Below, piece after piece: positions 1 through 64,000 of a stretch of DNA of 64,000 nt (within the stretch, counting starts at the first letter, position 1; each line of letters begins with the position of its first letter). The notes under the pieces are model-generated. The model saw nothing but the letters and a program-made list of their open reading frames with translations. It ran no database searches and was not told the DNA's origin. The stretch spans positions 283,082 to 347,081 of the forward strand of contig JAWLHK010000002.1 in NCBI GenBank assembly GCA_041690355.1. Reading direction: 5' to 3'. The translations under genes and the position numbers were made by a program. The stretch comes from a bacterium (lineage in GTDB: Bacteria; J088; JAWLBW01).

Positions 1-107
1 TCGTTCAGATCGCGCCAGTTCTGCCAGGCCCAGGCGCCCACGAGCGCCGTGCCAATCAGGAGAAATGCCAGGAATAACCCGGCCATGGAGTGCAGGATTT
101 TCTTCAT
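1..107 (-). CDS. membrane protein, N-terminal fragment (gene runs off window start); possibly MltG/YceG-like
   Basis: Reverse strand reads MKKILHSMAGLFLAFLLIGTALVGAWAWQNWRDLNE with one TM helix; ATG at 105-107 overlaps the ruvX stop; the MltG guess rests only on the common ruvX-mltG gene order. Confidence 0.3.
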   Translation of the reverse strand, partial: MKKILHSMAGLFLAFLLIGTALVGAWAWQNWRDLN

Positions 108-517
108 CGGGAGTCTGCGTCGAGGTAATTCTGGAGAATGATGGCGGCCGCGATGCGATCGACGGAACCCTTTTGGCGCCGGACCTTCCGGGGGGCGTCG
201 CGCAGCACCCGGGTGGCCTCGATAGACGAAAAGCGCTCGTCGACGGTTTCGACGGGCAGGCCGAGGGTCGCTCCGATCCGGCCGGCGAGGTCGAGGACGC
301 GCGTGGCCCGCGGTCCTTCGCTGCCGTCCTGATTCAGGGGCAGGCCGACGACCACGCGGCTGATTTCGTGCTCGCGAACCAGGGCGCCGATGCGCGCCAG
401 AAGGTCGCGATCGCCGGTGATTTCGAGCGTGCCCACGGGTTGGGCGGTAAGCCCCAGACTGTCGCTGACGGCAACGCCTACCCGGCGTTCGCCGAGGTCC
501 AGTCCGAGAATCCGCAT
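104..517 (-). CDS. ruvX: Holliday junction resolvase-like protein RuvX/YqgF
   Basis: Translation MRILGLDLGERRVGVAVSD... matches the YqgF/RuvX N-terminal signature; start taken at the internal Met (MRILG) rather than the longer ORF start at 544. Confidence 0.85.
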   Translation of the reverse strand: MRILGLDLGERRVGVAVSDSLGLTAQPVGTLEITGDRDLLARIGALVREHEISRVVVGLPLNQDGSEGPRATRVLDLAGRIGATLGLPVETVDERFSSIEATRVLRDAPRKVRRQKGSVDRIAAAIILQNYLDADSR

Positions 518-565
518 GGCGGTTATTATATCCGCGCCGACCAACGGGCGCGACCCCCCACATCA

Positions 566-745
566 AGTTACGAGTTACGAGTGACGAGTGAACGAGTGAC
601 GAACACCTTACCGTTCGCCTCGAGCTTACGGACGAAGGCAGAGCCGGAGTCGACAGCGAGAGGTTGCGCAAACTGACGATTGACGATTTGGCGGAACGCG
701 CCCGCTGGCCCCCGTCCCTTGCTTCCTTGGCGCTCGGCGCTTGTC
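566..745. repeat. mosaic intergenic element, reverse orientation (TCACTCG array 566-605, AATCGTC units 675-688, AGCGCCG module 725-745)
   Basis: Tandem 7-bp units cgagtta/cgagtga, gacgatt x2 and ccttggcgctcggcgcttg; the reverse complement of 601-688 aligns with 10563-10650 with few mismatches. Confidence 0.8.
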
Positions 746-811
746 TTGTCCCCCGGCGGCGTTTGACGCTTGGCCGGCGTTCAGTGAGCAGCGGGTTTCT
801 CGTCTCGTGCG

Positions 812-835
812 TTGAAAGGGGGGGCATGGTAGAAT
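812..835 (+). promoter_or_regulatory. putative typA promoter with extended -10 (TGgTAGAAT) and weak TTGAAA -35
   Basis: ttgaaa at 812-817, TG at 827-828, tagaat at 830-835; the 11-mer catggtagaat is repeated upstream of rimP. Confidence 0.35.
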
Positions 836-887
836 ATTAGACTTTACATTCGTCTCCGGAGGAGAACCGGAGGACAGGAAAGATTTT

Positions 888-2717
<1,830 letters not shown>

Positions 2718-2718
2718 A

Positions 2719-2830
2719 TTTACGATTGACGATTGACGATTGACAATTTTCGGAACGAACCCTGGCATGCTGCCCGTTCTTGCGGGAGCCGGTCAAATCG
2801 TCAATTGTAAATTGTAAATCGTCAATTTCC
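2719..2830. repeat. inverted pair of AATCGTC-type heptamer arrays (2719-2750 and 2794-2830) flanking a 43-bp core
   Basis: Arm 1 tttacgattgacgattgacgattgacaatttt, arm 2 caaatcgtcaattgtaaattgtaaatcgtcaatttcc; arms pair unit by unit with a few mismatches; begins 2 bp after the typA stop. Confidence 0.8.
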
Positions 2831-2862
2831 TCTGCCCGATAACTGCGGGCCAGGAGCACGAC

Positions 2863-4473
2863 ATGAAACTCTATCTGCCGGAACTGCGGCTGCGGATTGA
2901 AGAGTCCGCTGAGTTGCTGCGCGAGCGGGCCGCAGGGCAGCTGCAGATCGCACCCGACGCCATCCGGAAGCTCGACATCCGCCGGCGCTCGCTCGATACC
3001 CGGCAGCGCGACGTCATCTGGAGCGTCTACGGCCTCGAGCTCGAAGTCGACCCCGCGGCCGTGGCGCCCGACACGGGCCGGCGCTTTTCGCAGATCCCCA
3101 AGCGGGCGCTTCCGGCGCCGCTCCCCCCGCGGCCTTCGCGGCTTCCCGAACACCCGATCGTCATCGTGGGCGCCGGTCCCGCCGGGCTCTTCTGCGCCCA
3201 GCGGCTGGCCGACGTGGGGGTCCCCTGCGTGCTCGTGGAACGGGGGAAGCCGATCCGCCGGCGCGCCCAGGATACCAAGCGGTTCAAGAAGAGCGGCGAG
3301 CTGAACCCCGAGAGCAACATCCAGTTCGGCGAGGGCGGAGCCGGAACCTACAGCGACGGCAAGCTGACCTACCGCACCGACGACCCGCTGTCGGCCTGGG
3401 TGCTCGAGACCTTCATCCGCTACGGGGCCGACCCGGAGATCCGCTATCTGAACCGCCCCCACATCGGCACCGAACACCTTCGCGCCTGCATCGTGCGCAT
3501 GAGCGAGGGGCTGTCGGCACAGGGGGTCGCCTTTCGCTTCGATTCCCGGTTGGAACATCTGGTCATCGAAGAGCAGGGGAACCGGAAAGTACTGCGCGCC
3601 GCGCGGCTGACCGACGGCGAGATTCCCGCGGAAAAGCTGGTGCTCGGCATCGGCCACTCCGCACGGGATACGTTTCTCGCGCTGCAGGCCGACGGGGTCC
3701 CCTTCGTCGCCAAGCCGTTCGCCGTGGGGGTGCGCGCGGAACATCCGCAATTGCTCGTGGACCAGAGCCAGTACGGCCGGCATGCCGATAATCCTGCGCT
3801 GCCGCGGGCGAGCTACGCCCTGTCGCAGCAGGTGCGCACCGACGCAGAGCGGGGCGTCTATTCCTTCTGCATGTGTCCGGGCGGCGAGACGATGGCTTGC
3901 TCGAGCGAGTTCGGTGGCGTCGTCACGAACGGCATGAGCTACTCCGTGCAGCGCAGCGGCGTGGCCAGCTCGGGGCTCGTGGTCAGCGTGAATCCGCCGG
4001 ACTGCGGCGACCCGGCGGATGCGTTTGCCGGGATGCGCTTTCAGCGTTCCCTCGAAGAAGCGGCCTTCCGTCTCGGCGGCGGAACTTACTTCGCGCCGGC
4101 GCAGGGAATTTCCGATTTCCTGAGTGGCAAGGTTTCCGGTCGTCTTGGCGCGCAGGGAACCACGTACCATCCCGGGGTGACCGAAGCCGATCTGCGTACG
4201 ATCCTTCCGCCGTTCGTCACGGCCGCGCTCGAGCGGGCACTCCCCGCGTTCGAGCGGCGCATCCGCGGGTACACGGGCGAGAGCGGAATCATCGTGGGGG
4301 TCGAGACGCGCACGAGCAGCCCGGTGCGCATCCCCCGCGAAGAGGACCTGCAGGCCACCGGCTGGACCGGCCTGTATCCCGTGGGCGAAGGCGCCGGGTA
4401 TGCGGGCGGCATCGTGAGCGCGGCTGTCGACGGCGTGCGCGCGGCCGACGCGATCCTGAAAGCCCTGGCGTGA
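2863..4473 (+). CDS. FAD-dependent oxidoreductase (uncharacterized FAD-dependent dehydrogenase family)
   Basis: 536 aa; dinucleotide-binding motif IVIVGAGPAGLFCA and GIGHSARD segment typical of this family. Confidence 0.75.
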   Translation: MKLYLPELRLRIEESAELLRERAAGQLQIAPDAIRKLDIRRRSLDTRQRDVIWSVYGLELEVDPAAVAPDTGRRFSQIPKRALPAPLPPRPSRLPEHPIVIVGAGPAGLFCAQRLADVGVPCVLVERGKPIRRRAQDTKRFKKSGELNPESNIQFGEGGAGTYSDGKLTYRTDDPLSAWVLETFIRYGADPEIRYLNRPHIGTEHLRACIVRMSEGLSAQGVAFRFDSRLEHLVIEEQGNRKVLRAARLTDGEIPAEKLVLGIGHSARDTFLALQADGVPFVAKPFAVGVRAEHPQLLVDQSQYGRHADNPALPRASYALSQQVRTDAERGVYSFCMCPGGETMACSSEFGGVVTNGMSYSVQRSGVASSGLVVSVNPPDCGDPADAFAGMRFQRSLEEAAFRLGGGTYFAPAQGISDFLSGKVSGRLGAQGTTYHPGVTEADLRTILPPFVTAALERALPAFERRIRGYTGESGIIVGVETRTSSPVRIPREEDLQATGWTGLYPVGEGAGYAGGIVSAAVDGVRAADAILKALA

Positions 4474-4493
4474 GGCGGGCTGCACAGCCGCGC

Positions 4494-4710
4494 ATTCCTG
4501 ATTCCTGATTCCTGATTCTTGATTCTTGACTCCTTGAGCCGGAAGGTGAAGCGCCGAGCGCCGAGCGCTAAGCACCGAGGAAGGGCAAAGGTTTCATCGT
4601 CCTTGTCTGAAATCGTCAATTGTAAATCGTCAATCGTCAATTCCCGTGACTTGACGCGCGCCCGCCGACTCTATATTTTGACTCTTGACCCCTGACTCTC
4701 GACTCGCGAC
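4494..4710. repeat. mosaic intergenic element (ATTCCTG array 4494-4537, AGCGCCG module 4548-4580, AATCGTC array 4610-4645, GACTCTT-like array 4668-4710)
   Basis: Four distinct tandem heptamer arrays in a row between the FAD gene stop and the sterol-desaturase-family start. Confidence 0.8.
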
Positions 4711-4718
4711 GAAGAACC

Positions 4719-5594
4719 ATGCCCGACATCATCCTCTATGCCATTCCGTTCTTTCTGGGAACGGTGATTCTTGAAGCGGTCGTTTCGTCCTGGCTCAAGG
4801 TGAAGGACGTGAAGGGGTTCGAGAAGAAAGACACCTTCGCGAGCCTCGGCATGGGCATCGGCAACGTGCTCGTGAACCTGATGGTCAAGGGGGGCGTGTT
4901 CGCGAGCTTCACGTTCCTCCATCAGTTCCGCCTGTTCGACATCGGGACTGTCTGGTGGGCGTGGGTGCTGCTGCTGTTCGGCGAAGACCTCTGCTACTAC
5001 GCCTTTCACCGCGCGAGCCATGAGGTGCGCTTTCTCTGGGCGGCGCACGTCAATCACCACTCGAGCGAGCACTACAATTTGTCGACGGCGCTGCGCCAGT
5101 CGTGGACGACGCCGCTGACGAGCTTCTGGTTCTGGCTGCCGCTGCCGCTCCTCGGTTTCGAGCCGTGGATGATCGTGACCCAGCAGTCGATCAGCCTGCT
5201 CTATCAGTACTGGATTCACACCGAGTGGATCAAGAAGCTGCCGTTCGGTCTCGAAGGGGTGCTCAATTCTCCCTCGCACCACCGCGTGCACCACGGGTCG
5301 AACGCAGCGTATCTGGACCGCAACCACGGCGGCATCCTGATCATCTGGGATCGCCTCTTCGGCACCTTCGCGCCCGAGCGCGAGAAGGTCGTCTACGGAC
5401 TGACGAAGAACATCCACACGTTCAACCTCGTGAAGATTGCCTTTCACGAGTGGGCCGCGCTGCTCAAGGACATGGCGCGTCCGAATCCGTTGTGGGTGCG
5501 GCTGCAGTATGCCCTGCGTCCGCCCGGATGGAGCCCCGACGGCTCGACCCTGACCTCGGATCAGCTTCGCGCGACGCAGCAGGCGCAGGCGTAA
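4719..5594 (+). CDS. fatty acid hydroxylase / sterol desaturase family membrane protein
   Basis: 291 aa; histidine boxes HRASH, HVNHH and HHRVHH in a multi-TM protein. Confidence 0.85.
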   Translation: MPDIILYAIPFFLGTVILEAVVSSWLKVKDVKGFEKKDTFASLGMGIGNVLVNLMVKGGVFASFTFLHQFRLFDIGTVWWAWVLLLFGEDLCYYAFHRASHEVRFLWAAHVNHHSSEHYNLSTALRQSWTTPLTSFWFWLPLPLLGFEPWMIVTQQSISLLYQYWIHTEWIKKLPFGLEGVLNSPSHHRVHHGSNAAYLDRNHGGILIIWDRLFGTFAPEREKVVYGLTKNIHTFNLVKIAFHEWAALLKDMARPNPLWVRLQYALRPPGWSPDGSTLTSDQLRATQQAQA

Positions 5595-5645
5595 GTTAGC
5601 AATCGCTACCTGCGATAGTTCTCCTCTCGCATCGCCGCCGGCTAT

Positions 5646-5864
5646 TTAACCGGGATGTTTCCGGTCAGTCGCTCTGGAAGCTTCGTATCCTTCAAGTTCC
5701 GCTCGCCATTCTCCGGTCAGAAACTTTTCGGTCATGGCCTCGCGCCGCTTCAGCATGAGCGCTTCGGAGAGCAGCTTCCGAATCGCCGGGCCTTTCTTCT
5801 TTTCACCCGTTAACTCGCAGATTTCCCTGACTTCTTCGTCAGCGATTTCAAATGCGATCCTCAT
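5646..5864 (-). CDS. solo antitoxin-like small protein (VapB/DUF2191-like)
   Basis: 72 aa, MRIAFEIADEEVREICELTGEKKKGPAIRKLLSEAL..., resembling VapB-type antitoxins; the 251-aa ORF on the track is judged an overextension across DoxX; region looks lower in GC than its surroundings. Confidence 0.45.
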   Translation of the reverse strand: MRIAFEIADEEVREICELTGEKKKGPAIRKLLSEALMLKRREAMTEKFLTGEWRAELEGYEASRATDRKHPG

Positions 5865-5933
5865 ATTTCTGAGTTTCCCACAGGGCAATGGCAACAAGCA
5901 ACGCCCGAGGTTGCGGCAGTACGGACGTCTCGT

Positions 5934-6404
5934 TTGTATACTGTATGCATGCAGAATCTCACGCGTTTTCTCTATTCTCCCGTCGAGTCGACATCCGTCT
6001 CGCTCGGGCTGCTCGCGCTTCGCGTGGGCACCGGGTTGTTCATGTTCTTCTTCCACGGTCTGGGCAAGGTACTGAATTATGCGGAACGGGCGCAGACGTT
6101 CAAGGACCCACTCGGCGTGGGGAGCGAGATCAGTCTGCTGCTCGCCATTTTCGCCGAGGTCGTCTGCGCGCTCGTGATCGTGCTTGGGCTGGGGACGCGG
6201 CTGGCGGCCATTCCGCTCGTGATCACGATGCTCGTGGCCGCGGGCATCGTGCACATTACCGACCCGTGGGCGAAGCAGGAGTTCGCGCTGCTCTACGCGA
6301 TCCCCTTCTTCGGGCTGCTGCTGACGGGCGCGGGGAAGTTTTCCCTGGATGCCCGTCTCTTCGGGCGCGCACCCGCTGCGCCGGTTCCGCCGACGGTGCA
6401 CTGA
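5934..6404 (+). CDS. DoxX family membrane protein
   Basis: Multi-TM protein with DoxX-like layout; true start may be the internal ATG at 5949 (MQNLTRF). Confidence 0.75.
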   Translation: MYTVCMQNLTRFLYSPVESTSVSLGLLALRVGTGLFMFFFHGLGKVLNYAERAQTFKDPLGVGSEISLLLAIFAEVVCALVIVLGLGTRLAAIPLVITMLVAAGIVHITDPWAKQEFALLYAIPFFGLLLTGAGKFSLDARLFGRAPAAPVPPTVH

Positions 6405-6484
6405 AACTGGGCCTGCTTCCAGCGCGCTTGCCGAGCAGCCGCTTTCGTGCTTAGCTATGAGCAGCCGGCCTTTCTGAAAAAGCG

Positions 6485-6640
6485 ATGCGGACGCGAACCA
6501 TTTTTATCGTTGCCGCGATTCTTGGCTTCGCTTTCTGGTCAGCCTGGCCTTGGCTGGAAGAGTTTCTGGCGGTTGATCGCTGTCTGGACTCCGGCGGTCG
6601 GTGGTTGGCTGAAGAGTCCCGCTGCGAGGATGGGTTGTGA
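6485..6640 (+). CDS. small hypothetical membrane/secreted protein (51 aa)
   Basis: Read by eye (below the track length cutoff): MRTRTIFIVAAILGFAFWSAWPWLEEFLAVDRCLDSGGRWLAEESRCEDGL; stop overlaps the GTG start of the next gene (GTGA). Confidence 0.3.
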   Translation: MRTRTIFIVAAILGFAFWSAWPWLEEFLAVDRCLDSGGRWLAEESRCEDGL

Positions 6641-7020
6641 AACGCATTTTACTCGGTCTCTTCGTTGGCGTTGCTGCCGTGATTGCCGGAAGAGCGGGTC
6701 TCGACTTGGTGCGGCCACGTCATCTGGTCATCGTCCTGAACGAAACCGGCCAGAACCTTCGCTCGTTCGGGATTGGCGTACGGGAACCCAAGGTGTTTGC
6801 GGAGGTGCCCGCGGGTGCGGTTCGATTCTTCGAGTTTCGTGATGTCAGCCATGCCGCCTACGTCTTTTCGCTGCCGAACGCATCCGGAGTCCGGGAGCCT
6901 GCCGGCAGCTGCGGATACACGGGAGCGGGTGTCAACCGGTATATCGTTCGGCTGAAGGAGTTCCCCGTTGAGGACAGGCACTGCGCTCCCGGACACCCAA
7001 CGAACAGGGGAATGGAATGA
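6637..7020 (+). CDS. hypothetical secreted protein
   Basis: 127 aa with N-terminal hydrophobic segment; GTG start; coupled to both neighbouring genes by 4-bp overlaps. Confidence 0.4.
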   Translation: MKRILLGLFVGVAAVIAGRAGLDLVRPRHLVIVLNETGQNLRSFGIGVREPKVFAEVPAGAVRFFEFRDVSHAAYVFSLPNASGVREPAGSCGYTGAGVNRYIVRLKEFPVEDRHCAPGHPTNRGME

Positions 7021-7424
7021 CGAACCCTCTGGTGGGTGGGCGGGTTCCATCCGGCCGGTGGATTGTGCTCGCTCGACGCGCGGGTGCCCTGGCGATCGAC
7101 GGATGCGTCGCGCTCTTCCTCGGTGTCGCGGGCGCGCTGCTCGGCGAAGCGATGGAGCTCCTCCACGGCGCCCGTCCATTCATGCCCGGCGCCGCCGTCG
7201 CGGCTTTTCTGGTCCTTCGAACGGCCGATCTCTCCCTTGGATATCGCGTGTTCGGTCTCAGCGCCGCCAACACATCCCTCGTTAAGAATCTCATTCGTGC
7301 CGTCGCGGTTCTCGTACCCGGGTATAACGTATTTGACGGGGTCCACGCCCTCTTGGTTTCAAATCAGCAGACGTTTACGGACAGCAGACTTGCCGTCAAG
7401 GTGGTTGAGGCACGGCTTCGTTGA
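7017..7424 (+). CDS. hypothetical membrane protein, tentatively RDD-family-like
   Basis: 135 aa; hydrophobic segments with R...D and TFTDSRLAVKVV motifs loosely resembling RDD proteins. Confidence 0.4.
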   Translation: MTNPLVGGRVPSGRWIVLARRAGALAIDGCVALFLGVAGALLGEAMELLHGARPFMPGAAVAAFLVLRTADLSLGYRVFGLSAANTSLVKNLIRAVAVLVPGYNVFDGVHALLVSNQQTFTDSRLAVKVVEARLR

Positions 7425-7447
7425 GGGAAGGCCAATTGTTTGAAGTA

Positions 7448-7476
7448 TTGACAGCAGTGATATCAATGCCTACAAT
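7448..7476 (+). promoter_or_regulatory. sigma70-type promoter of the toxin-antitoxin operon (TTGACA-17-TACAAT)
   Basis: ttgaca at 7448-7453, 17-bp spacer with palindrome tgatatca, tacaat at 7471-7476; the antitoxin ATG at 7483 sits about where transcription would start. Confidence 0.55.
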
Positions 7477-7482
7477 GACGAC

Positions 7483-7734
7483 ATGGCGACACTGAACGTG
7501 AGAAACCTTCCGGACGATGTTCATGCCCGTCTCCGCATTCGCGCGGCCAAGGCCGGCCGCAGCATGGAGGCCGAGGCACGGGCCATTCTCGAATCCGCGT
7601 GTCGCGACGAAACCGCAGCTGAAAAGGAGTCCGATCTCCAGGCGTGGGTCGATAAGCTCTATTCGGGTCGGAAACCAAAACGCGTCGTCGAGTCGCTGAT
7701 CCGTGAACGTCGTCTCGCGGCAAAGCGCGAGTGA
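7483..7734 (+). CDS. type II antitoxin, ribbon-helix-helix (FitA/VapB-like)
   Basis: 83 aa; MATLNVRNLPDDVHARLRIRAAKAGRSMEAEARAIL is typical of FitA/VapB antitoxins; stop overlaps the toxin start. Confidence 0.8.
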   Translation: MATLNVRNLPDDVHARLRIRAAKAGRSMEAEARAILESACRDETAAEKESDLQAWVDKLYSGRKPKRVVESLIRERRLAAKRE

Positions 7735-8105
7735 TTGCACTCGATGCATCGGCGCTGCTGGCGTACCTTTTCCGTGAGCGTGGCCACGAGGAGGTAGCCC
7801 CGCTTCTTGACGAGGCATGTATATCGACGGTGAATTACGCGGAGGTACTTTCCCGATTTGTGCGGGATGGCATCGATATTCTGGACCTCACCGGGCCTCT
7901 GAGCCGTCAGCTTGAAGTGGTACCCTTTGACGAATCACAAGCCGTACGTGCCGCCACTTTGCTCCCTTTTTGTGCGCCGCTGGGCCTATCGCTGGCCGAC
8001 AGGGCCTGTCTTGCCCTTGCTGCGGTCCGGAGTATACCCGTCTACACGGCTGACCGGGTCTGGGCGAAGCTCGACATCGGGATAGACATCCGTTTGATAC
8101 GCTGA
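7731..8105 (+). CDS. vapC: type II toxin VapC (PIN-domain ribonuclease)
   Basis: 124 aa; PIN acidic residues (IALDAS, LSLADRA, YTADR); GTG start overlapping the antitoxin stop. Confidence 0.85.
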   Translation: MIALDASALLAYLFRERGHEEVAPLLDEACISTVNYAEVLSRFVRDGIDILDLTGPLSRQLEVVPFDESQAVRAATLLPFCAPLGLSLADRACLALAAVRSIPVYTADRVWAKLDIGIDIRLIR

Positions 8106-8139
8106 CGGACCCTTCTGTCCGCCATCGGCCATCGGGCAT

Positions 8140-10431
8140 TCAGTTCGCGCGACTCGTCATCTCGAAGACGATCTCGCGGCTCGTGGTCAGCTCTTCGTGC
8201 TCGAGGTAGTGCCGGTTGATGCGCTTACCGTCCACGTAGACCGCGCCGACATAGATATTCTTCTCCGAAGTTCCCGGCGCGCGAATGGTGAGGGTGCGGC
8301 CATTCTCGAGGCGGATGACGGCCTTTTCGAAGATCGGCGTGCCGATCCAGTAGCGGGTCGTGGCGGGAATCGGATAGAAGCCGAGGGCGCTGAAGATGTA
8401 CCAGGCCGACAGCGTGCCGCCGTCGTCGTTGCCGTCGAGGCCGTCGGGACCCGTGCCGTAGCGGCTTTCCATGACCCACCGGATGACCGGCGCGCCGCGT
8501 TTCGGTTCGCCCCACATCGCATACAGGTAGGGGGCGTGCAGGTCGGGCTCGTTGCCGTGCCAGTAGTAGTTGTCGGGCATGCGGATATCGCCGAGATATG
8601 GCTTCGGCGTCTCCTGCGACTTCGTGAAGAAGTGGTCGAGCTTCGCCAGGGCCGCGTCGACGCCGCCGAGCAGCGTCGCCAGCTTCTCGACGTTCCACGG
8701 CACAAGCCAGAGGTACTGCCAGGCGTTGCCCTCGGTGTAATCGTCGGTGTGGTTGAGCGGGTCGAGGGCCGGTAGCGCCCAGGAGCCGTCTCGCTTTTTC
8801 GCGCGGAAAAAGCCGTTCTCCGCATCCCAGAGGGTGTCGAACGCGTCGGCCCGGTCTGCGAAGAACAGGGCGTCTTCTTCCTTGCCGATGGCCTGCGCGA
8901 ACCGGCTGATGGCAAAGTCGGCCCACATGTTTTCCTGCGTAACCGAAACGGAACCGTTGGTGTTGTCGGCGGTGCAGTGCCCGAGGGTGTTGTAATCGTC
9001 GACGCAGCGCCGCATGTTGTACGGGTCACCCCAGACGGCCGTCGAGACCATGAGCGCGTAGGCACGTTGCCAGTCGAAGTCGCGGATTCCCTTGAGATAG
9101 CTGTCTGCAATCACGATGTCGGCCGGGGTACCGATCATGGATGCCCCGTCACGGTGGGCGAAGGGCCAGCGGGGCAGGGAGCCGCGGGCGCGCCCCATTT
9201 CGACGAGTGAGCGCACGAAGTCGCGCTGATACGAGGGCGTCAGCCACGTCAGCAGCGGATGCAGCGTGCGGTAGGTATCCCACAGGCTCATGTCCGAGTA
9301 GAACTCGCTTCCGGCGTCGGCGGCGATGCTTCCGTCAAAGGCACGGTGGCGGCCGTTCACGTCGCTGTAGAGGCTCGGCATCTGCAGGGCATGGTAGAGG
9401 GCCGTGTAGAAGATTTCGCGCTGGTCGGGCGTGCCCCCTTCGACTTCAATCTGGTCGAGGCGGGTCTCCCAGACGGTGCGCGCCGCTTCGCGGATGTCGT
9501 CGAAGGTACGCCCGGCCGTTTCGACCGAGCGGTTCGCCTCGGCATCCCGGGCGCTCGTGAAGGAGATGCCGACGAAGACCTCGACCGGGGCCGACGGATC
9601 GAAGTGGAGATAGGCCCCCGTGCTTCCGCCGCTGCCGTCGGCGCGGGCGTTGATGCCGCGATCCTGGAGGGCGCCGCCGTCGGTGGTCGCGCTCCACACG
9701 CCGTACTTGCGGAAGGGCCTGCTGAAGACGGCATCCATGTAGATGGTGACGCCGCCGAAGCGCCCCGAAAAGGCGTTCCGCTGATGCAGGGAGCCGCGCA
9801 GCCGCTTCTCGCCGGGAAGGATCTCGATCTGGCTCCAGTCGACCTCGCCCGAAGAGAGCGTATGCCCGAGGTCGACCACGACGACGGCATCGGCGCCGGG
9901 GGGAAAGGTGTAGCGGTGCGCGCCGGTGCGCAGCGTGGCCGACAGCTCGGCGCGGATGGCCTGGGCCCGCTGTTCTTCATCGGCCGGATCGGAAACGCCC
10001 AGATCGACGGCGTAGTACCCCGGCTCGCCGACCTCGGCCCCGTGCGTAAAGGGGGCGCTGTATCCGCGCCAGCTCGTTTTCTCGGCGGTCATGCCGAGCG
10101 TGGGCATGAAGGTGACGTTGCCGTAATCGATGGCGCCGGTGCCGTGGACGTGCGTGTGGCTGAAGCCTTCGATGTGCGTATCGCCGTAGAAGTAGCCGGC
10201 GAAGTGCGCGAAGGTCTCCCGGCCGAAGAGTCCGCCCTGGGTGTCGGGGCTCAGTTTGACGAGGCCGAAGGGGAGGGCGGCGCCCGGGTAGCAGCTGCCG
10301 GCGCCGAACCCGGTGCCCCCCGTGCCGATGAAGACGTCGACCTCTTCGAACGGCGAGCGCCGCTCGGATTCGGGAAGCGGAGGGCAGGCGGCGAGCAGGA
10401 AAGCGAAAATCAGGAAGACGAATCGCATCAT
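8140..10431 (-). CDS. glycoside hydrolase family 92 (alpha-mannosidase-like), secreted/lipoprotein
   Basis: About 764 aa; signal peptide MRFVFLIFAFLLAAC; GH92 N-terminal signature VFIGTGGTGFGAGSCYPGAALPFGLVKLSPDT. Confidence 0.85.
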   Translation of the reverse strand: MMRFVFLIFAFLLAACPPLPESERRSPFEEVDVFIGTGGTGFGAGSCYPGAALPFGLVKLSPDTQGGLFGRETFAHFAGYFYGDTHIEGFSHTHVHGTGAIDYGNVTFMPTLGMTAEKTSWRGYSAPFTHGAEVGEPGYYAVDLGVSDPADEEQRAQAIRAELSATLRTGAHRYTFPPGADAVVVVDLGHTLSSGEVDWSQIEILPGEKRLRGSLHQRNAFSGRFGGVTIYMDAVFSRPFRKYGVWSATTDGGALQDRGINARADGSGGSTGAYLHFDPSAPVEVFVGISFTSARDAEANRSVETAGRTFDDIREAARTVWETRLDQIEVEGGTPDQREIFYTALYHALQMPSLYSDVNGRHRAFDGSIAADAGSEFYSDMSLWDTYRTLHPLLTWLTPSYQRDFVRSLVEMGRARGSLPRWPFAHRDGASMIGTPADIVIADSYLKGIRDFDWQRAYALMVSTAVWGDPYNMRRCVDDYNTLGHCTADNTNGSVSVTQENMWADFAISRFAQAIGKEEDALFFADRADAFDTLWDAENGFFRAKKRDGSWALPALDPLNHTDDYTEGNAWQYLWLVPWNVEKLATLLGGVDAALAKLDHFFTKSQETPKPYLGDIRMPDNYYWHGNEPDLHAPYLYAMWGEPKRGAPVIRWVMESRYGTGPDGLDGNDDGGTLSAWYIFSALGFYPIPATTRYWIGTPIFEKAVIRLENGRTLTIRAPGTSEKNIYVGAVYVDGKRINRHYLEHEELTTSREIVFEMTSRAN

Positions 10432-10494
10432 AGCGATGGATTCTACCATGGCGCGTCATTTCTGTAACGCGCTACTTGAGCGCCGGGCACCAGT

Positions 10495-10672
10495 CAAGCG
10501 CCGAGCGCCGAGCGCTGAGCGCCAAGGAAACAAGCACATGGGTATTTTCGGTACTTTCCGGTAAATCGTCAATCGTCAGTATGCGCAACCTCTCGCTGTC
10601 GACTCCGGCCCTGCCTTCGTCGGTCAGCTCGAGGCGAACGGGAATGTCACTCGTCACTCGTAACTCGTAACT
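10495..10672. repeat. mosaic intergenic element, forward orientation (AGCGCCG module 10495-10527, AATCGTC units 10563-10579, TCACTCG array 10647-10672)
   Basis: Same module order and internal unique sequence as the reverse-oriented element at 566-745. Confidence 0.8.
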
Positions 10673-10754
10673 TCGCGGAGCGCTCCCCCTTCCCCCCTTG
10701 GCAAGGGGACGCACTACAATAGGGAAGCGTGAACGCCGCCTCGAGGAGTTACCG

Positions 10755-11456
10755 ATGAAGAAATGGAAGACCCTGCCCCCCAACATCCGCCTCCGGCTCG
10801 TCGAACCGGGCGGCCATGCCTACGAATTGCCCCTGCTTCCGGCTGTGCTCGGGGGACCCGGGGCCGACATCGTGCTCGACCACCCGACGGTTTCGGCCGA
10901 ACACGCGCGCATCGAGCTGGCCGGCGGGGTGCTCGTGGTGCGCGACCTGGCTTCGCGCAAGGGGACCTGGGTGAACGGGCGCCGCGTGGGAGACGACCTG
11001 CGCGCGCTCGAACACGGCGACACGCTGGCGCTGGGCTCGGCCCTGCTGCGGGTGGATCTGCAGTCGGTGGCGCGTCAGCAAGGGCGCCGGGCGGTGGCGC
11101 CGCTGGCCGAAACCGTGCCCGCGGGCCACGAGGAGGCTCAGGAGGCGCACCGGTGGAGCACGGCCCGCAGCGTCTGGCTCGTGGTCAACTCCGGCGGCGG
11201 ACAGCAGCGGTTTCTGCTCGATCGCCCCGTGCAGACCATCGGCCGCCTGGCCGACATCCGCATTTCCGATCCCGCCTTGTCGCGGAAGCACCTCCAGGTT
11301 GAGATCCACCCCGATCGCGTCTGTCTGAAAGACCTGGCGAGCGCGAATGGAACCTATGTGGACGGCCACCGCATCTCCTACCTGGAGGTGGATGGAGAAG
11401 TGACGTTTTCGGCCGGCTCGGCCACGTTTCACCTCGTCGCCAACCAGCGCGCCTGA
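10755..11456 (+). CDS. FHA domain-containing protein (two FHA domains)
   Basis: Start at MKKWKTL with gaggag RBS; two FHA-like modules (…GTWVNGRRV… and …GTYVDGHRI…). Confidence 0.8.
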   Translation: MKKWKTLPPNIRLRLVEPGGHAYELPLLPAVLGGPGADIVLDHPTVSAEHARIELAGGVLVVRDLASRKGTWVNGRRVGDDLRALEHGDTLALGSALLRVDLQSVARQQGRRAVAPLAETVPAGHEEAQEAHRWSTARSVWLVVNSGGGQQRFLLDRPVQTIGRLADIRISDPALSRKHLQVEIHPDRVCLKDLASANGTYVDGHRISYLEVDGEVTFSAGSATFHLVANQRA

Positions 11457-11478
11457 GCCGGACGCCGTTCCCGGAAAC

Positions 11479-11506
11479 AAAAAAGGGCGCCTGCGGGCGC
11501 CCTTTT
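11479..11506. terminator. bidirectional intrinsic terminator between the FHA gene and grx
   Basis: aaaaaa + GC stem gggcgcc / ggcgccc with tgcg loop + tttt. Confidence 0.6.
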
Positions 11507-11526
11507 CCAACCCGTGTGCAACCGGG

Positions 11527-11841
11527 TCAGACGCCGGCCATCTTCGCCAGGTCGCCGCTGGCGGCCATCTGCTGCACGATGTCGTTGCCGCCGACGAATT
11601 CACCGTTCACGTAGAGCTGGGGAATCGTGGGCCAGTTGGAGAAGTCCTTGATCCCCTGGCGCAGGGCCTCGTCGGCCAGCACGTTGCGGGCGGCAAAGGG
11701 GATGCCGAGGCGCTTCAGCGTCGCCACGGTGGCCGCCGAGAAGCCGCACATGGGCTGGTCGGGGGTTCCCTTCATGTAGAGCATGACTTTGTTTTCCTGG
11801 ACGTCCTTGGAAATCATGTCGAATACCGGATTCTCGGCCAT
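11527..11841 (-). CDS. grxD: Grx4-family monothiol glutaredoxin
   Basis: 104 aa with CGFS active site (PMCGFSAAT). Confidence 0.9.
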
Positions 11842-11879
11842 GTAAGCCTCCTCTAGGAAAAAGAAAATTCAGACGGAAC

Positions 11880-12116
11880 TTAATCGGATGCCATCGTGGT
11901 CAGGGCCAGGGCGTGAATCGGAGCGTGCGAGCCCTGGATGTACTCGTTGAGCGCGCCGTAGACCATCTGATGCTGCTTGACCAGCGTGAGCTCCTTGAAT
12001 TGCGGCGCCTTGATGGTGGCGGCGAAGTGGTCGCCGGTGCCGGTCGTGTCGACGACGTTCACCCGGGCGCCCGGGAGCGCAACTTCAATCAGTTTCTGGA
12101 CTTCTTCAGTCGTCAT
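11880..12116 (-). CDS. BolA family protein
   Basis: 78 aa from MTTEEVQKLIEVALPGARVNVVDTTGTGDHFAATIKA; the track ORF is overextended upstream. Confidence 0.85.
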   Translation of the reverse strand: MTTEEVQKLIEVALPGARVNVVDTTGTGDHFAATIKAPQFKELTLVKQHQMVYGALNEYIQGSHAPIHALALTTMASD

Positions 12117-12200
12117 GCATCCTCTGTCGGGGGGTGAAAGGCCATATTGTACCAAATTGGTGCGAATTCGGGGAGGGAAGCGTCGAGCGTCAAGCAACCA

Positions 12201-12236
12201 AGAAAAAACCCCGGCCGCCGTGGGGCGACCGGGGTG
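12201..12236 (-). terminator. putative intrinsic terminator downstream of the H+-PPase gene
   Basis: On the minus strand: GC-rich hairpin (ccccggtcgcc / ggcggccgggg) followed by a T-run. Confidence 0.5.
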
Positions 12237-12258
12237 CAATGGTGCGGACGGGCCGCGC

Positions 12259-14736
<2,478 letters not shown>

Positions 14737-15011
14737 CGTTCGAACTCCAGGTTTCGAATGGGTAAGGGAAGTCGGGTCGCAGGCGCGCCGCCGCAGCCGG
14801 GGGGCAGGGTGGAAAAACTGAGCGCCAAAAAGCAGTTAAACGGCCTAGTATAGCAGCAAACCGGGTGGCTGTAAAGCAATCGGCCTGAGGATGGGACGGG
14901 GCAAACAAAGCGGGCTGTCAACCCCTCGCCGATGTGTTTTTCGGATCGCCCCCGGCGCCCGGAAGGGAGCCGGTAGTCTGAGAGTGGACGTTTTTTCCAT
15001 GGAGGAATTCT

Positions 15012-15308
15012 ATGAAAGCGAAGTTCTGGATAGCTTCCGCCGCGGCTCTCGTGCTGGGTACGGCCGGTTTCGCCCAGGCAGCCGGCGGCGACAAGGAACA
15101 CGAAGGCATGGAGGGTCAGCAGACCGAAGAGATTCTGATTCCCGCCCCGGGCGAGGCCACGGCCGGCACCGAAGAAACGCGCGTCCCGATGGAGGGCGAA
15201 GAAGGGATGCAGGACCCGGGGCTGCAGCAGGACGAGGTGATTCAGGAAGACCTGGCGCCTGAAGAGGGCGCGACCGGCGCCGAAGAGTCCGACGGCATGA
15301 ACTACTGA
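15012..15308 (+). CDS. small secreted acidic protein (hypothetical)
   Basis: 98 aa; signal peptide MKAKFWIASAAALVLGTAGFAQA; ggagg RBS; followed by a terminator. Confidence 0.5.
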   Translation: MKAKFWIASAAALVLGTAGFAQAAGGDKEHEGMEGQQTEEILIPAPGEATAGTEETRVPMEGEEGMQDPGLQQDEVIQEDLAPEEGATGAEESDGMNY

Positions 15309-15328
15309 TCAGCCGGATACGAAGCATG

Positions 15329-15369
15329 AAAAAAGCGGAAACCGGCCGGTCCGGTTTCCGCTTTTTTTT
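15329..15369. terminator. bidirectional intrinsic terminator
   Basis: A-run, stem gcggaaaccgg / ccggtttccgc, T8; lies between the 15012 gene and the 3' end of tRNA-Val. Confidence 0.65.
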
Positions 15370-15375
15370 CGAAGA

Positions 15376-15450
15376 TGGTGGGCGATGTAGGGATCGAACC
15401 TACGACTTCCACCGTGTGAAGGTGGCACTCTCCCGCTGAGTTAATCGCCC
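15376..15450 (-). tRNA. tRNA-Val (anticodon CAC)
   Basis: Minus-strand read GGGCGATTAACTCAGCGGGAGAGTGCCACCTTCACACGGTGGAAGTCGTAGGTTCGATCCCTACATCGCCCACCA folds as a cloverleaf: 7-bp acceptor stem, D and T arms, anticodon loop TTCACAC, encoded CCA. Confidence 0.9.
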
Positions 15451-15510
15451 GAGTGCATGCAGGAATCGAAAATTGTAGCAGCCCCTTTCGGAATGATCAA
15501 TGGGGCCGCT

Positions 15511-15649
15511 GCCAAGCGCTGAGCACCGAGCGCCCATGAGGAACGAGAAACGTGATCAAGGTTCTTGCCTGGATTCGTCACTCGTCACTCGTAACTCGTA
15601 ACTCGGCACTTGCATAAATCGTCAATCGTCAATCGTAAATTGTAAATTC
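15511..15649. repeat. mosaic intergenic element (AGCGC module 15511-15535, caaggttcttgcc 15557-15569, TCACTCG array 15573-15606, AATCGTC array 15616-15649)
   Basis: Tandem heptamers as in the other elements; the AATCGTC array overlaps the last codons of the 15622..16008 gene. Confidence 0.8.
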
Positions 15650-16008
15650 TCCGGCTCCGCCGCCGCCGCCTCGATGGTTCCGCCCGGGGCCACCAGATAG
15701 AACCCGGCATCCCCGTCACCGTACTCCCCGGACGGATCCGACAGCAGCGGCGCCTGGATGCCGAACCGGTCGCACAGCGCGCGCGCTTCGGCTGGTTCGG
15801 CCGCCACGATCAGATAGACGTTCACGAAATCTTCGAGCAGCCAGTGGGCCACGCGCGCGGCCGCGGCTTCGAGCAGGCGCTCCTGTCTCGCACGGGGAAC
15901 AATGCCGACGACCGTGTGCCCGCGGGCGAAGATTTCGGCCAGATCGATGTTCCCCCCCTTGCTCGAAGCCAGACGGCGGGCGGGAAACGGCGTGCGGACG
16001 GCAATCAT
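15622..16008 (-). CDS. hypothetical protein with degenerate thioredoxin/peroxiredoxin-like segments (no CxxC)
   Basis: 128 aa from MIAVRTP; APLLSDPSGEYGDG and FYLVAPGGTIE resemble peroxiredoxin motifs but no catalytic Cys is present; C-terminal ENLQFTIDD is encoded by the heptamer array. Confidence 0.4.
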   Translation of the reverse strand: MIAVRTPFPARRLASSKGGNIDLAEIFARGHTVVGIVPRARQERLLEAAAARVAHWLLEDFVNVYLIVAAEPAEARALCDRFGIQAPLLSDPSGEYGDGDAGFYLVAPGGTIEAAAAEPENLQFTIDD

Positions 16009-16151
16009 TGGAGGGCGCTCGGGAAAGAGGTTCGTTCCGTTCCAGTATACGGAATTCCACCCGCGGTCGCCGCCGGAGGAGCGACGGTCGTGCATACTTT
16101 CGCTGCGGCGGGCGGGCGGCCGATTTGTCCGGGCATCCCCGCCGCGCTATC

Positions 16152-17396
16152 ATGACTGGCATGACAGCCTGGCAGGGAAAACAGGTTCTTCTCGGGGTGA
16201 GCGGCGGGATCGCCGCCTATCGCGCCGCCGAACTGGTGCGCCTTTTCGTCAAGGCCGGGGCGAGCGTGAACGTCGTCATGACGCGCAACGCCACCGAGTT
16301 CATCACGCCGCTCACGATGCAGACCCTGAGCGGAAATCCCGTACTTACGGACACCTTCGACCGGGAACAGGGAGCCGACATCAAGCATGTCTCGCTCCCC
16401 GACGAGGCGGATGTGATCGTGCTCGCGCCCGCCACGGCCAACCTCATCGGAAAGCTTGCGAACGGCATCGCCGACGACCTGCTGACGACCGCCCTGCTCG
16501 TGGCCCGCTGCCCCATCGTCATGGCGCCGGCCATGAACGTGCACATGTGGGATCACCCCGTCGTGCAGGAGAACCTCGCCCGGGTTCGCCGTATTCCCGG
16601 CCTTCGCGTCGTGGAACCCGTGGAGGGGCTGCTTGCCTGCGGCTGGGAGGGAAAGGGGAAGCTGGCGGAGCCGGAGGCCATTTTCCGGGCGGCGGGCGAG
16701 GCCCTGCGTCCTCGGGATCTGAGCGGCCGCAGCCTGGTGCTCACGGCCGGGCCGACGCGGGAATTCCTCGATCCGGTCCGCTACCTTTCGAATCCGTCCA
16801 CCGGCAAGATGGGGCTCGCCATCGCCGAGGCCGCCGCCGTGCGCGGGGCCGACGTGACCGTCGTGCTCGGGCCCACCGCCGAGAAGCCTCCGGCCGGGGT
16901 GCGCGTCCTTCGGGTCGAATCGGCCGCCGACATGTTCGAGGCCGCGCGCGCGGCCTTCGCAGACGCCCAGGTGTTCATCGCCTCGGCTGCCGTCGCCGAT
17001 TACACGCCGGCGGTGCGCGAAGACCGTAAAGTGAAGAAAAGCGAGGGGGATGTCGACGTACGCCTGACGCGCACGACCGACATCCTCAAGACGCTTGCCG
17101 CCGACAAGGGTGAGCGGATCGTCGTCGGCTTCGCGGCCGAGACGAACGACGTGGTCCGCTACGCGCGCGAGAAGCTTGTCGCCAAGAACTGCGATCTGGT
17201 CGTCGCCAACGACGTCACGGCGCCCGGAAGCGGGTTCGCCGTCGACACGAACCGGGCGATTCTGGTCGAACGGGAAGGCGAGACCGAGCTACCCCTGCTG
17301 ACCAAGCGTGAGATCGCCGACCGTATTCTCGATCGTGTCGTCGAGCTGCTTGCGCAGGGCGGCCGGATCGAGCGCCCTGAGCGCCACCGCGCCTGA
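16152..17396 (+). CDS. coaBC: bifunctional phosphopantothenoylcysteine decarboxylase / phosphopantothenate-cysteine ligase
   Basis: 414 aa from MTGMTAWQGK; flavoprotein N-domain (VLLGVSGGIAAYRAAEL) and CoaB C-domain (LVLTAGPTREFLDPVRYLSNPSTGKMG). Confidence 0.9.
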   Translation: MTGMTAWQGKQVLLGVSGGIAAYRAAELVRLFVKAGASVNVVMTRNATEFITPLTMQTLSGNPVLTDTFDREQGADIKHVSLPDEADVIVLAPATANLIGKLANGIADDLLTTALLVARCPIVMAPAMNVHMWDHPVVQENLARVRRIPGLRVVEPVEGLLACGWEGKGKLAEPEAIFRAAGEALRPRDLSGRSLVLTAGPTREFLDPVRYLSNPSTGKMGLAIAEAAAVRGADVTVVLGPTAEKPPAGVRVLRVESAADMFEAARAAFADAQVFIASAAVADYTPAVREDRKVKKSEGDVDVRLTRTTDILKTLAADKGERIVVGFAAETNDVVRYAREKLVAKNCDLVVANDVTAPGSGFAVDTNRAILVEREGETELPLLTKREIADRILDRVVELLAQGGRIERPERHRA

Positions 17397-17397
17397 A
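17318..17397. repeat. 80-bp direct repeat, copy 1 (3' end of coaBC)
   Basis: Matches 21988-22067 with 4 mismatches in 80 bp; encodes the CoaBC C-terminus on the plus strand. Confidence 0.85.
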
Positions 17398-17417
17398 GTC
17401 ACGGGCATAGGTTCGGC

Positions 17418-18308
17418 TCAGCGCCGTTTGCCCTGGCTCTCGAGATCCGAATCGTCCTCGTCGTCGGGGTCCTCCGGATCCTCCTCTTCATCGTCTCGGT
17501 CATCGTCGTCCGGCTCGCCGGGCGCTTCGGGGTCTTCATCGTTGATGCGGGGCTGCTGATCCTGCGATCGGGCGCGAATTTCCTCCACCGCTCGCGTTTC
17601 ACCCGCGCGCTCCTGCAGCTCGTCGCGCTGCAGTGCATCGGCCGCATCCCGGGCAGGGTGAGCCGGCCGGCTGAACCCGCGCATGGCGTGGAGCCAGGAG
17701 TCAAAGGCAGACCCCTTCAATGCCTCCGGCTGCACCGCAGCCAGGTCTTCACCCGAGACGAGGCCGGCCGCCAAGGCCCGCGCGGCGGTCCGGGTCGCGT
17801 CGTCCATCTGGCCGGGGCGCAGTGCCGCTCTCAACTGCGTCTTCACGAAGGCTACGGCTTCGCCCTCGCCGGCGCCGGCCGCATTCAGGACGCCGGTGGC
17901 GTACAGAGCAGACTGCATGCGTTGCGCGTCGCCGGCCAGAGCCTGAAGATCGGCAACGGTCGCTGCCGACAAGCCGCCGGCCATGGCCGTCAGCGCCGCC
18001 TGCTGCACGGGGCGTGCCGCTACGGCTCCGGGGGCGGCCTTCTGCAGCGCGGCAAGCCGAGCCCGCTGCAGTTGCAGCGCTTCGACGAGCCGGACTGCCG
18101 GAACCCGCTTTGCGACACCTTCGAGCGCCTTTTGTCGCAGCGGTTCGGTCGGCAGGCCGTCGTTCTCGGCGGCATCGAGGAGCGCCTGTACGCGGGCAGC
18201 CACCTCGCGCGGATAGCCGCTGCGGGCGAGTCGATCGGCAAGTCTCTCCTCGCCCCACGCAGACGGGATGGAAACCAGCAGCAAGAGGATGGTGGCGATT
18301 GTTTTCAC
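17418..18308 (-). CDS. secreted Ala-rich protein with poly-acidic C-terminal tail (hypothetical)
   Basis: 296 aa; signal peptide MKTIATILLLLVSIPSAWG; C-terminal D/E-rich tail. Confidence 0.55.
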   Translation of the reverse strand: MKTIATILLLLVSIPSAWGEERLADRLARSGYPREVAARVQALLDAAENDGLPTEPLRQKALEGVAKRVPAVRLVEALQLQRARLAALQKAAPGAVAARPVQQAALTAMAGGLSAATVADLQALAGDAQRMQSALYATGVLNAAGAGEGEAVAFVKTQLRAALRPGQMDDATRTAARALAAGLVSGEDLAAVQPEALKGSAFDSWLHAMRGFSRPAHPARDAADALQRDELQERAGETRAVEEIRARSQDQQPRINDEDPEAPGEPDDDDRDDEEEDPEDPDDEDDSDLESQGKRR

Positions 18309-18691
18309 GGTGTCCTCTTCTCTAACGGTCGAGCCGCCTCGGAGTCACCGCCCGGCGGAACCAGGAGTACGGCGTTGCGGCCGCCAAAGTCGTCTTGCTC
18401 GTACCAGTCGAAATCGACGGGCGGCGCACTCCCCGCAGGGCCCAGGCAGTGCAGCCGATACACACCGGGCGGCGGCGACGCAAACTGCAGACGCCAGCCC
18501 GCGCGAGTCTCGCGGCTTTCGAGCAGAGAAACCGGTCGCCATGCCGAAAAGTCAGCCAGCAGCTCCGGTCTGCCTCCCAGGGCCGGGCACGTGACTTCCC
18601 AGGCCGCGCCCAGCGACTCGGGGCGTGCCTCACGGTAGCAGCCGGTGACCGCGGTTGCGGCTAGAACCAGTAGAGCGGCGCGAATTCCCAT
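18305..18691 (-). CDS. lipoprotein (hypothetical)
   Basis: 128 aa; lipobox LAATAVTGC; overlaps both neighbours. Confidence 0.5.
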   Translation of the reverse strand: MGIRAALLVLAATAVTGCYREARPESLGAAWEVTCPALGGRPELLADFSAWRPVSLLESRETRAGWRLQFASPPPGVYRLHCLGPAGSAPPVDFDWYEQDDFGGRNAVLLVPPGGDSEAARPLEKRTP

Positions 18692-19566
18692 AGCAGCCGG
18701 GCGGTTGCCCTTTCATAGGAAAAGACGTTCGAGTGGTTGCGCATCGCGGCGGCTGACAGCGTGATGCGATGGGAGGCGGCAACGCGTTGATCGAACCGTG
18801 CATAACCCGCCACCCGTGCGTCGGCCCGTCCCGAGCCATAGTCGCGCACACGGTAGGCGGCCGTGAGCGATGCCGAGGCCCCCCGCCAGAGTGGCGCCGC
18901 GAGGCCGCCGCGCACAGACCAGCCATCGTACCGGTAGACGGCTTCGTCTTCAACGCTGCGGGCGAGGCCGGCCGCCACGGGCACGGCGAGCCACGACAGG
19001 ACCCGCCAGCGCAGGCGCGCTTCGGCGCGGTGTTCGGTGTCGCGTCTCGGATCCAGGTTCGCCGCAGCATCGGCCGTAAGCCGCGTGCCGGCGAAAAGAG
19101 CGCCTTCTACCGGTGCGTCCGGCGCCCACGTGAAAAGTCCTTCGACCTGGCCCCCGTAGGACGTGCGGCCGCCCACCAGCCGTGCCGCCCGGTAGCGGTA
19201 GCCCGCCACAGAGAGGTCGAGCCGCGTTCGCAGGCTGGTCAGAAACGACCACCCCAGCCCCCCTTCGTAAAAGAAGGACGCACCCGGTGAGGCGGTCGGA
19301 GACGACAGCGCCGTGAGTTCTTCACCCTGCGCCGAAACGTCGACGGCCAGCCGGTGCCGCAACCCGGGCACCCAGACGGCCGTCCATCCGACTTCGCCGC
19401 CGGCGATGCCCACGGCGGTCGCGTCCGTCGCGGCGAAGTCATAATTCGAGTCGACGGCCGCCTGCAGGCCGATGCGCGGCCCCGTGGCGAAGACCGGCCC
19501 GTCGGCATGGGCGCGTGCTGCGGGGGCGCCGAGGAGCGCGAGAAGAAGTATCGTTCGCAACAACAC
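18661..19566 (-). CDS. putative outer-membrane beta-barrel protein
   Basis: 301 aa; signal peptide; alternating hydrophobic pattern; C-terminal aromatic residue (…PLYWF). Confidence 0.5.
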   Translation of the reverse strand: MLLRTILLLALLGAPAARAHADGPVFATGPRIGLQAAVDSNYDFAATDATAVGIAGGEVGWTAVWVPGLRHRLAVDVSAQGEELTALSSPTASPGASFFYEGGLGWSFLTSLRTRLDLSVAGYRYRAARLVGGRTSYGGQVEGLFTWAPDAPVEGALFAGTRLTADAAANLDPRRDTEHRAEARLRWRVLSWLAVPVAAGLARSVEDEAVYRYDGWSVRGGLAAPLWRGASASLTAAYRVRDYGSGRADARVAGYARFDQRVAASHRITLSAAAMRNHSNVFSYERATARLLWEFAPLYWF

Positions 19567-19578
19567 GCAGAGGCGACC

Positions 19579-20160
19579 TTACCGGGCGGCGATGTGGACG
19601 ACGGAATTGACGCGGCCGAACCCGTCGTCGACTGTCCCGGCCGCGGCCGGATCGGCCAGCCACTGCTCGCCATCGACGACGAACTGATACTGATAGACGC
19701 CCGGCGTCAGCTCAATCGATAATCGCCAGACCCTGCCTTCACGGCGCAGGACGTGGCGCTCCGGATCCCAGCCATTGAACTCACCCACGAGGGCGACCGA
19801 TTCCGCATGCGGGTGGACGAAGACGAACTCCGTCCCCGAAGGGGAACCGGGCAGCGTTCTCGCCGCCAGAACGCCGAGCGCGAAGGCGAGCACCAGGGAC
19901 GCAAAGGCCGCCAGGGGCGCCGCCCGCCGCAAGGTGAGGCGCCACCATGGGGTACCGTGTTCGGCCGCACGCATACGTACGGCGCGCAAGACCCGTTCCT
20001 CGAAACCGGGAGACGGTTCGGCGTCGATGGGCATGGCCGACCAGGTGCGGGCGGCCGCATCGAGCGCCGGCGATGCGGCACGCCGCCGCGCAAACGCGGC
20101 GTGCTCGGCTTCGGTGAGTTCGCCGGCGAGATACTTGGAGAGCAGTTCAGCGTCACTCAT
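19579..20160 (-). CDS. anti-sigma factor with C-terminal CBM48/AMPK-beta-like carbohydrate-binding domain
   Basis: 193 aa; N-terminal anti-sigma-like region, one TM helix, then VALVGEFNGWDPERH...GVYQYQFVVDGEQWLADP resembling the AMPK-beta glycogen-binding domain; overlaps the sigma gene by 8 bp. Confidence 0.65.
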   Translation of the reverse strand: MSDAELLSKYLAGELTEAEHAAFARRRAASPALDAAARTWSAMPIDAEPSPGFEERVLRAVRMRAAEHGTPWWRLTLRRAAPLAAFASLVLAFALGVLAARTLPGSPSGTEFVFVHPHAESVALVGEFNGWDPERHVLRREGRVWRLSIELTPGVYQYQFVVDGEQWLADPAAAGTVDDGFGRVNSVVHIAAR

Positions 20161-20728
20161 ACAGTTTCTCCAGAGCCTTCAACAGCATAGCCCGTCCGCG
20201 CAGCAGGCGCATCTTGACCGCGCTCAGCCCCACGCCCAGGACCGAGGCGATTTCCTGCAGCGGCCGGTCGTCGTAGTGGGCGAGCATGAGCACCTCGCGA
20301 TAGGAATCGGGGAGAGACGCGAGCGCCTTGCCGACCAGCCTGCGCTCTTCGTCAGAGACCATGCGCACGTCTTCCGGTTCGCCGCCCACGGCCGTGTGGA
20401 GCGCGTACTCCAGCGGCCGCTCGTTTCGAACCGCCTGGGCGCGGAAGTAGTCGTGGGCGAGATTCGAGGCGATGCGCATGACCCAACCGTCGAGGTTCAC
20501 CATCGTGTGAAAGGTGGGCAGGCGGGTGAGCGCACGTACGAGCGCTTCCTGCGTCAAGTCCTCGGCGAGCGTAAAGGAACCTGTCATGCGCAGCAGACGC
20601 CTGAAGAGGAGGGTCTTGTAGCGCTCTACGAAGGCCGACTGGGCCGACCGGTCGCCTGCCTTGCACCGTCGGACGAGGTCTTCGTCATCGGCGCTCGGCG
20701 GGCGGTCGGTAGTGGATTCCTTTGTCAC
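20153..20728 (-). CDS. RNA polymerase sigma-70 factor, ECF subfamily
   Basis: 191 aa with sigma region 2 and region 4 features. Confidence 0.9.
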   Translation of the reverse strand: MTKESTTDRPPSADDEDLVRRCKAGDRSAQSAFVERYKTLLFRRLLRMTGSFTLAEDLTQEALVRALTRLPTFHTMVNLDGWVMRIASNLAHDYFRAQAVRNERPLEYALHTAVGGEPEDVRMVSDEERRLVGKALASLPDSYREVLMLAHYDDRPLQEIASVLGVGLSAVKMRLLRGRAMLLKALEKLYE

Positions 20729-20902
20729 GCGCGCTCATTCCCGGCCTTCCGGGCACGTCAGGTAACCGTCCCCTCGGGCGCGAGACAGTATACCCTACGG
20801 GAATAAACGGATACTCCCCGCCCGCAGTCACATTCTTTTTTCACGCCTGTGACCCGAAGGGCTGCCGGCCGTTGATCGAGAAACCATTGCACCGAGGTCA
20901 CC

Positions 20903-21862
20903 ATGCGCGCTTCCACATCAACCATGATTCTTGCGTTCGGGCTCGCCGCCTGCGCGCCTGCCGCCGCCACCGATCCCGCCGGCCGCCTGTCTGCGGGCGA
21001 CGTGCCGCAGGCCACCGCGCGGCTCACCATCCAGGCTGCGGCGCCCGCCGCGGCGGCCCCTGTCCAACCCCTCGCGTTTCTCGCGAACGGCGTCACCATC
21101 GAAGCGGCGACGGCCGTCATTGCCGAGGTCAATCTCAAGGGCTGGGAGTACGAGGAGGATGACGAGCACGAAGGCGATGATGGCGCGGATGAACGTGAAG
21201 AGGAGGAGGTGGAAGACGATTCGGCTTCCCTGAGCGGCGCGCTGCTGCGCGGCCAGGCAGAAGACGACTCCATCGACGAGGAGGAGGCTGACGAAGCGTC
21301 GTCCGAGGATACCGACGATTCCGGCGACGAAGAAGACAGCGAAGACCCTGAAGTCGAAAACGTAGACTTCAAAGGTCCCTATCATGTCGACCTGCTGACC
21401 GGAGCAAGCACGCCGCCGTTCGGCGATTCCGTGCTGCCGTCGGGGGCATATCGCAGCGTCGAGTTCAAGCTCGACGCACCGGAGGACTCGACGACCGCCG
21501 CGTCGATTGAAATCGCCGGTCGCTTTGCGGTCGACGGCGTTTACCACCCCTTCATCCTGCGCAATCTGCGCGACGAGGAGCTCAAGTGGGATTTCGCCGC
21601 CCCGGTTTCCATGTCGGCGGCCGCCGTCAACGAACTGGTCCTCCGTATTCCCCTGGGGCAGTGGGTGAACGCCGCCCTGGTAGAGGCCATGGCCCAGTCC
21701 GTACGCGACGGCGCGGTCGTGCCCGATGCCGACGGCGTCTACCTCTTTACGACCGAGACGGCCGCGGTCGCCGACATCCTGGAAGCCAATCTCGAGAATG
21801 AGGGCGGGCTCGAACACGATGACGGTGACGACGACGAAGAAGACGACGAAGCGGCTGAATGA
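20903..21862 (+). CDS. acidic lipoprotein (hypothetical)
   Basis: 319 aa; lipobox LAFGLAAC; long D/E-rich low-complexity stretches. Confidence 0.55.
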   Translation: MRASTSTMILAFGLAACAPAAATDPAGRLSAGDVPQATARLTIQAAAPAAAAPVQPLAFLANGVTIEAATAVIAEVNLKGWEYEEDDEHEGDDGADEREEEEVEDDSASLSGALLRGQAEDDSIDEEEADEASSEDTDDSGDEEDSEDPEVENVDFKGPYHVDLLTGASTPPFGDSVLPSGAYRSVEFKLDAPEDSTTAASIEIAGRFAVDGVYHPFILRNLRDEELKWDFAAPVSMSAAAVNELVLRIPLGQWVNAALVEAMAQSVRDGAVVPDADGVYLFTTETAAVADILEANLENEGGLEHDDGDDDEEDDEAAE

Positions 21863-21906
21863 CCGCCTGAAGTCTCGCTCGGCGGGAATCTTGTTAGGGG
21901 GGAGGA

Positions 21907-21945
21907 TGGAGGCGGCAGGGTCACCTGTCGCCTCCATTTTTTTTT
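21907..21945. terminator. bidirectional intrinsic terminator
   Basis: Stem tggaggcggcag / ctgtcgcctcca followed by T9; between two convergent genes. Confidence 0.65.
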
Positions 21946-21961
21946 GGGCGGATGCGTAGGA

Positions 21962-22981
21962 CTAGGCCCGCGAGCCCGTGGGCGGCTCGACCGGATTCTC
22001 GACCGTGTCGTCGAGCTGCTTGCGCAGGGCGGCCGGATCGAGCGCCTTGAGCGCCATCGCGCCTGAACCCGGCACCCGGTCGGGATACCGGTTCGTCCAT
22101 GTACGCGCCGGAAAATCGAACTCCAGAATCGGCGCCAGCTCCTGAAAGTGCATGTCGGGATCAAACTCCGACTTGCGCCGCATGCGCCGGCCTTCCTTAT
22201 GCAGGCGCTGGGCCGTGTCGAGCATGCGCTGCCCGGTCGGATCGTTGTGGTAGGTATGCGAGCGATCCAGCTGATGCAGCATGTCGAAAATACTGTTCAT
22301 GGCCAGGTGATCGTAGCGGTGCGCGTCGGCGGCGTCGAACTGCCATGGTGAGCGCTGGTTCATGGAATTGAGCGCGCTGCGCCACTGCTTCATGTTCTGC
22401 ACGAACAGGGTCGAGTTGAAGATCATTTTGTTCACGCGGTGTGAAAAGATGGTCTCTTCGAGCTGCGACTGGAGCAGCGCGTCGTCGCGCGGATCCACCA
22501 GACGCTGAATACGGCCGGCCATGTCCCAGATCGGTTTCTGCGTCCGCCCGTCGTAGCGCACCTCCCAGTAGGCATGCTTGAATCCCCGCGGGGCGTCGCT
22601 GCGCAGGACCTGGGAGGGAATGAATATGTTGTGGGCGATCGTGTCGGCGGCCAGGTGGGTGATATAGCCCCACATGAAGGCTTTCTGCGGCTCGTCGGGG
22701 GCCTTTTCGAGCAGCTCGAAGGCGACGTCCCAGTTGTGGCAGTGCAGCCGGTAATCGATGTACTTCTTGCCCAGAATCAGATCGGCCGCCAGGTTCCCGT
22801 ACATGTAGTCGAACGAGTACGTGGCGAGCAGCGTGCGCAGGGCGACCGGCACCATCTCGAGGTTGATGAGGACCTCGCTCGCAAAGCGCAGATGCGTGGC
22901 GGGGCCCCAGGCCCATGCCGCGTCGGGCACGAGAAAAACGAGCAGAAAACCGATGAAGATGGACAAGAAAACCATGCGCAC
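21962..22981 (-). CDS. zinc-dependent phospholipase C family protein
   Basis: 339 aa; signal peptide; WGPATHLRF and GYITHLAADTIAHN metal-ligand motifs; last ~25 codons lie on the reverse strand of the 80-bp repeat. Confidence 0.65.
   Translation of the reverse strand: MRMVFLSIFIGFLLVFLVPDAAWAWGPATHLRFASEVLINLEMVPVALRTLLATYSFDYMYGNLAADLILGKKYIDYRLHCHNWDVAFELLEKAPDEPQKAFMWGYITHLAADTIAHNIFIPSQVLRSDAPRGFKHAYWEVRYDGRTQKPIWDMAGRIQRLVDPRDDALLQSQLEETIFSHRVNKMIFNSTLFVQNMKQWRSALNSMNQRSPWQFDAADAHRYDHLAMNSIFDMLHQLDRSHTYHNDPTGQRMLDTAQRLHKEGRRMRRKSEFDPDMHFQELAPILEFDFPARTWTNRYPDRVPGSGAMALKALDPAALRKQLDDTVENPVEPPTGSRA
21988..22067. repeat. 80-bp direct repeat, copy 2 (3' end of the phospholipase C-like gene, opposite strand)
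   Basis: Matches 17318-17397 with 4 mismatches. Confidence 0.85.
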
Positions 22982-23115
22982 GCGTCCGGCGGATTGTTAC
23001 AATACCACCCATTATATCGGACACTGGATGCGCGTCGCAGCCTGCGATGGGCACGTTCGGCAACCCCCGCCGCCCTGCCTGCCCGGCCGGAGGGGGTTCC
23101 GGGGACGGACGAAGC

Positions 23116-24018
23116 ATGGATGAGTGGAAGGACACGCTGCGGCAGATCCGGTCGCACCTCGAGTACCTGCGCGACATGGGGGTGACCGAGCTGAGCCTGC
23201 CCACCGAGGAGGCCGAAGCGCAGCTGCGCGCCGGACCCTCGGGGGGGAGGGGGGCTGCCGCCGCTCCTCAGTCGAGCCCCTCCCGGTCATTCGCTCCGCC
23301 GCCGCCTGCTCCGCCCCCGGCCGTCGGTTCTGCTTCGCCGCCCCCGCCGCAACCCGCCCGGGAAGCGCCGCGTGCGTATGAGGCCCCCGCAGCCGTCGCG
23401 GCCGCTGCGATGCCCGCCGCCCGCGCCCCCGCGCCTGCGTCCCTGCCGGTGGCAGAGGGGCTCGAGCCGATGGAACGCGAGGTTTCGGGCTGCCGCCAGT
23501 GCCGGCTCTGTGAGAAACGCACGCAGACGGTCTTCGGCAGCGGCAATCCCCAGGCCGATCTGATGTTCGTCGGCGAGGGCCCGGGGGCCGAGGAAGATCG
23601 GCGCGGTCTCCCCTTCGTGGGTGAAGCCGGGCAGCTTCTCGCGAAAATCATCGAGGCCATGGGGACGACCCGTGAGGCGGTCTACATCGCCAACGTCGTA
23701 AAGTGCCGCCCGCCGAACAACCGCACCCCGATGCTCGACGAAATCGAGGCCTGCTATCCGTACCTGCGGCGCCAGATCGCGGCCGTGAAGCCGAAGATTA
23801 TCGTGGCCCTCGGCGCGCCGGCGACCCAGACGCTGCTCGGCGTGAGCATGCCGATTTCGCGCATGCGCGGCAGCTTCTACCGGTACGGCGAAATCCAGGT
23901 CATGCCCACCTTTCACCCCGCCTATCTCCTGCGGAATCCGGGGGAAAAGCGGGCCGTCTGGGAGGATATGCAGAAAGTCATGGCCGCGCTCAATCTGACT
24001 CAGGGGGACAAGGCATGA
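23116..24018 (+). CDS. uracil-DNA glycosylase, family 4, with Pro/Ala-rich N-terminal extension
   Basis: Core GCRQCRLCEKRTQTVFGSGNPQADLMFVGEGPGAEEDRRGLPFVGEAGQLL is typical of family-4 UDG; start taken at ATG 23116 (track ORF begins at 23047). Confidence 0.8.
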   Translation: MDEWKDTLRQIRSHLEYLRDMGVTELSLPTEEAEAQLRAGPSGGRGAAAAPQSSPSRSFAPPPPAPPPAVGSASPPPPQPAREAPRAYEAPAAVAAAAMPAARAPAPASLPVAEGLEPMEREVSGCRQCRLCEKRTQTVFGSGNPQADLMFVGEGPGAEEDRRGLPFVGEAGQLLAKIIEAMGTTREAVYIANVVKCRPPNNRTPMLDEIEACYPYLRRQIAAVKPKIIVALGAPATQTLLGVSMPISRMRGSFYRYGEIQVMPTFHPAYLLRNPGEKRAVWEDMQKVMAALNLTQGDKA

Positions 24019-25352
24019 AGTTCCTGGGAAGATTCCTTTCCGCCCTGTTCGCGATTGTCGCCTTCGCGCTGCCCGCCGCGGCCCAGGAGACCGGCGACGC
24101 TGCCGGAGGCCCGCTCGTGTTCGAGGCGGTGCTCACCCAGGACATGATCAATCCGGCGACGGCCGAGTACATCGAGCGCGCCATCGCCAGGGCCGAAGAA
24201 GAAAAGGCGGCGGCGCTGCTCATCCGCATCGACACTCCGGGCGGCATGCTGCAGAGCACGCGCAGCATCGTGCGCGCCATGCTCGCCGCCAAGGTTCCGA
24301 TTGTGACCTACGTGGCGCCGGGCGGCGCGCAGGCCGGCTCGGCCGGGGTCTTCATCACGATGGCCGGCCACGTGGCCGCCATGGCGCCGGGAACCAACAT
24401 CGGCGCGGCCCATCCGGTCGCCGGGGGCGGTGAAGACATCGGCGAGCAGGGCGGCAGCGCGATGGAAGAGAAGGTCGTCAACGATACGCGCGCCTTTGCC
24501 GAGGCCATCGCCCGGGAACGCGGGCGTAACGAGGCATGGGCCGCCGCGGCCGTGACCAGCTCGGTCTCGGTGGCCGCCGAAGAAGCCTTGCGCGAGAAGG
24601 TCATCGACCTGATCGCCGCGAACACCGGGGAGCTGCTCGCGCAGATTGACGGGCGCGAGGTCACGACGGAAAGCGGCACGATGACCCTGCGCACGGCGGG
24701 CGCCCGGGTCGTCACGCTCGAGATGACCTTCAAGCAGAAGCTCATCTCGTTTCTCGCGAATCCGAACATCGCCTACATGCTGCTCACGCTCGGCTTTCTC
24801 GGGTTGTATGTGGAGCTGTCGAATCCGGGGCTCATCCTGCCCGGGGTGGCGGGCGTGCTCTGCCTGATTCTCGGTTTTGTGGCTCTGCAGATCATCCCGT
24901 TCAACGCGGGGGGGCTCGCGCTGATCCTGCTGGGGATCGTACTGTTCGTCGCCGAGATCTTCGTCCCCGGCTTCGGCCTGCTGACCGCCGGAGGCGTCGT
25001 CGCGCTCGTGCTGGGGGGAATTCTGCTCTTTGATACGCCGGAGGCTTCGGTGTCGGTAGACTACGGACTCATCGTAACGGTGGGCATCTCGCTCGGGATC
25101 ATTTTCGGGGCCGTGGCCTATGCCGTGGCGCGCTCGTTCCGCCGCAGGGTGACCACCGGTACCGAGGGCATGCTCGGGAAGATCGGCGTCGCCGAAAGCG
25201 ACCTTTCGCCGCGCGGGACGGTTTTCGTCAACGGCGAGATCTGGAGCGCCGTCGCGTCCAGTCCGGTATCCAAGGGCGAACGCGTCGAAGTCGTCGCTAT
25301 CGACGGCCTGACCATTCAAGTGAAACCTGCTGAAGGAGGCGAACGTGCCTAA
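24015..25352 (+). CDS. NfeD-family membrane-bound serine protease
   Basis: 445 aa from MKFLGRF; ClpP-like N-domain, TM segments, C-terminal OB-fold region; ATG overlaps the UDG stop. Confidence 0.85.
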
Positions 25353-26097
25353 CCTGTTCTATCTTGTCGTTGCGGCGGTCATCCTCATTTCCTTTCTGTC
25401 GGCGGCCATCAAGATCTTCAACGAGTACGAGCGCGGCGTCGTGTTTCGCCTCGGCCGCTACGTGGGGATCAAGGGGCCGGGGCTCGTCATCCTGATTCCC
25501 TTCATCGATAAGGCGGTCACGGTCAGCCTGCGCACCGTCACCCTCGACGTGCCTCCGCAGGACGTCATCACCAAGGACAACGTGTCGGTCAAGGTGAACG
25601 CGGTGCTCTACTTTCGCGTCCTGCACCCGAACAAGGCCGTGCTCGAGGTCGAAAACTTCCTCTACGCCACGAGCCAGCTTGCCCAGACGACCCTGCGCAG
25701 CGTGTGCGGCGAAGCCGACCTCGACGATCTGCTCAGCGAGCGCGAGAAGCTCAACCATGATCTGCAGTCCATTCTCGACAGGCAGACTGATCCGTGGGGC
25801 ATCAAGGTGAGCGCCGTGGAACTCAAGCACATCGACCTGCCGCAGGAGATGCAGCGGGCCATGGCGCGCCAGGCCGAGGCCGAGCGCGAGCGGCGCGCCA
25901 AGGTCATCGCGGCCGACGGTGAGTTCCAGGCTTCGACCAAGCTGGCTGAAGCGGCCGACGTCATGTCACAGAACCCGGTCACGTTGCAGCTGCGCTACCT
26001 GCAGACGCTGGGTGAGATCGCGACGGAAAACAATTCCACCACGGTCTTTCCCATTCCCATCGACCTGTTCACGGCCTTCACCCAGAAGAAGAGCTGA
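25345..26097 (+). CDS. SPFH/band-7 (stomatin-like) protein
   Basis: 250 aa; N-terminal TM then SPFH domain; GTG start overlapping nfeD; classic NfeD-stomatin pair. Confidence 0.9.
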
Positions 26098-26101
26098 CGG
26101 C

Positions 26102-27187
26102 TTGCTGCGCCGGCGTTTCGCCGTACTGCTGTTTGCGGCCGCGGCCCTCGGGTTCCCCCCCGCGGTTTCGGCCGACGGCGACGTCGTGGTCCGCGTGCGC
26201 ATCGCCGGCGCCGGCAGCGTGACGGTCGAAGGAGACCTGCGCTACGAAGGCAAGGATACCGGTGGGCGGGCCAAGCGGCTCATTATTACCGTGACCGGCG
26301 GGAGCCTGCGCGTGGCCGGCGAGAGGGAACGCGGCGAACTCTCGGTGACCGCCCGCAGCGGCCGCATCAAGGTCGGCAGCTATAGCTACCGCGGGCGCAT
26401 GCGCATCGCCGCCGTCGACGGCAAGGTGCAGGTCGTGAACGTCGTCGACATGGAGAACTATCTCGCCTCGGTGCTCGGTTCCGAGATGGGAGCCTCCTGG
26501 CCGCGCGAGGCGCTTAAGGCGCAGGCGGTCGTGGCGCGCAGCTACACGCTCGTGAACAAGCGCAAGTCGCGCAACCGGGCCTTTGACGTCGACGCCTCGG
26601 TGCTCTCGCAGGTCTACAAGGGGATCAAGGGCGAAGATTCCCGCACGCGCGCCGCCGTCGACGCCACGCGCGGTGAGGTGCTCATGGTCGGCGGCGAGAT
26701 CGTCGAAGGGTTCTATCACAGCGCCTGCGGCGGCCAGACCGAAGCGGCAGCGGCGATCTGGCAGGGGAGCCCCGCATGGTTCCGCTCCGTCAAGGACCCC
26801 TACTGCGAAGCCGCCCCCGGTTACTTCTGGACTCACCGTATCGATTACCGGGAGCTCGGCCGCAAGCTCGGCGTCGGCCCGGTTACCGCCGTCAAGGTGC
26901 TCGATCGGGGCCCCGGCGGGCGCGTACTGCTGGCCCAGTTCGAGGGGGAGGGGGAGCAGCGGCTGCTCGCCGGTGACGAGGTCCGGCGGCTGCTCGGCTA
27001 CGCCAACCTGAAGAGCACCTTCTTCGAAATCTCCGTCGAGGGCGCGACGTTTCTCTTCAAGGGGAGCGGCTCGGGGCACGGCGTCGGTCTCTGCCAATGG
27101 GGTGCGCGCGGCCAGGCCGAAAAGGGGCGCACCTACCGCCAGATCCTCGCCCACTACTTTCCCGCCGCCCGCCTGGCGAACCCCTGA
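26102..27187 (+). CDS. SpoIID/LytB domain protein
   Basis: Signal peptide LLRRRFAVLLFAAAALGFPPAVSA then SpoIID-like domain; no ATG near the signal peptide, so TTG at 26102 is proposed. Confidence 0.75.
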   Translation: MLRRRFAVLLFAAAALGFPPAVSADGDVVVRVRIAGAGSVTVEGDLRYEGKDTGGRAKRLIITVTGGSLRVAGERERGELSVTARSGRIKVGSYSYRGRMRIAAVDGKVQVVNVVDMENYLASVLGSEMGASWPREALKAQAVVARSYTLVNKRKSRNRAFDVDASVLSQVYKGIKGEDSRTRAAVDATRGEVLMVGGEIVEGFYHSACGGQTEAAAAIWQGSPAWFRSVKDPYCEAAPGYFWTHRIDYRELGRKLGVGPVTAVKVLDRGPGGRVLLAQFEGEGEQRLLAGDEVRRLLGYANLKSTFFEISVEGATFLFKGSGSGHGVGLCQWGARGQAEKGRTYRQILAHYFPAARLANP

Positions 27188-27280
27188 CCACCTTGTCAAT
27201 TTGGCAAGACTGCCCTAGCCTGAAACGAGAAAGCCGGGCTGCGCACTGGGGCGCGCACCGGTCGGTTTCGGGGAGGAAGC

Positions 27281-27625
27281 ATGCGGAAGATTTTCTGCGC
27301 GCTGGGGTGGTCTTTTCTTCTGGTGGCCTGCGGCACGTTCGACGGGGAACCTCCGGGGGCTTCGGGCCCGGTGTCCCTGACAGAAGTGGACGAGACCGTC
27401 ATCATCAGCCAGTCGGACGATCGATGGAGCCGGTTCGAGCTTCCCGAAGAAGACGGGGAGTGTTCGCAGGACGCCGATTGCGAAATGGGGGGCTGTTCGG
27501 CCGAAGTCTGCACGACGGTCACGACGGCCCCGGAGCTGTTCACGACCTGTAACGAACAGCACCCCGGCAATGGTTTCCGTTGCGGCTGCATCCGGTCGCA
27601 TTGCCGCTGGCAGAAATACGAATGA
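27281..27625 (+). CDS. cysteine-rich lipoprotein (hypothetical)
   Basis: 114 aa; lipobox FLLVAC; eight further Cys in the mature part; gggaggaag RBS. Confidence 0.55.
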   Translation: MRKIFCALGWSFLLVACGTFDGEPPGASGPVSLTEVDETVIISQSDDRWSRFELPEEDGECSQDADCEMGGCSAEVCTTVTTAPELFTTCNEQHPGNGFRCGCIRSHCRWQKYE

Positions 27626-27726
27626 GCGTTCGGGCCGGGCCCGAACGCTCATTCCTGATTCCTGATTCTTGATTCCTGACCGGAACGCCCAGCGACTGCC
27701 GGCTGAAGACTGCCGCCTGAAGACTG
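27620..27726. repeat. mosaic intergenic element (palindromic hairpin 27620-27654, ATTCCTG array 27651-27681, CAGTCTT-family units 27694-27726)
   Basis: Perfect palindrome tgagcgttcgggc/gcccgaacgctca overlapping the stop codon, then attcctg x4, then a duplicated ctgccgNctgaagactg. Confidence 0.75.
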
Positions 27727-30306
27727 TTATTCGTACTCGAGCGCCGAGATGATGTTCGTCTTCGCGGCCTTCCACCCCGGATAGATGCTGGCCAGCACCG
27801 AGACGACGAAGGCGAGCAGAAAGCCGCCGACGACGCTCTCGAGGGGGAACACGAACGGGGTCGTCCAGCCGATGACCTCGCGCAGCATGATCTTCGTGAT
27901 GATGGCCGTGAAGCCGACCCCCGCCAGCACACCGAAGCTTCCCGCCAGAATCCCCATGACCCCCGCCTCGTTCATGACCAGCTTCTGCAGCTGCCGGCGG
28001 GTGAAGCCGATGGCGCGCAGCATCCCCAGCTCGCGGGTGCGGTCGAGCACCGAGACCATGAGCGTGTTGATGATGCCGATGACGGCGATGATGATGGCGA
28101 TGATGTACATGACATCGGTGATGCGGAACGCCTGCTGGACGGCAGTCTGCACCTCGGTCTTGTACTCGGAGTTCGTCTGCAGCACGAGCCGGTAGTTTTT
28201 CCCGAACTTGGCCGTGATCGCATCCCGCACGGCGGCGATGTTGGCCCCCGGCTTGAGGAAGACGTCATAGCTGTCGACGCCGTTGTCCTGGAAGTACTTC
28301 TTGAAGGTCGACCGGTCCATGCCGATGACTCCCTGGTCGCTCATGTAATCCACGCGCACTCCCGCAATCGAGAAGTCGTGCGCTCCGGTGGGGGTCTTGA
28401 GGGAGACCTTGTCGCCGGCATGCAGATTGAACCGGTTCATGAAGTTCTCCGACACGTAGACTGAGTCGTTGCCGGTCACCGCGTCGTAGACCTTCTCCGC
28501 TTCGCCCTCGATCCAGATGCCCGGGCTGTACTTACGGTATTCGGGCATCTGCACGCTGTAGAGCACGATGCCCGTGCCGCCGTAGCTCTGGTTGATCATG
28601 CGGAAGCGGTTGACGTCGGCGACCCCGTCTACCTCGCGCAGAATGTCGTCGCCCAGGGTCTCGGGCATGTCGACGGCGTCGGGGCCGGGCAGGGCCGACG
28701 AGCTGCGGATGACCAGGTCGGCCGTGACCGACTGCTCGAGCCATTCGAGCACCGAGCTCTGAAAGCTGAGCATCGTACCCTTGACCGCGACGGCCAGCGA
28801 AATGCCAATCATGAGCGCGCTCACGGTCACGCTCGTGCGGCCGGGCGTACGCGTGAGGTTGTCGGCACCCAGCTTACCCTCGACGCTGAAGAGCTTGCGC
28901 AGAACCGGGCTGAAGAGGTCGCCGGCCACCACGATGAGAATCGGGGCGAGCAGCGTGAGGGCGAGAAAGCCGAGCATGCTCGATGCCGAACCGACGAAGG
29001 GATTATCGAGGAACTTCTGGGCGTACAGGCCTGCGAACTGCAGGCCGAACAGGGCGATGCCCATGTAGAAGTACTTCATGTACGCCTTGCGCTGGGTCGC
29101 CTCCATGGCCACGGGGCGCATGGCCTCGAGCGGCGACACCGTCGCGGCCTGGCGGGCCGGCGCGATGGCCGAAAGCACCGAGGTGCCGACGCCGAGCGCG
29201 ATGACGATGCCGATATGCAGCGGCGACATGGCGATCTGGTCGATGTTGATCTTGAAGTAAGCCGTGCTGATCGTCTGCGCAACGATGGACGTCAACTCGC
29301 GCGCCAGCAGAAAGCCCGAGAAGCTGCCGATGGTTGCCCCGATGAGGCCGAGCACGCCCGCCTCGACGATGAAGATGCCGCGGATCTGGGCCGCCGTCAC
29401 ACCGAGGGCGCGCATGATGCCGATCTCGCGGCGGCGCTGGGCGACGGCCATCGAGAAGGTGTTGTAGATGAGAAACATGCCGACGAAGAGCGACAGGGCG
29501 CTCATGATCGTGAGGATCTGCTGAAAGCTCTTGAGCATGTTCTCGACCTGCCCCGAGCGCGCGCCCGGATAGCCGATCTCGTACCCTTCGCCCAGCGTCT
29601 CGCGCAGACGCGAGACCACGGCCTCACGCTCTTCGGCGCCGGCGTTCGGGGCCAGGATGATGTCGATCTGATCGAGGCGCCCTTCGCGCTCGAGCACGGT
29701 CATGGCGCTGTAGACGTCCATGATCAGCAGGTTGCCGCCGAAGACCTTCGCGGCCCCTTTTTCTTCGAGAATCGCGCGCACGGTCAGCGTCTTGAGCCCC
29801 GCGCCGGTCACCAGGTTGATCGTGTCGTCCTTCTTGATGCCGTACCGGTTCGCGAGAACGTTGGTCATCAGCACGCTGTCGGGGCTGTTGAGAAACTGCA
29901 GGGCGTCGATTTCTTCGCCCTTGTGCTCGTCATCCTCAGCCGTGAAGGTGCGAAAGTCCTTGTCGGCGAAGGTGTCGACGCCGAGCAGAATGATCGTGTC
30001 TTCGGGGTTCGACTCGAGAAAGGCGCTCGTGCGGATGATCGGCGTGGCCTTGGCAACCCCTTCGACCTGGGTCACCTGCTCGTAGACGGCCTCTTCGAAG
30101 CCGCTGCGGCCGCGGCTGATCTCAATCTGCGCCCGCCCGGCGACGTTGTTGATCATCTGGCGGAAAGAGGTGAGCGTGGCGTCGTTGACGAGCATGATGC
30201 CCACGAAGACGGTGATGCCCAGGGCGATGCCGACGACGGTCAGCCCGGTGCGCAGCAGGTGAAGCGTGAAGTGGCGCAGGCTGACGTTGCGAAGGAAAAA
30301 GAGCAT
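27727..30306 (-). CDS. ABC transporter permease, FtsX-like (MacB/LolCE type)
   Basis: 859 aa with two FtsX-like TM bundles and large periplasmic domains. Confidence 0.9.
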   Translation of the reverse strand: MLFFLRNVSLRHFTLHLLRTGLTVVGIALGITVFVGIMLVNDATLTSFRQMINNVAGRAQIEISRGRSGFEEAVYEQVTQVEGVAKATPIIRTSAFLESNPEDTIILLGVDTFADKDFRTFTAEDDEHKGEEIDALQFLNSPDSVLMTNVLANRYGIKKDDTINLVTGAGLKTLTVRAILEEKGAAKVFGGNLLIMDVYSAMTVLEREGRLDQIDIILAPNAGAEEREAVVSRLRETLGEGYEIGYPGARSGQVENMLKSFQQILTIMSALSLFVGMFLIYNTFSMAVAQRRREIGIMRALGVTAAQIRGIFIVEAGVLGLIGATIGSFSGFLLARELTSIVAQTISTAYFKINIDQIAMSPLHIGIVIALGVGTSVLSAIAPARQAATVSPLEAMRPVAMEATQRKAYMKYFYMGIALFGLQFAGLYAQKFLDNPFVGSASSMLGFLALTLLAPILIVVAGDLFSPVLRKLFSVEGKLGADNLTRTPGRTSVTVSALMIGISLAVAVKGTMLSFQSSVLEWLEQSVTADLVIRSSSALPGPDAVDMPETLGDDILREVDGVADVNRFRMINQSYGGTGIVLYSVQMPEYRKYSPGIWIEGEAEKVYDAVTGNDSVYVSENFMNRFNLHAGDKVSLKTPTGAHDFSIAGVRVDYMSDQGVIGMDRSTFKKYFQDNGVDSYDVFLKPGANIAAVRDAITAKFGKNYRLVLQTNSEYKTEVQTAVQQAFRITDVMYIIAIIIAVIGIINTLMVSVLDRTRELGMLRAIGFTRRQLQKLVMNEAGVMGILAGSFGVLAGVGFTAIITKIMLREVIGWTTPFVFPLESVVGGFLLAFVVSVLASIYPGWKAAKTNIISALEYE

Positions 30307-30376
30307 GGTGCTCCTCGAACGGCTGAAAGGATGAAAGAAAGGGGAACGGCGGCCGCGAACCGGGCGGGACCCGAGC

Positions 30377-31090
30377 TCAGGCCGGCTCGAATTCCTTGCG
30401 CGAAGCTTCGCGGATCTCTTCGATGAGGCCGTCCTTCACGATGACGATGCGGTCGCCCGCCTCGGCCACCTTCGGGTCGTGGGTGACGAGCACGATGGTC
30501 TGCTTGAACTCCTCGACCGTGCGGCGCAGCAGGCGCAGGATTTCGGCCCCCGTCTTCGAGTCCAGATTGCCCGTCGGCTCGTCGGCGAGCAGCAGGGCCG
30601 GGTTGTTGGCGAGGGCGCGGGCGATGGCGACGCGCTGCTGCTGTCCGCCCGAGAGTTCTTCGGGCTTGTGGCCGAGCCGGTGCTCGAGCCCGACGAGGGC
30701 GACCAGCTCCTTCACGCGCCGGTCGATGGTGGCCTTATCGACTTTTTCGAGCACGAGCGGGAGCGAGATGTTCTCTTCGACCGTCATCGTCGGCAGCAGG
30801 TTGAAGAACTGGAAGACGAAGCCGAGGCGGCGGCGGCGCAGCAGCGTCAGCTTCTGATCGCCCATTTCCTGGGTGCCCTGGCCCTCGATGACCACCTTGC
30901 CGCTCGTCGGAATGTCGAGCCCGCCGAGCAGGTGCAGCAGCGTGCTCTTTCCCGATCCGCTCGGGCCCATGATCGAGACGATCTCGCCCTTGTGGGCCTG
31001 GAGACTGACCCCCTTGAGAGCCTGCACGGCCTTGGCGCCGGTGCCGTAGGTCTTGGTCACGTTCTGGACATCAATCATTACATCGCTCAT
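30377..31090 (-). CDS. ABC transporter ATP-binding protein
   Basis: 237 aa from MSDVMIDVQN; Walker A GPSGSGKST, ABC signature LSGGQQQRV, Walker B LLLADEPT. Confidence 0.9.
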   Translation of the reverse strand: MSDVMIDVQNVTKTYGTGAKAVQALKGVSLQAHKGEIVSIMGPSGSGKSTLLHLLGGLDIPTSGKVVIEGQGTQEMGDQKLTLLRRRRLGFVFQFFNLLPTMTVEENISLPLVLEKVDKATIDRRVKELVALVGLEHRLGHKPEELSGGQQQRVAIARALANNPALLLADEPTGNLDSKTGAEILRLLRRTVEEFKQTIVLVTHDPKVAEAGDRIVIVKDGLIEEIREASRKEFEPA

Positions 31091-31350
31091 GAGCCTGCCC
31101 TTTGCGGAAAGTTGGCGGAAATCCGGAAGGGCCATTATACATGGATACCCGCCCTTAATCAACCGTGCGTTTAATTGGCGGTACGCTCCAATTCAAACAA
31201 GGTTTTCACGGAGGGGAGCTGCTGTCGGGCCGCTGGGGGGAGGCCCGTGGGGGACGAGGCATCCGCGTATCGTTAAAACGCTGTTTTGAGCCATTTTCCG
31301 CATTGACGCCGCCCAGGGGTTCCGGGTAGGGTTTGACAGGAGTTTCTACC

Positions 31351-33078
31351 ATGTCCCGTTTTTCCCTTCGGTTCCTCGCCGCGGCCGCTCTCTTAAGCGG
31401 ATGCGCTTCACAGACCTCTGTCGCCCGCCTCCGGGCCCTCCCGCCCCGCGAGAGCATCGCGGAGCACTGCCGCGAGCAGATCGGCGCGCCCCGTATCGAA
31501 CGCGTCGGCGAGCGCATCTACGCGGCGCTTGGCTACGATCTGGCCAACACGATCCTCATCCGCACCGACGACGGCAACGTCATCGTCGATCCCGGCATGA
31601 GCCCGGCCCGGGCCGCGCGCGTCCGCGAAGATCTGCTGGCCGCGGCGCCGGGACCCGTGCGCGCCGTCGTCTACACGCACAGCCATATCGATCACATCGG
31701 CGGTGCCAGCGTGTGGGTCGAGGAGGGGACCGAGATCTGGGCGACCGACGCCTTTCTGCCGCACATGCTGAAGCAGTACGGCCGGTTTCAGCGCGCCGAG
31801 GCCATGCGCGGGCAGGGGCAGTTCGGCCGTCACGTTCCCCTCGAAGCGCTCCCGTGCTCGGCCATCGGGCGGCGGGTCGACATCGACGCCGCTCTCGAGT
31901 CGGGGGTACGCGTGCCGACCCGCACCTTCTCGGGGCAGGCGTCGTTCACGATCGGCGGCGTTCGCTTCGAGCTTCGCGAGGCGCACGGCGAGACGCACGA
32001 TCAGCTCTTCGTCTGGCTTCCGGGCGAGCGGATCCTGCTGCCCGGCGACAACTTCTATCACGCTTTTCCGAACCTCTACACGATTCGCGGCACCAGCGCA
32101 CGGCCCGTCGACGTGTGGATCGAAAGCCTCGACGCCATGCGCCGCCTCGCGCCCATGGCCCTGGTACCCTCGCACACGCGGCCGGTGGTCGGCGGTGACT
32201 TGGTGGCCGGGGCGCTTCGCGATTACCGTGACGGCATCCAGTGGCTGCGCGACGACGTCGTGCGCCGGGCCAACGCGGGGATGACCGTCGAGGAGATCGT
32301 TTCTTCGGTCGGCCTTCCCCCGCATCTTGCGCAACGCCCCTTTCTCCAGGAACTCTACGGGCAGGTCGACTGGTCGGCGCGCGCCATCTACGACAACGAA
32401 CTCGGCTGGTTCGACGGCGACCCGCTGGCGCTTTATCCGCTCGCGGCCACGGAGACGGCGCGGCGCACGGTGCAGCTCATGGGCGGGAGCGAGAAGGTGC
32501 TCGCCGCTGCCCGCGAAGCGCGCGCGCAGGGAGATCCGCGTTGGGCGGCTCACCTGCTCGGCCTGCTGCGCGACGCCCGCGCAGGCGATCCCGAGATCGT
32601 CCGCGAAGAGCTCGCGCGGAGCCTCGAGGCCGTGGCCGCCGGCGTGGGCAATACGAACGGGCGCGCCTATCTGTTGGAATCGTCGGTCGCGCTCACGGAA
32701 ACCAGGAGACCGCTCCCGCGTGTGCAGCTCGATGATGCGCTGCTGGAGGGAATTCCCGTCAAGGTATTCATGACGCTCATGAGCGGCCGCCTGATCCCCG
32801 AACGGTCGGCGGCCGTCCACGAATCGGTCGTGTTCCGCTTCGGCGAGCAGCAGTTCGTGCTTACCATCCGTCGCGGCGTGGCTGAGCTGGTGGAAGGGGA
32901 ACCCCTCCCCGGCACCCCCGAGCCGCTGGCGGTCGTGCATACCGATCCGTTGACGTGGAAGCGGCTGGCGCTGCAGATCGACAGCCCGGCCGCGGCCCTG
33001 CTGTCGGGGCGGCTGCGCATCGAGGGGAGCCAGACGGGCTTTCTGGCCTTCACGAACCGCTTCGACCGCGAACTCTGA
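31351..33078 (+). CDS. metallo-beta-lactamase-fold alkyl/aryl sulfatase-like lipoprotein
   Basis: Lipobox LLSGC; MBL motif THSHIDHIGG; C-terminal SCP2-like region; aggag RBS before ATG 31351. Confidence 0.8.
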   Translation: MSRFSLRFLAAAALLSGCASQTSVARLRALPPRESIAEHCREQIGAPRIERVGERIYAALGYDLANTILIRTDDGNVIVDPGMSPARAARVREDLLAAAPGPVRAVVYTHSHIDHIGGASVWVEEGTEIWATDAFLPHMLKQYGRFQRAEAMRGQGQFGRHVPLEALPCSAIGRRVDIDAALESGVRVPTRTFSGQASFTIGGVRFELREAHGETHDQLFVWLPGERILLPGDNFYHAFPNLYTIRGTSARPVDVWIESLDAMRRLAPMALVPSHTRPVVGGDLVAGALRDYRDGIQWLRDDVVRRANAGMTVEEIVSSVGLPPHLAQRPFLQELYGQVDWSARAIYDNELGWFDGDPLALYPLAATETARRTVQLMGGSEKVLAAAREARAQGDPRWAAHLLGLLRDARAGDPEIVREELARSLEAVAAGVGNTNGRAYLLESSVALTETRRPLPRVQLDDALLEGIPVKVFMTLMSGRLIPERSAAVHESVVFRFGEQQFVLTIRRGVAELVEGEPLPGTPEPLAVVHTDPLTWKRLALQIDSPAAALLSGRLRIEGSQTGFLAFTNRFDREL

Positions 33079-33081
33079 AAA

Positions 33082-33332
33082 CAGTCTTCAGGCGTCAGTC
33101 TCCGGTCCTCAGTCGGAATTCGTCACTCGACACTCGATACCCGTCACTGAGTATTCGTCACTCGTCACTCGTCACTCACACAAAGCGCCAAGCGCTGAGC
33201 ACCGAGTGCTGACGAGGCAAGGGCGAAGTGTTTCAAGGTTCTTGCCGGAAACGCGTCACTCGTCACTCGTAACTGAACAAGGTTCTTGCCGCTCAATCGT
33301 CAATCGTCAATCGTAAATCGTCAATCGACGAG
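33082..33332. repeat. largest mosaic intergenic element (CAGTCTT-family 33082-33114, TCACTCG array 33117-33180, AGCGC module 33184-33217, caaggttcttgcc 33234-33246 and 33278-33290, TCACTCG 33251-33275, AATCGTC array 33293-33332)
   Basis: All module types in one spacer, beginning 4 bp after the sulfatase stop and ending next to a TATAAT box upstream of rseP. Confidence 0.8.
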
Positions 33333-33357
33333 TGGGGCGTAGTATAATGAGCGAATC

Positions 33358-34692
33358 ATGGGAATTCTGACATTCATCCTCGTGCTGGGGATTCTGATCT
33401 TCGTTCACGAGTTCGGCCACTTCTATTTCGCGAAACGCGCGGGCGTCGGCGTCGAACGTTTCTCCATCGGCTTCGGCCCCAAACTTTTCGGCTTCACGCG
33501 GGGCGAAACGGAGTACCGCGTCGCCGCCATTCCGCTCGGCGGCTACGTGAAGATGGTCGGCGACAATCCCGACGAGGCCCGGCAGGGGACCGAGAAGGAA
33601 TTTCTGAGCCGCCCCGTGCGCGACCGGCTGCCCATCGTGCTGGCGGGCCCCATCGTGAACCTGGCGCTCGCGTTCGTGCTCATGCCGCTGGTCTACCTGC
33701 TCGGCGTGCAGGTACCCGCCTTCGTTCAGGAAAAGCCGGTCATCGGGTATGTCGAGCCGGGGAGCCCGGCCGAGCGCGCCGGCCTGCAGACGGGGGACGA
33801 AATCGTCGCCATCAACGGCAAGCCGATGCCCGCCTGGGAAGACGTGCTCGCCTCGACCATGGCCGAGCCCGGCAAGACGATTCAGGTGCGGCTGACCCGC
33901 GGCGGCTCCAGCCTGCAGGTTCCCGTGCATCTCGAAACCGCCGAGAGCGGGGCCGCGGCCTTCGGCGTGCAGCCCCCGGCCGTGCCCGTCGTCGGGCAGG
34001 TCAATCCCGGATCTCCCGCCGCCCTGGCCGGCCTGCAGCCGGGCGACCGGATCACCAGCCTGAACGGGGTGCCGGTCGACCACTGGGTGGCCATGGCCGA
34101 ACGCATCCAGTCGCTGGGGACGCAGCCGATTGAAGTCGGCTTCGCGCGCGACGGGGGCGAGCAGCGCGTCATGCTCACCCCCGAGCGCATGGCCGACGCC
34201 GACCGGGTCATCATCGGCATCCAGCGCAGCGAAGACCTGGTCGAGGTGCAATACGGCTTCGTCGACGCTGTGCGCGAAGGTTCGCGCCGCGTCGTACAGA
34301 TGACGACCCAGACCTTCGACATCCTGGGCAAGCTGCTGACCGGACAGCTGGGGGTGAAGACCCTGGGCGGCCCGATCCGCATCGCGCAGGTGACGTCGGC
34401 GGCGGCCGAAAGCGGCCTCTCCGACGTGCTGTCGCTGATGGCGTTTCTCTCGTTGCAGCTCGGCATTCTGAACCTGCTGCCGTTTCCGGTGCTCGACGGC
34501 GGGCACGTGCTCTTCATGAGCATCGAGGCCATCCGCCGCCGTCCGCTGTCGCGGCGCGCGCTCGAAATTTCGACGCAGGTCGGCTTCGTGCTGCTGCTCG
34601 TGCTCATGGTCGTCGTGACCAAGAACGACATCATGCACGCCTGGGGTCCGCAGATCGAGCGCATGTTCGACACGGTCCGTAATCTGTTCTGA
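33358..34692 (+). CDS. rseP: RIP metalloprotease RseP (site-2 protease)
   Basis: 444 aa; HEFGH zinc motif in TM1, PDZ region, C-terminal TM helices. Confidence 0.9.
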   Translation: MGILTFILVLGILIFVHEFGHFYFAKRAGVGVERFSIGFGPKLFGFTRGETEYRVAAIPLGGYVKMVGDNPDEARQGTEKEFLSRPVRDRLPIVLAGPIVNLALAFVLMPLVYLLGVQVPAFVQEKPVIGYVEPGSPAERAGLQTGDEIVAINGKPMPAWEDVLASTMAEPGKTIQVRLTRGGSSLQVPVHLETAESGAAAFGVQPPAVPVVGQVNPGSPAALAGLQPGDRITSLNGVPVDHWVAMAERIQSLGTQPIEVGFARDGGEQRVMLTPERMADADRVIIGIQRSEDLVEVQYGFVDAVREGSRRVVQMTTQTFDILGKLLTGQLGVKTLGGPIRIAQVTSAAAESGLSDVLSLMAFLSLQLGILNLLPFPVLDGGHVLFMSIEAIRRRPLSRRALEISTQVGFVLLLVLMVVVTKNDIMHAWGPQIERMFDTVRNLF

Positions 34693-34694
34693 CC

Positions 34695-35387
34695 GTGTTT
34701 CTGCTGGCCATCGATACCAGCTCGCCCGCCTTCTCCTGCGCGCTGCTCGAAGACGGGGCCGAGCGCGCCGCGCTGCACGTGCGCGGGCGAATGGCGGCCG
34801 AGGTCGACCAGTTGCTGACCCTCGATCGCATGCTGCAGTCGGCCGGCGTCGCCATTGCCGAGGTCGACGCCTTTGCGTGCACCATCGGGCCGGGAAGCTT
34901 CACCGGACTTCGGGTGGGTCTTTCGCTCCTCAAGGGGCTTGCGCTGCCGGGGGCGCGGCCGGTGTTCGGCATCTCGACACTCGAGGCGCTGGCGGCGGCG
35001 GTCGGTTACCCCCCGGGCCCGGTCGTCGCCTGCCTCGATGCCCGGCGCCATGAGGTCTACGCCGCTGCCTGGTCAGACGGGGGCGTCGTGGTGCCCGAGG
35101 GGGTGTATGCGGTCGAAGCGCTGCGGGAACGCGTCCGCGGCCTGGGGGGTGAGCCGCTCTGGGTTGGCGGCGGCGCCCGCGTCTGCGGCGAAGCGCTGGG
35201 GCTTGCGCCCGGTCGCCTGGCCCCGGAGTGGTTCGACGCCCCGCGCGCCGAGATCGTCGCCCGCCTCGCCTGGCACGCCTGGGAACGGGGCGAGCGGCCG
35301 GCCCCCGACCTCCTCGTCCCCAACTACCTGCGGGCTTCGGAAGCGGAACGGAAAAGGCGTCCGGCTGGCGACGGGACCGGCTCGTAA
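34695..35387 (+). CDS. tsaB: tRNA threonylcarbamoyladenosine biosynthesis protein TsaB
   Basis: 230 aa; LAIDTSS start and GPGSFTGLRVG motif; GTG start. Confidence 0.85.
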   Translation: MFLLAIDTSSPAFSCALLEDGAERAALHVRGRMAAEVDQLLTLDRMLQSAGVAIAEVDAFACTIGPGSFTGLRVGLSLLKGLALPGARPVFGISTLEALAAAVGYPPGPVVACLDARRHEVYAAAWSDGGVVVPEGVYAVEALRERVRGLGGEPLWVGGGARVCGEALGLAPGRLAPEWFDAPRAEIVARLAWHAWERGERPAPDLLVPNYLRASEAERKRRPAGDGTGS

Positions 35388-35618
35388 CAGGTCCCTTTCT
35401 ACGGGCAGGAGCTGAGCGGACAAAAAACTGTCCTTGCGGTCAATATTTTAGCCGTTTCACTTCGATACAGGGGGGCGGCTTGCCCCTTGCCCCCCGGAGC
35501 CCTCGCCTGGCGGCCAAAAAGTTGCCCGGTTGCGAATCGGACTCTCCTCTGGAAAAGCGTTGGTACGGGCCTTGCTTGAGCATGGTGCCGTTTCCTCTTT
35601 TTCCCGCTTGGAGTTTCG

Positions 35619-35876
35619 ATGCCTTCGGCCAACGTCATCCCGTTTCCGTCCCGCGAGAAGCTTTCCTGCCCGCGCGAAGACTACTTGATTCGACACGAAG
35701 AAAAAACCGATCTGCTTCGCGATGGCGTGCGGCGGGTCGTGAGCATCCGCAAGACGTTCTTTGACGGGCGCGAACGGGTCGAGCTGGAGTTCGAAACCGA
35801 GTACCAGCGCGATGCCGAGCTCGACGAGTTTCTTGCCCGTGTCGACGACGCGGTGCAGGCCTACTTCTGCTCCTGA
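35619..35876 (+). CDS. hypothetical small protein
   Basis: 85 aa ORF with no recognised motif; followed by a strong terminator. Confidence 0.35.
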   Translation: MPSANVIPFPSREKLSCPREDYLIRHEEKTDLLRDGVRRVVSIRKTFFDGRERVELEFETEYQRDAELDEFLARVDDAVQAYFCS

Positions 35877-35897
35877 GGCAGAGCGCTGACTTTCTGA

Positions 35898-35942
35898 ACG
35901 GGTGGCCGGGAACAGTTCCTGTTTCCGACCACCGTTTTTTTT
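35898..35942 (+). terminator. intrinsic terminator
   Basis: Imperfect long hairpin (cgggtgg...ccaccg) followed by T8. Confidence 0.6.
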
Positions 35943-36136
35943 GCCCGTCGCGGGGCGGCTATGTTACAATTCTCACTCGTCTAGGCACGCGAAATTCCTA
36001 CAGGTTTCCGCTTTCGGCGTGCCGCCCGTTTTGCCCGGAGGTCGGACTTGCCCTTGAAATCCGCCAGCAGCTGCAGCCTATCGGCTTGCCCGGGCGTCGT
36101 CACGCGTCGGGTCTCCCTGCCGGAGGAATGCTGACG

Positions 36137-36625
36137 ATGCGCATTCTGGGCCTGGATCCGGGTTCGCATTTCACCGGTTACGGCGTGCTCGATTGGGCGG
36201 GGAGCCGGGCGACGCATGTCGACAACGGCGTCATCGCGCTGGCCGATGGGCCGCTTCCGTCGCGCCTGAGCGAACTTTCGACACGCCTGAACGAAGTCAT
36301 CGACGCGCACGCGCCCGACGTGGCCGCCGTCGAGTCGGTGTTCGCGCACCGCAATTTTCAATCCGCCTTCATTCTCGCCCAGGCCCGCGGTGCGCTCCTG
36401 GCCGTGCTCGGCCTGCGCCGCGTGCCGGTTTTCGAGTACGCGCCCGCCGACATCAAGAAGACCCTGACCGGCAACGGCCGCGCCGAGAAACCGCAGATGC
36501 AGCGCATCGTGCGCATGCTGCTCAAGCTGCCCGAGGATGCCGCCGCCGACGCCTCGGATGCGCTCGCGGCCGCCTTCTGCCACGTGCGCATGGCGCGCAC
36601 CCACGCCGTTCTGGGGGGGCGCTGA
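36137..36625 (+). CDS. ruvC: crossover junction endodeoxyribonuclease RuvC
   Basis: MRILGLDPGSHFTGYGVL start typical of RuvC; start at internal Met. Confidence 0.9.
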   Translation: MRILGLDPGSHFTGYGVLDWAGSRATHVDNGVIALADGPLPSRLSELSTRLNEVIDAHAPDVAAVESVFAHRNFQSAFILAQARGALLAVLGLRRVPVFEYAPADIKKTLTGNGRAEKPQMQRIVRMLLKLPEDAAADASDALAAAFCHVRMARTHAVLGGR

Positions 36626-37209
36626 TGATCGCGCGGCTGCGGGGACGCATTTGGGAAAAAGGGTCCGGCGCGCTTGTACTCGACGTCAATGGCGTCGGTT
36701 ACGAGGTGCACGTCACGTCGACGACCCTGGCGACGGTGGGTCCCGAGGGCCAGACGGCCGACCTCAACATTTCGACGCAGGTACGCGAAGACAGCATTAC
36801 GCTCTACGGTTTCGTGCGCCCTGAAGAACGCATGCTTTTCGAGATGCTCATCGGCGTGAGCGGCATCGGGCCCACGAAGGCCATCGGCGCGCTCTCGGCG
36901 ACGACGCCGTCTGATCTGGCCGTGGCCCTCGCCGGCGGCGATCTGGTGCGCCTGTCGCGCCTGCCCGGCATCGGCAAGAAGACGGCCGAGAGGCTCGTGG
37001 TCGAGCTGCGCGACAAGATCGACGCCCTGCGCGCCACCCTGGGCGCGACGGCGGGCGTACCCGGCGGGGCGCGCGGCGACGCGCTGGCGGCCCTGCTCAC
37101 GCTGGGTTACACCCGGCAGCAGGCCGAAGCGGCACTCGACGGCGTCGGCGACGGAAACGTTCAGGATCTCATCAAGACGGCCCTGCAGAGACTGAGCACG
37201 CGATCATGA
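36625..37209 (+). CDS. ruvA: Holliday junction branch migration protein RuvA
   Basis: MIARLRGRI... OB domain, HhH motifs ([19 protein letters not shown]); ATG overlaps the ruvC stop. Confidence 0.9.
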
Positions 37210-38231
37210 GCAGCCCGCAGGCCAACGACGTCCGTCCCGAGGGTGATGCCCTCGATACCGCATGGGAAGAACCGCTGCGTCCGGTTCGCCTTGACGACTA
37301 CATCGGCCAGGCCGAAATGAAGGCCAACCTGAAAGTCGGCATCCAGGCGGCGCGCCAGCGTGGCGAACCCCTGGGGCACGCGCTGTTCTTCGGCCCGCCG
37401 GGGCTGGGTAAGACGACGCTCGCGCACATCATCGCCACCGAGATGGGGGGAGGCCTGCGCTCGACCGCGGGCCCCGTGCTGTTGCGCCAGGGAGATCTGG
37501 CGGGCATCCTGACATCGCTCGAAGCCAACGACATTCTCTTCATCGACGAGATTCACCGCCTGCCGCGGGCCGTCGAAGAAATCCTCTACTCGGCCATGGA
37601 GGACTTCAAGCTCGACATCCTGCTCGGCGCGGGGCCTGGCGCCCAGAGCGTGAAGATTGACCTGCCCCGCTTCACCCTCGTCGGCGCCACGACCCGCGCG
37701 GGCTCGCTTTCGACGCCGCTGTACGACCGCTTCACCTTTCACGAACACCTGAATTTCTACACGCCGGTCGACCTGCAGCAGATCATCGAACGGGCGGCCC
37801 GGCTCAATCGCATTCCCATCGAACCCGAAGGGAGCCTGGCGCTCGCGGGCCGTTCGCGGGGCACCCCGCGCATCGCGCTGCGCCTGCTCAGCCGGGTGCG
37901 CGACTTTGCAGAAGTGGGCGACGGTGTGATAGATGGTAAGACGGCCTGCGAGGCTCTCGATCGGCTGCACGTCGACGAGGCAGGGCTGAATATGATGGAC
38001 CAGAAGATTCTCCTGACGATACTCGAGAAGTTCAGCGGGGGACCGGTGGGGCTTGAAACGCTGTCGGCGGCCGTGGGCGAAGAAAAAGAGACCATCGAGT
38101 TCACCATCGAACCGTACCTGCTGCAGCAGGGCTTTCTTGCGCGTACGCCGCGCGGCCGCGTGCTGACGGAGCATGCCTACCGTCATTTCGGACGGAGCAT
38201 TCCTTCGTCGCAGAGGAAACTTTTCCCGTGA
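37206..38231 (+). CDS. ruvB: Holliday junction branch migration ATPase RuvB
   Basis: Walker [10 protein letters not shown], Walker B FIDEIHR, full RuvB length. Confidence 0.95.
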
Positions 38232-40645
38232 ACCTTACGTCCTACCTCCTGCGCCAGACGCCTGTCGAGCCGACCCTTCTCGAGCAGATACTCGCGTTCA
38301 CGCAGGACAATCCCCAGGTCATCGCCGGCGCGGGCGTGCTGCTCGTGGTGCTTCTGGTGCTGCGCAAGTTCATCGGCTCCGATGCGGGCCCCAAACCGGG
38401 CAAGCTCCCCCGCAATCCGAAACAGGCCCGCCGGTGGGCCGAGCTGTCGATTCAGGCCAACAAGTTTCGCCAGGCGGGCGACTTCTACCTCATCGCCAAC
38501 GAATACGAAGCGGCTTACAACGCGTTTGCGCGCGCCGCCGCTTACGACGAGGCCGCCGAGGCGGCGCTTGCGCTCGGTGCCAAGGAAAAAGCGGCGATGA
38601 TGCTCGAAAAGGCGAAGAAGTATGTCGCCGCCGCGAAGCTGTATCAGCAGTCGGGACGCTACAACGACGCCGGCGAGGTCTTCGCGCGTGCCGGTAACGA
38701 TACCCTTGCCGCCGAAGCCTTCGAGGCGGCTGGCAACTGGGGCAAGGGGGCCCTGCACTTCGAGCGCGCCCGCAACCACGTCAAGGCGGCCGACCTCTAT
38801 GTGAAGGCGCGGGATTTCAAGAAGGCCGGCGCCCTGTACGAAGCTGCCTACCGCGAGGCGCGGCAGCAGTCGAAGGAGAACCCCGCGCGGACGCGCCAGG
38901 CCGGCGAGTTCGCGCTCAAGGCTGCGGGCTGCTTTGAGAAGATCAAGGAAGTGAAACCGGCCATCGCCGTTCTGAGCGACGCCGGCTTCTTCGAAAAGGC
39001 GGCCGGCCTGCTGCGCTCGACCAACGATCTCGAGGGGGCCGCCGACCTCTACGTCAAGGCCAACCTCCCGCTGCAGGCCGCCGATCTCTACGTGCAGATG
39101 GGCGACCCCGAGCGCGCCGCCCGCCTCAAGGGCGATGTCCTGCGTTCGGAGGGGAACGAGCTGGCCGCCGCCGATAATTACCGGCAGGCCGGTGAGTATC
39201 TGGAAGCGGCCGAAATCTTCCGCCGGCACAACCATTACGCCGAAGCCGCCTCGATGTATCTGCAGGTGGGCGATTACCTGCAGGCAGGCGAAATGTTCCT
39301 GCGCGCCAAGGACCCACGCAAGGCGGCCGAGGCCTGGGAGCGCGCGGGTGACTATCGCCGGGCCGCCGAGGTCTACCAGCGGCTCGGCGACGGCCGCAAG
39401 CAGAGCGAACTGCTCGAGCGCGCCGGCGAGTCGTTCGAAGCCGGGCTGAATTACTACCGTCTGAAGCTCCCCGACGAGGCCGTGCGGGTGCTTTCGTCGA
39501 TTCCCGGCGAGCATCCCTCGTTCCGCAAGGCCTGCAACCTGCTCGGCGACATCTATCGCGAAAAGGGAGACGCGGCGCAAGCCGTCAAGAAGTATCAGCA
39601 GGCGGTCGAGGGGCAGAAGGTCAGTCAGGCCAACCTGCATCCCTATTACAATCTGGCGCGCGTGCTCGAAGAGTCGGGCGACCCGCGCCTCGCCTTCGCC
39701 CTGTTTCGCAAGATTCAGCAGGAAGACAGCCAGTTTCAGGACGTGGCGGCGCGCGTCAACACGCTCAAGTCGCGCGTCGAAGAGGCCGATCGCAAAGAGC
39801 GCGAGAAGACGGCGCCCCCCGATACGAGCACGGCCACGCCCGTGGTCGCGCGCGCCAAGAAGCGTTATACGCTGTTGTCGGAGATCGGCCGCGGCGGCAT
39901 GGGAATCGTCTACAAGGCGCACGATCAGGTGCTCGACCGTGTCGTCGCCTTCAAGGTGCTCCCCTCCGATCTGCGCAACAATGACGTGGCGGTGAAGAAC
40001 TTCCTGCGCGAAGCCAAGGCCGCCGCCGGGCTGAACCACCCGAACATCGTCATCGTCTACGACGCCGGCGAAGAGGGTGACAACTATTATATCGCCATGG
40101 AGTACATCGAGGGGCGTACGCTGCGCGACATCGTCGTCGCCGACGGCAAGATTCCGCTGCCCGGGCTCATGGTCATCACGGCCCAGCTCTGCCGGGCCAT
40201 GGAGTACGCGCACGGCCGCAGCGTGGTTCATCGCGACATCAAGGGCTCGAACATCATGTGGACCGACGCCAAGCTCGTCAAGGTCATGGATTTCGGGCTC
40301 GCCAAGGTCATTCAGGAAGTCGTCAACTTTCAGACCGTGGTCGGCGGCACCCCGCACTACATGGCGCCCGAACAGATCCTGGGCGAAGAAATCGACCGCC
40401 GCGCCGACCTGTATTCGCTGGGGGTCACGCTCTACGAGTGCGCCACGGGCACCGTCCCGTTTCCCAAGGGCGACGTCGGCTACCATCACATCCACACCCC
40501 TGCACCCGACCCGCGCGAGTTCAACAAGGATGTACCCGAGGCCTATGCCAAGCTGCTTCTGAAGTGCCTCGTGAAGGATCCGGCGGCACGCTATCAGAGC
40601 GCCGCCGAAATCTACGAGGACCTCAAGGAAATTCGGGTGCGATAA
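38228..40645 (+). CDS. membrane-anchored Ser/Thr protein kinase with TPR-like helical repeat region
   Basis: 805 aa; N-terminal TM; about 450 aa of Ala-rich repeats; C-terminal kinase domain ([29 protein letters not shown]); GTG start. Confidence 0.85.
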
Positions 40646-43074
40646 TGGACACGCAGGCCGTGCTCGAGCACCTGCAGCGCTTACCGCCCTGGGCCTGGGG
40701 CGCGGCCCTGCTGGGACTGGTGGCGCTGGTCTTCGCCGTGCGCGTTCTGAAGCGCTACGGCCGGCTGCGCCGTTACCCCGGTCTTCAGCCGCGGTTTCGA
40801 TCGGCGGCCGGGGCGCGCGTGCTCGCCGCGGCCGAGGCCTCCGAAAAGCGCGGTGCGTTCGAAGAGGCGGGAGATCTGTTTCTCCAGCTAGAACTCCACG
40901 ACGGCGCGCGCCGCAACTATCATCGCGCCCAGACCGGGTTGAAGCTGGCCGGCTCTTATCTCGCCACCGGGCAGAAGCTCGAGGCCGCCACGTGGTTCGA
41001 ACGTGCGGGGCGAGTCGACGAGGCGCTCGAACTGTACCTCGAAGTGGGCCAGATCGCCCATGCGGCACGTGCGGCGCAGTCGGCCGGTGACTTTCTGCAG
41101 GCGGCCCAGCTCTTCGAGGGGGCGGGCGATTTCGCCGCCGCGGCTCCCCTTTACCGGCGCATTCAGGACATTCCCAAAGCGTTCGCCTGCTATGAGAAAG
41201 CCGGCGAGCAGGGGGCGGCGGCGGCGCTGGGCGTCGAACACGTCGGCCAGATGCTCGCCGGGCTCCGGCAGGGGAAAAAGGCGAGCGCCGCCGACGTGCG
41301 CGAACTCGAGTCGCTCGCCGAGCGCGCGGCGGCGATCCTGGCAGAGTCGGAGAAGGCGAGCGACTGGGAGCAGGGGCTGCAGCTCTATCTCTTCGCGAAG
41401 CGGTGGGCGAGCGCGGGGCACCTTTTCCGCAAACTCGGCAAGCTCGAAAAGGCCGTCGAGCAGTTTCTGCGCGCCGGCGACAAACGCAATGCCGCCGACG
41501 TGCTCGACGAACTCGGCCGCCCCCGCGAGAGCGCGAAGCTCAAAGGCGAAGACTTTCTCGCCCGCGACATGCTGCGCGAGGCGGCCGCGCAGTTCGAGAC
41601 CGCCGAACTCTGGGAGCAGGCCGCCGAAGCGCTCGTCAAACTGGGCGACAACCTGAAGGCCGCCCTTCTGTTTCGCCGCATGAACATGCCGCTGCGCACC
41701 GCAGAGCTGCTGGAAAAGGAAGGGCAGTACGGCGAGGCGGCCGCCGCCTACCGCGAGGCGGGCGACGACGAACGCGCCCTGCACTGCTACGAGCAGTTGA
41801 GCGACTGGGGCGCGTATACGGAACTGCTCGAAGCGAAGGAGCGGTGGTACGAGGCCGGCCTGAATTACCTCAAGCGGGGGCTGAGCGACAAGGCAATCAA
41901 GGCCCTGCAGCGGGTCGACGAGCACGATCCGCGCTACGGGGCCGCGGCCCTCGCGCTCGGCGACCTCTTCGCCGAGAAGGGCATGCATGGCCTCGCGAAA
42001 GAAAAGTACCTGGCCCTCATCGGTGACGAGCGCATCCAGCGCCGGAACATCGAGGCCTATTACAAGCTGGCGCTCGCCTACGAAGCCAATCAGGAGCTCA
42101 ACCAGGCGCTCCAGACGTTCGAGAAGATCCTCGGCCTCGACTTTCACTTCAAGGACGTCGGCCAGCGCATTCACGATCTGAAGGAACGCATCGCCCTGCG
42201 CACCCCGTTCATGACGCCGGCGCAGAGCGGGGGCCAGCCGGTCGATCCCTTCGCCGCCACGCTCATGCAGCCGGCCCAGGCGGCCAAACGCCGGTATGAA
42301 ATCGTCTCTGAACTCGGCCGCGGCGGGATGGGTGTCGTCTACAAGGCGCGCGATACGGTACTCGACCGGGTCGTGGCCCTCAAGGTGCTCCCCCCCATGT
42401 TCCGCCAGAACGAGCTGGCCCTGCGCAACTTCTTTCGCGAAGCCAAGAGCGCGGCGGCACTTCAGCACCCCAATATCGTCACCGTCTACGATACGGGTGA
42501 AGAAGCGGGCAGTCCCTATATTACAATGGAATTCGTAGAGGGGCGCGATCTCAAGCAGATCGTGTCGGAGTCGGGGGCGTTTGCGCTGGGGCCGCTTCTG
42601 CTGGTGTTCGGGCAGATGTGCCAGGCGCTCACCTATGCGCACGAGCGATCCATCGTGCACCGGGATATCAAACCGAGCAACGTGCTGTGGACCAAGGACA
42701 AGCAGGTCAAGGTAACCGACTTCGGCCTCGCCCGCGCCCTGAACCAGGGTGCGAACACCATGACCACGACCGGCGGCACCCCCTACTACATGAGCCCCGA
42801 GCAGACGCTGGGCAAGAACCTCGATCACCGCACCGACATCTACTCGCTGGGGGTCATGATGTTCGAGCTGGCGACGGCGCGCCTGCCGTTCGAGGAGGGG
42901 GACATCGGGTACCACCACGTTCACTCCGAGGCGCCGAACCCGTCGGTGCACCGCAACGACCTGCCCCCGGCCATGAGCCGTATCATCCTGCGCTGCCTGG
43001 CCAAGAAGGCCGACGAGCGCTATGCGACGGCCGCCGACGTTTTTCGCGAGCTGCGCGAGTCCTTCGGCAGCTGA
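40645..43074 (+). CDS. membrane-anchored Ser/Thr protein kinase with TPR-like helical repeat region (paralog)
   Basis: 809 aa from MDTQAVL; same architecture (LGRGGMGVVYKA, HRDIKPSN, DFGLARA); ATG overlaps the upstream stop. Confidence 0.85.
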   Translation: MDTQAVLEHLQRLPPWAWGAALLGLVALVFAVRVLKRYGRLRRYPGLQPRFRSAAGARVLAAAEASEKRGAFEEAGDLFLQLELHDGARRNYHRAQTGLKLAGSYLATGQKLEAATWFERAGRVDEALELYLEVGQIAHAARAAQSAGDFLQAAQLFEGAGDFAAAAPLYRRIQDIPKAFACYEKAGEQGAAAALGVEHVGQMLAGLRQGKKASAADVRELESLAERAAAILAESEKASDWEQGLQLYLFAKRWASAGHLFRKLGKLEKAVEQFLRAGDKRNAADVLDELGRPRESAKLKGEDFLARDMLREAAAQFETAELWEQAAEALVKLGDNLKAALLFRRMNMPLRTAELLEKEGQYGEAAAAYREAGDDERALHCYEQLSDWGAYTELLEAKERWYEAGLNYLKRGLSDKAIKALQRVDEHDPRYGAAALALGDLFAEKGMHGLAKEKYLALIGDERIQRRNIEAYYKLALAYEANQELNQALQTFEKILGLDFHFKDVGQRIHDLKERIALRTPFMTPAQSGGQPVDPFAATLMQPAQAAKRRYEIVSELGRGGMGVVYKARDTVLDRVVALKVLPPMFRQNELALRNFFREAKSAAALQHPNIVTVYDTGEEAGSPYITMEFVEGRDLKQIVSESGAFALGPLLLVFGQMCQALTYAHERSIVHRDIKPSNVLWTKDKQVKVTDFGLARALNQGANTMTTTGGTPYYMSPEQTLGKNLDHRTDIYSLGVMMFELATARLPFEEGDIGYHHVHSEAPNPSVHRNDLPPAMSRIILRCLAKKADERYATAADVFRELRESFGS

Positions 43075-43937
43075 TCTTCGCGCCGCTCGCTCTGGCCGGC
43101 CTGCTGCTGCCCGCCCCGGCGTCGGCGACCCAGACCCTGCTCTTCGAGCGTGCCGAGACGCCCGCCGCGGGCACGTTGACGCTCGGGCTGGGGGCCGACT
43201 GGCGGATGCGCGACTACCAGGCGCTCGACCCTGAGGCCGAACGGGGCAGCCCCGCCTCCGATTTCGAGCAGAAATACACGCTCGGCCGGCTCACCGCCGG
43301 ATACGCGGCCGGCGACCGGGTCGAACTGCGGGCCTGGGGCACGGGCATGAACGTCTTTCGCCCGGGCGCGGGGAGCGTGCGCAACCTGCGCGAGTACCGG
43401 ACGGTCGACGATCTGGTGACCGGCTTCAAGTGGCGCTTCTGGCCGTGGAACACGATTGCGGGCGCCCCGCTTCTCGCCGCCCTGCGCTTCGACACGAAGT
43501 TCCCGAACACGAACGAGCGCTATTTCGCGGGAACGAACAACATCGACCTGGCCTTCGGCGCCCTGGCCGATCTGACCCTCACCCGCGACGTGACGCTGCA
43601 CCTGCAGGCCGGCCTCAACATCGTCGGCGACCCCCGCCGGGCCAACCACCAGGACGACTGGGCCGAATATCGGATTGCCCTCGGCCCGTCGGCCGCGCAC
43701 CGCCGTGCCCGCCGCTGGGGGCTTGCTGGGGGCCTGCAGGGCTACCGCGGCTACTATGACCGCCATGACGACAAGGGGCGCATCTTTCTGCAGACGAGCT
43801 GGCGCCCCGGCGAGCGCTGGGAGGTGCTCGGCGCCCTGACCCGGCAGGTCTACGGCGACCGGGCCGAACCGTTCGAGGTCTTTCACTTCACGGAACAGGC
43901 GGGGGTCGCCGTCGATGTCCTCTGGCGTCTGCCCTAG
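43071..43937 (+). CDS. secreted / outer-membrane-like hypothetical protein, start codon uncertain
   Basis: Signal-peptide-like LIFAPLALAGLLLPAPASA begins right after the kinase stop, but no in-frame ATG/GTG/TTG precedes it; coordinates assume CTG at 43071. Confidence 0.4.
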   Translation: MIFAPLALAGLLLPAPASATQTLLFERAETPAAGTLTLGLGADWRMRDYQALDPEAERGSPASDFEQKYTLGRLTAGYAAGDRVELRAWGTGMNVFRPGAGSVRNLREYRTVDDLVTGFKWRFWPWNTIAGAPLLAALRFDTKFPNTNERYFAGTNNIDLAFGALADLTLTRDVTLHLQAGLNIVGDPRRANHQDDWAEYRIALGPSAAHRRARRWGLAGGLQGYRGYYDRHDDKGRIFLQTSWRPGERWEVLGALTRQVYGDRAEPFEVFHFTEQAGVAVDVLWRLP

Positions 43938-43990
43938 CAGGGTCTTGAAATATTTGAGCGAGCGCGAAATATCGATTCCTGCGCTCGGGT

Positions 43991-44019
43991 TTGCGGAGCC
44001 CGGCTTCCCATGGTAGAAT
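43991..44019 (+). promoter_or_regulatory. putative promoter of the rimP-nusA-infB operon (TTGCGG-17-TGgTAGAAT)
   Basis: ttgcgg at 43991-43996, TG at 44011-44012, tagaat at 44014-44019; shares catggtagaat with the typA upstream region. Confidence 0.4.
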
Positions 44020-44047
44020 CATCTACTAACTTGGGTATTTCTACCGA

Positions 44048-44076
44048 GTGGATTTCCGTCAGGTATCCACTTTTTT
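44048..44076 (+). promoter_or_regulatory. leader hairpin with T-run (possible attenuator) upstream of rimP
   Basis: gtggat / atccac stem with 11-nt loop followed by tttttt, inside the 5' leader. Confidence 0.35.
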
Positions 44077-44100
44077 CGTTTATGAGAGGGAGAGTTCGGG

Positions 44101-44604
44101 GTGGAGCCGCGGTCCAAAGCCGACGACCAGCTGCGCGAGTCGATTGAAAACCGGGTCCGCGAGGTCGCAGACCTGCGACTGGCCCGGATCGGACTCGATC
44201 TGGTCGACGCCGAGTACAAGCGGGAACCCGGCGGCGTCGTCCTGCGGCTCTACATCGACAAGGAGGGCGGGGTCAGCCTCGACGATTGTCAGTCGGCCAG
44301 CCGCACGCTCGAACCGGTGTTTGAAACCGAGGGGGTAGACGACCTGATTCCGGGGCCGTACAACCTCGAGGTTTCGAGCCCGGGACTTTTCCGCCAGCTG
44401 AAGCGGCCGCGCGATTTTGAACGCGCCGTCGGCCGGCGGATCAAGATTCGGACCCATCGCGCCCTCGAGGGGCAGAAGGTCTTTGTAGGCATCCTCGACC
44501 GGCTGGGCGAGGATCATCTGTTTCTGCGCACCGGTGACGCCGTCTTCGAAATCGAGATGGACAACATCGGCAAAGCGAATCTGGAACCGGAATTGCATTT
44601 CTGA
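44101..44604 (+). CDS. rimP: ribosome maturation factor RimP
   Basis: 167 aa, GTG start; RimP-like sequence immediately upstream of nusA. Confidence 0.85.
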   Translation: MEPRSKADDQLRESIENRVREVADLRLARIGLDLVDAEYKREPGGVVLRLYIDKEGGVSLDDCQSASRTLEPVFETEGVDDLIPGPYNLEVSSPGLFRQLKRPRDFERAVGRRIKIRTHRALEGQKVFVGILDRLGEDHLFLRTGDAVFEIEMDNIGKANLEPELHF

Positions 44605-44647
44605 CGAGCCGGCGCCCGGCCATACGGGTGTCGCACAGGAGGATACG

Positions 44648-46180
<1,533 letters not shown>

Positions 46181-46286
46181 GGATGACCGATCCGGCGCCC
46201 GGGGTTCGCGTCAACCTCGAACCCGGCGCTCCTGCCGTGCTCTGTGCGTCGCGATGACGTAAGATAGACAGGTTGAGGAAATATTG

Positions 46287-48947
<2,661 letters not shown>

Positions 48948-48975
48948 TCGCGCGGCCCGGCCCCGCTCGCGCCCG

Positions 48976-49272
48976 ATGTACGTCGGCGTCCTGACCCTGC
49001 GGCTGTACCTTCACGGGGTGCGCGACCTCAAGGCCAAGCGGCGCATCGTTCAGTCGGTTCGTGAGCGTGTCCGATCGCGCTTCAACTGCGCCGTTGCCGA
49101 AGTCGACGATCTCGACCGCTGGCAATCGGCCGTCCTCGGTGTGAGCGTCGTCAGCAACGACGGCGCCCACGCCGATTCTTCGCTGCAGCATATCGCAGAC
49201 TTCGTCGACGGCCTCGGGCTCGCCGAAGTTCTCGACCGATCCGTAGAGATCCTCGTCGTCCGGGAGGAGTAA
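48976..49272 (+). CDS. DUF503 (YlxP-like) protein
   Basis: 98 aa; the small conserved gene usually found between infB and rbfA. Confidence 0.7.
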   Translation: MYVGVLTLRLYLHGVRDLKAKRRIVQSVRERVRSRFNCAVAEVDDLDRWQSAVLGVSVVSNDGAHADSSLQHIADFVDGLGLAEVLDRSVEILVVREE

Positions 49273-49631
49273 TGGCCAGAGAATTCAAACGCAGCGATCG
49301 GGTGGGCGAACAGATTCAGCGGATCCTCGGGGAGCTGCTGCTGTACGAAGTGAAGGACCCGCGCCTCACCGGCGTCACGCTGACAGGGGTCAAGGTCACC
49401 GACGATCTCTACCATGCGACGGTCTACTTTTTCGTCCACGGCGGCGAGAAGGAGCGCGACGAAGCCCTGGCCGGATTTCGCTCGGCGGCCGGCTATTTCC
49501 GCAGCGTCATCCGCAAGCAGACCGATCTGCGCACCACCCCCGAACTCCACTTCTCCTGGGACCGCTCGCTCGACGAGGGGGAGAAGATGGACCGCATTTT
49601 CCGCGAGCTGCAGGATCGTGGCGGCGAGTGA
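49272..49631 (+). CDS. rbfA: ribosome-binding factor A
   Basis: 119 aa with RbfA-like KH fold sequence. Confidence 0.9.
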   Translation: MAREFKRSDRVGEQIQRILGELLLYEVKDPRLTGVTLTGVKVTDDLYHATVYFFVHGGEKERDEALAGFRSAAGYFRSVIRKQTDLRTTPELHFSWDRSLDEGEKMDRIFRELQDRGGE

Positions 49632-50613
49632 GCTCGAGCGGGCCGCCGCTGCCCTGCGCGCGGCCGAAACCGTGCTCGTGACCGCCCATGCCCAGCCCGA
49701 GGGTGATGCACTCGGATCCAGCCTCGCGCTCGCTCTCCTGCTCGAACGCATGGGCAAGCGCGTACAGCTTTTCAATGCCGATCCGGTTCCGCGCAACTTG
49801 CGCTTTCTCCCGCAAATCGCGCGCCTGCTGACCCACGCGCTCCCCTCGGGCCCGGTCGATGCCGTCGTGCTCTGCGACGTCGCCGAGCCCGAACGCGTGT
49901 CCGAGGGCCTCGAGTCGCTACCTGCGCGAATCCGCATCGTCTTCGACCACCACCTGACCACCCGCGCCTTCGGCGATATCCTCGTGCGCGATGCCGATGC
50001 CCCGGCCACCTGTGAACTCATCCTGCAGCTGGCCGACGCCCTCGCGGTTCCCCTCGACGCCGAGCTGGCGACCTGTCTTTATGCGGGAATCGCCGTGGAT
50101 ACCGGAAATTTCCGCTTCTCGAATGCCGGGACGCGCGCCTTTGCCGCCGCCGCCCGGCTCGTCGCGGCCGGGGCTGATGCGCCCGCCATCGCCCACGAGC
50201 TGTTCGAAGAGCTTCCGCTCAGCCGCCTGCGCCTGCTGGCATGCGCGCTCGGGTCGCTCGAACTCGATCTCGAGGGGCGCGTCGCTTCGCTGACGGTCGA
50301 CGCCGCCATGCTCGAGGCCTGCGCCGCCGGGACGGAAGATCTGGACGGGCTCGTCAACTATCCGCGCGCGCTCGCCGGTTGCGCCGTCGCGTTGCTGCTC
50401 TATCCGAGGTCTTCGGGTGAGACCCGCATCAGCCTGCGCACGAGCGTGAACGCAGTCGATGTGGAATCGGTGGCGCGCGTCTTCGGGGGCGGCGGCCACC
50501 AGCACGCGGCGGGGTGTACGATTGCCGCGCCGGCGCCGGAAGCGCGCCGCAGGGTCGTCGCCGAAATCGAACGCATGCTCGCGCGCGTTCTGCCGTCTGC
50601 GGAGCAGGCCTGA
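49618..50613 (+). CDS. nrnA: DHH-family oligoribonuclease / pAp phosphatase NrnA-like
   Basis: DHH motif (IVFDHH) and GGGH motif; GTG start proposed at 49618, overlapping rbfA. Confidence 0.8.
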   Translation: MAASELERAAAALRAAETVLVTAHAQPEGDALGSSLALALLLERMGKRVQLFNADPVPRNLRFLPQIARLLTHALPSGPVDAVVLCDVAEPERVSEGLESLPARIRIVFDHHLTTRAFGDILVRDADAPATCELILQLADALAVPLDAELATCLYAGIAVDTGNFRFSNAGTRAFAAAARLVAAGADAPAIAHELFEELPLSRLRLLACALGSLELDLEGRVASLTVDAAMLEACAAGTEDLDGLVNYPRALAGCAVALLLYPRSSGETRISLRTSVNAVDVESVARVFGGGGHQHAAGCTIAAPAPEARRRVVAEIERMLARVLPSAEQA

Positions 50614-51539
50614 TGAACGGCGTGCTCCTGGTCGACAAGCCGGCCGGGCTGACGTCGCGCCAGGTCGACGACCGGGTGAAGCGCGGCCTGGGCCGCGGCG
50701 CCCGTGTCGGTCACGCCGGCACGCTCGATCCTTTCGCCACGGGGCTGCTGCCCGTGCTCATCGGCGAGGCGACCAAGCTGAGCCCGTGGCTCACCGGGTG
50801 CGAAAAGGCCTATGAAGCGGAACTCGTGCTCGGGCGCGCGACCGACACGGCCGACCGAGAGGGGGCGGTCGTGGCCGAGGCCGCCATCGGTGCGCTCGAT
50901 CCCGCGCGCATCCGGGCGGCGATGGACGCACTTACGGGCACCTTTCCCCAGCGCGTCCCCGCCTACTCGGCCGTCAAGCAGGGGGGCGAGGCGCTTCATG
51001 CGAAGGCCCGCCGCGGCGAGGCCGTCGACGCGCCCGTGCGCGACGTGACCGTCTACGCCTGGGATCTGCTCGGGACGACCCCGACGTCCATCCGCTTCTC
51101 GGTGCGCTGCGCGGCGGGCACGTTCGTGCGCGCGCTGGGCGAACAGCTGGCCGAGCGGCTGGGGACGATCGGATACCTGGAGACCCTGCGGCGCACGGCC
51201 GCCGGCCGGTTCTCGGTTGCCGACGCGCGCCCCCTCGACGAGGCTCTCGCGCGCATGTCGCTGCTGCCGCTCGAAGCGGCCCTGGATCTTCCCGTCGTTC
51301 ACCTCGACGCCCGCACGGCCTGGCAGATGGCCAACGGCCAGCGCGTTTCTGCCCCCGACGGCCCCGCGCGGGCGCAGGCGTGGACTCCCGAAGGGCGGCT
51401 CCTGGCCGTCGTCGAGCGCCGCGAGACGGCCGAGGATACCCCCCCGGTCTGGCGGGTCGTGCGCGGCTTTCGTCTCGGCAGCCCCCAGCGGCCAGAAAGG
51501 CCCGGCGCCCCGGGGGAGGCGGCGGCCAAAGCCCCTTGA
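50613..51539 (+). CDS. truB: tRNA pseudouridine(55) synthase TruB
   Basis: GVLLVDKPAGLTS and catalytic HAGTLDP motifs. Confidence 0.9.
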   Translation: MNGVLLVDKPAGLTSRQVDDRVKRGLGRGARVGHAGTLDPFATGLLPVLIGEATKLSPWLTGCEKAYEAELVLGRATDTADREGAVVAEAAIGALDPARIRAAMDALTGTFPQRVPAYSAVKQGGEALHAKARRGEAVDAPVRDVTVYAWDLLGTTPTSIRFSVRCAAGTFVRALGEQLAERLGTIGYLETLRRTAAGRFSVADARPLDEALARMSLLPLEAALDLPVVHLDARTAWQMANGQRVSAPDGPARAQAWTPEGRLLAVVERRETAEDTPPVWRVVRGFRLGSPQRPERPGAPGEAAAKAP

Positions 51540-51556
51540 CGGGGATTTGCGATTCC

Positions 51557-51585
51557 TTTACAGGGACGCGCCCGGGTGGTAGACT
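51557..51585 (+). promoter_or_regulatory. putative sigma70 promoter of rpsO (TTTACA-17-TAGACT)
   Basis: tttaca at 51557-51562, 17-bp spacer, tagact at 51580-51585; aaggaaaggag RBS before ATG 51634. Confidence 0.4.
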
Positions 51586-51633
51586 ATCGGATTACCTCTA
51601 TTTAGAGAAGACAAGGAAAGGAGTGCGCGAGCC

Positions 51634-51903
51634 ATGCCGCTTGCCGTCGAAAAAAAGGGCGAAATCATCACCTCGCATCGTAAGCACGAAAACGATACGG
51701 GCAGCCCCGAAGTCCAGATTGCGCTGTTGACTGAACGTATCACGTACCTCACCGAGCATTTCAAGACCCACAAGAAGGATCACCATTCCCGCCGGGGTCT
51801 GCTCAAGCTCGTCGGCCGTCGCCGCAAGTTGCTCGACTACTTGCGCCGCAACGACATCGAGCGCTACCGGTCCATCATCGAAAAGCTCGGAATCCGCAAG
51901 TAA
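51634..51903 (+). CDS. rpsO: 30S ribosomal protein S15
   Basis: 89 aa with characteristic S15 sequence. Confidence 0.95.
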
Positions 51904-51926
51904 TCTGCGGATGGGAATGAGGTTCC

Positions 51927-54038
51927 ATGCTCTACACGCCCAAGATCTATGAAACGCAGATCGATGGCAAGACGATCCGGATTGAAACGGGTCGTATGGC
52001 CAAGCAGGCAGACGGCAGCGTGCTCGTCTCCTGTGGCGGCAGCGTCGTTCTCGTCGTTGCCGTCTCTGCCGAAAAGCCCAAGGAAGGCATCGATTTCTTT
52101 CCGCTGACCTGCAACTACCAGGAGCAGGCCTACGCCGCCGGCAAGATTCCCGGCGGGTATTTCAAGCGCGAAGGCAAGCCGCCCGAGAAGGAAGTGCTCA
52201 CGAGCCGGCTCATCGACCGCCCGCTGCGCCCGCTGTTTCCGGAAGGCTACAGCAACGAAACCCAGGTCATGGCTACGGTCATCTCGGCCGACACCGAGAA
52301 TGATACGGACGTGCTCGCCATGATCGGCGCTTCGGCCTGCCTGACGATTTCGAACATCCCGTTTCACGGACCGATCGCGGCCGTGCGCGTGGGGCGTGTC
52401 GACGGCAAGCTGGTGGCCTACCCGACGCGCTCGCAGCTGAAGACCAGCGACATGAACATCGTCCTGGCCGCCAGCAAGGAGTCGCTCGTCATGGTCGAAG
52501 GGGGCGCCCAGTTCGTTCCCGAAGCCGACGTGCTCGCCGCGCTGGAGTTCGGCCACAAGTCGATTCAGCCGCTCATCGAGCTGCAGGAGAAGATGCAGGC
52601 CGACGTGGGCCGCCCGAAGCGCGAATTCTCGACCAAGACCTTCGATAAGGAGTGGGTCGACAAGGTGCGCCCGTTCGCCGAAGCCAAACTTCGCGATGCC
52701 TTCCAGACGGCCGACAAGGCCGAACGCCGCGGCAAGCTGAGCGCCATCGGCGAAGAGGTGCTCGCGCACTTTGCGGGAACTGAAGACACCGCCGCAAACG
52801 CCGGCGAAGTCAAGGCCGCCTTCGAAGAAGTCAAGTGGCGCATCATGCGCCTGCTGATCAAGGAAGGCAAGCGCATCGACGGCCGCGGGCTCAAGGACAT
52901 CCGTCCCATCGTCTGCGAAGTCGGCGTGCTCCCGCGCGCCCATGGTTCGTCGCTGTTCACGCGCGGCGAAACCCAGGCGCTCGTGGCCGCCACGCTCGGT
53001 ACCAGCGAAGACGCGCAGTGGATTGACACGCTGGAAGGCGACTTCCAGAAAACGTTCATGCTCCACTACAACTTTCCCGCCTACTCGGTGGGCGAGGTGC
53101 GTCGGCTGGCCCCTCCGGGCCGCCGCGAAATCGGCCACGGCGCGCTGGCCGAACGGGCCGTGCGTCCGGTGCTGAACCAGGAAGAGCTCCCCTACACGAT
53201 CCGCATCGTGAGCGACATTCTCGAATCGAACGGTTCGAGCTCGATGGCCTCGGTCTGCGGCGCGACCTTGAGCCTGCTCGACGCCGGCATCAAGATCAAG
53301 GCGCCGGTGGCCGGCATCGCGATGGGACTCATCAAGGAAGACGACCAGTTCATGGTGCTCTCCGACATCCTCGGCGACGAGGACCATCTGGGGGACATGG
53401 ACTTCAAGGTCTGCGGCACGCGCGAAGGGATCACGGCCCTGCAGATGGACATCAAGGTCACCGGCGTGACCGGAGCCATCATGCAGCAGGCGCTCGACCA
53501 GGCGCGCGAAGGCCGTCTGCACATCCTGGGCAAGATGGCCGAGGCGCTGTCCGAACCGCGTCCCGAGCTCTCGCCCTATGCACCGCGCCTCACGACGATT
53601 AAGATCAACCCCGACAGGATCCGGGACGTCATCGGCTCGGGCGGCAAGACCATTCGCGGTATCGTCGCCGAAACCGGCGTCAAGATCGACGTCGAAGATG
53701 ATGGCACCGTGACGATCTTCTCGGCCGACGCCGACAGCATGCGCCGGGCGGTTCAGATCGTCAAGAACCTCACCGAAGAGGCCGAGGTCGGCGCTCTGTA
53801 CGTGGGCAAGGTGCGCAAGATCATGGACTTCGGCGCCTTCGTCGAGATTCTCCCCGGAACCGACGGACTCGTTCACATCTCGCAGCTGTCGCACGAACGT
53901 GTGGCGTCGGTGAGCGATGTGCTGAAAGAGGGTGACGAAATACTGGTGAAGGTGCTCGGCATCGACAACGCAGGCAAGATCAAGCTCTCCCGCAAGGAGG
54001 CGCTGGACGCTAATCCGGAGCACGCCGTCAACCGGTAA
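51927..54038 (+). CDS. pnp: polynucleotide phosphorylase
   Basis: 703 aa; two RNase PH domains, KH and S1 domains. Confidence 0.95.
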
Positions 54039-54061
54039 TTCGCTGCAGGGGGTTATCAGGG

Positions 54062-55321
54062 GTGTATCGAAAAACGCAGCTTGACAACGGCATCCGCGTC
54101 GTTACCGAAGAAGTCGGATCTTTTCACACGGTGGCCCTCGGGCTGCATGTCGGGGTCGGCTCCCGCTTCGAGAGCGAAGCGGAAGCCGGCTACTCGCACT
54201 TTCTCGAACACATGCTTTTCAAGGGGACGCCGACCCGGTCGGCGTCCCGCATTGCACGGGAAATCGAGTCGGTCGGCGGTATCCTCAACGCCTACACCGC
54301 CAAGGAATACACCAGCTACTACTGCAAGGTTCTCTACGAGAACTTCGAGACGGCCGTCGATCTGCTGACGGACATCTTCCTGAACTCCACCTTCGATCCC
54401 GAAGAGCTTGAACGCGAGCGCGAGGTTATCAAGGAAGAAGTCCGCATGGTCGACGACACGCCCGACGACCTGGTGGTCGACCTCTTCTATCGCGATCTGT
54501 TTCCCGGGCATCCGCTCGGGCGCCCGATCCTGGGCACCTTCGACACGCTTGACGCCTTGACCCGAGACAGCCTCGTCGCCTACAGAGACCGGCATTACCG
54601 TCCCCACAACGTCGTCATCTCGGCCGCCGGGCGGGTCGATCACGATCGGCTCGTCGAAACGATCGCCCGCGTCTTCGACGGCGTGCATGGGGCCGCGACC
54701 CATCCGCTCGACGCGCCGCCGCCCATCGACCGCAAGGCCAGCCTGCACCACAAGCCCACCGAGCAGGTACACATCTGCCTGGGCACGCAGTGTTTCGCCT
54801 ACGGCGATCCGCGGCGCATCCCGCTGCTCGTGCTCAACACTGAACTCGGCGGCGGCATGGGGAGCCGTCTGTTTCAGGAAGTGCGCGAAAAGCGGGGGCT
54901 CGCCTACACGGTGGGTTCACACGCCAGCGGCTATCTGGATGCGGGGCTCTTCGAAATCTTTCTCGGCACGGCCAAGAAGAACGTCGCCGACGCCGTAAAC
55001 GTCTGCCTCGACGAACTCGAAAAGCTCGTGCGCCATCCGCTCACCGAACAACAGCTGCGCGAAGCCAAGAGCCAGCTCAAGGGGGCCCTGCTCATGTCGC
55101 TCGAGAGCAGTGACGCGCGCATGGGAAGGCTCGCCCGCAACGAGCTCTACCTCGGCCGCGCACAGAGCATCATGGACCTCATCGAGCAGGTCGACGCCGT
55201 GACCCAGGACGACATGGACGCGGTCGCCCGCCAGGTGTTCAATCCCGAACGCATGGTGCTCACCATGCTCGGCGACGGCGACGGCATCCGCGTGCCCGAC
55301 AGTTTCGCGGTCCGGACATGA
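54062..55321 (+). CDS. M16 family zinc peptidase (insulinase-like)
   Basis: HFLEH inverted zinc-binding motif near the N-terminus; GTG start. Confidence 0.85.
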
Positions 55322-55767
55322 CCGTCCGCGTTCCCGTCCGCGTCCTGCCGCACGCGGCCGACCTCCCGCTGCCTGGCTACGCGACGGCTCACGCCGCCGG
55401 ACTCGATCTGCTCGCCGCCGTCGACGCCGACGTCCTGCTGGCTCCGATGCAGCGCGCCGTTATCCCCACCGGGCTGTGCGTGGCGATCCCCGAAGGGTGG
55501 GAGGCGCAGGTGCGCCCCCGGTCGGGGCTTGCCCGCAATCACGGCGTCACCTGCCTGAACACGCCCGGAACGATCGATGCCGATTACCGCGGCGAGATCG
55601 GCGTTCTGCTCGTCAACCTCGGCGCCGAGCCCTTCGCCGTGTCTCGCGGCATGCGCATCGCCCAGCTCGTCGTGTCTCCGGTGGGCCGCATCGAGTGGGA
55701 ACCTGCGACCGAGCTTCCGCCCACGGTGCGCGGCGCGGGCGGCTTCGGCAGTACCGGCGTCGCCTGA
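55318..55767 (+). CDS. dut: dUTP diphosphatase
   Basis: 149 aa with dUTPase motifs ([20 protein letters not shown]). Confidence 0.9.
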
Positions 55768-55837
55768 GGCGCCCACCCGGAAATCTTCTGCCGGCAGGGT
55801 CCTTCAGCAGACGGTCGCCCCGGTTTACAATGGGCCT

Positions 55838-56611
55838 GTGCCCCGCGTCGATCTCCACTCTCATCTCATCCCCGGCGTCGACGACGGCGTGCGCACCCTT
55901 GATGATGCTCTGCGGTGCATCGAGGGGCTCGTCGAGCGTGGATACGATTGCCTCTGCACGACGCCCCACCAGGCCGACCGCTGGCGCCCCGACGCCGCCT
56001 TCCTGACCGCCGCCCTGCGCGGGTTGCGCGAAGAGATCGACCGGCGCGGGTGGCCCGTGCGGCTCGCCCTCGGCGCCGAGAACCATCTCGACGAGGTCTT
56101 TCTGACACGACTCGAGCAGGGGACCCTGCCCACGTACGGCCTCGCCGGCCGCGACGTGCTCGTGGAGTGCCCGGTTTGGTCCCGGCCGCCGTTTCTTGAA
56201 GAAATCCTCTTCCGCCTGCAGACAGGCGGGATACGGCCGGTTCTTGCCCACCCTGAGCGCTATCCGTGGCTGGTGCGCGACAGGGCGCGCGTTGCGGCCC
56301 TCCGGAACGCGGGGTGCCTGTTCCAGGTCGACCTCGGGAGCTTCGCCGGGGCATACGGCAGCGAGGCAAGACAGGCGGCGCGGCGGCTCGTGCGCGAGAA
56401 AGCCGTCGATCTCGTCGCGACCGACCTGCACGGTGCCGGCCGCCTGCCCGCCCTGGTCGACGCCGGGTGGCAGGCGCTGGCCGAACTGGCCGGCCCGGCC
56501 GAGCTGGCGCGGTGGGGATCTGCGACCCCCGGCGAGATCTTCGCGCGTGCCTGGACGGGCGCCTGGGGGCAAGAAATCGCTCACCCCCCCGAACCGTCTG
56601 CCGATATCTAA
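55838..56611 (+). CDS. PHP-domain protein-tyrosine phosphatase (CpsB/YwqE-like)
   Basis: N-terminal VDLHSHLIPGVDDG metal-binding motif; GTG start. Confidence 0.7.
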   Translation: MPRVDLHSHLIPGVDDGVRTLDDALRCIEGLVERGYDCLCTTPHQADRWRPDAAFLTAALRGLREEIDRRGWPVRLALGAENHLDEVFLTRLEQGTLPTYGLAGRDVLVECPVWSRPPFLEEILFRLQTGGIRPVLAHPERYPWLVRDRARVAALRNAGCLFQVDLGSFAGAYGSEARQAARRLVREKAVDLVATDLHGAGRLPALVDAGWQALAELAGPAELARWGSATPGEIFARAWTGAWGQEIAHPPEPSADI

Positions 56612-56662
56612 GCGGCTGATATCTCAGCAGTCCATTGCTGATTCACCCGGCCATTCGGTACA

Positions 56663-58576
56663 ATGGTCGTTTGGCCTCGCGATGTGGCGTCGCCGATGTC
56701 ACACGGGAATTTCGCCTGGGCGCAGCGCATGAGTCTTGTCGGCAACATTGAGGATCTTCCGCTCACGGACATCCTCCAGATCGTTTCGCTCAGCCGAAAG
56801 TCGGGTGTTCTGGCATTGAAGCGCGAGGGGGCTGAGGCCGCGATCTGCTTTCAGAACGGGCTCGTCGTCGCTGCCTCCATCACCGACTTCCCGCTCGACC
56901 TGCTGGCGTTTCTGCGCCGCAAGGGCCTGCTGACCCCGGCCGACGAAGCCGACGTCCGCCAGCAGGTACAGGACGGCATTCCGGTGGCCGAAGCGCTTGC
57001 AAACTTCGCGGTCCCCGACACCGTCATCGAAGGCTTTTCCCGCGCGGCGATCGAAAAGGTGGTCTACCGTCTGTTCACCTGGCGCGAAGGCTCGTTCACA
57101 TTCGATCTGATGGATGGGGCCGAAGAGCGTTTCCGCGCGAATCCGCTGCATCCGTTTCTCGCCCAGGGGGTGAACCCGCAGTTTCTCGCCATGGAAGGGG
57201 CGCGCCTGCAGGACGAGAGCGACTATTTCACGACGAAAAGCCCCGGCGCTGCGCCTTCGCCTGACCCCGCGCCGGCCCCGGCCGCGAAGCCCGAGCCCCG
57301 TCCCGCGCAGGCGGCCCCGAGCGAGCCTCCGGTCGCGCCTGCGCCGCCTCCCGCTCAGCCTGCGCGCGCCGCCGCCCCCGCGACGGCCCCCGCGACGGCC
57401 TCCGGTGCGGCCTCCAGTGCGGCCCCCCGGCCGTCGGCCGCCGCCGCTCCGGCGCCGGCCCTCAACGACCGGCCGCTCGTCGCCATCGTCGACAACGACG
57501 CCGTCGCGCTCAAGAACATCGAAAACGTGCTCCTGCAGCGCGGCTACGAAGTGGCCGCCTTTGCCCGCGTCGAGACCGTCATCAACGCCGTGCGCGAGCT
57601 CCTGCGCAAGGGGCGGCCGCTCATCGTGCTGGCCGACCTCGTCATGCCCAAGCGCGATGCGAGCGGGATGCTGGGCGGTCTCGAGGTGCTCGAGCTGCTG
57701 CGCGCCGAAGAGCAGGACGTGCCGATCGTCGTGCTGGCCGACATCAACAATGCCGATGCCGAAGCGCGCGCCCGCGAACTGGGGGCCGACGGCTACGTCT
57801 CGAAGCCGGGCCGCAAGTTCTACGTCAAAGAAAAAGAAAACAACACGCCCGAGTTTCTGACCTTCATGGCCGGCCTGGCCGCCGAGATCGAGCGGCTGAC
57901 CGAGAAGGCACGCGGCATTTCGGCGTCTCCGGCCGCCTCGCCGTTCGTCGATCTGAGCACCGAGCTCAAGGGCGAGCTCGAGGCTGCGACCCATGCCGTG
58001 AGCGCCACGGCCCCCGTCATGGTGCCGGGCATCGAAAAATCGCGCGGCCTCGACATGCTCAAGGAGATGGTTCGCGAACTCAACGATCCGCACTTCAACG
58101 CCGACGTCTCGCTGCTTGTGCTCCGTTTCGCCGTCGAGCTCATGGATCGGGCGGTGATCTTCGCCGTGACGCCGCAGGAAGTCATCGGCCTCGGGCAGGC
58201 AGGCATCGACGCCCCCGACGCGACGGCGCGCGTGCGCTCCATGCGGGTGCCCCTCGCCGGGAGCTCGATTTTCTCCGACGTCGTGCGCATGAACGGCGCG
58301 GTGCGCCGCAAACTCGATTCCAGTGAGTGGAACCGGTATATTCTCGACCAGCTCGGCGGCCAGCGCCCCGAAGAATCCTTCGCGGCCCCGATTTTCACGA
58401 GCCGGCGCATGGCCGCCGTCGTCTACGGCGACAATGCGTCGAGCGGGCGCCCCATCGGAGACGTCGATGCCCTCGAAATTTTTCTTTCGCACGCCGGCAT
58501 CGCCATGGAGCGGGCGCTGCTCGAGCGGCGGCTGCGCGACTTGACAGGCAGCCAACGCATCCACTATGCTGATTGA
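56663..58576 (+). CDS. DUF4388 - receiver (REC) - GAF-like multidomain regulator
   Basis: DUF4388-like N-terminus, Pro/Ala-rich linker, REC domain (LADLVMP, YVSKP), GAF-like C-terminus; true start may be ATG 56696 or 56729. Confidence 0.75.
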   Translation: MVVWPRDVASPMSHGNFAWAQRMSLVGNIEDLPLTDILQIVSLSRKSGVLALKREGAEAAICFQNGLVVAASITDFPLDLLAFLRRKGLLTPADEADVRQQVQDGIPVAEALANFAVPDTVIEGFSRAAIEKVVYRLFTWREGSFTFDLMDGAEERFRANPLHPFLAQGVNPQFLAMEGARLQDESDYFTTKSPGAAPSPDPAPAPAAKPEPRPAQAAPSEPPVAPAPPPAQPARAAAPATAPATASGAASSAAPRPSAAAAPAPALNDRPLVAIVDNDAVALKNIENVLLQRGYEVAAFARVETVINAVRELLRKGRPLIVLADLVMPKRDASGMLGGLEVLELLRAEEQDVPIVVLADINNADAEARARELGADGYVSKPGRKFYVKEKENNTPEFLTFMAGLAAEIERLTEKARGISASPAASPFVDLSTELKGELEAATHAVSATAPVMVPGIEKSRGLDMLKEMVRELNDPHFNADVSLLVLRFAVELMDRAVIFAVTPQEVIGLGQAGIDAPDATARVRSMRVPLAGSSIFSDVVRMNGAVRRKLDSSEWNRYILDQLGGQRPEESFAAPIFTSRRMAAVVYGDNASSGRPIGDVDALEIFLSHAGIAMERALLERRLRDLTGSQRIHYAD

Positions 58577-58602
58577 CGTTTTGCCTCCGGAGCCGCTATC
58601 GC

Positions 58603-58986
58603 GTGGGAAAAAAACTCCTGGTGGCCGAGGATTCGGCTACCATGCGACAACTGATCGTCGCCGCCCTCAGTCGGATTCCCGACCTTGAGATCGTCGAGTG
58701 CCAGAGCGGCTTTGAAGCCCTCAAGGCCATCCCACGGGTGCGTTTCGACATGGTGCTCACCGACATCAACATGCCCGACATCAACGGGCTCGAGTTGATC
58801 GGTTTTCTCAAGAGCAACCCCGATACCCGGAACATTCCCATCGTCATCATCACGACCGAGTCGAGCAAGCGTGATCAGGTGAAAGGCCTCGCCCTCGGGG
58901 CCAGCGAGTACCTGATCAAGCCGTTCTCTCCCGAGCGGCTGCAGGAGCTCGTCAGCCGGCACCTCCAGATACAGCTTCCCCAATGA
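58603..58986 (+). CDS. cheY: CheY-like single-domain response regulator
   Basis: KKLLVAEDS, MVLTDINMP (phospho-Asp), YLIKP; GTG start at 58603 preferred over TTG at 58573. Confidence 0.85.
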   Translation: MGKKLLVAEDSATMRQLIVAALSRIPDLEIVECQSGFEALKAIPRVRFDMVLTDINMPDINGLELIGFLKSNPDTRNIPIVIITTESSKRDQVKGLALGASEYLIKPFSPERLQELVSRHLQIQLPQ

Positions 58987-61058
58987 AAGACGACAAGGCC
59001 CTCCAGGAGTTTGTTTCGGAGAGCGAAGAGATCATCGAGGAGATCTTTCAGAACCTCCATGAGATCGAGGGGAGCATCGATCAGGGGCGCTACAACCCCG
59101 AAACCCTGAACGCAATCTTCCGCGGCGCGCACTCCATGAAGGGGCTCGCGGGGATGTTCGGTTTCGAGGGGATCCAGAGCTTCGCCCACCATCTCGAGGA
59201 CCTGCTCGACAAGCTGCGCCTGGGCAAGCTCACGTTCGACAAGCCGATTCTCAACCGGCTGTTTTCCAGCATGGAGTACCTGCGCAGCCTGGTGGCCGAC
59301 CGGGCGCAGGGAAAAGCCGACGACATGGCCGCCATCGACGAGCGCATCCGCGAGCTGCAGGCCATGCTCGCCGGGGGCAAGGGCGGGGCAGAGTCGAACC
59401 CCTTCGAGGGGGTAGCCCTCGATCCTGGCCTGCTCGGCGTGCTGACGGAGTACGAAGAATACCGCCTGAAGACCAACATCGAACAGGGTCATAACCTGTT
59501 CCGCGTGCGGGCGACGTTCGACATCATGAGTTTCGATCAGGAGCTCGACGGCATCACGAAGAAGCTCAAGGGGATGGGGGCCGAGCTCATCACGACCCTC
59601 CCGAGCCCCGAGCCGGCCAAGGAGATGGAGATCAAGTTCGATCTCGTCGCCGGAGGCGATCGGCCGCTGGCCGACCTCGAAGCCGAACTGGCCGCCCCGA
59701 ACGTGACCGTTACCGAAATCGAGCAGGCGAGCAAAAAAAAAAGGCCGTCGCCGGGAGTAGCCGGCACGGTTGAGAGCTTCCTCCAGGCGCAGGCGCCGAG
59801 TGGAACCGTGGTCGACGATGACGACGCCGGCCGCAGAGACGAGGCCACCTCAATCCGCAGCGTTTCGAAAACGGTGCGCGTCGATATCGACAAGCTCGAT
59901 ACGATCATGAACGTCGTGGGCGAGCTCGTTCTCTACTCGTCGCAGATCAACCGCTTCGCCGAAAAACTGCGCCTCGAGCAGGGCAACACGGGCCCCTCGG
60001 CGCAATTCTTCAAGGCCAGCCGCGCCCTCGAACGCAAACTGCGCGAACTGCAGGACGGCGTCATGGATACGCGCATGGTGCCGCTCAAGCAGGTGTTCGA
60101 CAAACTCCAGCGCATCGTGCGCAAGATTGTGCAGGACGTCGGCAAAGAAGCCGAGCTGGTCATTCTGGGCGGCGAGACCGAGCTCGATAAGCTGATCATC
60201 GAAGACCTCGGCGATCCGCTCATGCACATCATCCGCAATTCCGTCGACCACGGGCTCGAAACCCCCGACGAGCGCGAGAAGGCCGGCAAACCGCGCAAGG
60301 GAACGATCCGCATCCACGCCTACCAGCGCGGCAACCACGTCAACCTCGAGGTTGAGGACGACGGCCGCGGCATCGACCGCGAGCGCATCCGCAGGAAGGC
60401 GCGCGAAAAGCGGCTGGTCGACAACGTAGATGCCCTCAAGGACGACGAGGTGCTCAGCCTGATCTTCCTCCCCGGCTTCTCGACGGCCGAGAAGGTCTCT
60501 GAGCTTTCGGGGCGCGGCGTGGGACTCGATGTCGTCAAGGAGAACATCGCGCAGATGCGCGGGCTCATCAACATCGATACCGAACTCGGCAAGGGAACCA
60601 AGTTCACGCTCACCCTGCCGATCACGCTGGCCATCATCCGCGCCCTCATCATCGAGGCCCGCGGACGGCTCTATGCGATTCCGCTCAGTTCGATTCTCAC
60701 CTCGCTCATGATCGAGCCCCGGCAGATACGCACCATCGAGCGGCGCGAGGTCATGGAGTTCCGTCATCAGAATGCGGTGCAGACGCTGCCGCTGCTGCGG
60801 CTCGAGCGCATCTTCGACCTGCGCCGCGACACGGCCGAGGCGGGCGAAAGCCTCTACGTCGTCGTGCTCGAGCTGGCCGATCGCCGCCTGGGGCTGATCG
60901 TCGACCGCCTGCACGGACAGCAGGATATCGTCATCAAGTCGATCAGCGACGTCCTGCGCACGCGCGGCATCGCGGGGGCCACGGATCTGGGGAACCAGCA
61001 GACGATTCTCGTCCTGGACGCCGCGGCCCTGATCGACGAGGCCGCGCGCGGAGTCTGA
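58983..61058 (+). CDS. cheA: chemotaxis histidine kinase CheA
   Basis: Hpt (HSMKG), dimerisation and HATPase regions, C-terminal CheW-like domain; no fused receiver. Confidence 0.95.
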   Translation: MKDDKALQEFVSESEEIIEEIFQNLHEIEGSIDQGRYNPETLNAIFRGAHSMKGLAGMFGFEGIQSFAHHLEDLLDKLRLGKLTFDKPILNRLFSSMEYLRSLVADRAQGKADDMAAIDERIRELQAMLAGGKGGAESNPFEGVALDPGLLGVLTEYEEYRLKTNIEQGHNLFRVRATFDIMSFDQELDGITKKLKGMGAELITTLPSPEPAKEMEIKFDLVAGGDRPLADLEAELAAPNVTVTEIEQASKKKRPSPGVAGTVESFLQAQAPSGTVVDDDDAGRRDEATSIRSVSKTVRVDIDKLDTIMNVVGELVLYSSQINRFAEKLRLEQGNTGPSAQFFKASRALERKLRELQDGVMDTRMVPLKQVFDKLQRIVRKIVQDVGKEAELVILGGETELDKLIIEDLGDPLMHIIRNSVDHGLETPDEREKAGKPRKGTIRIHAYQRGNHVNLEVEDDGRGIDRERIRRKAREKRLVDNVDALKDDEVLSLIFLPGFSTAEKVSELSGRGVGLDVVKENIAQMRGLINIDTELGKGTKFTLTLPITLAIIRALIIEARGRLYAIPLSSILTSLMIEPRQIRTIERREVMEFRHQNAVQTLPLLRLERIFDLRRDTAEAGESLYVVVLELADRRLGLIVDRLHGQQDIVIKSISDVLRTRGIAGATDLGNQQTILVLDAAALIDEAARGV

Positions 61059-61060
61059 TC

Positions 61061-61876
61061 ATGTACGAGGAATTTTTCGGACTCAGCGCCCGCCCGTTTC
61101 AGAAGACCCCCGATCCCGCATTTCTCTATCGCGGACGCAAGCACGCCGAGGCGCTCACGCGCATGATATACGCGGCCGAAGAGCGCGAGCTCATGGTGCT
61201 CACCGGTGAGATCGGCGCCGGCAAGACCACGCTCACGCGCGCCCTCGCCGACGAACTTCCCGAAGACCGGTATCGCATCGTCCTGCTCATCAATCCCCGC
61301 ATCTCGGCGCTGCAGCTGCTTCAGGCCCTGGCCGAGCGGCTCGGGCTCGAGAACGCGCCCCGGCAGCGGGTGCGCCTGCTCGAGGCCGTCCAGGCGCGCC
61401 TTTACGAGCTCGATCAGCAGGGGGTGACGCCTGTGCTGATCATCGACGAAGCCCAGATGCTCCCCGGCAAGGACATCTTCGACGAGCTGCGGCTCATTAC
61501 GAACTACCAGCTCGACGATCGCAATCTGCTGGCCGTTCTTCTCGTCGGTCAGCCCGAACTGAGCAGGCGCCTCGCACACCCGAGCTATCGCGCATTGCAG
61601 CAACGAGTGGGAATCCGGTATCATCTTGAGGCACTGGATGAACAGGAAGTGCGGGAATATGTTGACTTTCGCACGGAAGTTGCCGGGCGCGGCGCGCCGC
61701 TTTTCACCACAGAGGCGGTCGCCGCACTGTTCCGTCTGAGCGGCGGCATACCCCGCGTCATCAACAATCTTGCGGCCAGCGCGTTGCTGAGCGGCTTCGG
61801 CAAGGGCGAAGACCCGGTCGACGCCGCTTCGGTCGAAGACGCGGCCCGCGAGCTTCAGCTGGTGCAGGTGGGGTGA
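61061..61876 (+). CDS. ExeA/GspA-like AAA ATPase
   Basis: FGL..RPF N-terminal motif, Walker A GEIGAGKTT, Walker B LIIDEAQ, GIPRVIN C-terminal motif. Confidence 0.8.
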   Translation: MYEEFFGLSARPFQKTPDPAFLYRGRKHAEALTRMIYAAEERELMVLTGEIGAGKTTLTRALADELPEDRYRIVLLINPRISALQLLQALAERLGLENAPRQRVRLLEAVQARLYELDQQGVTPVLIIDEAQMLPGKDIFDELRLITNYQLDDRNLLAVLLVGQPELSRRLAHPSYRALQQRVGIRYHLEALDEQEVREYVDFRTEVAGRGAPLFTTEAVAALFRLSGGIPRVINNLAASALLSGFGKGEDPVDAASVEDAARELQLVQVG

Positions 61877-61877
61877 G

Positions 61878-62744
61878 GTGGATTTACTCGAGATCCGCAA
61901 GAAAGCGCGCGCGCAGAAGAAAGCCGGGTCGACCAAGGACGATGCCCCCGGGGCGTCTGCGCCTGCCGTCGTCCCGGAGGCAGCTGCTGTTGCCGAAGCG
62001 CCTCCTGCGGCCGCATGGCCGGCCGGGGCCGTGCAGCACGTGCCCGCGCCTGCGGCGACCCCTGCGGCTTCAGACGAACCGGAAGTGCCCGCCTGGACGG
62101 CCGACGAGTTCGAGCATTTCCTGCAGAGCGGACCTTCTGCGCCCCCGGCGGCGGCCTTCGCCGCGCCTGCGTCACAGGCTGTGCCGGGCGGCTATCCCGC
62201 AGGGTCGGCCAGGGGCGACAGCCTGCGCGACTCGCTGCTCAACGCCGACTTTCTCGAACTGGCGACCGAAGAGCTTTACCGCCACACGTACGACGTCGAG
62301 ACGCCCGACACGGCATTCCGGCAGGTGCTGGCCTGTCTGCTCGCCGACGAGGAGTACGGCATCGACATTCACGGCATCCGCGAAATCATCAAGCCGCGCG
62401 ACATCACCGAGGTGCCGCGCGCCCCGCGCTACGTGCTCGGGATCATCACCCTGCGCGGCCGGGTCATCCCGGTGCTCGACCTGCGCGAGCGCCTGGGACT
62501 CAGCGTGTCGCCGTTGGGGCGCCAGAGTAAAATTGTCGTCGTGGCGCACCGGGAGAGCTTCTTCGGGCTGCTCGTCGACGCCGTCATCGACGTCGCCAAG
62601 ATTCCCGAGCCCTCCATCGAGAGCACGAGCGCGGTCATGGTCGGGGTCGACGGCAAGTATCTCGAAGGGATCGGCCGCGTCGGAGATGAAATGATCATCC
62701 TGCTCAACCTCGGCGAAGTTCTGAATATCGAGGGCCAGTCGTGA
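61878..62744 (+). CDS. CheW-domain protein with Pro/Ala-rich N-terminal extension
   Basis: About 140 aa low-complexity extension then CheW domain; GTG start. Confidence 0.8.
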   Translation: MDLLEIRKKARAQKKAGSTKDDAPGASAPAVVPEAAAVAEAPPAAAWPAGAVQHVPAPAATPAASDEPEVPAWTADEFEHFLQSGPSAPPAAAFAAPASQAVPGGYPAGSARGDSLRDSLLNADFLELATEELYRHTYDVETPDTAFRQVLACLLADEEYGIDIHGIREIIKPRDITEVPRAPRYVLGIITLRGRVIPVLDLRERLGLSVSPLGRQSKIVVVAHRESFFGLLVDAVIDVAKIPEPSIESTSAVMVGVDGKYLEGIGRVGDEMIILLNLGEVLNIEGQS

Positions 62745-63268
62745 AGACCGAATACCGTAGCCGGCACGATGAGATTCAGCTTGCGGTGCTCGTGGTCGGG
62801 GGCGAGAAGTTCGCGCTCGACATCATGCGCATCATGGAAATACAGCGGTCGCAGACCATCACGCGCATGCCCAAGGTGCCCGACTTTCTCGAAGGGGTCA
62901 TCAACCTGCGCGGTGCGGTCATTCCGGTCGTCGACATGCGCAAGCGGCTGGAGCTCACCGTCACGCCGACCTCGCGCAAGACGCGCATCGTCATCGCCAA
63001 CGTCGGTGGCAAGATCGTCGGCCTGCTCGTCGACGAGGTCAGCGAAGTCATTCGCGTCGCCCGCTCAGACATCGGTCCGGCGCCCGCCCTGACCCGCGGC
63101 ATCGGATCCGAGTACATCATGGGGGTCGTCAAGCGCAAAGACGAGCTGCTCCTGCTGCTCGATTTCGAACGCATCCTCAGCACCGAAGAACGCGTGAAGA
63201 TCGACGAGATCAAGAAGCGCGCCCGCGAAACGGCGCAGCCGGCGGGAGAGGCGGTGAAGCCGGCATGA
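62741..63268 (+). CDS. cheW: chemotaxis coupling protein CheW
   Basis: 175 aa single CheW domain; GTG start overlapping upstream stop. Confidence 0.9.
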   Translation: MKTEYRSRHDEIQLAVLVVGGEKFALDIMRIMEIQRSQTITRMPKVPDFLEGVINLRGAVIPVVDMRKRLELTVTPTSRKTRIVIANVGGKIVGLLVDEVSEVIRVARSDIGPAPALTRGIGSEYIMGVVKRKDELLLLLDFERILSTEERVKIDEIKKRARETAQPAGEAVKPA

Positions 63269-64000
63269 GCGCGCGCAACTCCAGCATCGCCAGGCAGTTC
63301 ATCACCTTCATTTCGGTCGTCGTGGCCGTTCTGTCGGGCGTGCTCTCGATCGTCTTCTTCTTCAATTCCCGGACGCTGCTGAACGAAGAGCTCGATCGGC
63401 GCGGCCTGCTCATCACGCGGCAGCTCGGCTACGGGGCCGACGTCGCGATCATGAACAACTCGCTGATGTACCTCGACCAGAAAATCGACAATTTTCTCGG
63501 CGACAGCGACATCGCGTTCATCATCTATCGGAACAAGGAAGGGCTCGTCCTGCGCGACTGGTATCAGGAGCAGGACATGCGCGACGAGGTCAACAAGGAC
63601 CCGCAGGCCGACCGGTACCGATTTCGCGGCTACGAGATCCGCCACATCACGCGGCCGGTGACCTCGGTGACGACGACGCTCAGCGCCGATATCTTCGCCG
63701 TCTTCGGTGAAGAAGAAAGCGCCGGTGAGTCGGCCGCCACGTCGACGGTCGAGACGGTAGGCCTGGTCGAAGTCGGCATCAGCACGAAGAACATTCTCGA
63801 GCGCCTGCAGGACATCCTCTACAAGGCCATCGGCATCGCCGTGACGGGCGTGCTCATGGCCATTCTGCTCTCGTATTTCTACATTACCTACACGACGCGT
63901 CCCCTGAAGCGCATGGTGGGTGCGGCGCGCAGCGTGGCCGAGGGCAATCTGGCCGTTTCGATTGACGTCGACTCCACCGACGAGATCGGCGACCTGGCCC
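63265..64000 (+). CDS. methyl-accepting chemotaxis protein, 5' part (continues beyond window end)
   Basis: ATG at 63265 overlaps the cheW stop; TM1, about 170-aa sensor region, TM2, HAMP onset (RPLKRMVGAARSVAEGNLAVSIDVDSTDEIGDLA); absent from the ORF track because no stop is reached. Confidence 0.8.
   Translation, partial: MSARNSSIARQFITFISVVVAVLSGVLSIVFFFNSRTLLNEELDRRGLLITRQLGYGADVAIMNNSLMYLDQKIDNFLGDSDIAFIIYRNKEGLVLRDWYQEQDMRDEVNKDPQADRYRFRGYEIRHITRPVTSVTTTLSADIFAVFGEEESAGESAATSTVETVGLVEVGISTKNILERLQDILYKAIGIAVTGVLMAILLSYFYITYTTRPLKRMVGAARSVAEGNLAVSIDVDSTDEIGDLA

What the first reader, a model, noticed from the sequence alone, without database searches (positions are those of the whole stretch)
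17318..22067. 80-bp direct repeat brackets a 4.6-kb ECF-sigma island and encodes the C-termini of two convergent genes on opposite strands
17318-17397 and 21988-22067 differ at 4 positions in 80 bp. Copy 1 encodes the CoaBC C-terminus (…RVVELLAQGGRIERPERHRA). Copy 2, on the opposite strand, encodes the end of the phospholipase C-like protein (…ALKALDPAALRKQLDDTV). The segment between holds a five-gene minus-strand operon (ECF sigma, anti-sigma, beta-barrel-like protein, lipoprotein, acidic secreted protein) and one plus-strand acidic lipoprotein. This fits site-specific insertion into a site where two gene ends overlapped, with duplication of the attachment core. No integrase is present.
Basis: partly seen in the sequence, partly recalled or inferred. 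Interest (0 to 1): 0.75.

Follow-up and report, generated by a model that had tools for sequence, protein, structure and literature searches.

The report
Gene island splits two overlapping genes
A 4.6-kb block of six cell-envelope regulatory genes was inserted where the tail ends of two opposite-strand genes used to share about 108 bases, and 80 of those bases were copied to both sides so that each gene kept a tail; it is a tidy natural example of overlapping genes being pulled apart, not a new kind of system.

Summary
Window 17318-17397 and 21988-22067 match at 76 of 80 bases. Copy 1 ends coaBC. Copy 2, read on the other strand, encodes most of the tail of a zinc phospholipase-C-like gene.

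All eight nearest relatives (66-74% identity in that protein) lack the island. In them the two genes converge directly: they overlap in seven (57-123 bp in the six measured) and abut in one. Flanking gene order is conserved on both sides, so the window carries a derived insertion into a roughly 108-bp overlap, with 80 bp duplicated.

The insert (17398-21987) is a six-gene unit: ECF sigma factor, anti-sigma factor, a predicted 14-strand outer-membrane barrel, two lipoproteins and an acidic secreted protein. It has two matching promoter-like motifs and a terminator-like hairpin. Two other organisms carry the same unit in unrelated contexts without flanking repeats.

No integrase, transposase, phage or plasmid signal was found. 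"Insertion into an overlap with duplication" is supported. "Site-specific attachment core" is not shown. I favour a one-off non-site-specific insertion kept by selection because it left coaBC intact. A decayed integrative element of the e14/icd type remains possible. Interest is modest.

The parts
16152..17396 (+). coaBC, the bifunctional coenzyme-A biosynthesis gene. The open frame runs from TTG at 16008. The likely start is ATG at 16152 or 16161, giving 414 or 411 aa like the relatives.
   Evidence: Pfam Flavoprotein and DFP domains. NCBIfam TIGR00521 coaBC_dfp scores 459 bits against a cut-off of 219.7. Start positions. It is 62-66% identical to coaBC in L001-L004.
17289..17396 (.). Footprint of the former 108-bp overlap. 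The antisense strand of the coaBC 3' end is still open in the phospholipase frame. It reads ...ALRALDPAALRKQLDDTIENTVGDLTLGQQG* with its stop at 17289-17291.
   Evidence: The tail resembles the relatives' native tails (ENPVGDLALAE*, ENPVGNLELA*). Part of that resemblance is forced by conservation of coaBC on the other strand.
17318..17397 (+). Repeat copy 1. It encodes the last 25 codons and the stop of coaBC, and ends 1 nt after the TGA.
17398..21987 (.). Inserted segment, 4590 bp. It runs from 20 bp beyond one terminal gene's stop codon to 125 bp beyond the other's.
   Evidence: Absent from 8 of 8 relatives at this site. Its gene set is found as a unit elsewhere in L005 and L006. GC3 is 0.775 against 0.844 for the window's other genes.
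17418..18308 (-). Secreted protein of 296 aa with a highly acidic C-terminus and a signal peptide ending ...SAWG/EE. Last gene of the operon.
   Evidence: No Pfam, NCBIfam or PHROG match. 48% and 39% identical to the homologues in L005 and L006.
18305..18691 (-). Small lipoprotein of 128 aa, with lipobox VTGC.
   Evidence: 44% and 43% identical to the homologues in L005 and L006.
18661..19566 (-). Predicted 14-stranded outer-membrane beta-barrel, 301 aa, with a signal peptide and a C-terminal ...WF.
   Evidence: The AlphaFold2 model has 14 strands and mean pLDDT 63, with 70-90 in the C-terminal half. The best Foldseek PDB matches are the porins OmpG (TM 0.54) and CymA. The family has only 4 representatives among 1.84 billion proteins.
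19579..20160 (-). Anti-sigma factor of 193 aa. It has a weak zf-HC2-like N-terminus, one transmembrane segment, and an extracytoplasmic CBM48/AMPK-type carbohydrate-binding domain.
   Evidence: Pfam AMPK1_CBM 3e-12, CBM_48 1e-11, and zf-HC2 0.0047, which is below the cut-off. NCBIfam antisigma scores 29 bits, below its cut-off. It overlaps the sigma gene by 8 nt.
20153..20728 (-). ECF-type sigma factor, 191 aa.
   Evidence: Pfam Sigma70_r2 and Sigma70_r4_2. NCBIfam TIGR02937 sigma70-ECF scores 89.5 bits against a cut-off of 42.9. The closest homologues are 51-60% identical.
20806..20832 (-). ECF-promoter-like motif TGTGACT-N16-CGTT, about 78 nt upstream of the sigma gene. Candidate autoregulatory promoter.
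   Evidence: The motif is conserved at the homologous place in L005.
20848..20873 (+). ECF-promoter-like motif TGTGACC-N15-CGTT, 30 nt upstream of the divergent lipoprotein gene.
   Evidence: the only two matches in the 64-kb window are this one and the one above (chance mean 0.36). The motif is conserved in L005 and L006.
20903..21862 (+). Acidic lipoprotein of 319 aa, with lipobox LAAC and a weak DUF4382 match. Transcribed divergently from the sigma operon.
   Evidence: DUF4382 E = 0.0018, below the cut-off. 51% and 45% identical to the homologues in L005 and L006.
21901..21945 (+). Terminator-like hairpin followed by T9, downstream of the lipoprotein gene and inside the inserted segment.
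   Evidence: RNA fold -32.9 kcal/mol, z = -7.0 against shuffles. Sequence.
21962..21988 (-). New C-terminal tail of the phospholipase-C-like protein (EPPTGSRA plus stop). It replaces the native ~9-residue tail. All but the first base of its first codon is island-side DNA.
   Evidence: Relatives end ...ENPVGDLALAE* instead.
21988..22067 (-). Repeat copy 2. On the minus strand it encodes the phospholipase tail ...SGAMALKALDPAALRKQLDDTVENPV. On the plus strand it keeps a disused coaBC end, DRILDRVVELLAQGGRIERLERHRA*.
21962..22981 (-). Zinc-dependent phospholipase-C-like gene, 339 aa (called as 337 aa in the public record).
   Evidence: Pfam PF00882 scores 54.6 bits against a cut-off of 26.8. Identical to P0001 on a 376-kb NCBI contig. 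The next best homologues are 66-74% identical.

Best explanation
In the ancestor of this lineage, coaBC (plus strand) and a zinc phospholipase-C-like gene (minus strand) converged. Their 3' ends shared about 108 bp, each gene reading the other's antisense strand codon-for-codon.

A 4.59-kb DNA segment was then inserted into that shared stretch. The segment carries a complete ECF sigma/anti-sigma envelope module with its own promoter-like motifs and terminator-like hairpin. The 80 bp that end at the coaBC stop codon were duplicated, one copy on each side of the insert.
- The left copy still finishes coaBC.
- The right copy still encodes most of the phospholipase tail. That protein lost its last ~9 codons and gained 8 new ones from island-side DNA.

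I infer that the event was a single, non-site-specific insertion. Candidate routes are illegitimate end-joining of a captured fragment at a staggered break, or a replication template switch out to the donor and back 80 bp behind. It was not the act of a dedicated integrase. It survived because this particular outcome left coaBC intact and damaged the phospholipase gene as little as an 80-bp duplication allows.

Shown: the insertion, its direction, the duplication, and the intact frames. Inferred: the enzymology, and whether the donor was another site in the same genome or a related organism.
For: Repeat and reading frames.

Empty site: all 8 relatives have the two genes directly convergent. 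Seven overlap, six of them measured at 57-123 bp. Gene order is conserved on both sides: the 157-aa ORF and the H+-PPase on the left; UDG, NfeD, Band7, SpoIID, MacB, ABC and M50 on the right.

Direction and age:
- The two copies are 95% identical, while the relatives are only about 65-70% identical in protein. The duplication is therefore much younger than the clade.
- Three of the 4 differences are synonymous in the coaBC frame, and all 4 change the phospholipase frame.
- Where relatives are informative, copy 2 keeps the relatives' states: P in ENPV, and L in R-L-E-R as in L001, L004, L008, L010 and L011. This is what is expected if copy 1 drifted once the phospholipase constraint on it was lifted.

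Against a dedicated mobile element:
- The six-gene unit occurs in the same order in L005 and L006, at 34-60% identity. There it is flanked by unrelated genes, with no bracketing repeat and no coaBC-like sequence.
- No recombinase or transposase was found in the island or in the genes scanned from 0.9 to 38 kb.
- No inverted repeats lie at the island ends.
- There is no plasmid match.

Boundary logic: the old overlap was 108 bp and the duplication is 80 bp. Both native ends could not be kept. Placing the duplication flush with the coaBC stop keeps coaBC whole and minimises the loss from the phospholipase tail.

Mildly atypical codon usage of the island (GC3 0.775 against 0.844; pooled RSCU distance 0.090 against 0.041 +/- 0.011) fits arrival from elsewhere.
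Against: - The right edge of the repeat falls exactly one base after the coaBC stop codon. That is the classic signature of elements that integrate into a gene's 3' end and bring a replacement end. My selection argument explains it only after the fact.
- No microhomology is visible at either junction, so a template-switch route has no positive support.
- The 4 mismatches fit equally well if copy 1 was imported as a coaBC-end mimic.
- No donor site or intermediate is available.
- Only 64 kb of the genome was seen, so a recombinase acting in trans could lie elsewhere.
- Raw reads were not available to confirm the assembly.
Confidence: 0.55

Rival explanations
1. Site-specific integration of the e14/icd type. 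On this reading, an integrative element whose attachment site mimicked the last 80 bp of coaBC recombined with the chromosome. It supplied a replacement coaBC end (copy 1) and displaced the native end (copy 2), which the phospholipase gene still uses. The element then lost its integrase and all other mobility genes, becoming CIME-like, or it was always moved by a recombinase acting in trans.
For: - Direct repeats are made from the target gene's 3' end, and the identity stops exactly at the stop codon. This is the same anatomy as the 163-bp icd duplication by e14 (PMC6379469).
- Copy 2 looks native in both reading frames, and copy 1 differs mostly at coaBC-synonymous sites, as a mimic would.
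- Elements that keep attL and attR but have lost their integration genes are a described category (CIME, PMC5704250).
- The island's codon usage is mildly atypical.
Against: - No recombinase, or remnant of one, was found. Only 20 bp and 125 bp of non-coding DNA lie between the terminal genes and the repeats, leaving no room for a decayed gene.
- The cargo is a clade-conserved chromosomal module. It is found in two other contexts without repeats or coaBC-like ends.
- None of 8 relatives has anything inserted at this site.
- No phage or plasmid similarity.
Confidence: 0.2
2. Two steps. First an 80-bp tandem duplication uncoupled the two genes. Later the module landed exactly at the junction between the two copies, which had become a harmless spot.
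For: Relative L003 shows that the same overlap was undone without any insertion. Its coaBC tail and its full-length homologous phospholipase tail are encoded separately, and the two stop codons are 4 bp apart. L003 is nested among overlapping relatives in the phospholipase tree, with 70% support, so its state is derived.
Against: - The insertion must have hit the exact copy junction.
- An 80-bp duplication is not a multiple of 3. It would first have given the phospholipase a long aberrant read-through tail.
- No trace of a larger duplication is seen at either junction.
- In L003 the two segments share no detectable nucleotide similarity (local score 19 against 17.4 +/- 2.7 in shuffles). The duplication there is itself an inference from protein tails.
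Confidence: 0.15
3. The island with its repeats is ancestral, and the relatives lost it by recombination between the two copies, which created the overlap.
For: Recombination between the two copies would indeed regenerate a working overlapped pair. The window lineage is sister to the other eight in the phospholipase tree, with 72% support.
Against: - Copies as old as the clade would have diverged beyond recognition, as in L003, yet they are 95% identical.
- The phospholipase tail is by nature the antisense of the coaBC end, so a shared stretch must have come first.
- The module sits elsewhere in L005 and L006.
Confidence: 0.03
4. Assembly artefact. On this reading the island was wrongly joined into this locus of a metagenome-assembled contig through a short shared sequence.
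For: The source is a 376-kb contig with no named isolate. Reads could not be inspected.
Against: - Two independent false joins would be needed.
- The copies differ at 4 positions, and the longest exact match is 43 bp, shorter than typical reads.
- Both genes remain open, with frame-appropriate differences, and the phospholipase gene has a clean new in-frame stop.
Confidence: 0.03

Closest known systems
Prophage-like element e14 (and phage 21) integrated in the 3' end of E. coli icd
   Same: The insertion lies inside the 3' end of a housekeeping gene. The insert is bracketed by direct repeats made of that gene's end (163 bp for icd). One copy completes the gene and the other is left at the far side. 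The copies differ by a few substitutions (PMC6379469).
   Different: - e14 encodes its own integrase and has phage genes. Here there is no recombinase or phage gene.
- In e14 the displaced copy is a dead pseudo-fragment. Here it is still coding, on the opposite strand, for a second gene.
- The cargo here is a chromosomal regulatory module seen in other contexts.
CIME (cis-mobilizable elements): decayed integrative elements that retain attL and attR but have lost integration and transfer genes
   Same: A gene island flanked by direct repeats at a gene's 3' end, with no integration or transfer genes (definition in PMC5704250).
   Different: - CIMEs are recognised by att sites shared with related functional ICEs or IMEs at the same target. 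No such related element, and no occupied site in any relative, was found.
- The repeats are not shown to be att sites.
Engineered 'decompression' of overlapping genes (phage phiX174 refactoring)
   Same: Overlapping genes are separated by duplicating the shared stretch so that each gene gets a private copy (10.1101/2020.06.10.143693). This locus is a natural counterpart, and L003 appears to be a second, insertion-free one.
   Different: That work is deliberate synthetic design in a phage. Here the overlap is a spontaneous 3'-3' antisense overlap in a bacterial chromosome, the duplication is incomplete (80 of 108 bp), and it came with a 4.6-kb insertion.
Illegitimate-recombination insertions of foreign DNA in bacteria (homology-facilitated or double illegitimate recombination; end-joining capture)
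   Same: One-off insertion of a DNA segment without a dedicated recombinase, with junctions at non-homologous points. Small deletions or duplications of the recipient at the junctions are expected.
   Different: An 80-bp target duplication is long for such events, and no junction microhomology is visible. This is a mechanistic analogy, not a tested membership.

Membership tests
Integrase-mediated integrative element at a gene 3' end (e14/icd type) | Direct repeats (attL/attR) derived from the 3' end of the target gene, one of which completes the gene | tested here: met
   The 80-bp repeat is 95% identical. Copy 1 completes coaBC and ends 1 nt after its stop codon.
Integrase-mediated integrative element at a gene 3' end (e14/icd type) | A tyrosine or serine recombinase gene within the element | tested here: not met
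   No recombinase domain in any of the six island proteins with Pfam, NCBIfam or PHROGs. Non-coding space at the ends is only 20 bp and 125 bp. None among the genes scanned from 0.9 to 38 kb either.
Integrase-mediated integrative element at a gene 3' end (e14/icd type) | The same element recurs at the same target, or carries the target-like sequence wherever it is found | tested here: not met
   The module lies in different contexts in L005 and L006, with no coaBC-like sequence or bracketing repeat. All 8 relatives have an unoccupied site.
Integrase-mediated integrative element at a gene 3' end (e14/icd type) | Excision to a circular form and regeneration of the empty site | not testable with these tools
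   This needs raw reads or PCR.
CIME (cis-mobilizable element) | Lacks integration and transfer genes | tested here: met
CIME (cis-mobilizable element) | The flanking repeats are genuine att sites of a related functional ICE or IME family | tested here: inconclusive
   No related element was found among homologues, plasmids or relatives. The clade is very thinly sampled: the scan of species-representative genomes returned only a 33%-identical Planctomycetota hit.
Transposon or insertion sequence with target-site duplication | Transposase gene, terminal inverted repeats, and a short fixed-length target duplication | tested here: not met
   No transposase. No inverted repeat at the island ends. 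The duplication is 80 bp.
ECF sigma / anti-sigma signalling module | Sigma factor with only regions 2 and 4 | tested here: met
   Pfam Sigma70_r2 and Sigma70_r4_2. TIGR02937 scores 89.5 bits against a cut-off of 42.9.
ECF sigma / anti-sigma signalling module | Co-transcribed membrane anti-sigma factor immediately downstream | tested here: inconclusive
   The adjacent gene overlaps the sigma gene by 8 nt, and has a transmembrane segment and an outward-facing CBM48 domain. Its anti-sigma matches fall below the cut-offs (zf-HC2 E = 0.0047; NF052375 29 bits against 100).
ECF sigma / anti-sigma signalling module | Autoregulatory ECF-type promoter | tested here: inconclusive
   The motif TGTGAC[CT]-N15/16-CGTT occurs twice in the divergent intergenic region and nowhere else in the window. 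It is conserved in L005 and L006. There are no expression data.
CoaBC (TIGR00521) | Full-length match above the curated cut-off | tested here: met
   459 bits against 219.7, covering residues 8-396 of 414. The first 8 repeat-encoded residues lie inside the model and the last 17 form a tail beyond it.
Zinc-dependent phospholipase C family (PF00882) | Domain match above the gathering score | tested here: met
   54.6 bits against 26.8, residues 29-148. Enzymatic activity was not tested.

The most novel reading that the evidence does not exclude
The six-gene ECF module could be a recombinase-less mobile cassette. It would move between chromosomal sites and genomes by inserting at gene 3' ends and making long, gene-preserving target duplications. 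Movement would be driven either in trans by an unlinked recombinase or by a mechanism not yet described. Its three different contexts in three organisms would then reflect active mobility rather than ordinary rearrangement.
Probability: 0.07. Interest if true: 0.7.

Novelty: new variant of a known kind. Interest (0 to 1): 0.35.

Why it matters
Long antisense overlaps between bacterial genes are often dismissed as annotation errors, and how they are undone in evolution is rarely documented. This locus gives a dated before-and-after picture:
- a roughly 100-bp tail-to-tail overlap conserved in seven of eight relatives;
- one lineage where it was split by an insertion with an 80-bp duplication;
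- apparently a second lineage (L003) where it was split without any insertion.

After the split, each copy keeps only the frame it still needs. This is direct evidence that both frames of the overlap were really coding.

The locus also shows that a complete ECF sigma module, with promoter-like motifs and a terminator-like hairpin of its own, can be dropped into the middle of a conserved housekeeping block. It does not reveal a new molecular system.

Tried and rejected
- Closer relatives: the protein search found nothing above 74% identity except the source itself.
- I did not run the metagenome scan. The protein database covers the same sources and had already shown that no close relative exists.
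- Word-based search with the barrel protein found only itself. The exhaustive search found 3 distant relatives, and tblastn showed homologues in L005 and L006.
- Repeats bracketing the module in L005 and L006: none.
- Homologues of the L005 and L006 flanking genes in the window or in L001-L004: none.
- Degenerate extension of the repeat beyond 80 bp at either edge: similarity drops to background.
- Nucleotide trace of a tandem duplication in L003: none.
- Plasmid matches to the island DNA or to its lipoprotein: none. Phage-family matches: only the sigma factor.
- A Xer/dif-type module was rejected by reasoning only. The repeat is the conserved coding end of coaBC in all relatives, not an intergenic dif-like site.
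- The palindrome CTCGAC-N6-GTCGAG inside the repeat was noted as a possible recombinase core. It is too short to mean anything, and it encodes the conserved LDRVVE of CoaBC.

Full report
**1. The observation**

Window 17318-17397 and 21988-22067 are a direct repeat, identical at 76 of 80 positions. The mismatches are at repeat positions 7, 16, 60 and 70, and the longest perfect block is 43 bp. About 1e-28 such pairs are expected by chance in this window. No other long near-identical direct repeat exists in the 64 kb.

Copy 1 encodes the last 25 codons and the stop of coaBC. Its family assignment rests on Pfam Flavoprotein and DFP domains and on NCBIfam TIGR00521 at 459 bits against a cut-off of 219.7. 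The repeat ends one base after the TGA.

Copy 2, on the minus strand, encodes ...SGAMALKALDPAALRKQLDDTVENPV of a 339-aa protein with a zinc-dependent phospholipase C domain (PF00882, 54.6 bits against 26.8). On the plus strand, copy 2 still carries a disused coaBC end with its stop codon (DRILDRVVELLAQGGRIERLERHRA*).

**2. What lies between the copies**

The 4590 bp between the copies hold six genes.

Minus-strand operon:
- ECF sigma factor (TIGR02937, 89.5 bits against 42.9).
- A membrane protein overlapping the sigma gene by 8 nt. It has a weak anti-sigma N-terminus and an outward-facing CBM48/AMPK-type carbohydrate-binding domain.
- A 301-aa protein modelled as a 14-strand barrel (pLDDT 63). 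It resembles the porins OmpG and CymA (TM about 0.5).
- A 128-aa lipoprotein.
- A 296-aa secreted protein with an acidic tail.

Divergent plus-strand gene:
- A 319-aa acidic lipoprotein.

The divergent intergenic region has two back-to-back copies of TGTGAC[CT]-N15/16-CGTT, one facing each way. They are the only two matches in the window. The motif is conserved at the homologous positions in two related loci. A strong hairpin followed by T9 sits after the lipoprotein gene. I infer that the insert is a self-contained, probably autoregulated ECF module able to work wherever it lands.

**3. Relatives: the decisive evidence**

The phospholipase-like protein has one exact match, on a 376-kb NCBI contig. 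It has eight homologues at 66-74% identity, and everything else is at or below 43%. I retrieved the contigs of all eight.

| Locus | Arrangement of coaBC and the phospholipase-like gene |
|---|---|
| L001 | overlap 123 bp |
| L011 | overlap 111 bp |
| L002 | overlap 102 bp |
| L008 | overlap 102 bp |
| L004 | overlap 99 bp |
| L009 | overlap 57 bp |
| L010 | coaBC end seen overlapping by translation; length not measured |
| L003 | stop codons 4 bp apart, no overlap |

In every one the two genes converge directly with nothing between them.

Gene order on both sides matches the window. On the left are the small ORF upstream of coaBC and the H+-pyrophosphatase. On the right are UDG, NfeD, Band7, SpoIID, MacB, the ABC ATPase and the M50 protease.

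In the window, the antisense strand of the coaBC end upstream of copy 1 is still open in the phospholipase frame. It stops at 17289-17291, implying a former overlap of 108 bp.

The next outgroup (P0010, 38% identity) keeps the SpoIID-Band7-NfeD-UDG-phospholipase order but has polyphosphate kinase instead of coaBC next door. The convergent pair is therefore specific to this nine-member clade.

**4. Direction and age**

- The copies are 95% identical, whereas the relatives differ by 30-35% in protein. The duplication is much younger than the clade.
- Three of the four differences are third-codon-position, synonymous changes in the coaBC frame. All four change the phospholipase frame.
- Where relatives are informative, copy 2 has the relatives' states: P of ENPV, and L of R-L-E-R.

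This fits copy 1 having drifted once it no longer had to encode the phospholipase tail. It fits equally well if copy 1 arrived as a coaBC-end mimic on an element.

An ancestral island lost by the relatives is unlikely for three reasons. Copies that old would have diverged. The phospholipase tail is by nature the antisense of the coaBC end. The module sits elsewhere in other members of the group.

**5. Where the island comes from**

The sigma factor has four homologues at 51-60% identity. Two of their contigs (L005 and L006) carry all six genes in the same order, at 34-60% identity. Their neighbours are unrelated. L005 has a lipoprotein gene and a fatty-acid desaturase. L006 has an amidase-like gene and a metallo-beta-lactamase-fold gene. 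There is no bracketing repeat and no coaBC-like sequence.

The barrel family has only four representatives among 1.84 billion proteins. The module is therefore a narrow, clade-specific unit that occupies different places in different genomes. Its codon usage in the window is mildly atypical: GC3 is 0.775 against 0.844, and the pooled RSCU distance lies just beyond the largest of 500 random five-gene sets. That fits arrival from elsewhere but does not prove horizontal transfer.

**6. Mechanism**

The product is certain. The enzymology is not.

Evidence against a dedicated mobile element:
- No integrase, transposase, phage or plasmid signal was found in the island.
- None was found in the genes scanned from 0.9 to 38 kb.
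- There are no terminal inverted repeats.
- Only 20 bp and 125 bp of non-coding DNA lie at the island ends.
- The module has no fixed target.

Evidence for site-specific integration:
- The repeat ends exactly at the coaBC stop codon. This matches e14 in icd, where the prophage supplies a substitute gene end and leaves a 163-bp duplicate (PMC6379469).
- Elements that keep their att sites after losing their integration genes are a known category (CIME, PMC5704250).

My preferred reading is a one-off, non-site-specific insertion with an 80-bp target duplication. An 80-bp duplication cannot cover a 108-bp overlap. The variant that keeps coaBC whole and trims the fewest phospholipase codons is the one flush with the coaBC stop, which is what is seen. 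This argument is after the fact. No junction microhomology supports any particular route.

A two-step route, with tandem duplication first and insertion later, has a partial precedent in L003. There, both tails are encoded separately although they are homologous to the overlapped tails of the other relatives. L003 is nested among overlapping relatives in the tree. Its two segments no longer share detectable nucleotide similarity.

My confidences are: non-site-specific single event 0.55; decayed or trans-mobilised site-specific element 0.20; two-step 0.15; ancestral island 0.03; assembly artefact 0.03.

**7. Comparison with what is known**

In anatomy, the locus works like a gene-3'-end integration of the e14/icd kind. 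It fails two defining features of that family: it has no recombinase, and it does not recur at the same target. CIME membership is inconclusive because the repeats are not shown to be att sites. It is not a transposon.

The closest conceptual parallel is the engineered decompression of overlapping phage genes, in which the shared stretch is duplicated (10.1101/2020.06.10.143693). This locus is a natural, incomplete version of that, coupled to an insertion.

**8. Verdict**

It is unproven, and on balance disfavoured, about a site-specific attachment core. The case is a neat piece of genome evolution rather than a new system, so interest is modest (0.35).

**Limits**
- Raw reads were not available.
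- Only 64 kb of the genome was seen.

Noticed in passing
L003 10900-11250 (Logan SRR27723350 contig): In this relative the same gene pair does not overlap, and the stop codons are 4 bp apart. Both the coaBC tail and a full-length homologous phospholipase tail are nevertheless present, encoded by separate DNA. This looks like an older, insertion-free duplication of the overlap. The two segments share no detectable nucleotide similarity. L003 is nested among overlapping relatives in the protein tree, with 70% support.
   Followed up: partly
window 20806-20832 (-) and 20848-20873 (+); L005 401-427, 1462-1488, 1541-1567; L006 1719-1745: An ECF-promoter-like motif, TGTGAC[CT]-N15/16-CGTT, occurs twice back-to-back in the island's divergent intergenic region and nowhere else in the window. 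It is conserved in both related loci. In L005 it also precedes the flanking 122-aa lipoprotein gene, which may belong to the regulon there.
   Followed up: partly
window ~605-696, 2716-2830, 4546-4645, 10493-10676, 15511-15651, 33187-33329: A family of intergenic elements is built from arrays of 7-nt units (AATCGTC, ACTCGTC, AATTGTA) around a 60-90-nt core, often next to a GCGCCGAGCGC-type stretch. The copies at 605-696 and 10556-10647 are 91% complementary over 92 nt. None touches the island junctions.
   Followed up: partly
window 15376-15450 (-): tRNA-Val(CAC) lies about 0.7 kb upstream of coaBC. tRNA genes are classic integration targets, but the island is not at this one.
   Followed up: yes
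window 39878-40116 and 42307-42545: A 239-nt direct repeat at 74% identity, probably paralogous coding sequence.
   Followed up: no
L012 (JGI 3300023283 contig), 5260-8755: The nearest outgroup of the phospholipase-like protein keeps the SpoIID-Band7-NfeD-UDG-phospholipase gene order, but polyphosphate kinase follows instead of coaBC. The convergent coaBC pairing, and the overlap-encoded tail, arose within the small clade.
   Followed up: partly
window 17396-17420: After the insertion, coaBC converges on the last gene of the island operon, with only 21 bp between the two stop codons and no terminator-like structure between them. Transcription from the two sides may collide there.
   Followed up: no
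window 18661-19566 (-): The island's barrel protein belongs to a family with only 4 representatives among 1.84 billion clustered proteins. It is modelled as a 14-strand outer-membrane barrel.
   Followed up: partly

Follow-up and report, generated by a model that had tools for sequence, protein, structure and literature searches.

The 64-kb stretch of DNA that we analysed (the window) encodes an ECF sigma factor and, in the gene that follows it, a single-pass anti-sigma factor that carries a CBM48-type domain on its extracytoplasmic side. Judged by sequence comparison, this pairing is a conserved family, and the domain identities, the topology, the pairing and its conserved partners were all established by computation. 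We propose, with a confidence that is evenly balanced, that the two proteins form a SigW/RsiW-like switch in which the CBM48 domain is the input domain, that this domain binds a glycan other than glycogen, and that the switch is the core of a conserved envelope module. The features of the locus are as follows.

20153..20728, minus strand: ECF (group 4) sigma factor, 191 aa (Pfam, NCBIfam)
19579..20160, minus strand: single-pass anti-sigma factor, 193 aa (Pfam, AF2, profile search)
19918..20160, minus strand: cytoplasmic class-I anti-sigma domain, residues 1-81, zinc-less variant (AF2, profile A5)
19861..19917, minus strand: transmembrane helix, residues ~82-100, predicted N-in/C-out (hydropathy, AF2)
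19588..19845, minus strand: periplasmic CBM48/AMPK1_CBM beta-sandwich, residues 106-191 (Pfam, PDB sequence matches, Foldseek)
18661..19566, minus strand: secreted beta-strand-rich protein, 301 aa, putative outer-membrane beta-barrel (signal peptide, C-terminal ...PLYWF)
18305..18691, minus strand: lipoprotein, 128 aa, lipobox VTGC, with a second, degenerate CBM48-like domain (BLASTP, hhalign)
17418..18308, minus strand: secreted helical-repeat protein, 296 aa, motif KALEGVAK, acidic tail
20903..21862, plus strand: DUF4382-like lipoprotein, lipobox LAAC, acidic inserts, divergent, candidate regulon member
20804..20832, minus strand: candidate ECF-type promoter of the sigma operon, TGTGAC-N17-CGTTTA (pattern match)
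20848..20875, plus strand: candidate ECF-type promoter of the DUF4382-like gene, TGTGAC-N16-CGTTGA (pattern match)

The preliminary description had proposed an ECF sigma/anti-sigma pair at this place, and both ORFs were recovered on the minus strand with exactly the boundaries it gave. The pair is borne out by the Pfam and NCBIfam matches, by the homology of the anti-sigma domain, by the overlap of 8 nt between the anti-sigma ATG and the sigma stop codon, and by the conservation of the pairing. The sigma factor contains regions 2 and 4 only, its significant Pfam matches being limited to Sigma70_r2 (1.8e-14), Sigma70_r4_2 (5.2e-13) and Sigma70_r4, and it scores 89.5 bits with the NCBIfam model TIGR02937 (sigma70-ECF) against a cut-off of 42.9. 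Its best equivalog-type NCBIfam matches are SigW models, each of them below its own cut-off. From the sigma gene to the helical-repeat gene, the five minus-strand genes are tightly packed, in a manner that points to translational coupling; downstream of the operon, a terminator and fold check gave no significant signal.

By its homology, and beyond its gene position alone, the 193-aa protein is an anti-sigma factor. A profile (A5) made from the N-terminal domain of the window protein and those of eight relatives matched the solved anti-sigma factors RsiW (5wuq, 1.8e-8), RslA (3hug, 2.3e-5) and DdvA (1.8e-4), with further matches to RsrA (4.4e-4), ChrR (0.016) and RseA (0.039). Because the profile also matches DdvA, six module proteins were submitted to PADLOC, which returned no defence-system match. 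In the AF2 model the domain is made of helices at residues 3-11, 17-29, 31-42 and 53-67 (block-mean pLDDT 83-94 over residues 1-40). The zf-HC2 match is weak in the window protein (0.0014) and reaches 1e-8 in relatives. The zinc motif HxxxCxxC present in the relatives L010, L011 and L016 lies in the same helix and is aligned to RxxxSxxL in the window protein. No Cys was found in the sequence of the window cytoplasmic domain and HxxxCxxC is absent from it; the domain is therefore a non-zinc class-I member and not a ZAS. The single transmembrane helix claimed earlier was recovered by hydropathy (peak of 2.25) and by AF2, at about residues 81-100. Three Arg precede this helix and one follows it, and positive-inside reasoning thus predicts an N-in/C-out orientation.

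The extracytoplasmic part is a CBM48-type domain. Over residues 106-191, Pfam gave AMPK1_CBM at 3.1e-12 (47.0 bits, curated cut-off 26.8) and CBM_48 at 1.1e-11 (45.3 bits, curated cut-off 22.4), and both models are matched by 41 of the 41 aligned family members. A phmmer search of the PDB found the AMPK beta-2 CBM (6.7e-6) as well as GlgB N-domains, and the closest solved relatives also include the pullulanase 5ot1 (7e-16), SEX4 and LSF1. AF2 predicts a beta-sandwich at residues 108-190, with block-mean pLDDT of 89-95 over residues 111-160 and of 48-78 over residues 161-193, the F181-G182 loop being below 50. With this model, the best Foldseek matches in the PDB are the AMPK beta-1/2 CBMs (E ~5e-6, target TM 0.6-0.75). 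The preliminary description had read an AMPK-beta/CBM48 pattern from VALVGEFNGWDPERH...GVYQYQFVVDGEQWLADP (residues 122-171 of the 193-aa ORF) and had suggested profile searches and a structure prediction as checks; the assignment stands on both, with two carbohydrate-binding profiles matched above their cut-offs and AMPK beta CBMs as the nearest folds, and on the PDB sequence search. The linker between the membrane helix and the domain is about 7 residues in the window protein, for a family median of 22, and linkers this short keep the domain at the membrane. An exhaustive HMMER search with an eight-sequence family profile yielded 23,527 matches, mostly to proteins with 3-20 tandem CBM48-like repeats, and is uninformative on the anti-sigma architecture.

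We then scored the residues equivalent to those of the AMPK sugar-binding site in 44 family members. The equivalent of W100 (W131) is Trp in all 44 and that of W133 (W167) in 40, in a family with a column identity of only 27% on average. The G147 equivalent (G182) is Gly in 41/44, and the N150 equivalent (N185) is Asn, Ser or Thr in 38/44. At the position of L146 the window protein has Phe (F181), which is kept in 39/44 members. The equivalent of K126 is Lys in none of the 44 (A in 25, M in 9, Q in 4, and others), the window protein having Q159 there; in the AMPK beta-1 CBM, the substitution K126Q abolishes glycogen binding (PMC6274970). The same Trp pair is invariant or nearly so in the family of second-CBM48 proteins described below. 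Across the related loci examined, no glycoside hydrolase, CAZyme, sugar transporter or polysaccharide-synthesis gene is conserved as a neighbour. The glycan-sensing role advanced in the preliminary description is thus supported only in part: the Trp platform is near-invariant, but the Lys is never present and a conserved carbohydrate gene is lacking from the neighbourhood. The conserved Trp surface could equally be a protein-protein interface instead of a sugar platform.

Related loci were collected by a scan of GTDB genomes, and the counts given here are among the matches listed, which do not include the window's own genome. With TypA as a marker, no named relative exceeded 66% identity. In 38 of 80 related loci, the gene immediately 5' of the same anti-sigma architecture encodes an ECF sigma factor, and the record titles of the loci with this pairing name at least nine lineages (Gemmatimonadota, Nitrospira, Atribacterota, Chitinispirillaceae, Treponemataceae, Myxococcales, Burkholderiales, Bipolaricaulota and Eisenbacteria). 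The gap between the two genes in the 38 paired loci ranges from -444 to +97 nt, ORF starts being over-called, and about two thirds fall between -19 and +2. A secreted helical-repeat protein follows in 41 of the 43 paired loci listed, which makes it the most conserved partner of the family, and it belongs to no Pfam family. A second CBM48 ORF is found in 18 of the 38 paired loci listed. In at least 10 related loci the gene immediately upstream of the sigma gene is a DUF4382 gene; in an eleventh, such a gene follows the module. The window locus has the whole set: sigma factor, CBM48 anti-sigma factor, helical-repeat protein, second CBM48 protein and DUF4382-like lipoprotein. A literature search on anti-sigma factors with a CBM48, AMPK1_CBM, PF16561 or glycogen-binding domain found no paper describing such a protein, and the main text of the ECF re-classification paper (PMC7826278) does not mention a CBM48-type anti-sigma factor.

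Looking at the partner proteins, the beta-rich protein and the second CBM48 domain are fused in most relatives and encoded by two separate genes in the window. The 128-aa lipoprotein matches the anti-sigma CBM domain by BLASTP (5e-4) and, by hhalign, the C-terminal CBM48 of the second-CBM48 proteins of related loci (probability 96.9%, E 2e-10); it retains the first Trp (FSAW) and has lost the second. The 301-aa protein may be an outer-membrane beta-barrel. Its DUF481 match is weak (0.016) and below the cut-off, its period-2 hydrophobic moment stands at z=4.2 relative to shuffles, and no homologue was detected, the PDB sequence search being empty. We also considered whether it corresponds to the N-terminal domain of the fused second-CBM48 proteins and rejected this: BLASTP and phmmer were negative and hhalign gave a probability of 0.1%. 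What the two share is a beta-strand-rich character, backed only by the period-2 hydrophobic moment. The DUF4382 match of the divergent lipoprotein (0.0018) is likewise below the cut-off. The preliminary description had also placed a beta-barrel-like protein and lipoproteins in the operon, which is broadly correct but incomplete. The first is rich in beta strands, with ...YWF at its C-terminus, but no homologue of it could be detected; of the lipoproteins, one is co-transcribed (128 aa, with the second CBM48-like domain), whereas the DUF4382-like one is divergent and the last gene encodes the helical-repeat protein.

Two promoter-like sites lie back-to-back in the 174-bp divergent intergenic region, with 15 A/T-rich bases between them, and they are the only matches to TGT[AG]AC-N16-17-CGT on either strand of the window. 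The plus-strand site ends 27 nt before the ATG of the DUF4382-like gene, which has a GAGG ribosome-binding site. The sigma-gene upstream regions of L001, L006 and L011 contain the pattern as well, and in L003 TGTGAC-N17-GGTCTG is found at the place equivalent to the DUF4382-gene site. This pattern is post hoc, because it was drawn from inspection of the closer, non-Gemmatimonadota relatives; it matches 4 of 41 loci and is absent from most Gemmatimonadota loci, and in a blind bipartite k-mer count over 41 sigma upstream regions none rose above the shuffled background. The autoregulated promoters of ECF sigma factors have an AAC-type -35 and a CGT-type -10 element, and we regard the TGTGAC-N16/17-CGTT sites as candidate promoters.

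Among the known systems closest to this pair is SigW/RsiW of Bacillus subtilis, an ECF sigma factor and a single-pass class-I anti-sigma factor from which it is released by PrsW and then RasP proteolysis. The SigW models are the best specific NCBIfam matches of the window sigma factor and RsiW is the best match of the anti-sigma profile (1.8e-8); both systems have one transmembrane helix and overlapping, co-transcribed genes. They differ in that the window sigma factor is far below the SigW cut-offs (105.9 bits vs 209), in that the window protein has no zinc ligands and bears outside a CBM48 module that RsiW lacks, and in that the window module has conserved periplasmic and outer-membrane-type partners, the organism appearing to be a diderm.

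In the scheme that we favour, the zinc-less class-I domain would keep the sigma factor at the inner membrane, and the input domain would be the CBM48-type beta-sandwich, positioned a few residues from that membrane on its outer side. The sigma/anti-sigma switch would then be the regulatory core of a conserved envelope module made of the DUF4382 lipoprotein, the sigma factor, the CBM48 anti-sigma factor, the beta-rich protein plus second CBM48 domain, and the secreted helical-repeat protein. The two-Trp surface would bind a glycan other than classical glycogen, probably an envelope or periplasmic glycan, and altered glycan occupancy, read together with the partner proteins, would make the anti-sigma factor a target of regulated proteolysis. 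For the role of RseP-type site-2 protease there is a candidate in the window, an RseP-like M50 protease with PDZ domains (33358-34692); no site-1 protease is encoded in the module. The freed sigma factor would transcribe its own operon and the divergent lipoprotein gene via the TGTGAC-N16/17-CGTT promoters. Within this scheme, the binding of the sigma factor by the anti-sigma factor, the ligand and the proteolysis are what we infer. An anti-sigma extracytoplasmic domain that binds the inducer directly has a precedent in RsiV/SigV, in which the anti-sigma factor is itself the lysozyme receptor and binding licenses site-1 cleavage (PMC5014341). The likeness is one of concept, since RsiV has an unrelated extracytoplasmic fold, occurs in Gram-positive hosts and recognises a protein ligand.

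Another possibility, to which we give a distinctly smaller share of our confidence, is trans-envelope protein-protein signalling, with the CBM48 fold as an interaction module and not a lectin. The CBM48 tethered to the inner membrane would contact a CBM48 tethered to the outer membrane (the lipoprotein here, a fusion elsewhere) and/or the helical-repeat protein, and a lost or changed contact, for instance on failed outer-membrane assembly, would lead to anti-sigma degradation, a concept like that of FecA-FecR-FecI or RseB-RseA. This would account for the second CBM48 ORF in the same operon, either fused to a signal-peptide beta-rich domain or as a lipoprotein beside one, and for the near-obligatory helical partner; the absence of carbohydrate-metabolism neighbours, the missing Lys that AMPK requires for glycogen binding, and the short linkers that hold the domain at the membrane all agree with it. 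Against it, both sugar-stacking Trp and the Gly and Asn positions are kept in two paralogous families, of which sugar binding is the simplest explanation; moreover, the window lipoprotein lacks the second Trp, and the partner is no more than a putative beta-barrel with a putative outer-membrane location. FecA-FecR-FecI and the PUL-linked ECF/SusC-like systems do share with the window an ECF sigma factor, a single-pass anti-sigma factor and a linked protein of outer-membrane beta-barrel character with a periplasmic domain. However, Pfam found no FecR, Plug or TonB_dep_Rec domain in any protein of the window operon, the beta-rich partner has only about 300 aa, and the linking domain would be a CBM48 and not an N-terminal signalling domain.

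Features of the glycan-binding and protein-pairing readings may be combined, if rather tentatively, in a new trans-envelope sensing module spread over at least nine lineages, in which two tethered CBM48s and the helical-repeat protein would monitor either an envelope glycan or the physical connection from inner to outer membrane, with the sigma/anti-sigma pair as regulator. Examples of such a glycan would be peptidoglycan strands, periplasmic glucans or, on the outer side of the inner membrane, lipid-linked oligosaccharide intermediates.

Taken narrowly, the preliminary description would make the domain a nutrient sensor that binds periplasmic glycogen, starch or maltodextrin and turns on polysaccharide utilisation, as RsgI/SigI do for cellulosome genes or the PUL-linked ECF systems of Bacteroidota do; we consider this very unlikely. 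In its favour, binding or processing of alpha-glucans is common to all of the nearest solved relatives (AMPK beta CBM, GlgB, pullulanase 5ot1, SEX4, LSF1), and a GH92 gene lies 10 kb away in the window. Yet the K126 equivalent is never Lys, and the family is not limited to alpha-glucan, since feruloyl and CE1 esterases carry CBM48 modules too. The conserved neighbours are uncharacterised envelope proteins and not GH13 enzymes, maltoporin or ABC sugar transporters, and the GH92 gene is outside the conserved module, with unrelated genes between. The window domain is like the AMPK beta CBM and other CBM48 modules in sequence family, in fold and in the retained W100, W133, G147 and N150 equivalents; it differs from them at the K126 equivalent, in the Phe at the L146 equivalent, and in being periplasmic and on an anti-sigma factor, not on a kinase scaffold or a GH13 enzyme. 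RsgI/SigI of Clostridium thermocellum are polysaccharide-sensing membrane anti-sigma systems (PMC10328401, PMC10556640, PMC6582324), similar to the window pair in the carbohydrate-binding-type module outside and in a regulated proteolysis that ends with RseP. The differences are these: the window protein has no RsgI-type Pfam match (no RsgI_N) and no autoproteolytic SEAL domain, only ~7 residues and no extra Pfam domain separating the membrane helix from the CBM48; its partner is an ECF sigma factor and not SigI; RsgI modules are CBM3, PA14 or GH and not CBM48; and RsgI targets are CAZyme genes, while the window neighbours are envelope proteins.

Equally improbable is a passive domain, a stable spacer or cap that denies a site-1 protease access to the anti-sigma factor while the true signal lies elsewhere (general envelope damage or another protease, as PrsW on RsiW). 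In its favour, the greatest similarity of the sigma factor is to SigW and that of the anti-sigma domain to RsiW, RsiW is controlled via protease access and not ligand binding, and any ligand here is hypothetical. But a cap would need neither exposed aromatics that are near-invariant across nine lineages at 27% mean identity nor to be strictly inherited together with a helical partner and a second CBM48 protein.

Pairs of ECF sigma and anti-sigma factors are a major signalling mechanism of bacteria, and the input signal is not established for most groups. In the family described here, which extends over Gemmatimonadota, Nitrospira, Myxococcota, spirochaetes and several candidate phyla, the input domain can be recognised and put to the test: it is a CBM48 whose aromatic sugar platform is intact, and it comes with a fixed set of partners that belong to no Pfam family. 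Should this domain bind a glycan, diderm bacteria would have an anti-sigma factor of lectin type, the carbohydrate-sensing RsgI factors found in the literature being those of Firmicutes, and there would be a way into the surveillance of envelope glycans in phyla that have been little studied. If it pairs instead with the outer-membrane-tethered CBM48, a new trans-envelope signalling geometry would result, and the sensing module with two CBM48s would, if real, be a new kind of envelope-stress pathway. Under either the glycan or the protein-pairing reading, the sigma/anti-sigma pair and its candidate TGTGAC-N16/17-CGTT promoter could serve as an orthogonal regulatory part.

The window carries five closely spaced genes on the minus strand (17418-20728), the sigma gene first, separated by a 174-bp intergenic region from a divergent 319-aa gene. 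The coordinates of the preliminary description (19579-20728) correspond exactly to the sigma and anti-sigma genes, and the peptide it quoted is residues 122-171 of the anti-sigma protein.

Genes and candidate promoters of the module
20153-20728, minus strand: sigma factor, 191 aa, first gene of five
19579-20160, minus strand: anti-sigma factor, 193 aa, 8-nt overlap with the sigma gene
18661-19566, minus strand: beta-rich protein, 301 aa, 12-nt gap after the anti-sigma gene
18305-18691, minus strand: lipoprotein, 128 aa, 31-nt overlap with the beta-rich gene
17418-18308, minus strand: helical-repeat protein, 296 aa, 4-nt overlap with the lipoprotein gene
20903-21862, plus strand: DUF4382-like lipoprotein, 319 aa, divergent from the sigma operon
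20832-20804, minus strand: candidate promoter of the sigma operon, TGTGAC-N17-CGTTTA
20848-20875, plus strand: candidate promoter of the DUF4382-like gene, TGTGAC-N16-CGTTGA, ATG 27 nt further on

The sigma factor matched Sigma70_r2 (1.8e-14) and the overlapping region-4 models Sigma70_r4_2 (5.2e-13) and Sigma70_r4 (1.2e-9), with no other significant Pfam match. Because it passed the ECF superfamily model TIGR02937 (89.5 bits, cut-off 42.9) and its top specific models, of the SigW type, all fell well short of their cut-offs, it is classed by these profiles as an ECF sigma factor, as had been proposed, belonging to no named equivalog.

The anti-sigma identity and the single TM helix claimed for its partner were likewise supported. 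AlphaFold2 modelled three confident helices and a fourth at the N-terminus, and a TM helix at residues 81-100; the arginines preceding this helix indicate a putative N-in/C-out orientation. Searched alone, the N-terminus gave weak signals (zf-HC2, 0.0014-0.0047), and the 'anti-sigma factor' model NF052375 matched the protein at 7e-7, under the model's cut-off. A profile built from the N-termini of the window protein and eight relatives matched the solved anti-sigma factors RsiW (1.8e-8), RslA (2.3e-5), DdvA (1.8e-4), RsrA (4.4e-4), ChrR (0.016) and RseA (0.039). In this alignment HxxxCxxC was canonical in three of the eight relatives, on the equivalent helix. The window N-terminal domain is of the class-I type and, as it contains no cysteine, zinc-less. 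In most Gemmatimonadota anti-sigma factors (loci L008-L085) the cytoplasmic region is far shorter, about 40-60 aa with the motif ...RVIxxLRxPVxIDPxLDxRVM..., and most lack the YLDGEL-type first helix of the window protein; this short N-terminus could represent a minimal anti-sigma domain in its own right.

When the profile check on the ectodomain was run, both Pfam models scored above cut-off at residues 106-191 (AMPK1_CBM, 3.1e-12, 47.0 bits, cut-off 26.8; CBM_48, 1.1e-11, 45.3 bits, cut-off 22.4). By phmmer, the PDB matches included the AMPK beta-2 CBM (6.7e-6) and GlgB N-domains, and a 41-sequence family profile reached pullulanase 5ot1 (7e-16) and the AMPK beta-1 CBM (2.4e-12). This profile also picked up CBM48 modules of feruloyl esterases, which means that the fold family extends beyond alpha-glucan enzymes. 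The AlphaFold2 model placed a beta-sandwich at residues 108-190 (block-mean pLDDT 89-95 at 111-160, 48-78 past 160), and AMPK beta CBMs were its top Foldseek PDB matches. About 7 residues separate the TM helix from the CBM48 core in the window protein (family 7-48, median 22). In bacteria the CBM48/AMPK1_CBM-like family is itself a very large one, with 23,527 cluster representatives at E <= 1e-3; in its top-scoring proteins (P0017-P0164) the domain is repeated in tandem 2-20 times, a typical protein having 4 copies in about 480 aa.

A word-indexed protein search returned few relatives, several of which shared the layout of short N-terminus, TM helix and CBM48, with an ECF sigma gene directly upstream in three of the four gene contexts inspected. 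Scanning the GTDB species-representative genomes yielded at least 80 related loci. Among the matches listed, an ECF sigma gene closely preceded a CBM48 ORF in 38 of 80 loci; these 38 ORFs were mostly 166-248 aa (three, over-called, were 319-341 aa), and in nearly all a single TM helix was predicted and the CBM48 was C-terminal. The computed gap between the two ORFs was -19 to +2 nt in about two thirds of these loci, the full range of -444 to +97 nt being wide because ORF starts were over-called. By record title, the paired loci listed belonged in majority to Gemmatimonadota, and also to Nitrospira, Atribacterota, Chitinispirillaceae, Treponemataceae, Myxococcales, Burkholderiales, Bipolaricaulota and Eisenbacteria.

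The partner proteins were conserved as well. Among the matches listed, 41 of 43 paired loci encoded, downstream of the anti-sigma factor, a homologue of the N-terminal ~190 residues of the helical-repeat protein. A separate database search from this protein, predicted to be secreted in the window, returned only hypothetical proteins, none with a Pfam family, and on their contigs the order sigma factor, CBM48 anti-sigma factor, AMPK1_CBM protein (338-358 aa), helical protein recurred. The KALEGVAK motif is invariant in the family, and the confident all-alpha repeat model (pLDDT 85.6) structurally resembled designed helical repeats only. A second CBM48 ORF followed in 18 of the 38 paired loci listed, encoding either a small protein (~120-140 aa) or a longer one of ~340-430 aa, in which a signal peptide precedes a ~290-aa beta-strand-rich region without Pfam family and a C-terminal CBM48. 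Homology of the window 128-aa lipoprotein to this C-terminal domain was found by hhalign (probability 96.9%, E 2e-10); compared with the anti-sigma CBM by BLASTP, the lipoprotein gave 5e-4. The 301-aa protein starts with a signal peptide, ends in ...YWF and matches DUF481 weakly; no homology to the N-terminal regions of the fused proteins was detectable, but its period-2 hydrophobic periodicity is strong, like theirs (z=4.2, against 2.2-4.8 in the fused regions and -1.6 in a helical control). We read the window as probably carrying, as beta-rich protein plus lipoprotein, a split version of a protein fused elsewhere. Ten of the related loci listed have a DUF4382 lipoprotein gene immediately before the sigma gene, and an eleventh has one after the module; the divergent window lipoprotein matched DUF4382 at 0.0018, below cut-off, and has long acidic inserts. 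Computation established which domains are present, the topology, and that both the pairing and the partners are conserved.

Long poly-Asp/Glu low-complexity stretches, e.g. EDPEAPGEPDDDDRDDEEEDPEDPDDEDDSDLE, occur in both predicted periplasmic partners of the window: in the C-terminal tail of the 296-aa protein (17418-17560) and at residues ~85-160 and 300-319 of the 20903-21862 protein. They could be a lineage-specific cation-binding element or spacer; the tails of the helical-protein homologues P0165-P0169 are Gly/Arg/Pro-rich, not acidic.

An alignment was made of 44 anti-sigma CBM48 domains and the AMPK beta-2 CBM.

AMPK residues, window equivalents and occurrence in the 44 domains
AMPK W100, window W131: W in 44/44
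AMPK W133, window W167: W in 40/44
AMPK G147, window G182: G in 41/44
AMPK L146, window F181: F in 39/44
AMPK N150, window N185: N/S/T in 38/44
AMPK K126, window Q159: K in 0/44 (A 25, M 9, Q 4, others)

In AMPK, the W100G and K126Q mutations abolish the binding of glycogen to the beta-1 CBM, and W133L and G147R weaken it (PMC6274970). Mean column identity in the anti-sigma CBM48 family is only 27%. From this conservation pattern and these mutant effects, the aromatic platform is judged to be under strong constraint and the residue needed for classical glycogen binding to be missing. The second-CBM48 family retains both tryptophans; the window's own lipoprotein lacks the second. The glycan-sensing switch of the preliminary description is upheld in part: the tryptophan pair speaks for it, and the K126 equivalent, never K, and the lack of conserved carbohydrate genes speak against it. 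We read the domain as having a conserved binding surface, whose most economical ligand would be a glycan other than classical glycogen. A serious alternative would be a protein ligand, the helical protein or the presumed outer-membrane-tethered CBM48. That the module senses nutrient alpha-glucan is unlikely: in the related loci inspected, genes for glycoside hydrolases, sugar transporters or polysaccharide synthesis were absent from the conserved neighbours, all of which encode envelope proteins without assigned function. A GH92 alpha-mannosidase-type gene (8140-10449, minus strand, 1.5e-153) lies outside the module, 10 kb from it, and a zinc-dependent phospholipase-C-like gene (21962-22981, minus strand, 1.6e-14) converges on the DUF4382-like gene; in related loci, neither gene belongs to the conserved neighbourhood.

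Class-I single-pass anti-sigma factors such as RsiW and RseA hold the sigma factor at the membrane until site-1 and then site-2 proteolysis frees it. By analogy, the window anti-sigma factor would sequester its sigma factor at the membrane and release it upon the same two cleavages. An RseP-type site-2 protease gene (33358-34692, plus strand; Peptidase_M50 7e-74, PDZ domains), unlinked to the module, likely encodes the housekeeping enzyme that cleaves single-pass anti-sigma factors within the membrane in this genome; no site-1 protease was evident. Once released, the sigma factor may activate its own operon and control the divergent lipoprotein gene, as the candidate promoter sites suggest. 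The upstream regions of closer relatives suggested the pattern TGT(A/G)AC-N16-17-CGT, which 4 of 41 loci carry ahead of the sigma gene (0.08 expected), the pattern being derived from those same sequences. As an independent observation, its only two occurrences on both strands of the 64-kb window lay back-to-back inside the 174-bp intergenic region, each correctly oriented to its gene. L003, the closest relative among the loci listed (anti-sigma factor 43% identical), shares the divergent arrangement and has GGTGAC-N17-GGTCAA and TGTGAC-N17-GGTCTG at the equivalent positions. Because a blind motif count over all 41 sigma upstream regions found nothing, these candidate sites are suggestive rather than strong evidence for autoregulation and for the lipoprotein gene as a target. 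A relaxed match, GTGAC-N16-CGTTAG (18348-18322, minus strand), lies within the 3' end of the lipoprotein gene, shortly upstream of the helical gene start at 18308, and could be an internal promoter for this most conserved partner; with 7 relaxed matches in the window against ~4.7 expected, it may be due to chance.

The cytoplasmic half of the system resembles SigW/RsiW, and the ligand-type ectodomain on an anti-sigma factor is a conceptual likeness to RsgI/SigI (PMC10328401, PMC10556640, PMC6582324) and RsiV (PMC5014341). The protein is not RsgI, since it has neither an RsgI_N nor a SEAL domain and its partner is ECF, not SigI; a FecR-like identity was rejected by the Pfam domain search, and PADLOC on the module proteins gave no defence-system relationship. 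Full-text literature search found no paper on an anti-sigma factor with a CBM48/AMPK1_CBM (PF16561) or glycogen-binding domain. Nor is such a protein mentioned in the main text of the ECF re-classification paper, whose supplements may catalogue the group without description. We rate the core as an ordinary ECF/anti-sigma pair and the sensor domain and partner set as undescribed.

Elsewhere in the window, tRNA-Val (anticodon CAC; 15376-15450, minus strand) was the sole RNA gene found by Rfam and ARAGORN. A TypA/BipA translational GTPase gene (888-2717, plus strand) had no named relative above 66% identity, its best named matches being 'bacterium', Geothermobacter, Acidobacteria and Ignavibacteriae, which places the window in a deep, uncultured lineage. 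A 938-aa protein (40258-43074, plus strand) has TPR repeats and, at its C-terminus, a Ser/Thr kinase domain of the eukaryotic type (Pkinase 3.4e-55).

Follow-up and report, generated by a model that had tools for sequence, protein, structure and literature searches.

A perfect palindromic hairpin and heptanucleotide repeat arrays in the spacer between convergent lipoprotein and ABC permease genes

Bidirectional intrinsic terminators are single symmetric GC-rich hairpins that lie in short convergent spacers, with an A-rich and a U-rich side. For high-GC bacteria such as mycobacteria, hairpin terminators lacking a U-tract ('I-shaped' terminators) have been proposed, and their efficiency is disputed. 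The REP/BIME elements of enterobacteria are extragenic palindromes as well; they often lie between convergent genes, form mosaics with other motifs and are multi-copy by definition. As for tandem repeats, heptanucleotides are over-represented in many bacterial genomes and have been attributed to polymerase slippage, according to the passages of PMC4679880 and PMC4692102 that summarise Mrazek 2007. The STRR sequences of the cyanobacteria Calothrix and Nostoc, as cited in PMC4692102, are tandem 7-nt units of several families, intergenic and present in many copies, and heptamer repeats are reported in a preprint to affect expression in Nostoc (10.1101/2022.06.06.494920). Intergenic arrays of two to six units are likewise described for TAACTGA in marine Beggiatoaceae (PMC4679880) and for GGGAATC in Xanthomonas (PMC4692102); their phylogenetic distribution is sporadic and either slippage or regulator binding is proposed.

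The spacer described here lies in a window of 64 kb (the whole 64,000-nt stretch of DNA that was analysed) and separates two convergent genes by 101 bases, which hold one very strong hairpin and two runs of 7-base tandem repeats. Like a bidirectional intrinsic terminator, it combines a single symmetric GC-rich hairpin with A-rich and U-rich sides in a short convergent spacer, but here both tracts are degenerate, the A-tract is coding, the stem overlaps a stop codon and the place of the plus-strand U-tract is taken by an ATTCCTG heptamer array. It resembles the I-shaped terminators in having a strong, GC-rich stem but no clean run of U, especially on the plus strand, and in lying in a genome of 65% GC. 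Unlike REP/BIME elements, the palindrome is single-copy in the data searched. The hairpin is most likely a transcription stop signal common to both genes, and we read the spacer as holding two unrelated things, a shared 3'-end hairpin and heptanucleotide simple-sequence repeats (SSRs). The spacer is thus largely ordinary, with repeats of a kind known from many bacteria.

The hairpin, its tails and its orthologous positions

The initial annotation placed the hairpin between convergent genes, and the open reading frames bear this out. On the plus strand, positions 27281–27625 encode a 114-aa Cys-rich lipoprotein that ends in a TGA at 27623–27625. Its product is identical to the 114-aa database protein P0001, which bears the domain Heavy_Cys_CGP (PF27854), and its N-terminus, ...LLVACG, reads as a lipobox. 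Upstream of this gene, at 27200–27225, stands the motif TTTGGCAAG...CCTAG, which is kept at positions 1158–1185 of L001, a 54%-identical orthologous locus, and may be a promoter or a regulator site. On the minus strand, positions 27727–30306 encode an 859-aa ABC permease of the FtsX/MacB type (Pfam matches at 1.7e-40 to FtsX and at 1.2e-25 to MacB_PCD), with its stop codon TAA at 27727–27729. Its operon partner is an ABC ATPase gene at 30377–31162 on the same strand, so that the permease gene is the last of the operon. A permissive Rfam scan of 27300–28000 returned nothing beyond generic hairpin matches far below threshold, and at gathering thresholds the sole Rfam match in the 64-kb window is one tRNA. 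Cumulative GC skew over the window gives a weak signal, climbing until about 30–42 kb and then dropping; a replication terminus or origin in the window is not clearly backed by gene orientation.

Folding identified the hairpin at 27620–27654. Its arms, GAATGAGCGTTCGGGC (27620–27635) and GCCCGAACGCTCATTC (27639–27654), pair without mismatch over 16 bp around the loop CGG (27636–27638). For either strand the predicted folding energy is -29.3 kcal/mol (z about -7.1), and none of 200 shuffled sequences was as stable. The initial annotation had described a perfect 13-bp stem including the TGA of the lipoprotein gene; the stem is indeed perfect and the TGA does fall within its 5' arm, but its length is 16 bp. 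The distance from the permease stop to the hairpin is 72 nt. Among gene 3' ends in the window this hairpin ranks as the most stable, and it is the sole long near-perfect inverted repeat with a short loop across the 64 kb. Whether the palindrome recurs had been left to a search. It proved to be unique, with no second copy in the 64-kb window at up to three mismatches and no exact match, with the loop left free, among 241 million metagenome records, and being single-copy in these data it is very probably not a dispersed repeat.

The two sides of the stem differ in their tails. For minus-strand transcripts, a terminator-consensus scan accepted a U-rich tail, GUAUUUCUGC, at 27610–27619 (minus strand; five T in eight), in which C, G and A break the T run. 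When the four terminal A/U-rich pairs of the stem are counted with it, the tail becomes AUUCGUAUUUCUGC; past the stem this strand reads GTATTTCTGC. In a consensus scan over 16 kb, the hairpin with this minus-strand tail was the top terminator-like site (16 pairs, 10 of them GC). The plus-strand tail is CTGATTCCTG; taken as CUGAUUCCUG, it contains four T in ten and falls below the mark of the scan. Read on the plus strand, 27610–27619 is an A-rich tract inside the codons Q-K-Y-E, and it is constrained because it codes for Q-K-Y-E-stop. With the minus-strand tail interrupted and the plus-strand tail poor, neither direction has a U-tract in the strict sense, a run of about 6–8 U directly 3' of the stem. 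The initial annotation had reported no clean U-tract, which is correct for the plus strand but overlooks the U-rich tail of the minus strand. Terminators with clean U-tracts occur elsewhere in the window, after 12259 (minus strand), in 11457–11526, at 15330–15370 and after 35876 (plus strand), so the missing U-tract is a local feature and not a habit of the genome, in contrast to the I-shaped case. Two of these, at 11457–11526 and 15330–15370, are textbook bidirectional intrinsic terminators, each with an A-tract and a T-tract around a GC stem; the one at 15330–15370 sits between a 98-aa ORF and the tRNA gene (15379–15450, minus strand).

Two features of the locus are those expected of a terminator: a stable GC-rich stem-loop follows the final gene of a transcription unit, and the orthologous spacers of relatives preserve structure rather than sequence. 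Permease orthologues are 67–76% identical, and the convergent pair of permease and small Cys-rich protein is kept in five loci (L001, L119, L120, L121 and L122), with the ABC ATPase neighbour of the permease also kept in orthologous loci. The spacers of these five loci (75–105 bp) showed no sequence likeness to that of the window. Four of the five nevertheless hold significant hairpins, unrelated in sequence (z of -2.8 in L119, -2.7 in L120, -9.1 in L121 and -4.6 in L122), while the hairpin of the L001 spacer is not significant (z -0.7). Those of L119 and L120 are textbook terminators, with an A-tract facing the small gene and, read in the sense of the permease, a T-tract (GCGCGTTTTTATTGG; CGACCGTTTTTCTTTGCG); at positions equivalent to 27610–27619 they carry the clean T-tracts TTTTTATT and TTTTTCTTT, respectively. 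The hairpin of L122 lacks any T-tract. The asymmetry of the L119 and L120 terminators recurs in the window in degenerate form. In L121 the spacer hairpin is built of inverted GACGTCA and CGTCTGA arrays. That spacer (12081–12158 of L121) folds at -71.6 kcal/mol, and a small second hairpin is also present in it.

Heptanucleotide arrays in the spacer and in other genomes

The ATTCCTG array occupies 27651–27679 on the plus strand, in sense to the lipoprotein gene, and consists of four units, one of them ATTCTTG. Tandem Repeats Finder (TRF) gave a period of 7, 4.1 copies, 90% matches and a score of 51, confirming the four ATTCCTG units of the initial annotation. A degenerate first unit, CTCATTC (27648–27654), forms the tail end of the 3' arm of the hairpin. 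The 14-mer ATTCCTGATTCCTG has seven matches in the window at up to two mismatches, against 0.25 expected. The other array, on the minus strand at 27692–27726, begins at the base next to the permease TAA and reads as the degenerate units CAGTCTT, CAGGCGG, CAGTCTT, CAGCCGG and CAGTCGC. The duplicated CAGTCTT-family unit noticed earlier, CTGCCGNCTGAAGA, was recovered at 27694–27726 with a period of 14 (2.4 copies, score 59), which reflects two alternating heptamers.

Both arrays have a counterpart in the window. A second ATTCCTG array of equal orientation lies at 4494–4534, 20 nt past another stop codon, and its adjacent hairpin is insignificant (z -0.6). The 20-mer CAGTCTTCAGGCGNCAGTCT has three matches in the window against 0.02 expected, one of them at 33082, 3 nt past the stop of the plus-strand gene 31333–33078. 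ATTCCTG (4494 and 27651) and CAGTCTT (33082 and 27726) thus occur twice each, always in sense orientation and 0–25 nt past a stop codon. Under a uniform criterion the window contains 12 period-7 arrays, against none or one for each of the periods 5, 6 and 8–11, and the clear period-7 arrays are all intergenic by crude gene calls. Five unit families are represented (AATCGTC, ACTCGTC, AGCGCCG, ATTCCTG and CAGTCTT).

The repeats extend well beyond this lineage. When 185,579 species genomes were scanned with ATTCCTGATTCCTGATTCNTG, at least 116 loci in many phyla matched, at GC contents of 30–72%; those listed include Acidobacteriota, Gemmatimonadales, Planctomycetes, Verrucomicrobia, Patescibacteria, cyanobacteria and Rhodocyclaceae. 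Among the ATTCCTGATTCCTGATTCNTG matches listed, perfect arrays of at least three copies numbered 172 for period 7 and at most 20 for any other period. A search of a plasmid database with the spacer matched only the ATTCCTG array of an Anabaena plasmid. By crude ORF calls among the matches listed, ATTCCTG arrays of other genomes lie in 19 convergent and six divergent spacers, and those in co-directional spacers are sense in 21 cases and antisense in nine. These counts are weak hints: they fit a role in the 3' UTR and equally fit better tolerance away from promoters. The flanks of 113 ATTCCTG arrays among the matches listed from other genomes are on average unstructured, the median z being about 0 and some 10% of the values falling below -2.

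The 20-mer CAGTCTTCAGGCGNCAGTCT was found in 19 metagenome contigs. At about seven distinct loci, the two copies of the window included, a CAGTCTT-type array begins between -3 and +4 nt from a stop codon, often with its inverted complement after it. In the soil metagenome contigs L125, L128 and L134/L139/L141, direct and inverted CAGTCNN/NNGACTG arrays start from the stop codon and jointly form long hairpins.

In their head-to-tail 7-nt units and their period-7-specific intergenic excess in a few families, the arrays agree at the sequence level with the known heptanucleotide SSR class (STRR/LSSR). The initial annotation had seen the ATTCCTG and CAGTCTT units correctly but missed that they belong to a widespread, period-7-specific family of intergenic repeats. 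Compared with the cyanobacterial STRR, the units are different, and the host is of a high-GC, non-cyanobacterial lineage poorly sampled in the databases searched. Beggiatoaceae and Xanthomonas genomes have one dominant unit according to the cited papers, whereas at least five unit families occur here; TAACTGA of the Beggiatoaceae lies just upstream of start codons, whereas the two arrays of the spacer lie just downstream of stops.

The arrays differ among relatives. The nearest relatives, at 67–82% protein identity, have different heptamer units; L121 and L119 carry units of other kinds and L120 and L122 none, which indicates that the arrays turn over quickly. The host lineage itself is poorly sampled: TypA has only five relatives at 77–82% identity, and the best named matches stand at 62–66% and are labelled 'bacterium', Acidobacteria, Ignavibacteriae, Bacteroidota or Geothermobacter. 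The wider worth of the locus is descriptive. An STRR-like repertoire of five or more heptamer families is present in a poorly sampled, uncultured, high-GC lineage that branches deeply. Two of the families lie directly past stop codons, and the units recur in unrelated phyla. This adds material on why it is 7-nt repeats that gather between bacterial genes and whether they have any effect in that position.

Transcript ends at the locus and competing explanations

We consider it probable that the hairpin is a bidirectional terminator of the intrinsic type that serves chiefly the ABC-transporter operon, and that the heptamers are separate, slippage-prone SSRs. On the minus strand, the transcript of ATPase and permease would pass the permease stop by 72 nt, run through the arrays, fold the hairpin clear of ribosomes and stop in the U-rich tail. 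The plus-strand 5' arm begins 3 nt ahead of the UGA, and few U follow the stem on this strand. According to PMC4824070, the terminating ribosome in E. coli represses almost entirely a terminator that lies a few bp behind a stop codon. With its 5' arm so close to the UGA, the plus-strand hairpin should be occluded by a terminating ribosome, and such occlusion combined with a poor U-tract leads us to expect weak termination on this strand, where the hairpin would chiefly bar read-through or shield the 3' end. The ATTCCTG and CAGTCTT runs would be lineage-variable, slippage-prone SSRs of the sort found in many intergenic regions of this genome. They would probably have no sequence-specific role at this locus, and we assume their origin to be neutral; they would pad the 3' UTR that separates the hairpin from the permease stop and would incidentally give a moderately U-rich plus-strand tail. 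On this account the locus would merely mark the transcript ends of the ABC-transporter operon and the small lipoprotein gene. The initial annotation had suggested a non-canonical terminator or an RNA stability element, and position, stability and the orthologous hairpins, two of them canonical terminators, agree with this, mainly for the minus strand.

The main rival to intrinsic termination is a stability hairpin together with Rho, which we think possible though distinctly less probable. The hairpin would then be a protective or processing stem-loop at the 3' end, acting as a barrier to 3'-5' exonucleases (for instance the PNPase encoded at 51927–54038) or as a substrate of RNase III, and transcription would be stopped by Rho or by polymerase collision. 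Both tails being weak U-tracts, whereas the clear terminators of the genome have clean T runs, speaks for such a stem, as does the orthologous hairpin of L122 with no T-tract. Typical terminator stems are shorter than 16 perfect base pairs, which also counts in its favour. It fits less well with the textbook terminators at the matching position in L119 and L120 and with a minus-strand tail that still clears the consensus scan. The two explanations overlap in outcome because both set the 3' end at the hairpin. It seems unlikely that the heptamer arrays, with or without the hairpin, work as a 3'-UTR or DNA module offering multivalent sites in a 7-nt register to a putative protein, which would influence termination, the stability of the mRNA or how strongly neighbouring genes are expressed. 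The sense orientation of the ATTCCTG and CAGTCTT arrays right past stops at both window copies, the roughly seven loci with arrays at -3 to +4 nt from a stop, the skewed orientation of the ATTCCTG matches listed (sense over antisense, convergent over divergent) and the Nostoc preprint would all be in keeping with such a module. Yet the units are wholly different among relatives at 68–76% protein identity, some of which have none, and the arrays are degenerate; a position abutting the stop is expected if slippage grows arrays up to the coding constraint, the orientation statistics depend on crude ORF calls, and no candidate binding protein was found. A broader version, in which heptamer arrays are a widespread modular means of building or tuning gene 3' ends, perhaps read in 7-nt register by a putative RNA- or DNA-binding factor, strikes us as slightly more doubtful still. 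Sense arrays beginning at the stop codon are found in the window, in L121 and in the soil contigs L125, L128, L134 and L140; under this reading such arrays could pair with an inverted array into a terminator hairpin, or else, as in this spacer, space and flank a unique hairpin.

That the palindrome is a copy of a dispersed element of the REP/BIME or MITE type or marks where a mobile element ends, with the heptamers belonging to the element, is largely refuted and now very improbable; the initial annotation had also entertained a repeat-element end. A perfect extragenic palindrome adjoining repeats, in a window whose other intergenic regions are repeat mosaics, invites the idea, but the many similar copies that define these elements are absent from the 64-kb window and the metagenome contigs, as shown by the searches above. 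Nor do ATTCCTG arrays elsewhere generally have flanking hairpins: the array at 4494–4534 has no similar one, and the flank z of the 113 listed arrays has its median near 0. A hairpin at the orthologous position in relatives is, moreover, what a resident terminator would give. Least probable of all is that the palindrome works as DNA, whether by binding a dimeric regulator as its operator, in recombination or by forming a cruciform. The perfect dyad symmetry of 16+16 bp would suit such a site, but the 3' ends of both neighbours meet here with no promoter nearby, and the relatives' hairpins share no sequence, as suits a structure formed in RNA and not a conserved site for protein binding. Xer/dif-type sites, for their part, do not resemble a 3-nt centre with 16-bp arms. 

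Several other candidates were considered and rejected. Hairpin and ATTCCTG array do not make up a conserved composite, given the insignificant hairpin at 4494–4534 and the unstructured flanks of the 113 listed arrays. The arrays lie past both stop codons, outside promoters and reading frames, and so do not form a phase-variation switch. There are no spacers as in a CRISPR, no 6-bp core with 11-bp arms as in a dif/Xer site and no downstream gene as an attenuator would have.

Mosaic arrays upstream of genes

Seven other spacers of the window mix AATCGTC, ACTCGTC and AGCGCCG arrays in a fixed order and oriented toward the downstream gene. Mosaics in which AGCGCCG is followed by ACTCGTC and/or AATCGTC lie at 545–887, 2718–2862, 4474–4718, 10450–10697, 15500–15650 and 33079–33357; past about 34 kb of the window there are none. 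The constancy of this order (AGCGCCG first, ACTCGTC/AATCGTC second) ahead of genes is a further difference from the cyanobacterial STRR.

Inside the mosaics, the 13-mer CAAGGTTCTTGCC (CAAG-GTT-CTTG) occurs exactly at 15557–15569, 33234–33246 and 33278–33290, and at up to two mismatches it has seven matches against 1.1 expected. The AATCGTC arrays at 2718–2748 and 2796–2826, in a spacer flanked by plus-strand genes, are inverted and separated by about 45 nt, and could fold into a long hairpin. At 33293–33357 and 545–600, AATCGTC/ACTCGTC arrays stop about 10–25 nt upstream of TATAAT-like boxes, which stand only about 10–15 nt ahead of start codons. This spacing suggests that the arrays at these two places abut short-leader promoters.

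Follow-up and report, generated by a model that had tools for sequence, protein, structure and literature searches.

A mosaic of heptanucleotide repeats adjoins a conserved, probably leaderless rseP promoter in a deep uncultured bacterial lineage

Heptanucleotide repeats are the commonest class of long simple sequence repeats in many bacterial genomes, and slippage has been proposed as their cause (Mrazek 2007, as reported in PMC4679880 and PMC4692102). In these secondary accounts, the LSSRs of Mrazek et al. (2007) are tandem heptanucleotides, largely intergenic, present many times per genome and patchy between lineages, traits that they share with the repeats in the 64,000-nt stretch of bacterial DNA analyzed here (the window); compared with LSSRs as so described (PMC4679880, PMC4692102), the window differs in that several unit types follow one another in an order that recurs, joined by unique linkers, and in that the whole composite is dispersed as one block. 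Three tandemly repeated heptanucleotides (STRR) are known from Calothrix PCC 7601 (cited in PMC4692102), and GGGGA(T/C)T or GGGAATC repeats from Nostoc and Xanthomonas (PMC4692102). As far as that source describes them, these too are varied intergenic heptamer arrays, sometimes in inverted pairs, whose length and sequence vary among close relatives and which carry no assigned function, whereas the units of the window are others, do not form G-quadruplexes, belong to a different phylum and keep a fixed module order. The TAACTGA repeats of marine Beggiatoaceae, Cyanobacteria and Bacteroidetes (PMC4679880) resemble the present case in that one heptamer occurs across distant phyla with no evident transfer mechanism, and in their position beside genes lacking a Shine-Dalgarno sequence. 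Most TAACTGA sets lie a few nucleotides from a start codon in forward orientation, whereas the array upstream of rseP in the window stands 28 nt off with a promoter core in between, and the orientation of its family is not fixed. A single TAACTGA is present at 33271-33277. The ‘class 3’ sites of Geobacter metallireducens, whose genome is rich in multicopy intergenic sequences, consist of five tandem heptamers with the consensus MTYCTGA, arranged as inverted pairs in spacers; their unit nearly equals the ATTCCTG(A) module of the window, but this module does not occur in the rseP spacer (PMC2700814). The authors interpreted them as sites for a global regulator, without a test of that interpretation (PMC2700814). 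In Haemophilus influenzae, a heptamer simple sequence repeat, (ATCTTTC)n, likewise lies upstream of a gene, hmw1A, and affects its expression; that phase-variable repeat comprises no fewer than 11 perfect units, belongs to the transcribed 5’UTR and folds into an RNase III hairpin, and none of this applies at rseP (PMC12721329).

The BIMEs and REPs of E. coli and the pneumococcal BOX elements are likewise modular elements scattered through intergenic DNA, and the number of modules inside them varies. REP units are palindromes of about 35 nt that are mobilized by RAYT transposases, BOX modules measure 45-59 nt, and the effects of these elements on neighboring genes are weak or context-dependent.

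The spacer before rseP (33079-33357, 279 bases) is occupied throughout by short tracts of 7-base repeats (Table 1). Its self-identity at a 7-base shift is 0.533, compared with 0.249 ± 0.027 in 2000 dinucleotide-preserving shuffles (z = 10.4; shuffle maximum 0.35), and it is likewise raised at shifts of 14, 21 and 28; both this test and the period-7 arrays reported by TRF place head-to-tail copies of 7-nt units beyond chance. An earlier note on this DNA had listed six modules in the spacer, and they sit where it had placed them. Its statement that all module types occur in this one spacer is not exact, as the spacer lacks the ATTCCTG module present at 4494 and 27651. The S module agrees with the reverse complement of 27694-27726 at 27 of 33 positions (82%), which bears out what the note had said of its CAGTCTT units. 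The perfect TCGTCAC copies in T1 number three (33155-33175), and T2 continues the 7-nt register of T1 at a distance of 84 nt (repeat family D1, with spacings that are multiples of 7). The G module can be aligned with the G modules at 4550, 10497, 15515 and 728(-), and the linker with those of four other composites (alignment A2). K2 and A together are a 44-nt tandem duplicate of K1 and T2 in which the unit has changed from TCACTCG to TCAATCG (repeat D2, 33234-33272 versus 33278-33316, 82% identical, TRF score 63). All arrays in the spacer are direct, and its best inverted repeat (I2) pairs the 33327-33339 region with 33251-33264 over 14 nt at 86% complementarity. The upstream gene, previously called a sulfatase, is more exactly an alkyl sulfatase of the metallo-beta-lactamase fold (Pfam Lactamase_B, 3.4e-27; Alkyl_sulf_dimr, 2.6e-34).

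Table 1 Features of the rseP locus and other array-bearing sites in the window.
Feature	Position	Strand	Description
Alkyl sulfatase gene	31333..33078	+	metallo-beta-lactamase fold, upstream of rseP; TGA stop 33076-33078
S module	33082-33116	+	14-nt unit CAGTCTTCAGGCGT x2.5; begins 3 nt past the alkyl sulfatase stop codon
T1 module	33120-33177	+	about 8 TCGTCAC-type heptamers; TRF period 7, 8.3 copies
G module	33184-33211	+	AGCGCCA AGCGCTG AGCACCG AGTGCTG (AGCGCC-type x4)
Linker	33212-33252	+	holds the first CAAGGTTCTTGCC motif (K1, 33234-33246)
T2 module	33253-33273	+	x3: GCGTCAC TCGTCAC TCGTAAC
K2	33278-33290	+	second CAAGGTTCTTGCC motif
A module	33295-33329	+	AATCGTC x5, after K2
GACGAGTG and G-run	33327-33339	+	inverted T unit; final 13 nt between array and -10 box
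Extended -10-like promoter core	33340-33348	+	TAGTATAAT; TATAAT at 33343-33348
rseP	33358..34692	+	site-2 protease, M50 family, two PDZ domains; Pfam Peptidase_M50 7e-74
tsaB-like gene	34695-35387		downstream of rseP
Composite G-linker-A-core-T	566..745	-	upstream of leaderless ruvX
Inverted pair of AATCGTC-type arrays	2718..2827	.	directly after the bipA stop codon
Composite ATTCCTG x5.9 - AGCGCCG x4 - linker - AATCGTC x4	4494..4641	+
Composite G-linker-A-core-T	10493..10674	+	between divergent GH92 gene and FHA gene
Composite G-linker-K-T-A	15515..15647	+	antisense to tRNA-Val and a minus-strand ORF
ATTCCTG x4 (+) and S module (-)	27651..27726	.	between convergent genes, beside a perfect hairpin

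In the window, seven spacers carry arrays, the rseP spacer among them. Arrays of at least three units are all confined to these intergenic spacers, and the matches within ORFs are limited to three weak ones of two copies with 2 mismatches. There are five unit families, with up to four of them in one spacer; the heptamer repeats make up about 10% of the non-coding DNA of the window, and the spacers are inflated two- to seven-fold. The order [AGCGCCG]n - linker - [TCGTCAC/AATCGTC]n is common to five alignable composites. The arrays lie on either strand, in divergent, convergent, co-directional and gene-tRNA spacers, a distribution that does not point to a function at the transcript level, and the neighboring genes (ruvX, bipA, an FAD enzyme, GH92, an FHA protein, tRNA-Val, macB and rseP) have no common functional theme. 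Two composites, 566..745(-) and 10470-10700(+), match at 81% of positions along about 190 nt that take in a 64-nt unique core, and lie upstream of the unrelated genes ruvX and an FHA gene, respectively. They hold 5 and 3.4 copies of TCGTCAC, which suggests that copy number may be unstable, as judged from these paralogues only. MITEs were rejected because the boundaries of these two copies show neither terminal inverted repeats nor a target-site duplication. REPs and BIMEs were rejected by their unit: the modules of the window are microsatellites, no palindromic unit, and specifically no imperfect palindrome of about 20-40 nt, was found in the rseP spacer, and there is one inverted array pair, at 2718-2827. 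None of the 30 window proteins scanned with Pfam is a transposase, RAYT (IS200/IS605-like) included.

Arrays have been gained or lost between relatives, as they are absent from the orthologous spacers of five relatives compared at rseP (L001, L002, L124, L125 and L126) and of two sister contigs (L272 and L273). In L272 and L273, the ruvX-bipA spacer measures 213 nt, the bipA-FAD spacer 57 and 19 nt, and the FAD-FA_hydroxylase spacer 25+117 nt, all without arrays, compared with 343, 145 and 245 nt in the window; the inverted pair at 2718..2827 is likewise lacking, and the sequence adjoining the downstream gene is kept, for example CGATAACTnCGnGCC before the FAD gene. Metagenome scans for conspecific copies returned no match for the rseP-junction 24-mer or for the junction of K motif and array. 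In the five relatives, RseP is about 67-73% identical to that of the window (nearest 73%) and the orthologues begin with the same MGILTF, the alkyl sulfatase gene is absent near rseP, and the upstream DNA contains no heptamer arrays and has a 7-base-shift self-identity of 0.19-0.26, versus 0.53 in the window. The upstream gene and the remaining upstream DNA vary between these loci, while the -10 core is constant: (C)ATAGTATAAT or TATACT precedes the ATG by 6-9 nt in six of six rseP loci (6, 7, 6, 6 and 9 nt in the relatives, 9 nt in the window, where the ATG is at 33358). Comparison of the upstream regions bears out about half of the earlier note's interpretation: the promoter core is shared, and heptamer arrays were found in none of the relatives.

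No Shine-Dalgarno sequence was found upstream of rseP in the six orthologous loci examined, and the upstream regions of the relatives share no -35 box. The rseP promoter is probably leaderless or near-leaderless, with a predicted start at or within about 3 nt of the AUG. Because the spacing of the -10 core and the ATG is kept in relatives and both a Shine-Dalgarno sequence and a shared -35 box are lacking, the comparative evidence makes this a well-supported arrangement and an ancestral one. The earlier note had proposed a near-leaderless rseP from a tagtataat 9 nt before the ATG, which agrees with our comparison, although the motif starts at 33340 rather than 33341. The same layout, with the -10 box next to the ATG, occurs in the window at ruvX, GH92, coaBC and a DoxX gene, and is conserved at ruvX and GH92 in the sister contigs. 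Leaderless mRNAs with a -10 box abutting the start codon are common in Actinomycetota and Deinococcus. The rseP case is like them in that a TATAAT-like box precedes the ATG by 6-9 nt and no Shine-Dalgarno sequence is present, but it is argued from conservation and comes from a deep, uncultured, Myxococcota-like lineage. That affiliation is no more than suggested by the gene content of the window (TPR plus Ser/Thr kinases, FHA, ECF sigma), whose BipA is just 66% identical to those of MAGs named ‘bacterium’.

The earlier note had also put the repeat array in the -35 position, and the last AATCGTC units do cover that position (33320-33325), the A module spanning -63 to -29 relative to the ATG. 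One could imagine that the array contributes to promoter function, replacing the -35 box, acting like an UP element or offering a series of activator sites, so that the repeat sets the expression of rseP. The hexamer TCGTCA matches TTGACA at four of six positions at a 19-nt spacing from the -10 box, composites in the window end 10-36 nt upstream of promoter-like sites (of the FA_hydroxylase gene, tRNA-Val and ruvX), and a preprint reports that heptamer repeats near promoters or start codons in Nostoc affect promoter binding and expression (bioRxiv 10.1101/2022.06.06.494920). However, the match to TTGACA is only 2/6 at the canonical 17-nt spacing and at most 2/6 anywhere 16-18 nt upstream of the -10 box, a consensus scan for sigma-70 -35/-10 pairs at rseP gave 0 sites, the five orthologous promoters share the -10 core and its spacing with unrelated -35 and upstream DNA lacking the 7-base periodicity, and the same modules are found at 3’ ends and in antisense orientation. 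We thus regard a promoter role as very unlikely, and this part of the note's reading is not upheld. Because the relatives have the same core without arrays and 13 nt separate the array from the -10 box, the array would be filler upstream of the rseP promoter rather than a component of it, and it appears to be a lineage-specific insertion just upstream of an older conserved promoter.

Slippage of the array could in principle switch rseP on and off, making it a phase-variable contingency locus, as the heptamer repeats upstream of hmw1A do in H. influenzae (PMC12721329), and the paralogous copies in the window do differ in unit number. Against this, the arrays are short and imperfect, with at most 5 near-perfect units versus at least 11 in hmw, and they lie upstream of the -10 box, neither between the promoter boxes nor in a 5’UTR. 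Since the repeat is periodic up to a 3’ end that is anchored by the 13-nt junction, a change in copy number would leave the -35 content unaltered, and gain or loss of units would not disturb the geometry between -35 and -10. In addition, rseP encodes a housekeeping protease, and similar arrays flank many unrelated genes. Phase variation of rseP by this array is therefore extremely improbable.

Structured RNA was rejected for the rseP spacer, which folds no better than shuffles (sense z = -0.7, antisense z = -1.3). The 64-nt unique core also folds no better than shuffles, the linker alignment gave -1.1 kcal/mol with no covariation and no conserved RNA structure, and Rfam returned tRNA-Val as its sole match at the gathering threshold in the whole window and nothing better than E = 0.35 in 32950-33450. 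A search for intrinsic terminators (a GC-rich hairpin followed by a T-run) found 0 sites in 32900-33500. The sense strand of the first 130 nt past the alkyl sulfatase stop codon has a C/G ratio of 1.6-2.2, which is rut-like in composition only, and S and T1 reach 2.2 in 78-nt windows, within the top 1% of the window. These observations fit a transcription insulator, in which the arrays, as the 3’ tail of the alkyl sulfatase mRNA, would load Rho and end the transcript before the leaderless rseP promoter; read-through would otherwise leave an internal AUG that lacks a Shine-Dalgarno sequence and could not be translated. Each of the two S modules follows a stop codon by 0-3 nt and reads in the sense direction of the gene before it (the copy at 27694-27726 abuts the stop codon of a macB-like gene on the minus strand), and inverted array pairs elsewhere form long hairpins at gene ends, some with flanking A and T runs like bidirectional terminators; the RNA of the pair at 2718..2827 folds at -43.7 kcal/mol (z = -5.5). 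An insulator is nevertheless unlikely, as the composites at 4494, 10497 and 15515 have C/G ratios of about 1.0-1.15, the composite at 15515 is antisense to both neighbors, and relatives whose upstream gene is co-directional or divergent do without arrays. Other genomes also show no orientation bias: no strand bias of AATCGTC arrays relative to the flanking ORFs was apparent at 120 loci with crude ORF calls, where 41 arrays lie ‘inside’ sense ORFs only because the AATCGTC strand has no stop codons.

The units of the rseP-type arrays recur in at least 12 phyla, with the cultured Terrimonas ferruginea DSM 30193 and Mariniflexile soesokkakense KCTC 32427 among the carriers, and exceed permuted heptamers 2- to 60-fold in frequency. 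Among viral contigs, 41 contain exact (AATCGTC)3, 26 contain (TCGTCAC)3 and 64 contain (ATTCCTG)3, compared with 1-11 for five composition-matched permutations, and the arrays are short and fairly uniform in length (median 4 units). Two accounts of this unit choice were tried and rejected: a preference for TGA-containing units, which place stops in three frames, since the TGA-containing control ATCATCG gave only 2 matches, and a general AATC core, which is confined to the AATCGTC family (0/27 arrays in control-selected loci). Other modules accompany AATCGTC in other phyla in a few cases (L015, L027, L037 and L090), not clearly above chance. In the literature searched, AATCGTC, TCGTCAC, ATTCCTG, AGCGCCG and CAGTCTT were not found as repeat units.

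A restricted vocabulary common to many phyla, over-represented against permuted heptamers, and a rather uniform length of about 4 units could be expected if the arrays were bound by an abundant protein that covers 7 nt of DNA or RNA. Such a factor might be a nucleoid protein, a protein with a cold-shock domain, or a ‘global regulator’ as proposed for G. metallireducens, and the arrays would build a genome-wide regulatory or architectural network. The MTYCTGA of that organism is one base from the TTCCTGA reading of the ATTCCTG module (PMC2700814), and cold-shock, S1 and CsrA proteins have been proposed as binders of TAACTGA repeats (PMC4679880). We give such a network a low probability, as no candidate protein was identified, the sister genomes keep the genes and promoters without arrays in the orthologous spacers, and the genes next to the arrays share no theme. 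It is also quite doubtful that arrays of the AATCGTC, TCGTCAC and ATTCCTG types are a pan-bacterial class of cis-element, served by a factor with a 7-nt footprint or by a shared mechanism and acting as modular, length-adjustable transcription boundaries, with the rseP spacer as the stacked insulator of a leaderless promoter. If that were true, inverted arrays would give long hairpins, and direct arrays Rho-loading or protein-coated tracts.

Instead, we consider it reasonably likely that the 250-nt element in the rseP spacer is one copy of a lineage-specific, dispersed, non-coding mosaic element built from LSSR/STRR-type heptanucleotide microsatellites, and that it contributes little or nothing to rseP expression. 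Such arrays would lengthen and shorten via replication slippage, a point mutation in one unit would spread along an array (as from TCACTCG to TCAATCG), blocks such as the 44-nt unit of K and array would be duplicated locally, and whole composites would be copied into other spacers. The microsatellites, of 2-8 units each, would occupy tolerated non-coding space and halt where a functional signal begins, which at rseP would be the ancestral, -35-independent core TAGTATAAT. At most, the element may serve as a low-GC, unstructured, C-rich spacer that separates alkyl sulfatase transcription from the rseP promoter. Several observations weigh against this mosaic: neutral slippage alone leaves the recurrence of the units in at least 12 phyla unexplained, and five copies keep the module order but show neither terminal inverted repeats nor target duplications that could account for mobility. 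The short, uniform arrays could also mean a length constraint, and the effects on expression described for heptamer repeats in Nostoc (bioRxiv 10.1101/2022.06.06.494920) and at Haemophilus hmw1A (PMC12721329) speak against a purely passive element.

The window illustrates the extent to which heptamer microsatellites can colonize a genome while leaving adjacent signals untouched. In this deep uncultured lineage, a housekeeping intramembrane protease and several other genes would be expressed as leaderless mRNA from a -35-independent promoter, and rseP offers a clean comparative case that bears on the annotation of gene starts and promoters in such genomes. The recurrence of the units across phyla could give an experimental handle on what heptamer repeats do in bacteria, a question that has stood since their first report in cyanobacteria.

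The rseP spacer consists almost entirely of repeats read in steps of 7 nt. Its identity to itself at a shift of 7 bases is 0.533 (z = 10.4), compared with 0.249 ± 0.027 (maximum 0.35) for 2000 dinucleotide-preserving shuffles, confirming the repeat modules described in the earlier note; self-identity is raised also at shifts of 14, 21 and 28, and adjacent shifts are not raised. The spacer is 279 nt long with a G+C content of 53%, in a window of 65%. K1+T2 and K2+A form a tandem duplicate (82% identical, period 44 nt), and the change of unit from TCACTCG to TCAATCG is found in every copy, as would be expected of slippage and homogenisation within the array. The S module, previously described as the reverse complement of the CAGTCTT units at 27694-27726, matches their reverse complement at 27 of 33 positions. 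Two details of that description needed correction: the spacer does not hold all module types, as the ATTCCTG module found elsewhere in the window is missing here, and the TAGTATAAT core placed at 33341 starts at 33340. The upstream "sulfatase" is an alkyl sulfatase of the metallo-beta-lactamase fold and not a classical sulfatase.

Features of the rseP spacer, other array-bearing spacers and genes with a -10 box adjoining the ATG (gene calls are heuristic)
Feature	Position	Strand	Description
Upstream gene	ends 33078	+	metallo-beta-lactamase-fold alkyl sulfatase
S module	33082-33116	+	14-mer CAGTCTTCAGGCGT x2.5; begins 3 nt past stop codon
T1 module	33120-33177	+	~8 TCGTCAC-type units, 3 perfect
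G module	33184-33211	+	4 AGCGCC-type units
Linker	between G and K1	+	22 nt
K1	33234-33246	+	13-mer CAAGGTTCTTGCC
T2 module	33253-33273	+	3 units
K2	33278-33290	+	13-mer CAAGGTTCTTGCC, identical to K1
A module	33295-33329	+	5 AATCGTC units
Junction	3' of A module	+	13 unique bases GACGAGTGGGGCG
-10-like core	33340-33348	+	TAGTATAAT; then 9 bases, then rseP ATG
rseP	start 33358	+	typical M50/PDZ site-2 protease, then tsaB-like gene; -10 box adjoining ATG
ruvX	517	-	-10 box adjoining ATG
DoxX	5949		-10 box adjoining ATG
GH92	10431	-	-10 box adjoining ATG
coaBC	16161		-10 box adjoining ATG
Array spacer	566-745		period 7, same few units
Array spacer	2718-2827		period 7, same few units
Array spacer	4494-4641		period 7, same few units
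Array spacer	10493-10674		period 7, same few units
Array spacer	15515-15647		period 7, same few units
Array spacer	27651-27726		period 7, same few units

The earlier note had called for a comparison of rseP upstream DNA among relatives, and we retrieved five orthologous loci (L001, L002, L124, L125 and L126; RseP ~67-73% identical). All five carry a -10-like motif, (C)ATAGTATAAT, GATATAAT or (C)ATAGTATACT, ending 6, 7, 6, 6 and 9 nt before the start codon, compared with 9 nt in the window, and the RseP start MGILTF is identical in the window and the five relatives. None of these loci has a Shine-Dalgarno sequence upstream of rseP, and no common -35 hexamer was found among them at any shared spacing. 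The gene upstream varies (ABC ATPase, rhomboid protease and others), and outside the -10 core the relatives' spacers are unrelated in sequence and have no 7-base periodicity (self-identity 0.19-0.26). In the window, a TATAAT-like box precedes the start by 6-9 nt at five genes, where we estimate less than one by chance for this base composition, and the syntenic sister contigs keep the layout at ruvX and GH92. Because the -10/ATG layout is conserved in orthologues and recurs at other genes while the flanks diverge, it is well supported that rseP has its own predicted -35-independent promoter, which would give a leaderless mRNA or one with a leader of ≤3 nt (a near-leaderless transcript had been proposed in the earlier note); that this promoter would predate the repeats is also well supported. 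These observations suggest that leaderless mRNAs are common in the lineage, and several ORFs called from their first start, such as those at 16008 and 10449, have probably been given excess length.

The -35 position is indeed occupied by the last AATCGTC units, as claimed before, and the array might accordingly be read as a component of the rseP promoter. However, TTGACA is matched at 2/6 positions at 17-nt spacing and 4/6 at 19 nt, a consensus promoter scan gave no match, the relatives use the same -10 core without arrays, and in a periodic array with a fixed 3' junction, gain or loss of units would leave the DNA at -35 unaltered. We therefore consider a promoter role improbable, and the last point also speaks against a phase-variable contingency switch for rseP, which we hold to be highly implausible.

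Arrays of period 7 recur in other spacers (Table) and are essentially missing from the coding sequence of the window. In five spacers an alignable composite keeps a constant order, (AGCGCCG)n, linker, (TCGTCAC and/or AATCGTC)n, with the shared linker AGGAA..CAAGG..GGTTCTTGCC. Two composites share 81% identity across ~190 nt, a 64-nt non-repetitive core among them, yet the genes that follow them are unrelated (ruvX vs an FHA-domain gene), and they hold 5 vs 3.4 copies of TCGTCAC; terminal inverted repeats and target duplications were not found at these two. The core, GCGCAACCTCTCGCTGTCGACTCCGGC.CTGCCTTCGTC.., lies at 610-675 (-) and 10582-10645 (+) and has no significant fold. Both neighbours of the composite at 15515-15647 are antisense to it, so the family keeps no set orientation relative to genes. 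Read on the opposite strand, this array provides the last 9 codons (..ENLQFTIDD) and TGA stop of the minus-strand ORF 15622-16008, implying that the repeat overwrote or extended the 3' end of this gene. At tRNA-Val(CAC) (15376-15500, minus strand), a promoter-like TTGATC-17-TGnTACAAT at 15500-15472 adjoins the same composite.

The sister contigs L272 and L273 (BipA 77% identical) share the gene order ruvX <- -> bipA -> FAD-dependent gene -> TetR -> FA_hydroxylase, with spacers of 213, 57/19, 25 and 117 nt that contain no heptamer arrays. In the window the matching spacers measure 343, 145 and 245 nt, the surplus length being array. The ~30 nt adjoining the FAD gene (CGATAACTnCGnGCC...) are kept 3' of the inserted inverted arrays, and in the rseP spacer, as at the FAD gene, the repeats stop short, ending 13 nt before the conserved -10 box. 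Judged from these comparisons, the arrays appear to be recent insertions that would have left functional signals intact. No same-species sequence was found in the contig index (for RseP) or in two metagenome scans (for junctions), so array instability is inferred from paralogues only; the named MAG proteins are only 66% (BipA) and 49% (RseP) identical. In the regions L272 13523-14336 and L273 3565-4298, a TetR-family gene separates the FAD-dependent gene from the next gene; the corresponding window positions 4474-4718 hold no TetR gene and a 245-nt repeat-filled spacer in its place. Degenerate heptamers at 4678-4705 (TTGACTC TTGACCC CTGACTC TCGACTC) lie 3' of a promoter-like TTGACG-17-TATTTT, which places them in the putative FA_hydroxylase 5'UTR. 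L002 (RseP 69% identical) has its own arrays at 4686-4791 and 8396-8426 with the GC-rich units CGCCGGT, CCGACGT and CCGACGA; TCGTCGG, the reverse complement of CCGACGA, is two mismatches from TCGTCAC, and richness in heptamers may predate these individual units. At 38228-43074, two adjacent genes encode proteins that combine TPR repeats with Ser/Thr kinase domains at the C-terminus; these genes, an ECF sigma factor at 20153-20728 (-) and the FHA protein at 10698-11456 suggest a Myxococcota-like signalling repertoire, and the gene content hints at a deep lineage resembling Myxococcota.

We consider the rseP-spacer element to be, rather probably, a mosaic of heptanucleotide microsatellites that is dispersed and specific to this lineage. 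The mosaic would have grown by slippage and local duplication, been copied from spacer to spacer, and been tolerated where promoter cores, ribosome sites and coding sequence were undisturbed, and it would affect rseP indirectly at most. The element has the defining features of the LSSR/STRR kind. Units of 7 nt are over-represented among bacterial long simple sequence repeats, which has been explained by slippage (Mrazek et al. 2007, as summarised in PMC4679880 and PMC4692102), and Calothrix PCC 7601 has long been known to carry three tandemly repeated heptanucleotides (as cited in PMC4692102). In Xanthomonas and Nostoc, GGGAATC and GGGGATT arrays differ among close relatives and at times form inverted pairs (PMC4692102), and TAACTGA repeats are common to Beggiatoaceae, Cyanobacteria and Bacteroidetes, their transfer route not being known (PMC4679880). 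Geobacter metallireducens has paired sites of 5 heptamers whose consensus, MTYCTGA, is one base from the window's (A)TTCCTGA (PMC2700814). Precedents for a function are the (ATCTTTC)n 5'UTR repeat of hmw1A (PMC12721329) and recF/recO in a Nostoc preprint (bioRxiv 10.1101/2022.06.06.494920). The rseP-type element stands out by a fixed multi-module order and a density of ~1.1 kb in 64 kb. It lacks the palindromic unit of a REP/BIME and the long, near-perfect tract of a contingency repeat, and also the defining features of a MITE, canonical sigma-70 promoter, intrinsic terminator or Rfam family.

Alternatively, the transcribed, C-rich and unstructured S+T1 tract could load Rho and shield the leaderless rseP promoter from alkyl-sulfatase read-through. 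The C/G of this tract reaches 2.2 across 78 nt (top 1% of the window), the spacer region has no intrinsic terminator, its RNA is no more stably folded than shuffles (z = -0.7), and both S modules adjoin stop codons in the sense orientation. However, C/G is ~1 in other composites, one composite is antisense to its neighbours, and a crude survey of 120 loci of other genomes showed no strand preference. We regard Rho loading as unlikely. Our promoter and terminator statements are based on sequence and conservation. That the arrays are protein-binding sites is doubtful, and we rate this, the promoter component and the contingency switch all below Rho loading. Directly after the bipA stop, two inverted AATCGTC-type arrays (2718-2827) form a 116-nt hairpin (-43.7 kcal/mol, z = -5.5), possibly a repeat-built terminator; they are missing from the orthologous 57-nt (L272) and 19-nt (L273) spacers. 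A perfect hairpin with a 16-bp stem at 27620-27654, with ATTCCTG x4 on one side and an S module on the other, lies between a convergent Heavy_Cys-like ORF (27211-27625) and a macB-like gene (27727-30306, -). The minus-strand reading of the ATTCCTG array near 27651 is a series of CAGGAAU repeats that resemble CsrA-binding GGA motifs.

The same units occur in other genomes. Among species-representative genomes, the exact 20-mer (AATCGTC)x3 was found in at least 120 stretches, which come from at least 12 phyla and include cultured strains (Bacteroidota, Acidobacteriota, Chloroflexota, Planctomycetota, Verrucomicrobiota, Gemmatimonadota, Nitrospirota, Nitrospinota, NC10, Ignavibacteria, Proteobacteria, Bacillota, Actinomycetota). 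These arrays have a median of 4 units, and 26% have an inverted partner ≤100 nt away. Inverted pairs around a 10-45-nt loop are seen in L029 (82-153) and in L014, L015, L030, L041 and L121, all loci of other phyla, and some lie between an A-run and a T-run, resembling bidirectional intrinsic terminators with heptamer-built stems. In the viral-contig set, 20-mers of AATCGTC, TCGTCAC and ATTCCTG matched 41, 26 and 64 loci, compared with 2, 1, 11, 2 and 1 for composition-matched permuted heptamers, a small control sample (n = 5). Many viral contigs of ~45 kb among L208-L271 carry an ATTCCTG array of ~6 units at one seemingly conserved locus, and many of these matches may come from one phage family, inflating the count of 64. 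Dimers of the window's units were found in no paper of the literature searched. Because the favoured units exceed the permuted controls, the arrays could be pan-bacterial cis-elements, recognised by a conserved factor with a 7-nt footprint or produced by a common mechanism, that act as modular transcription boundaries with the rseP spacer as an insulator, a reading to which we give little credence. The excess over permuted heptamers is nevertheless large despite the small control set, and it merits a proper census.
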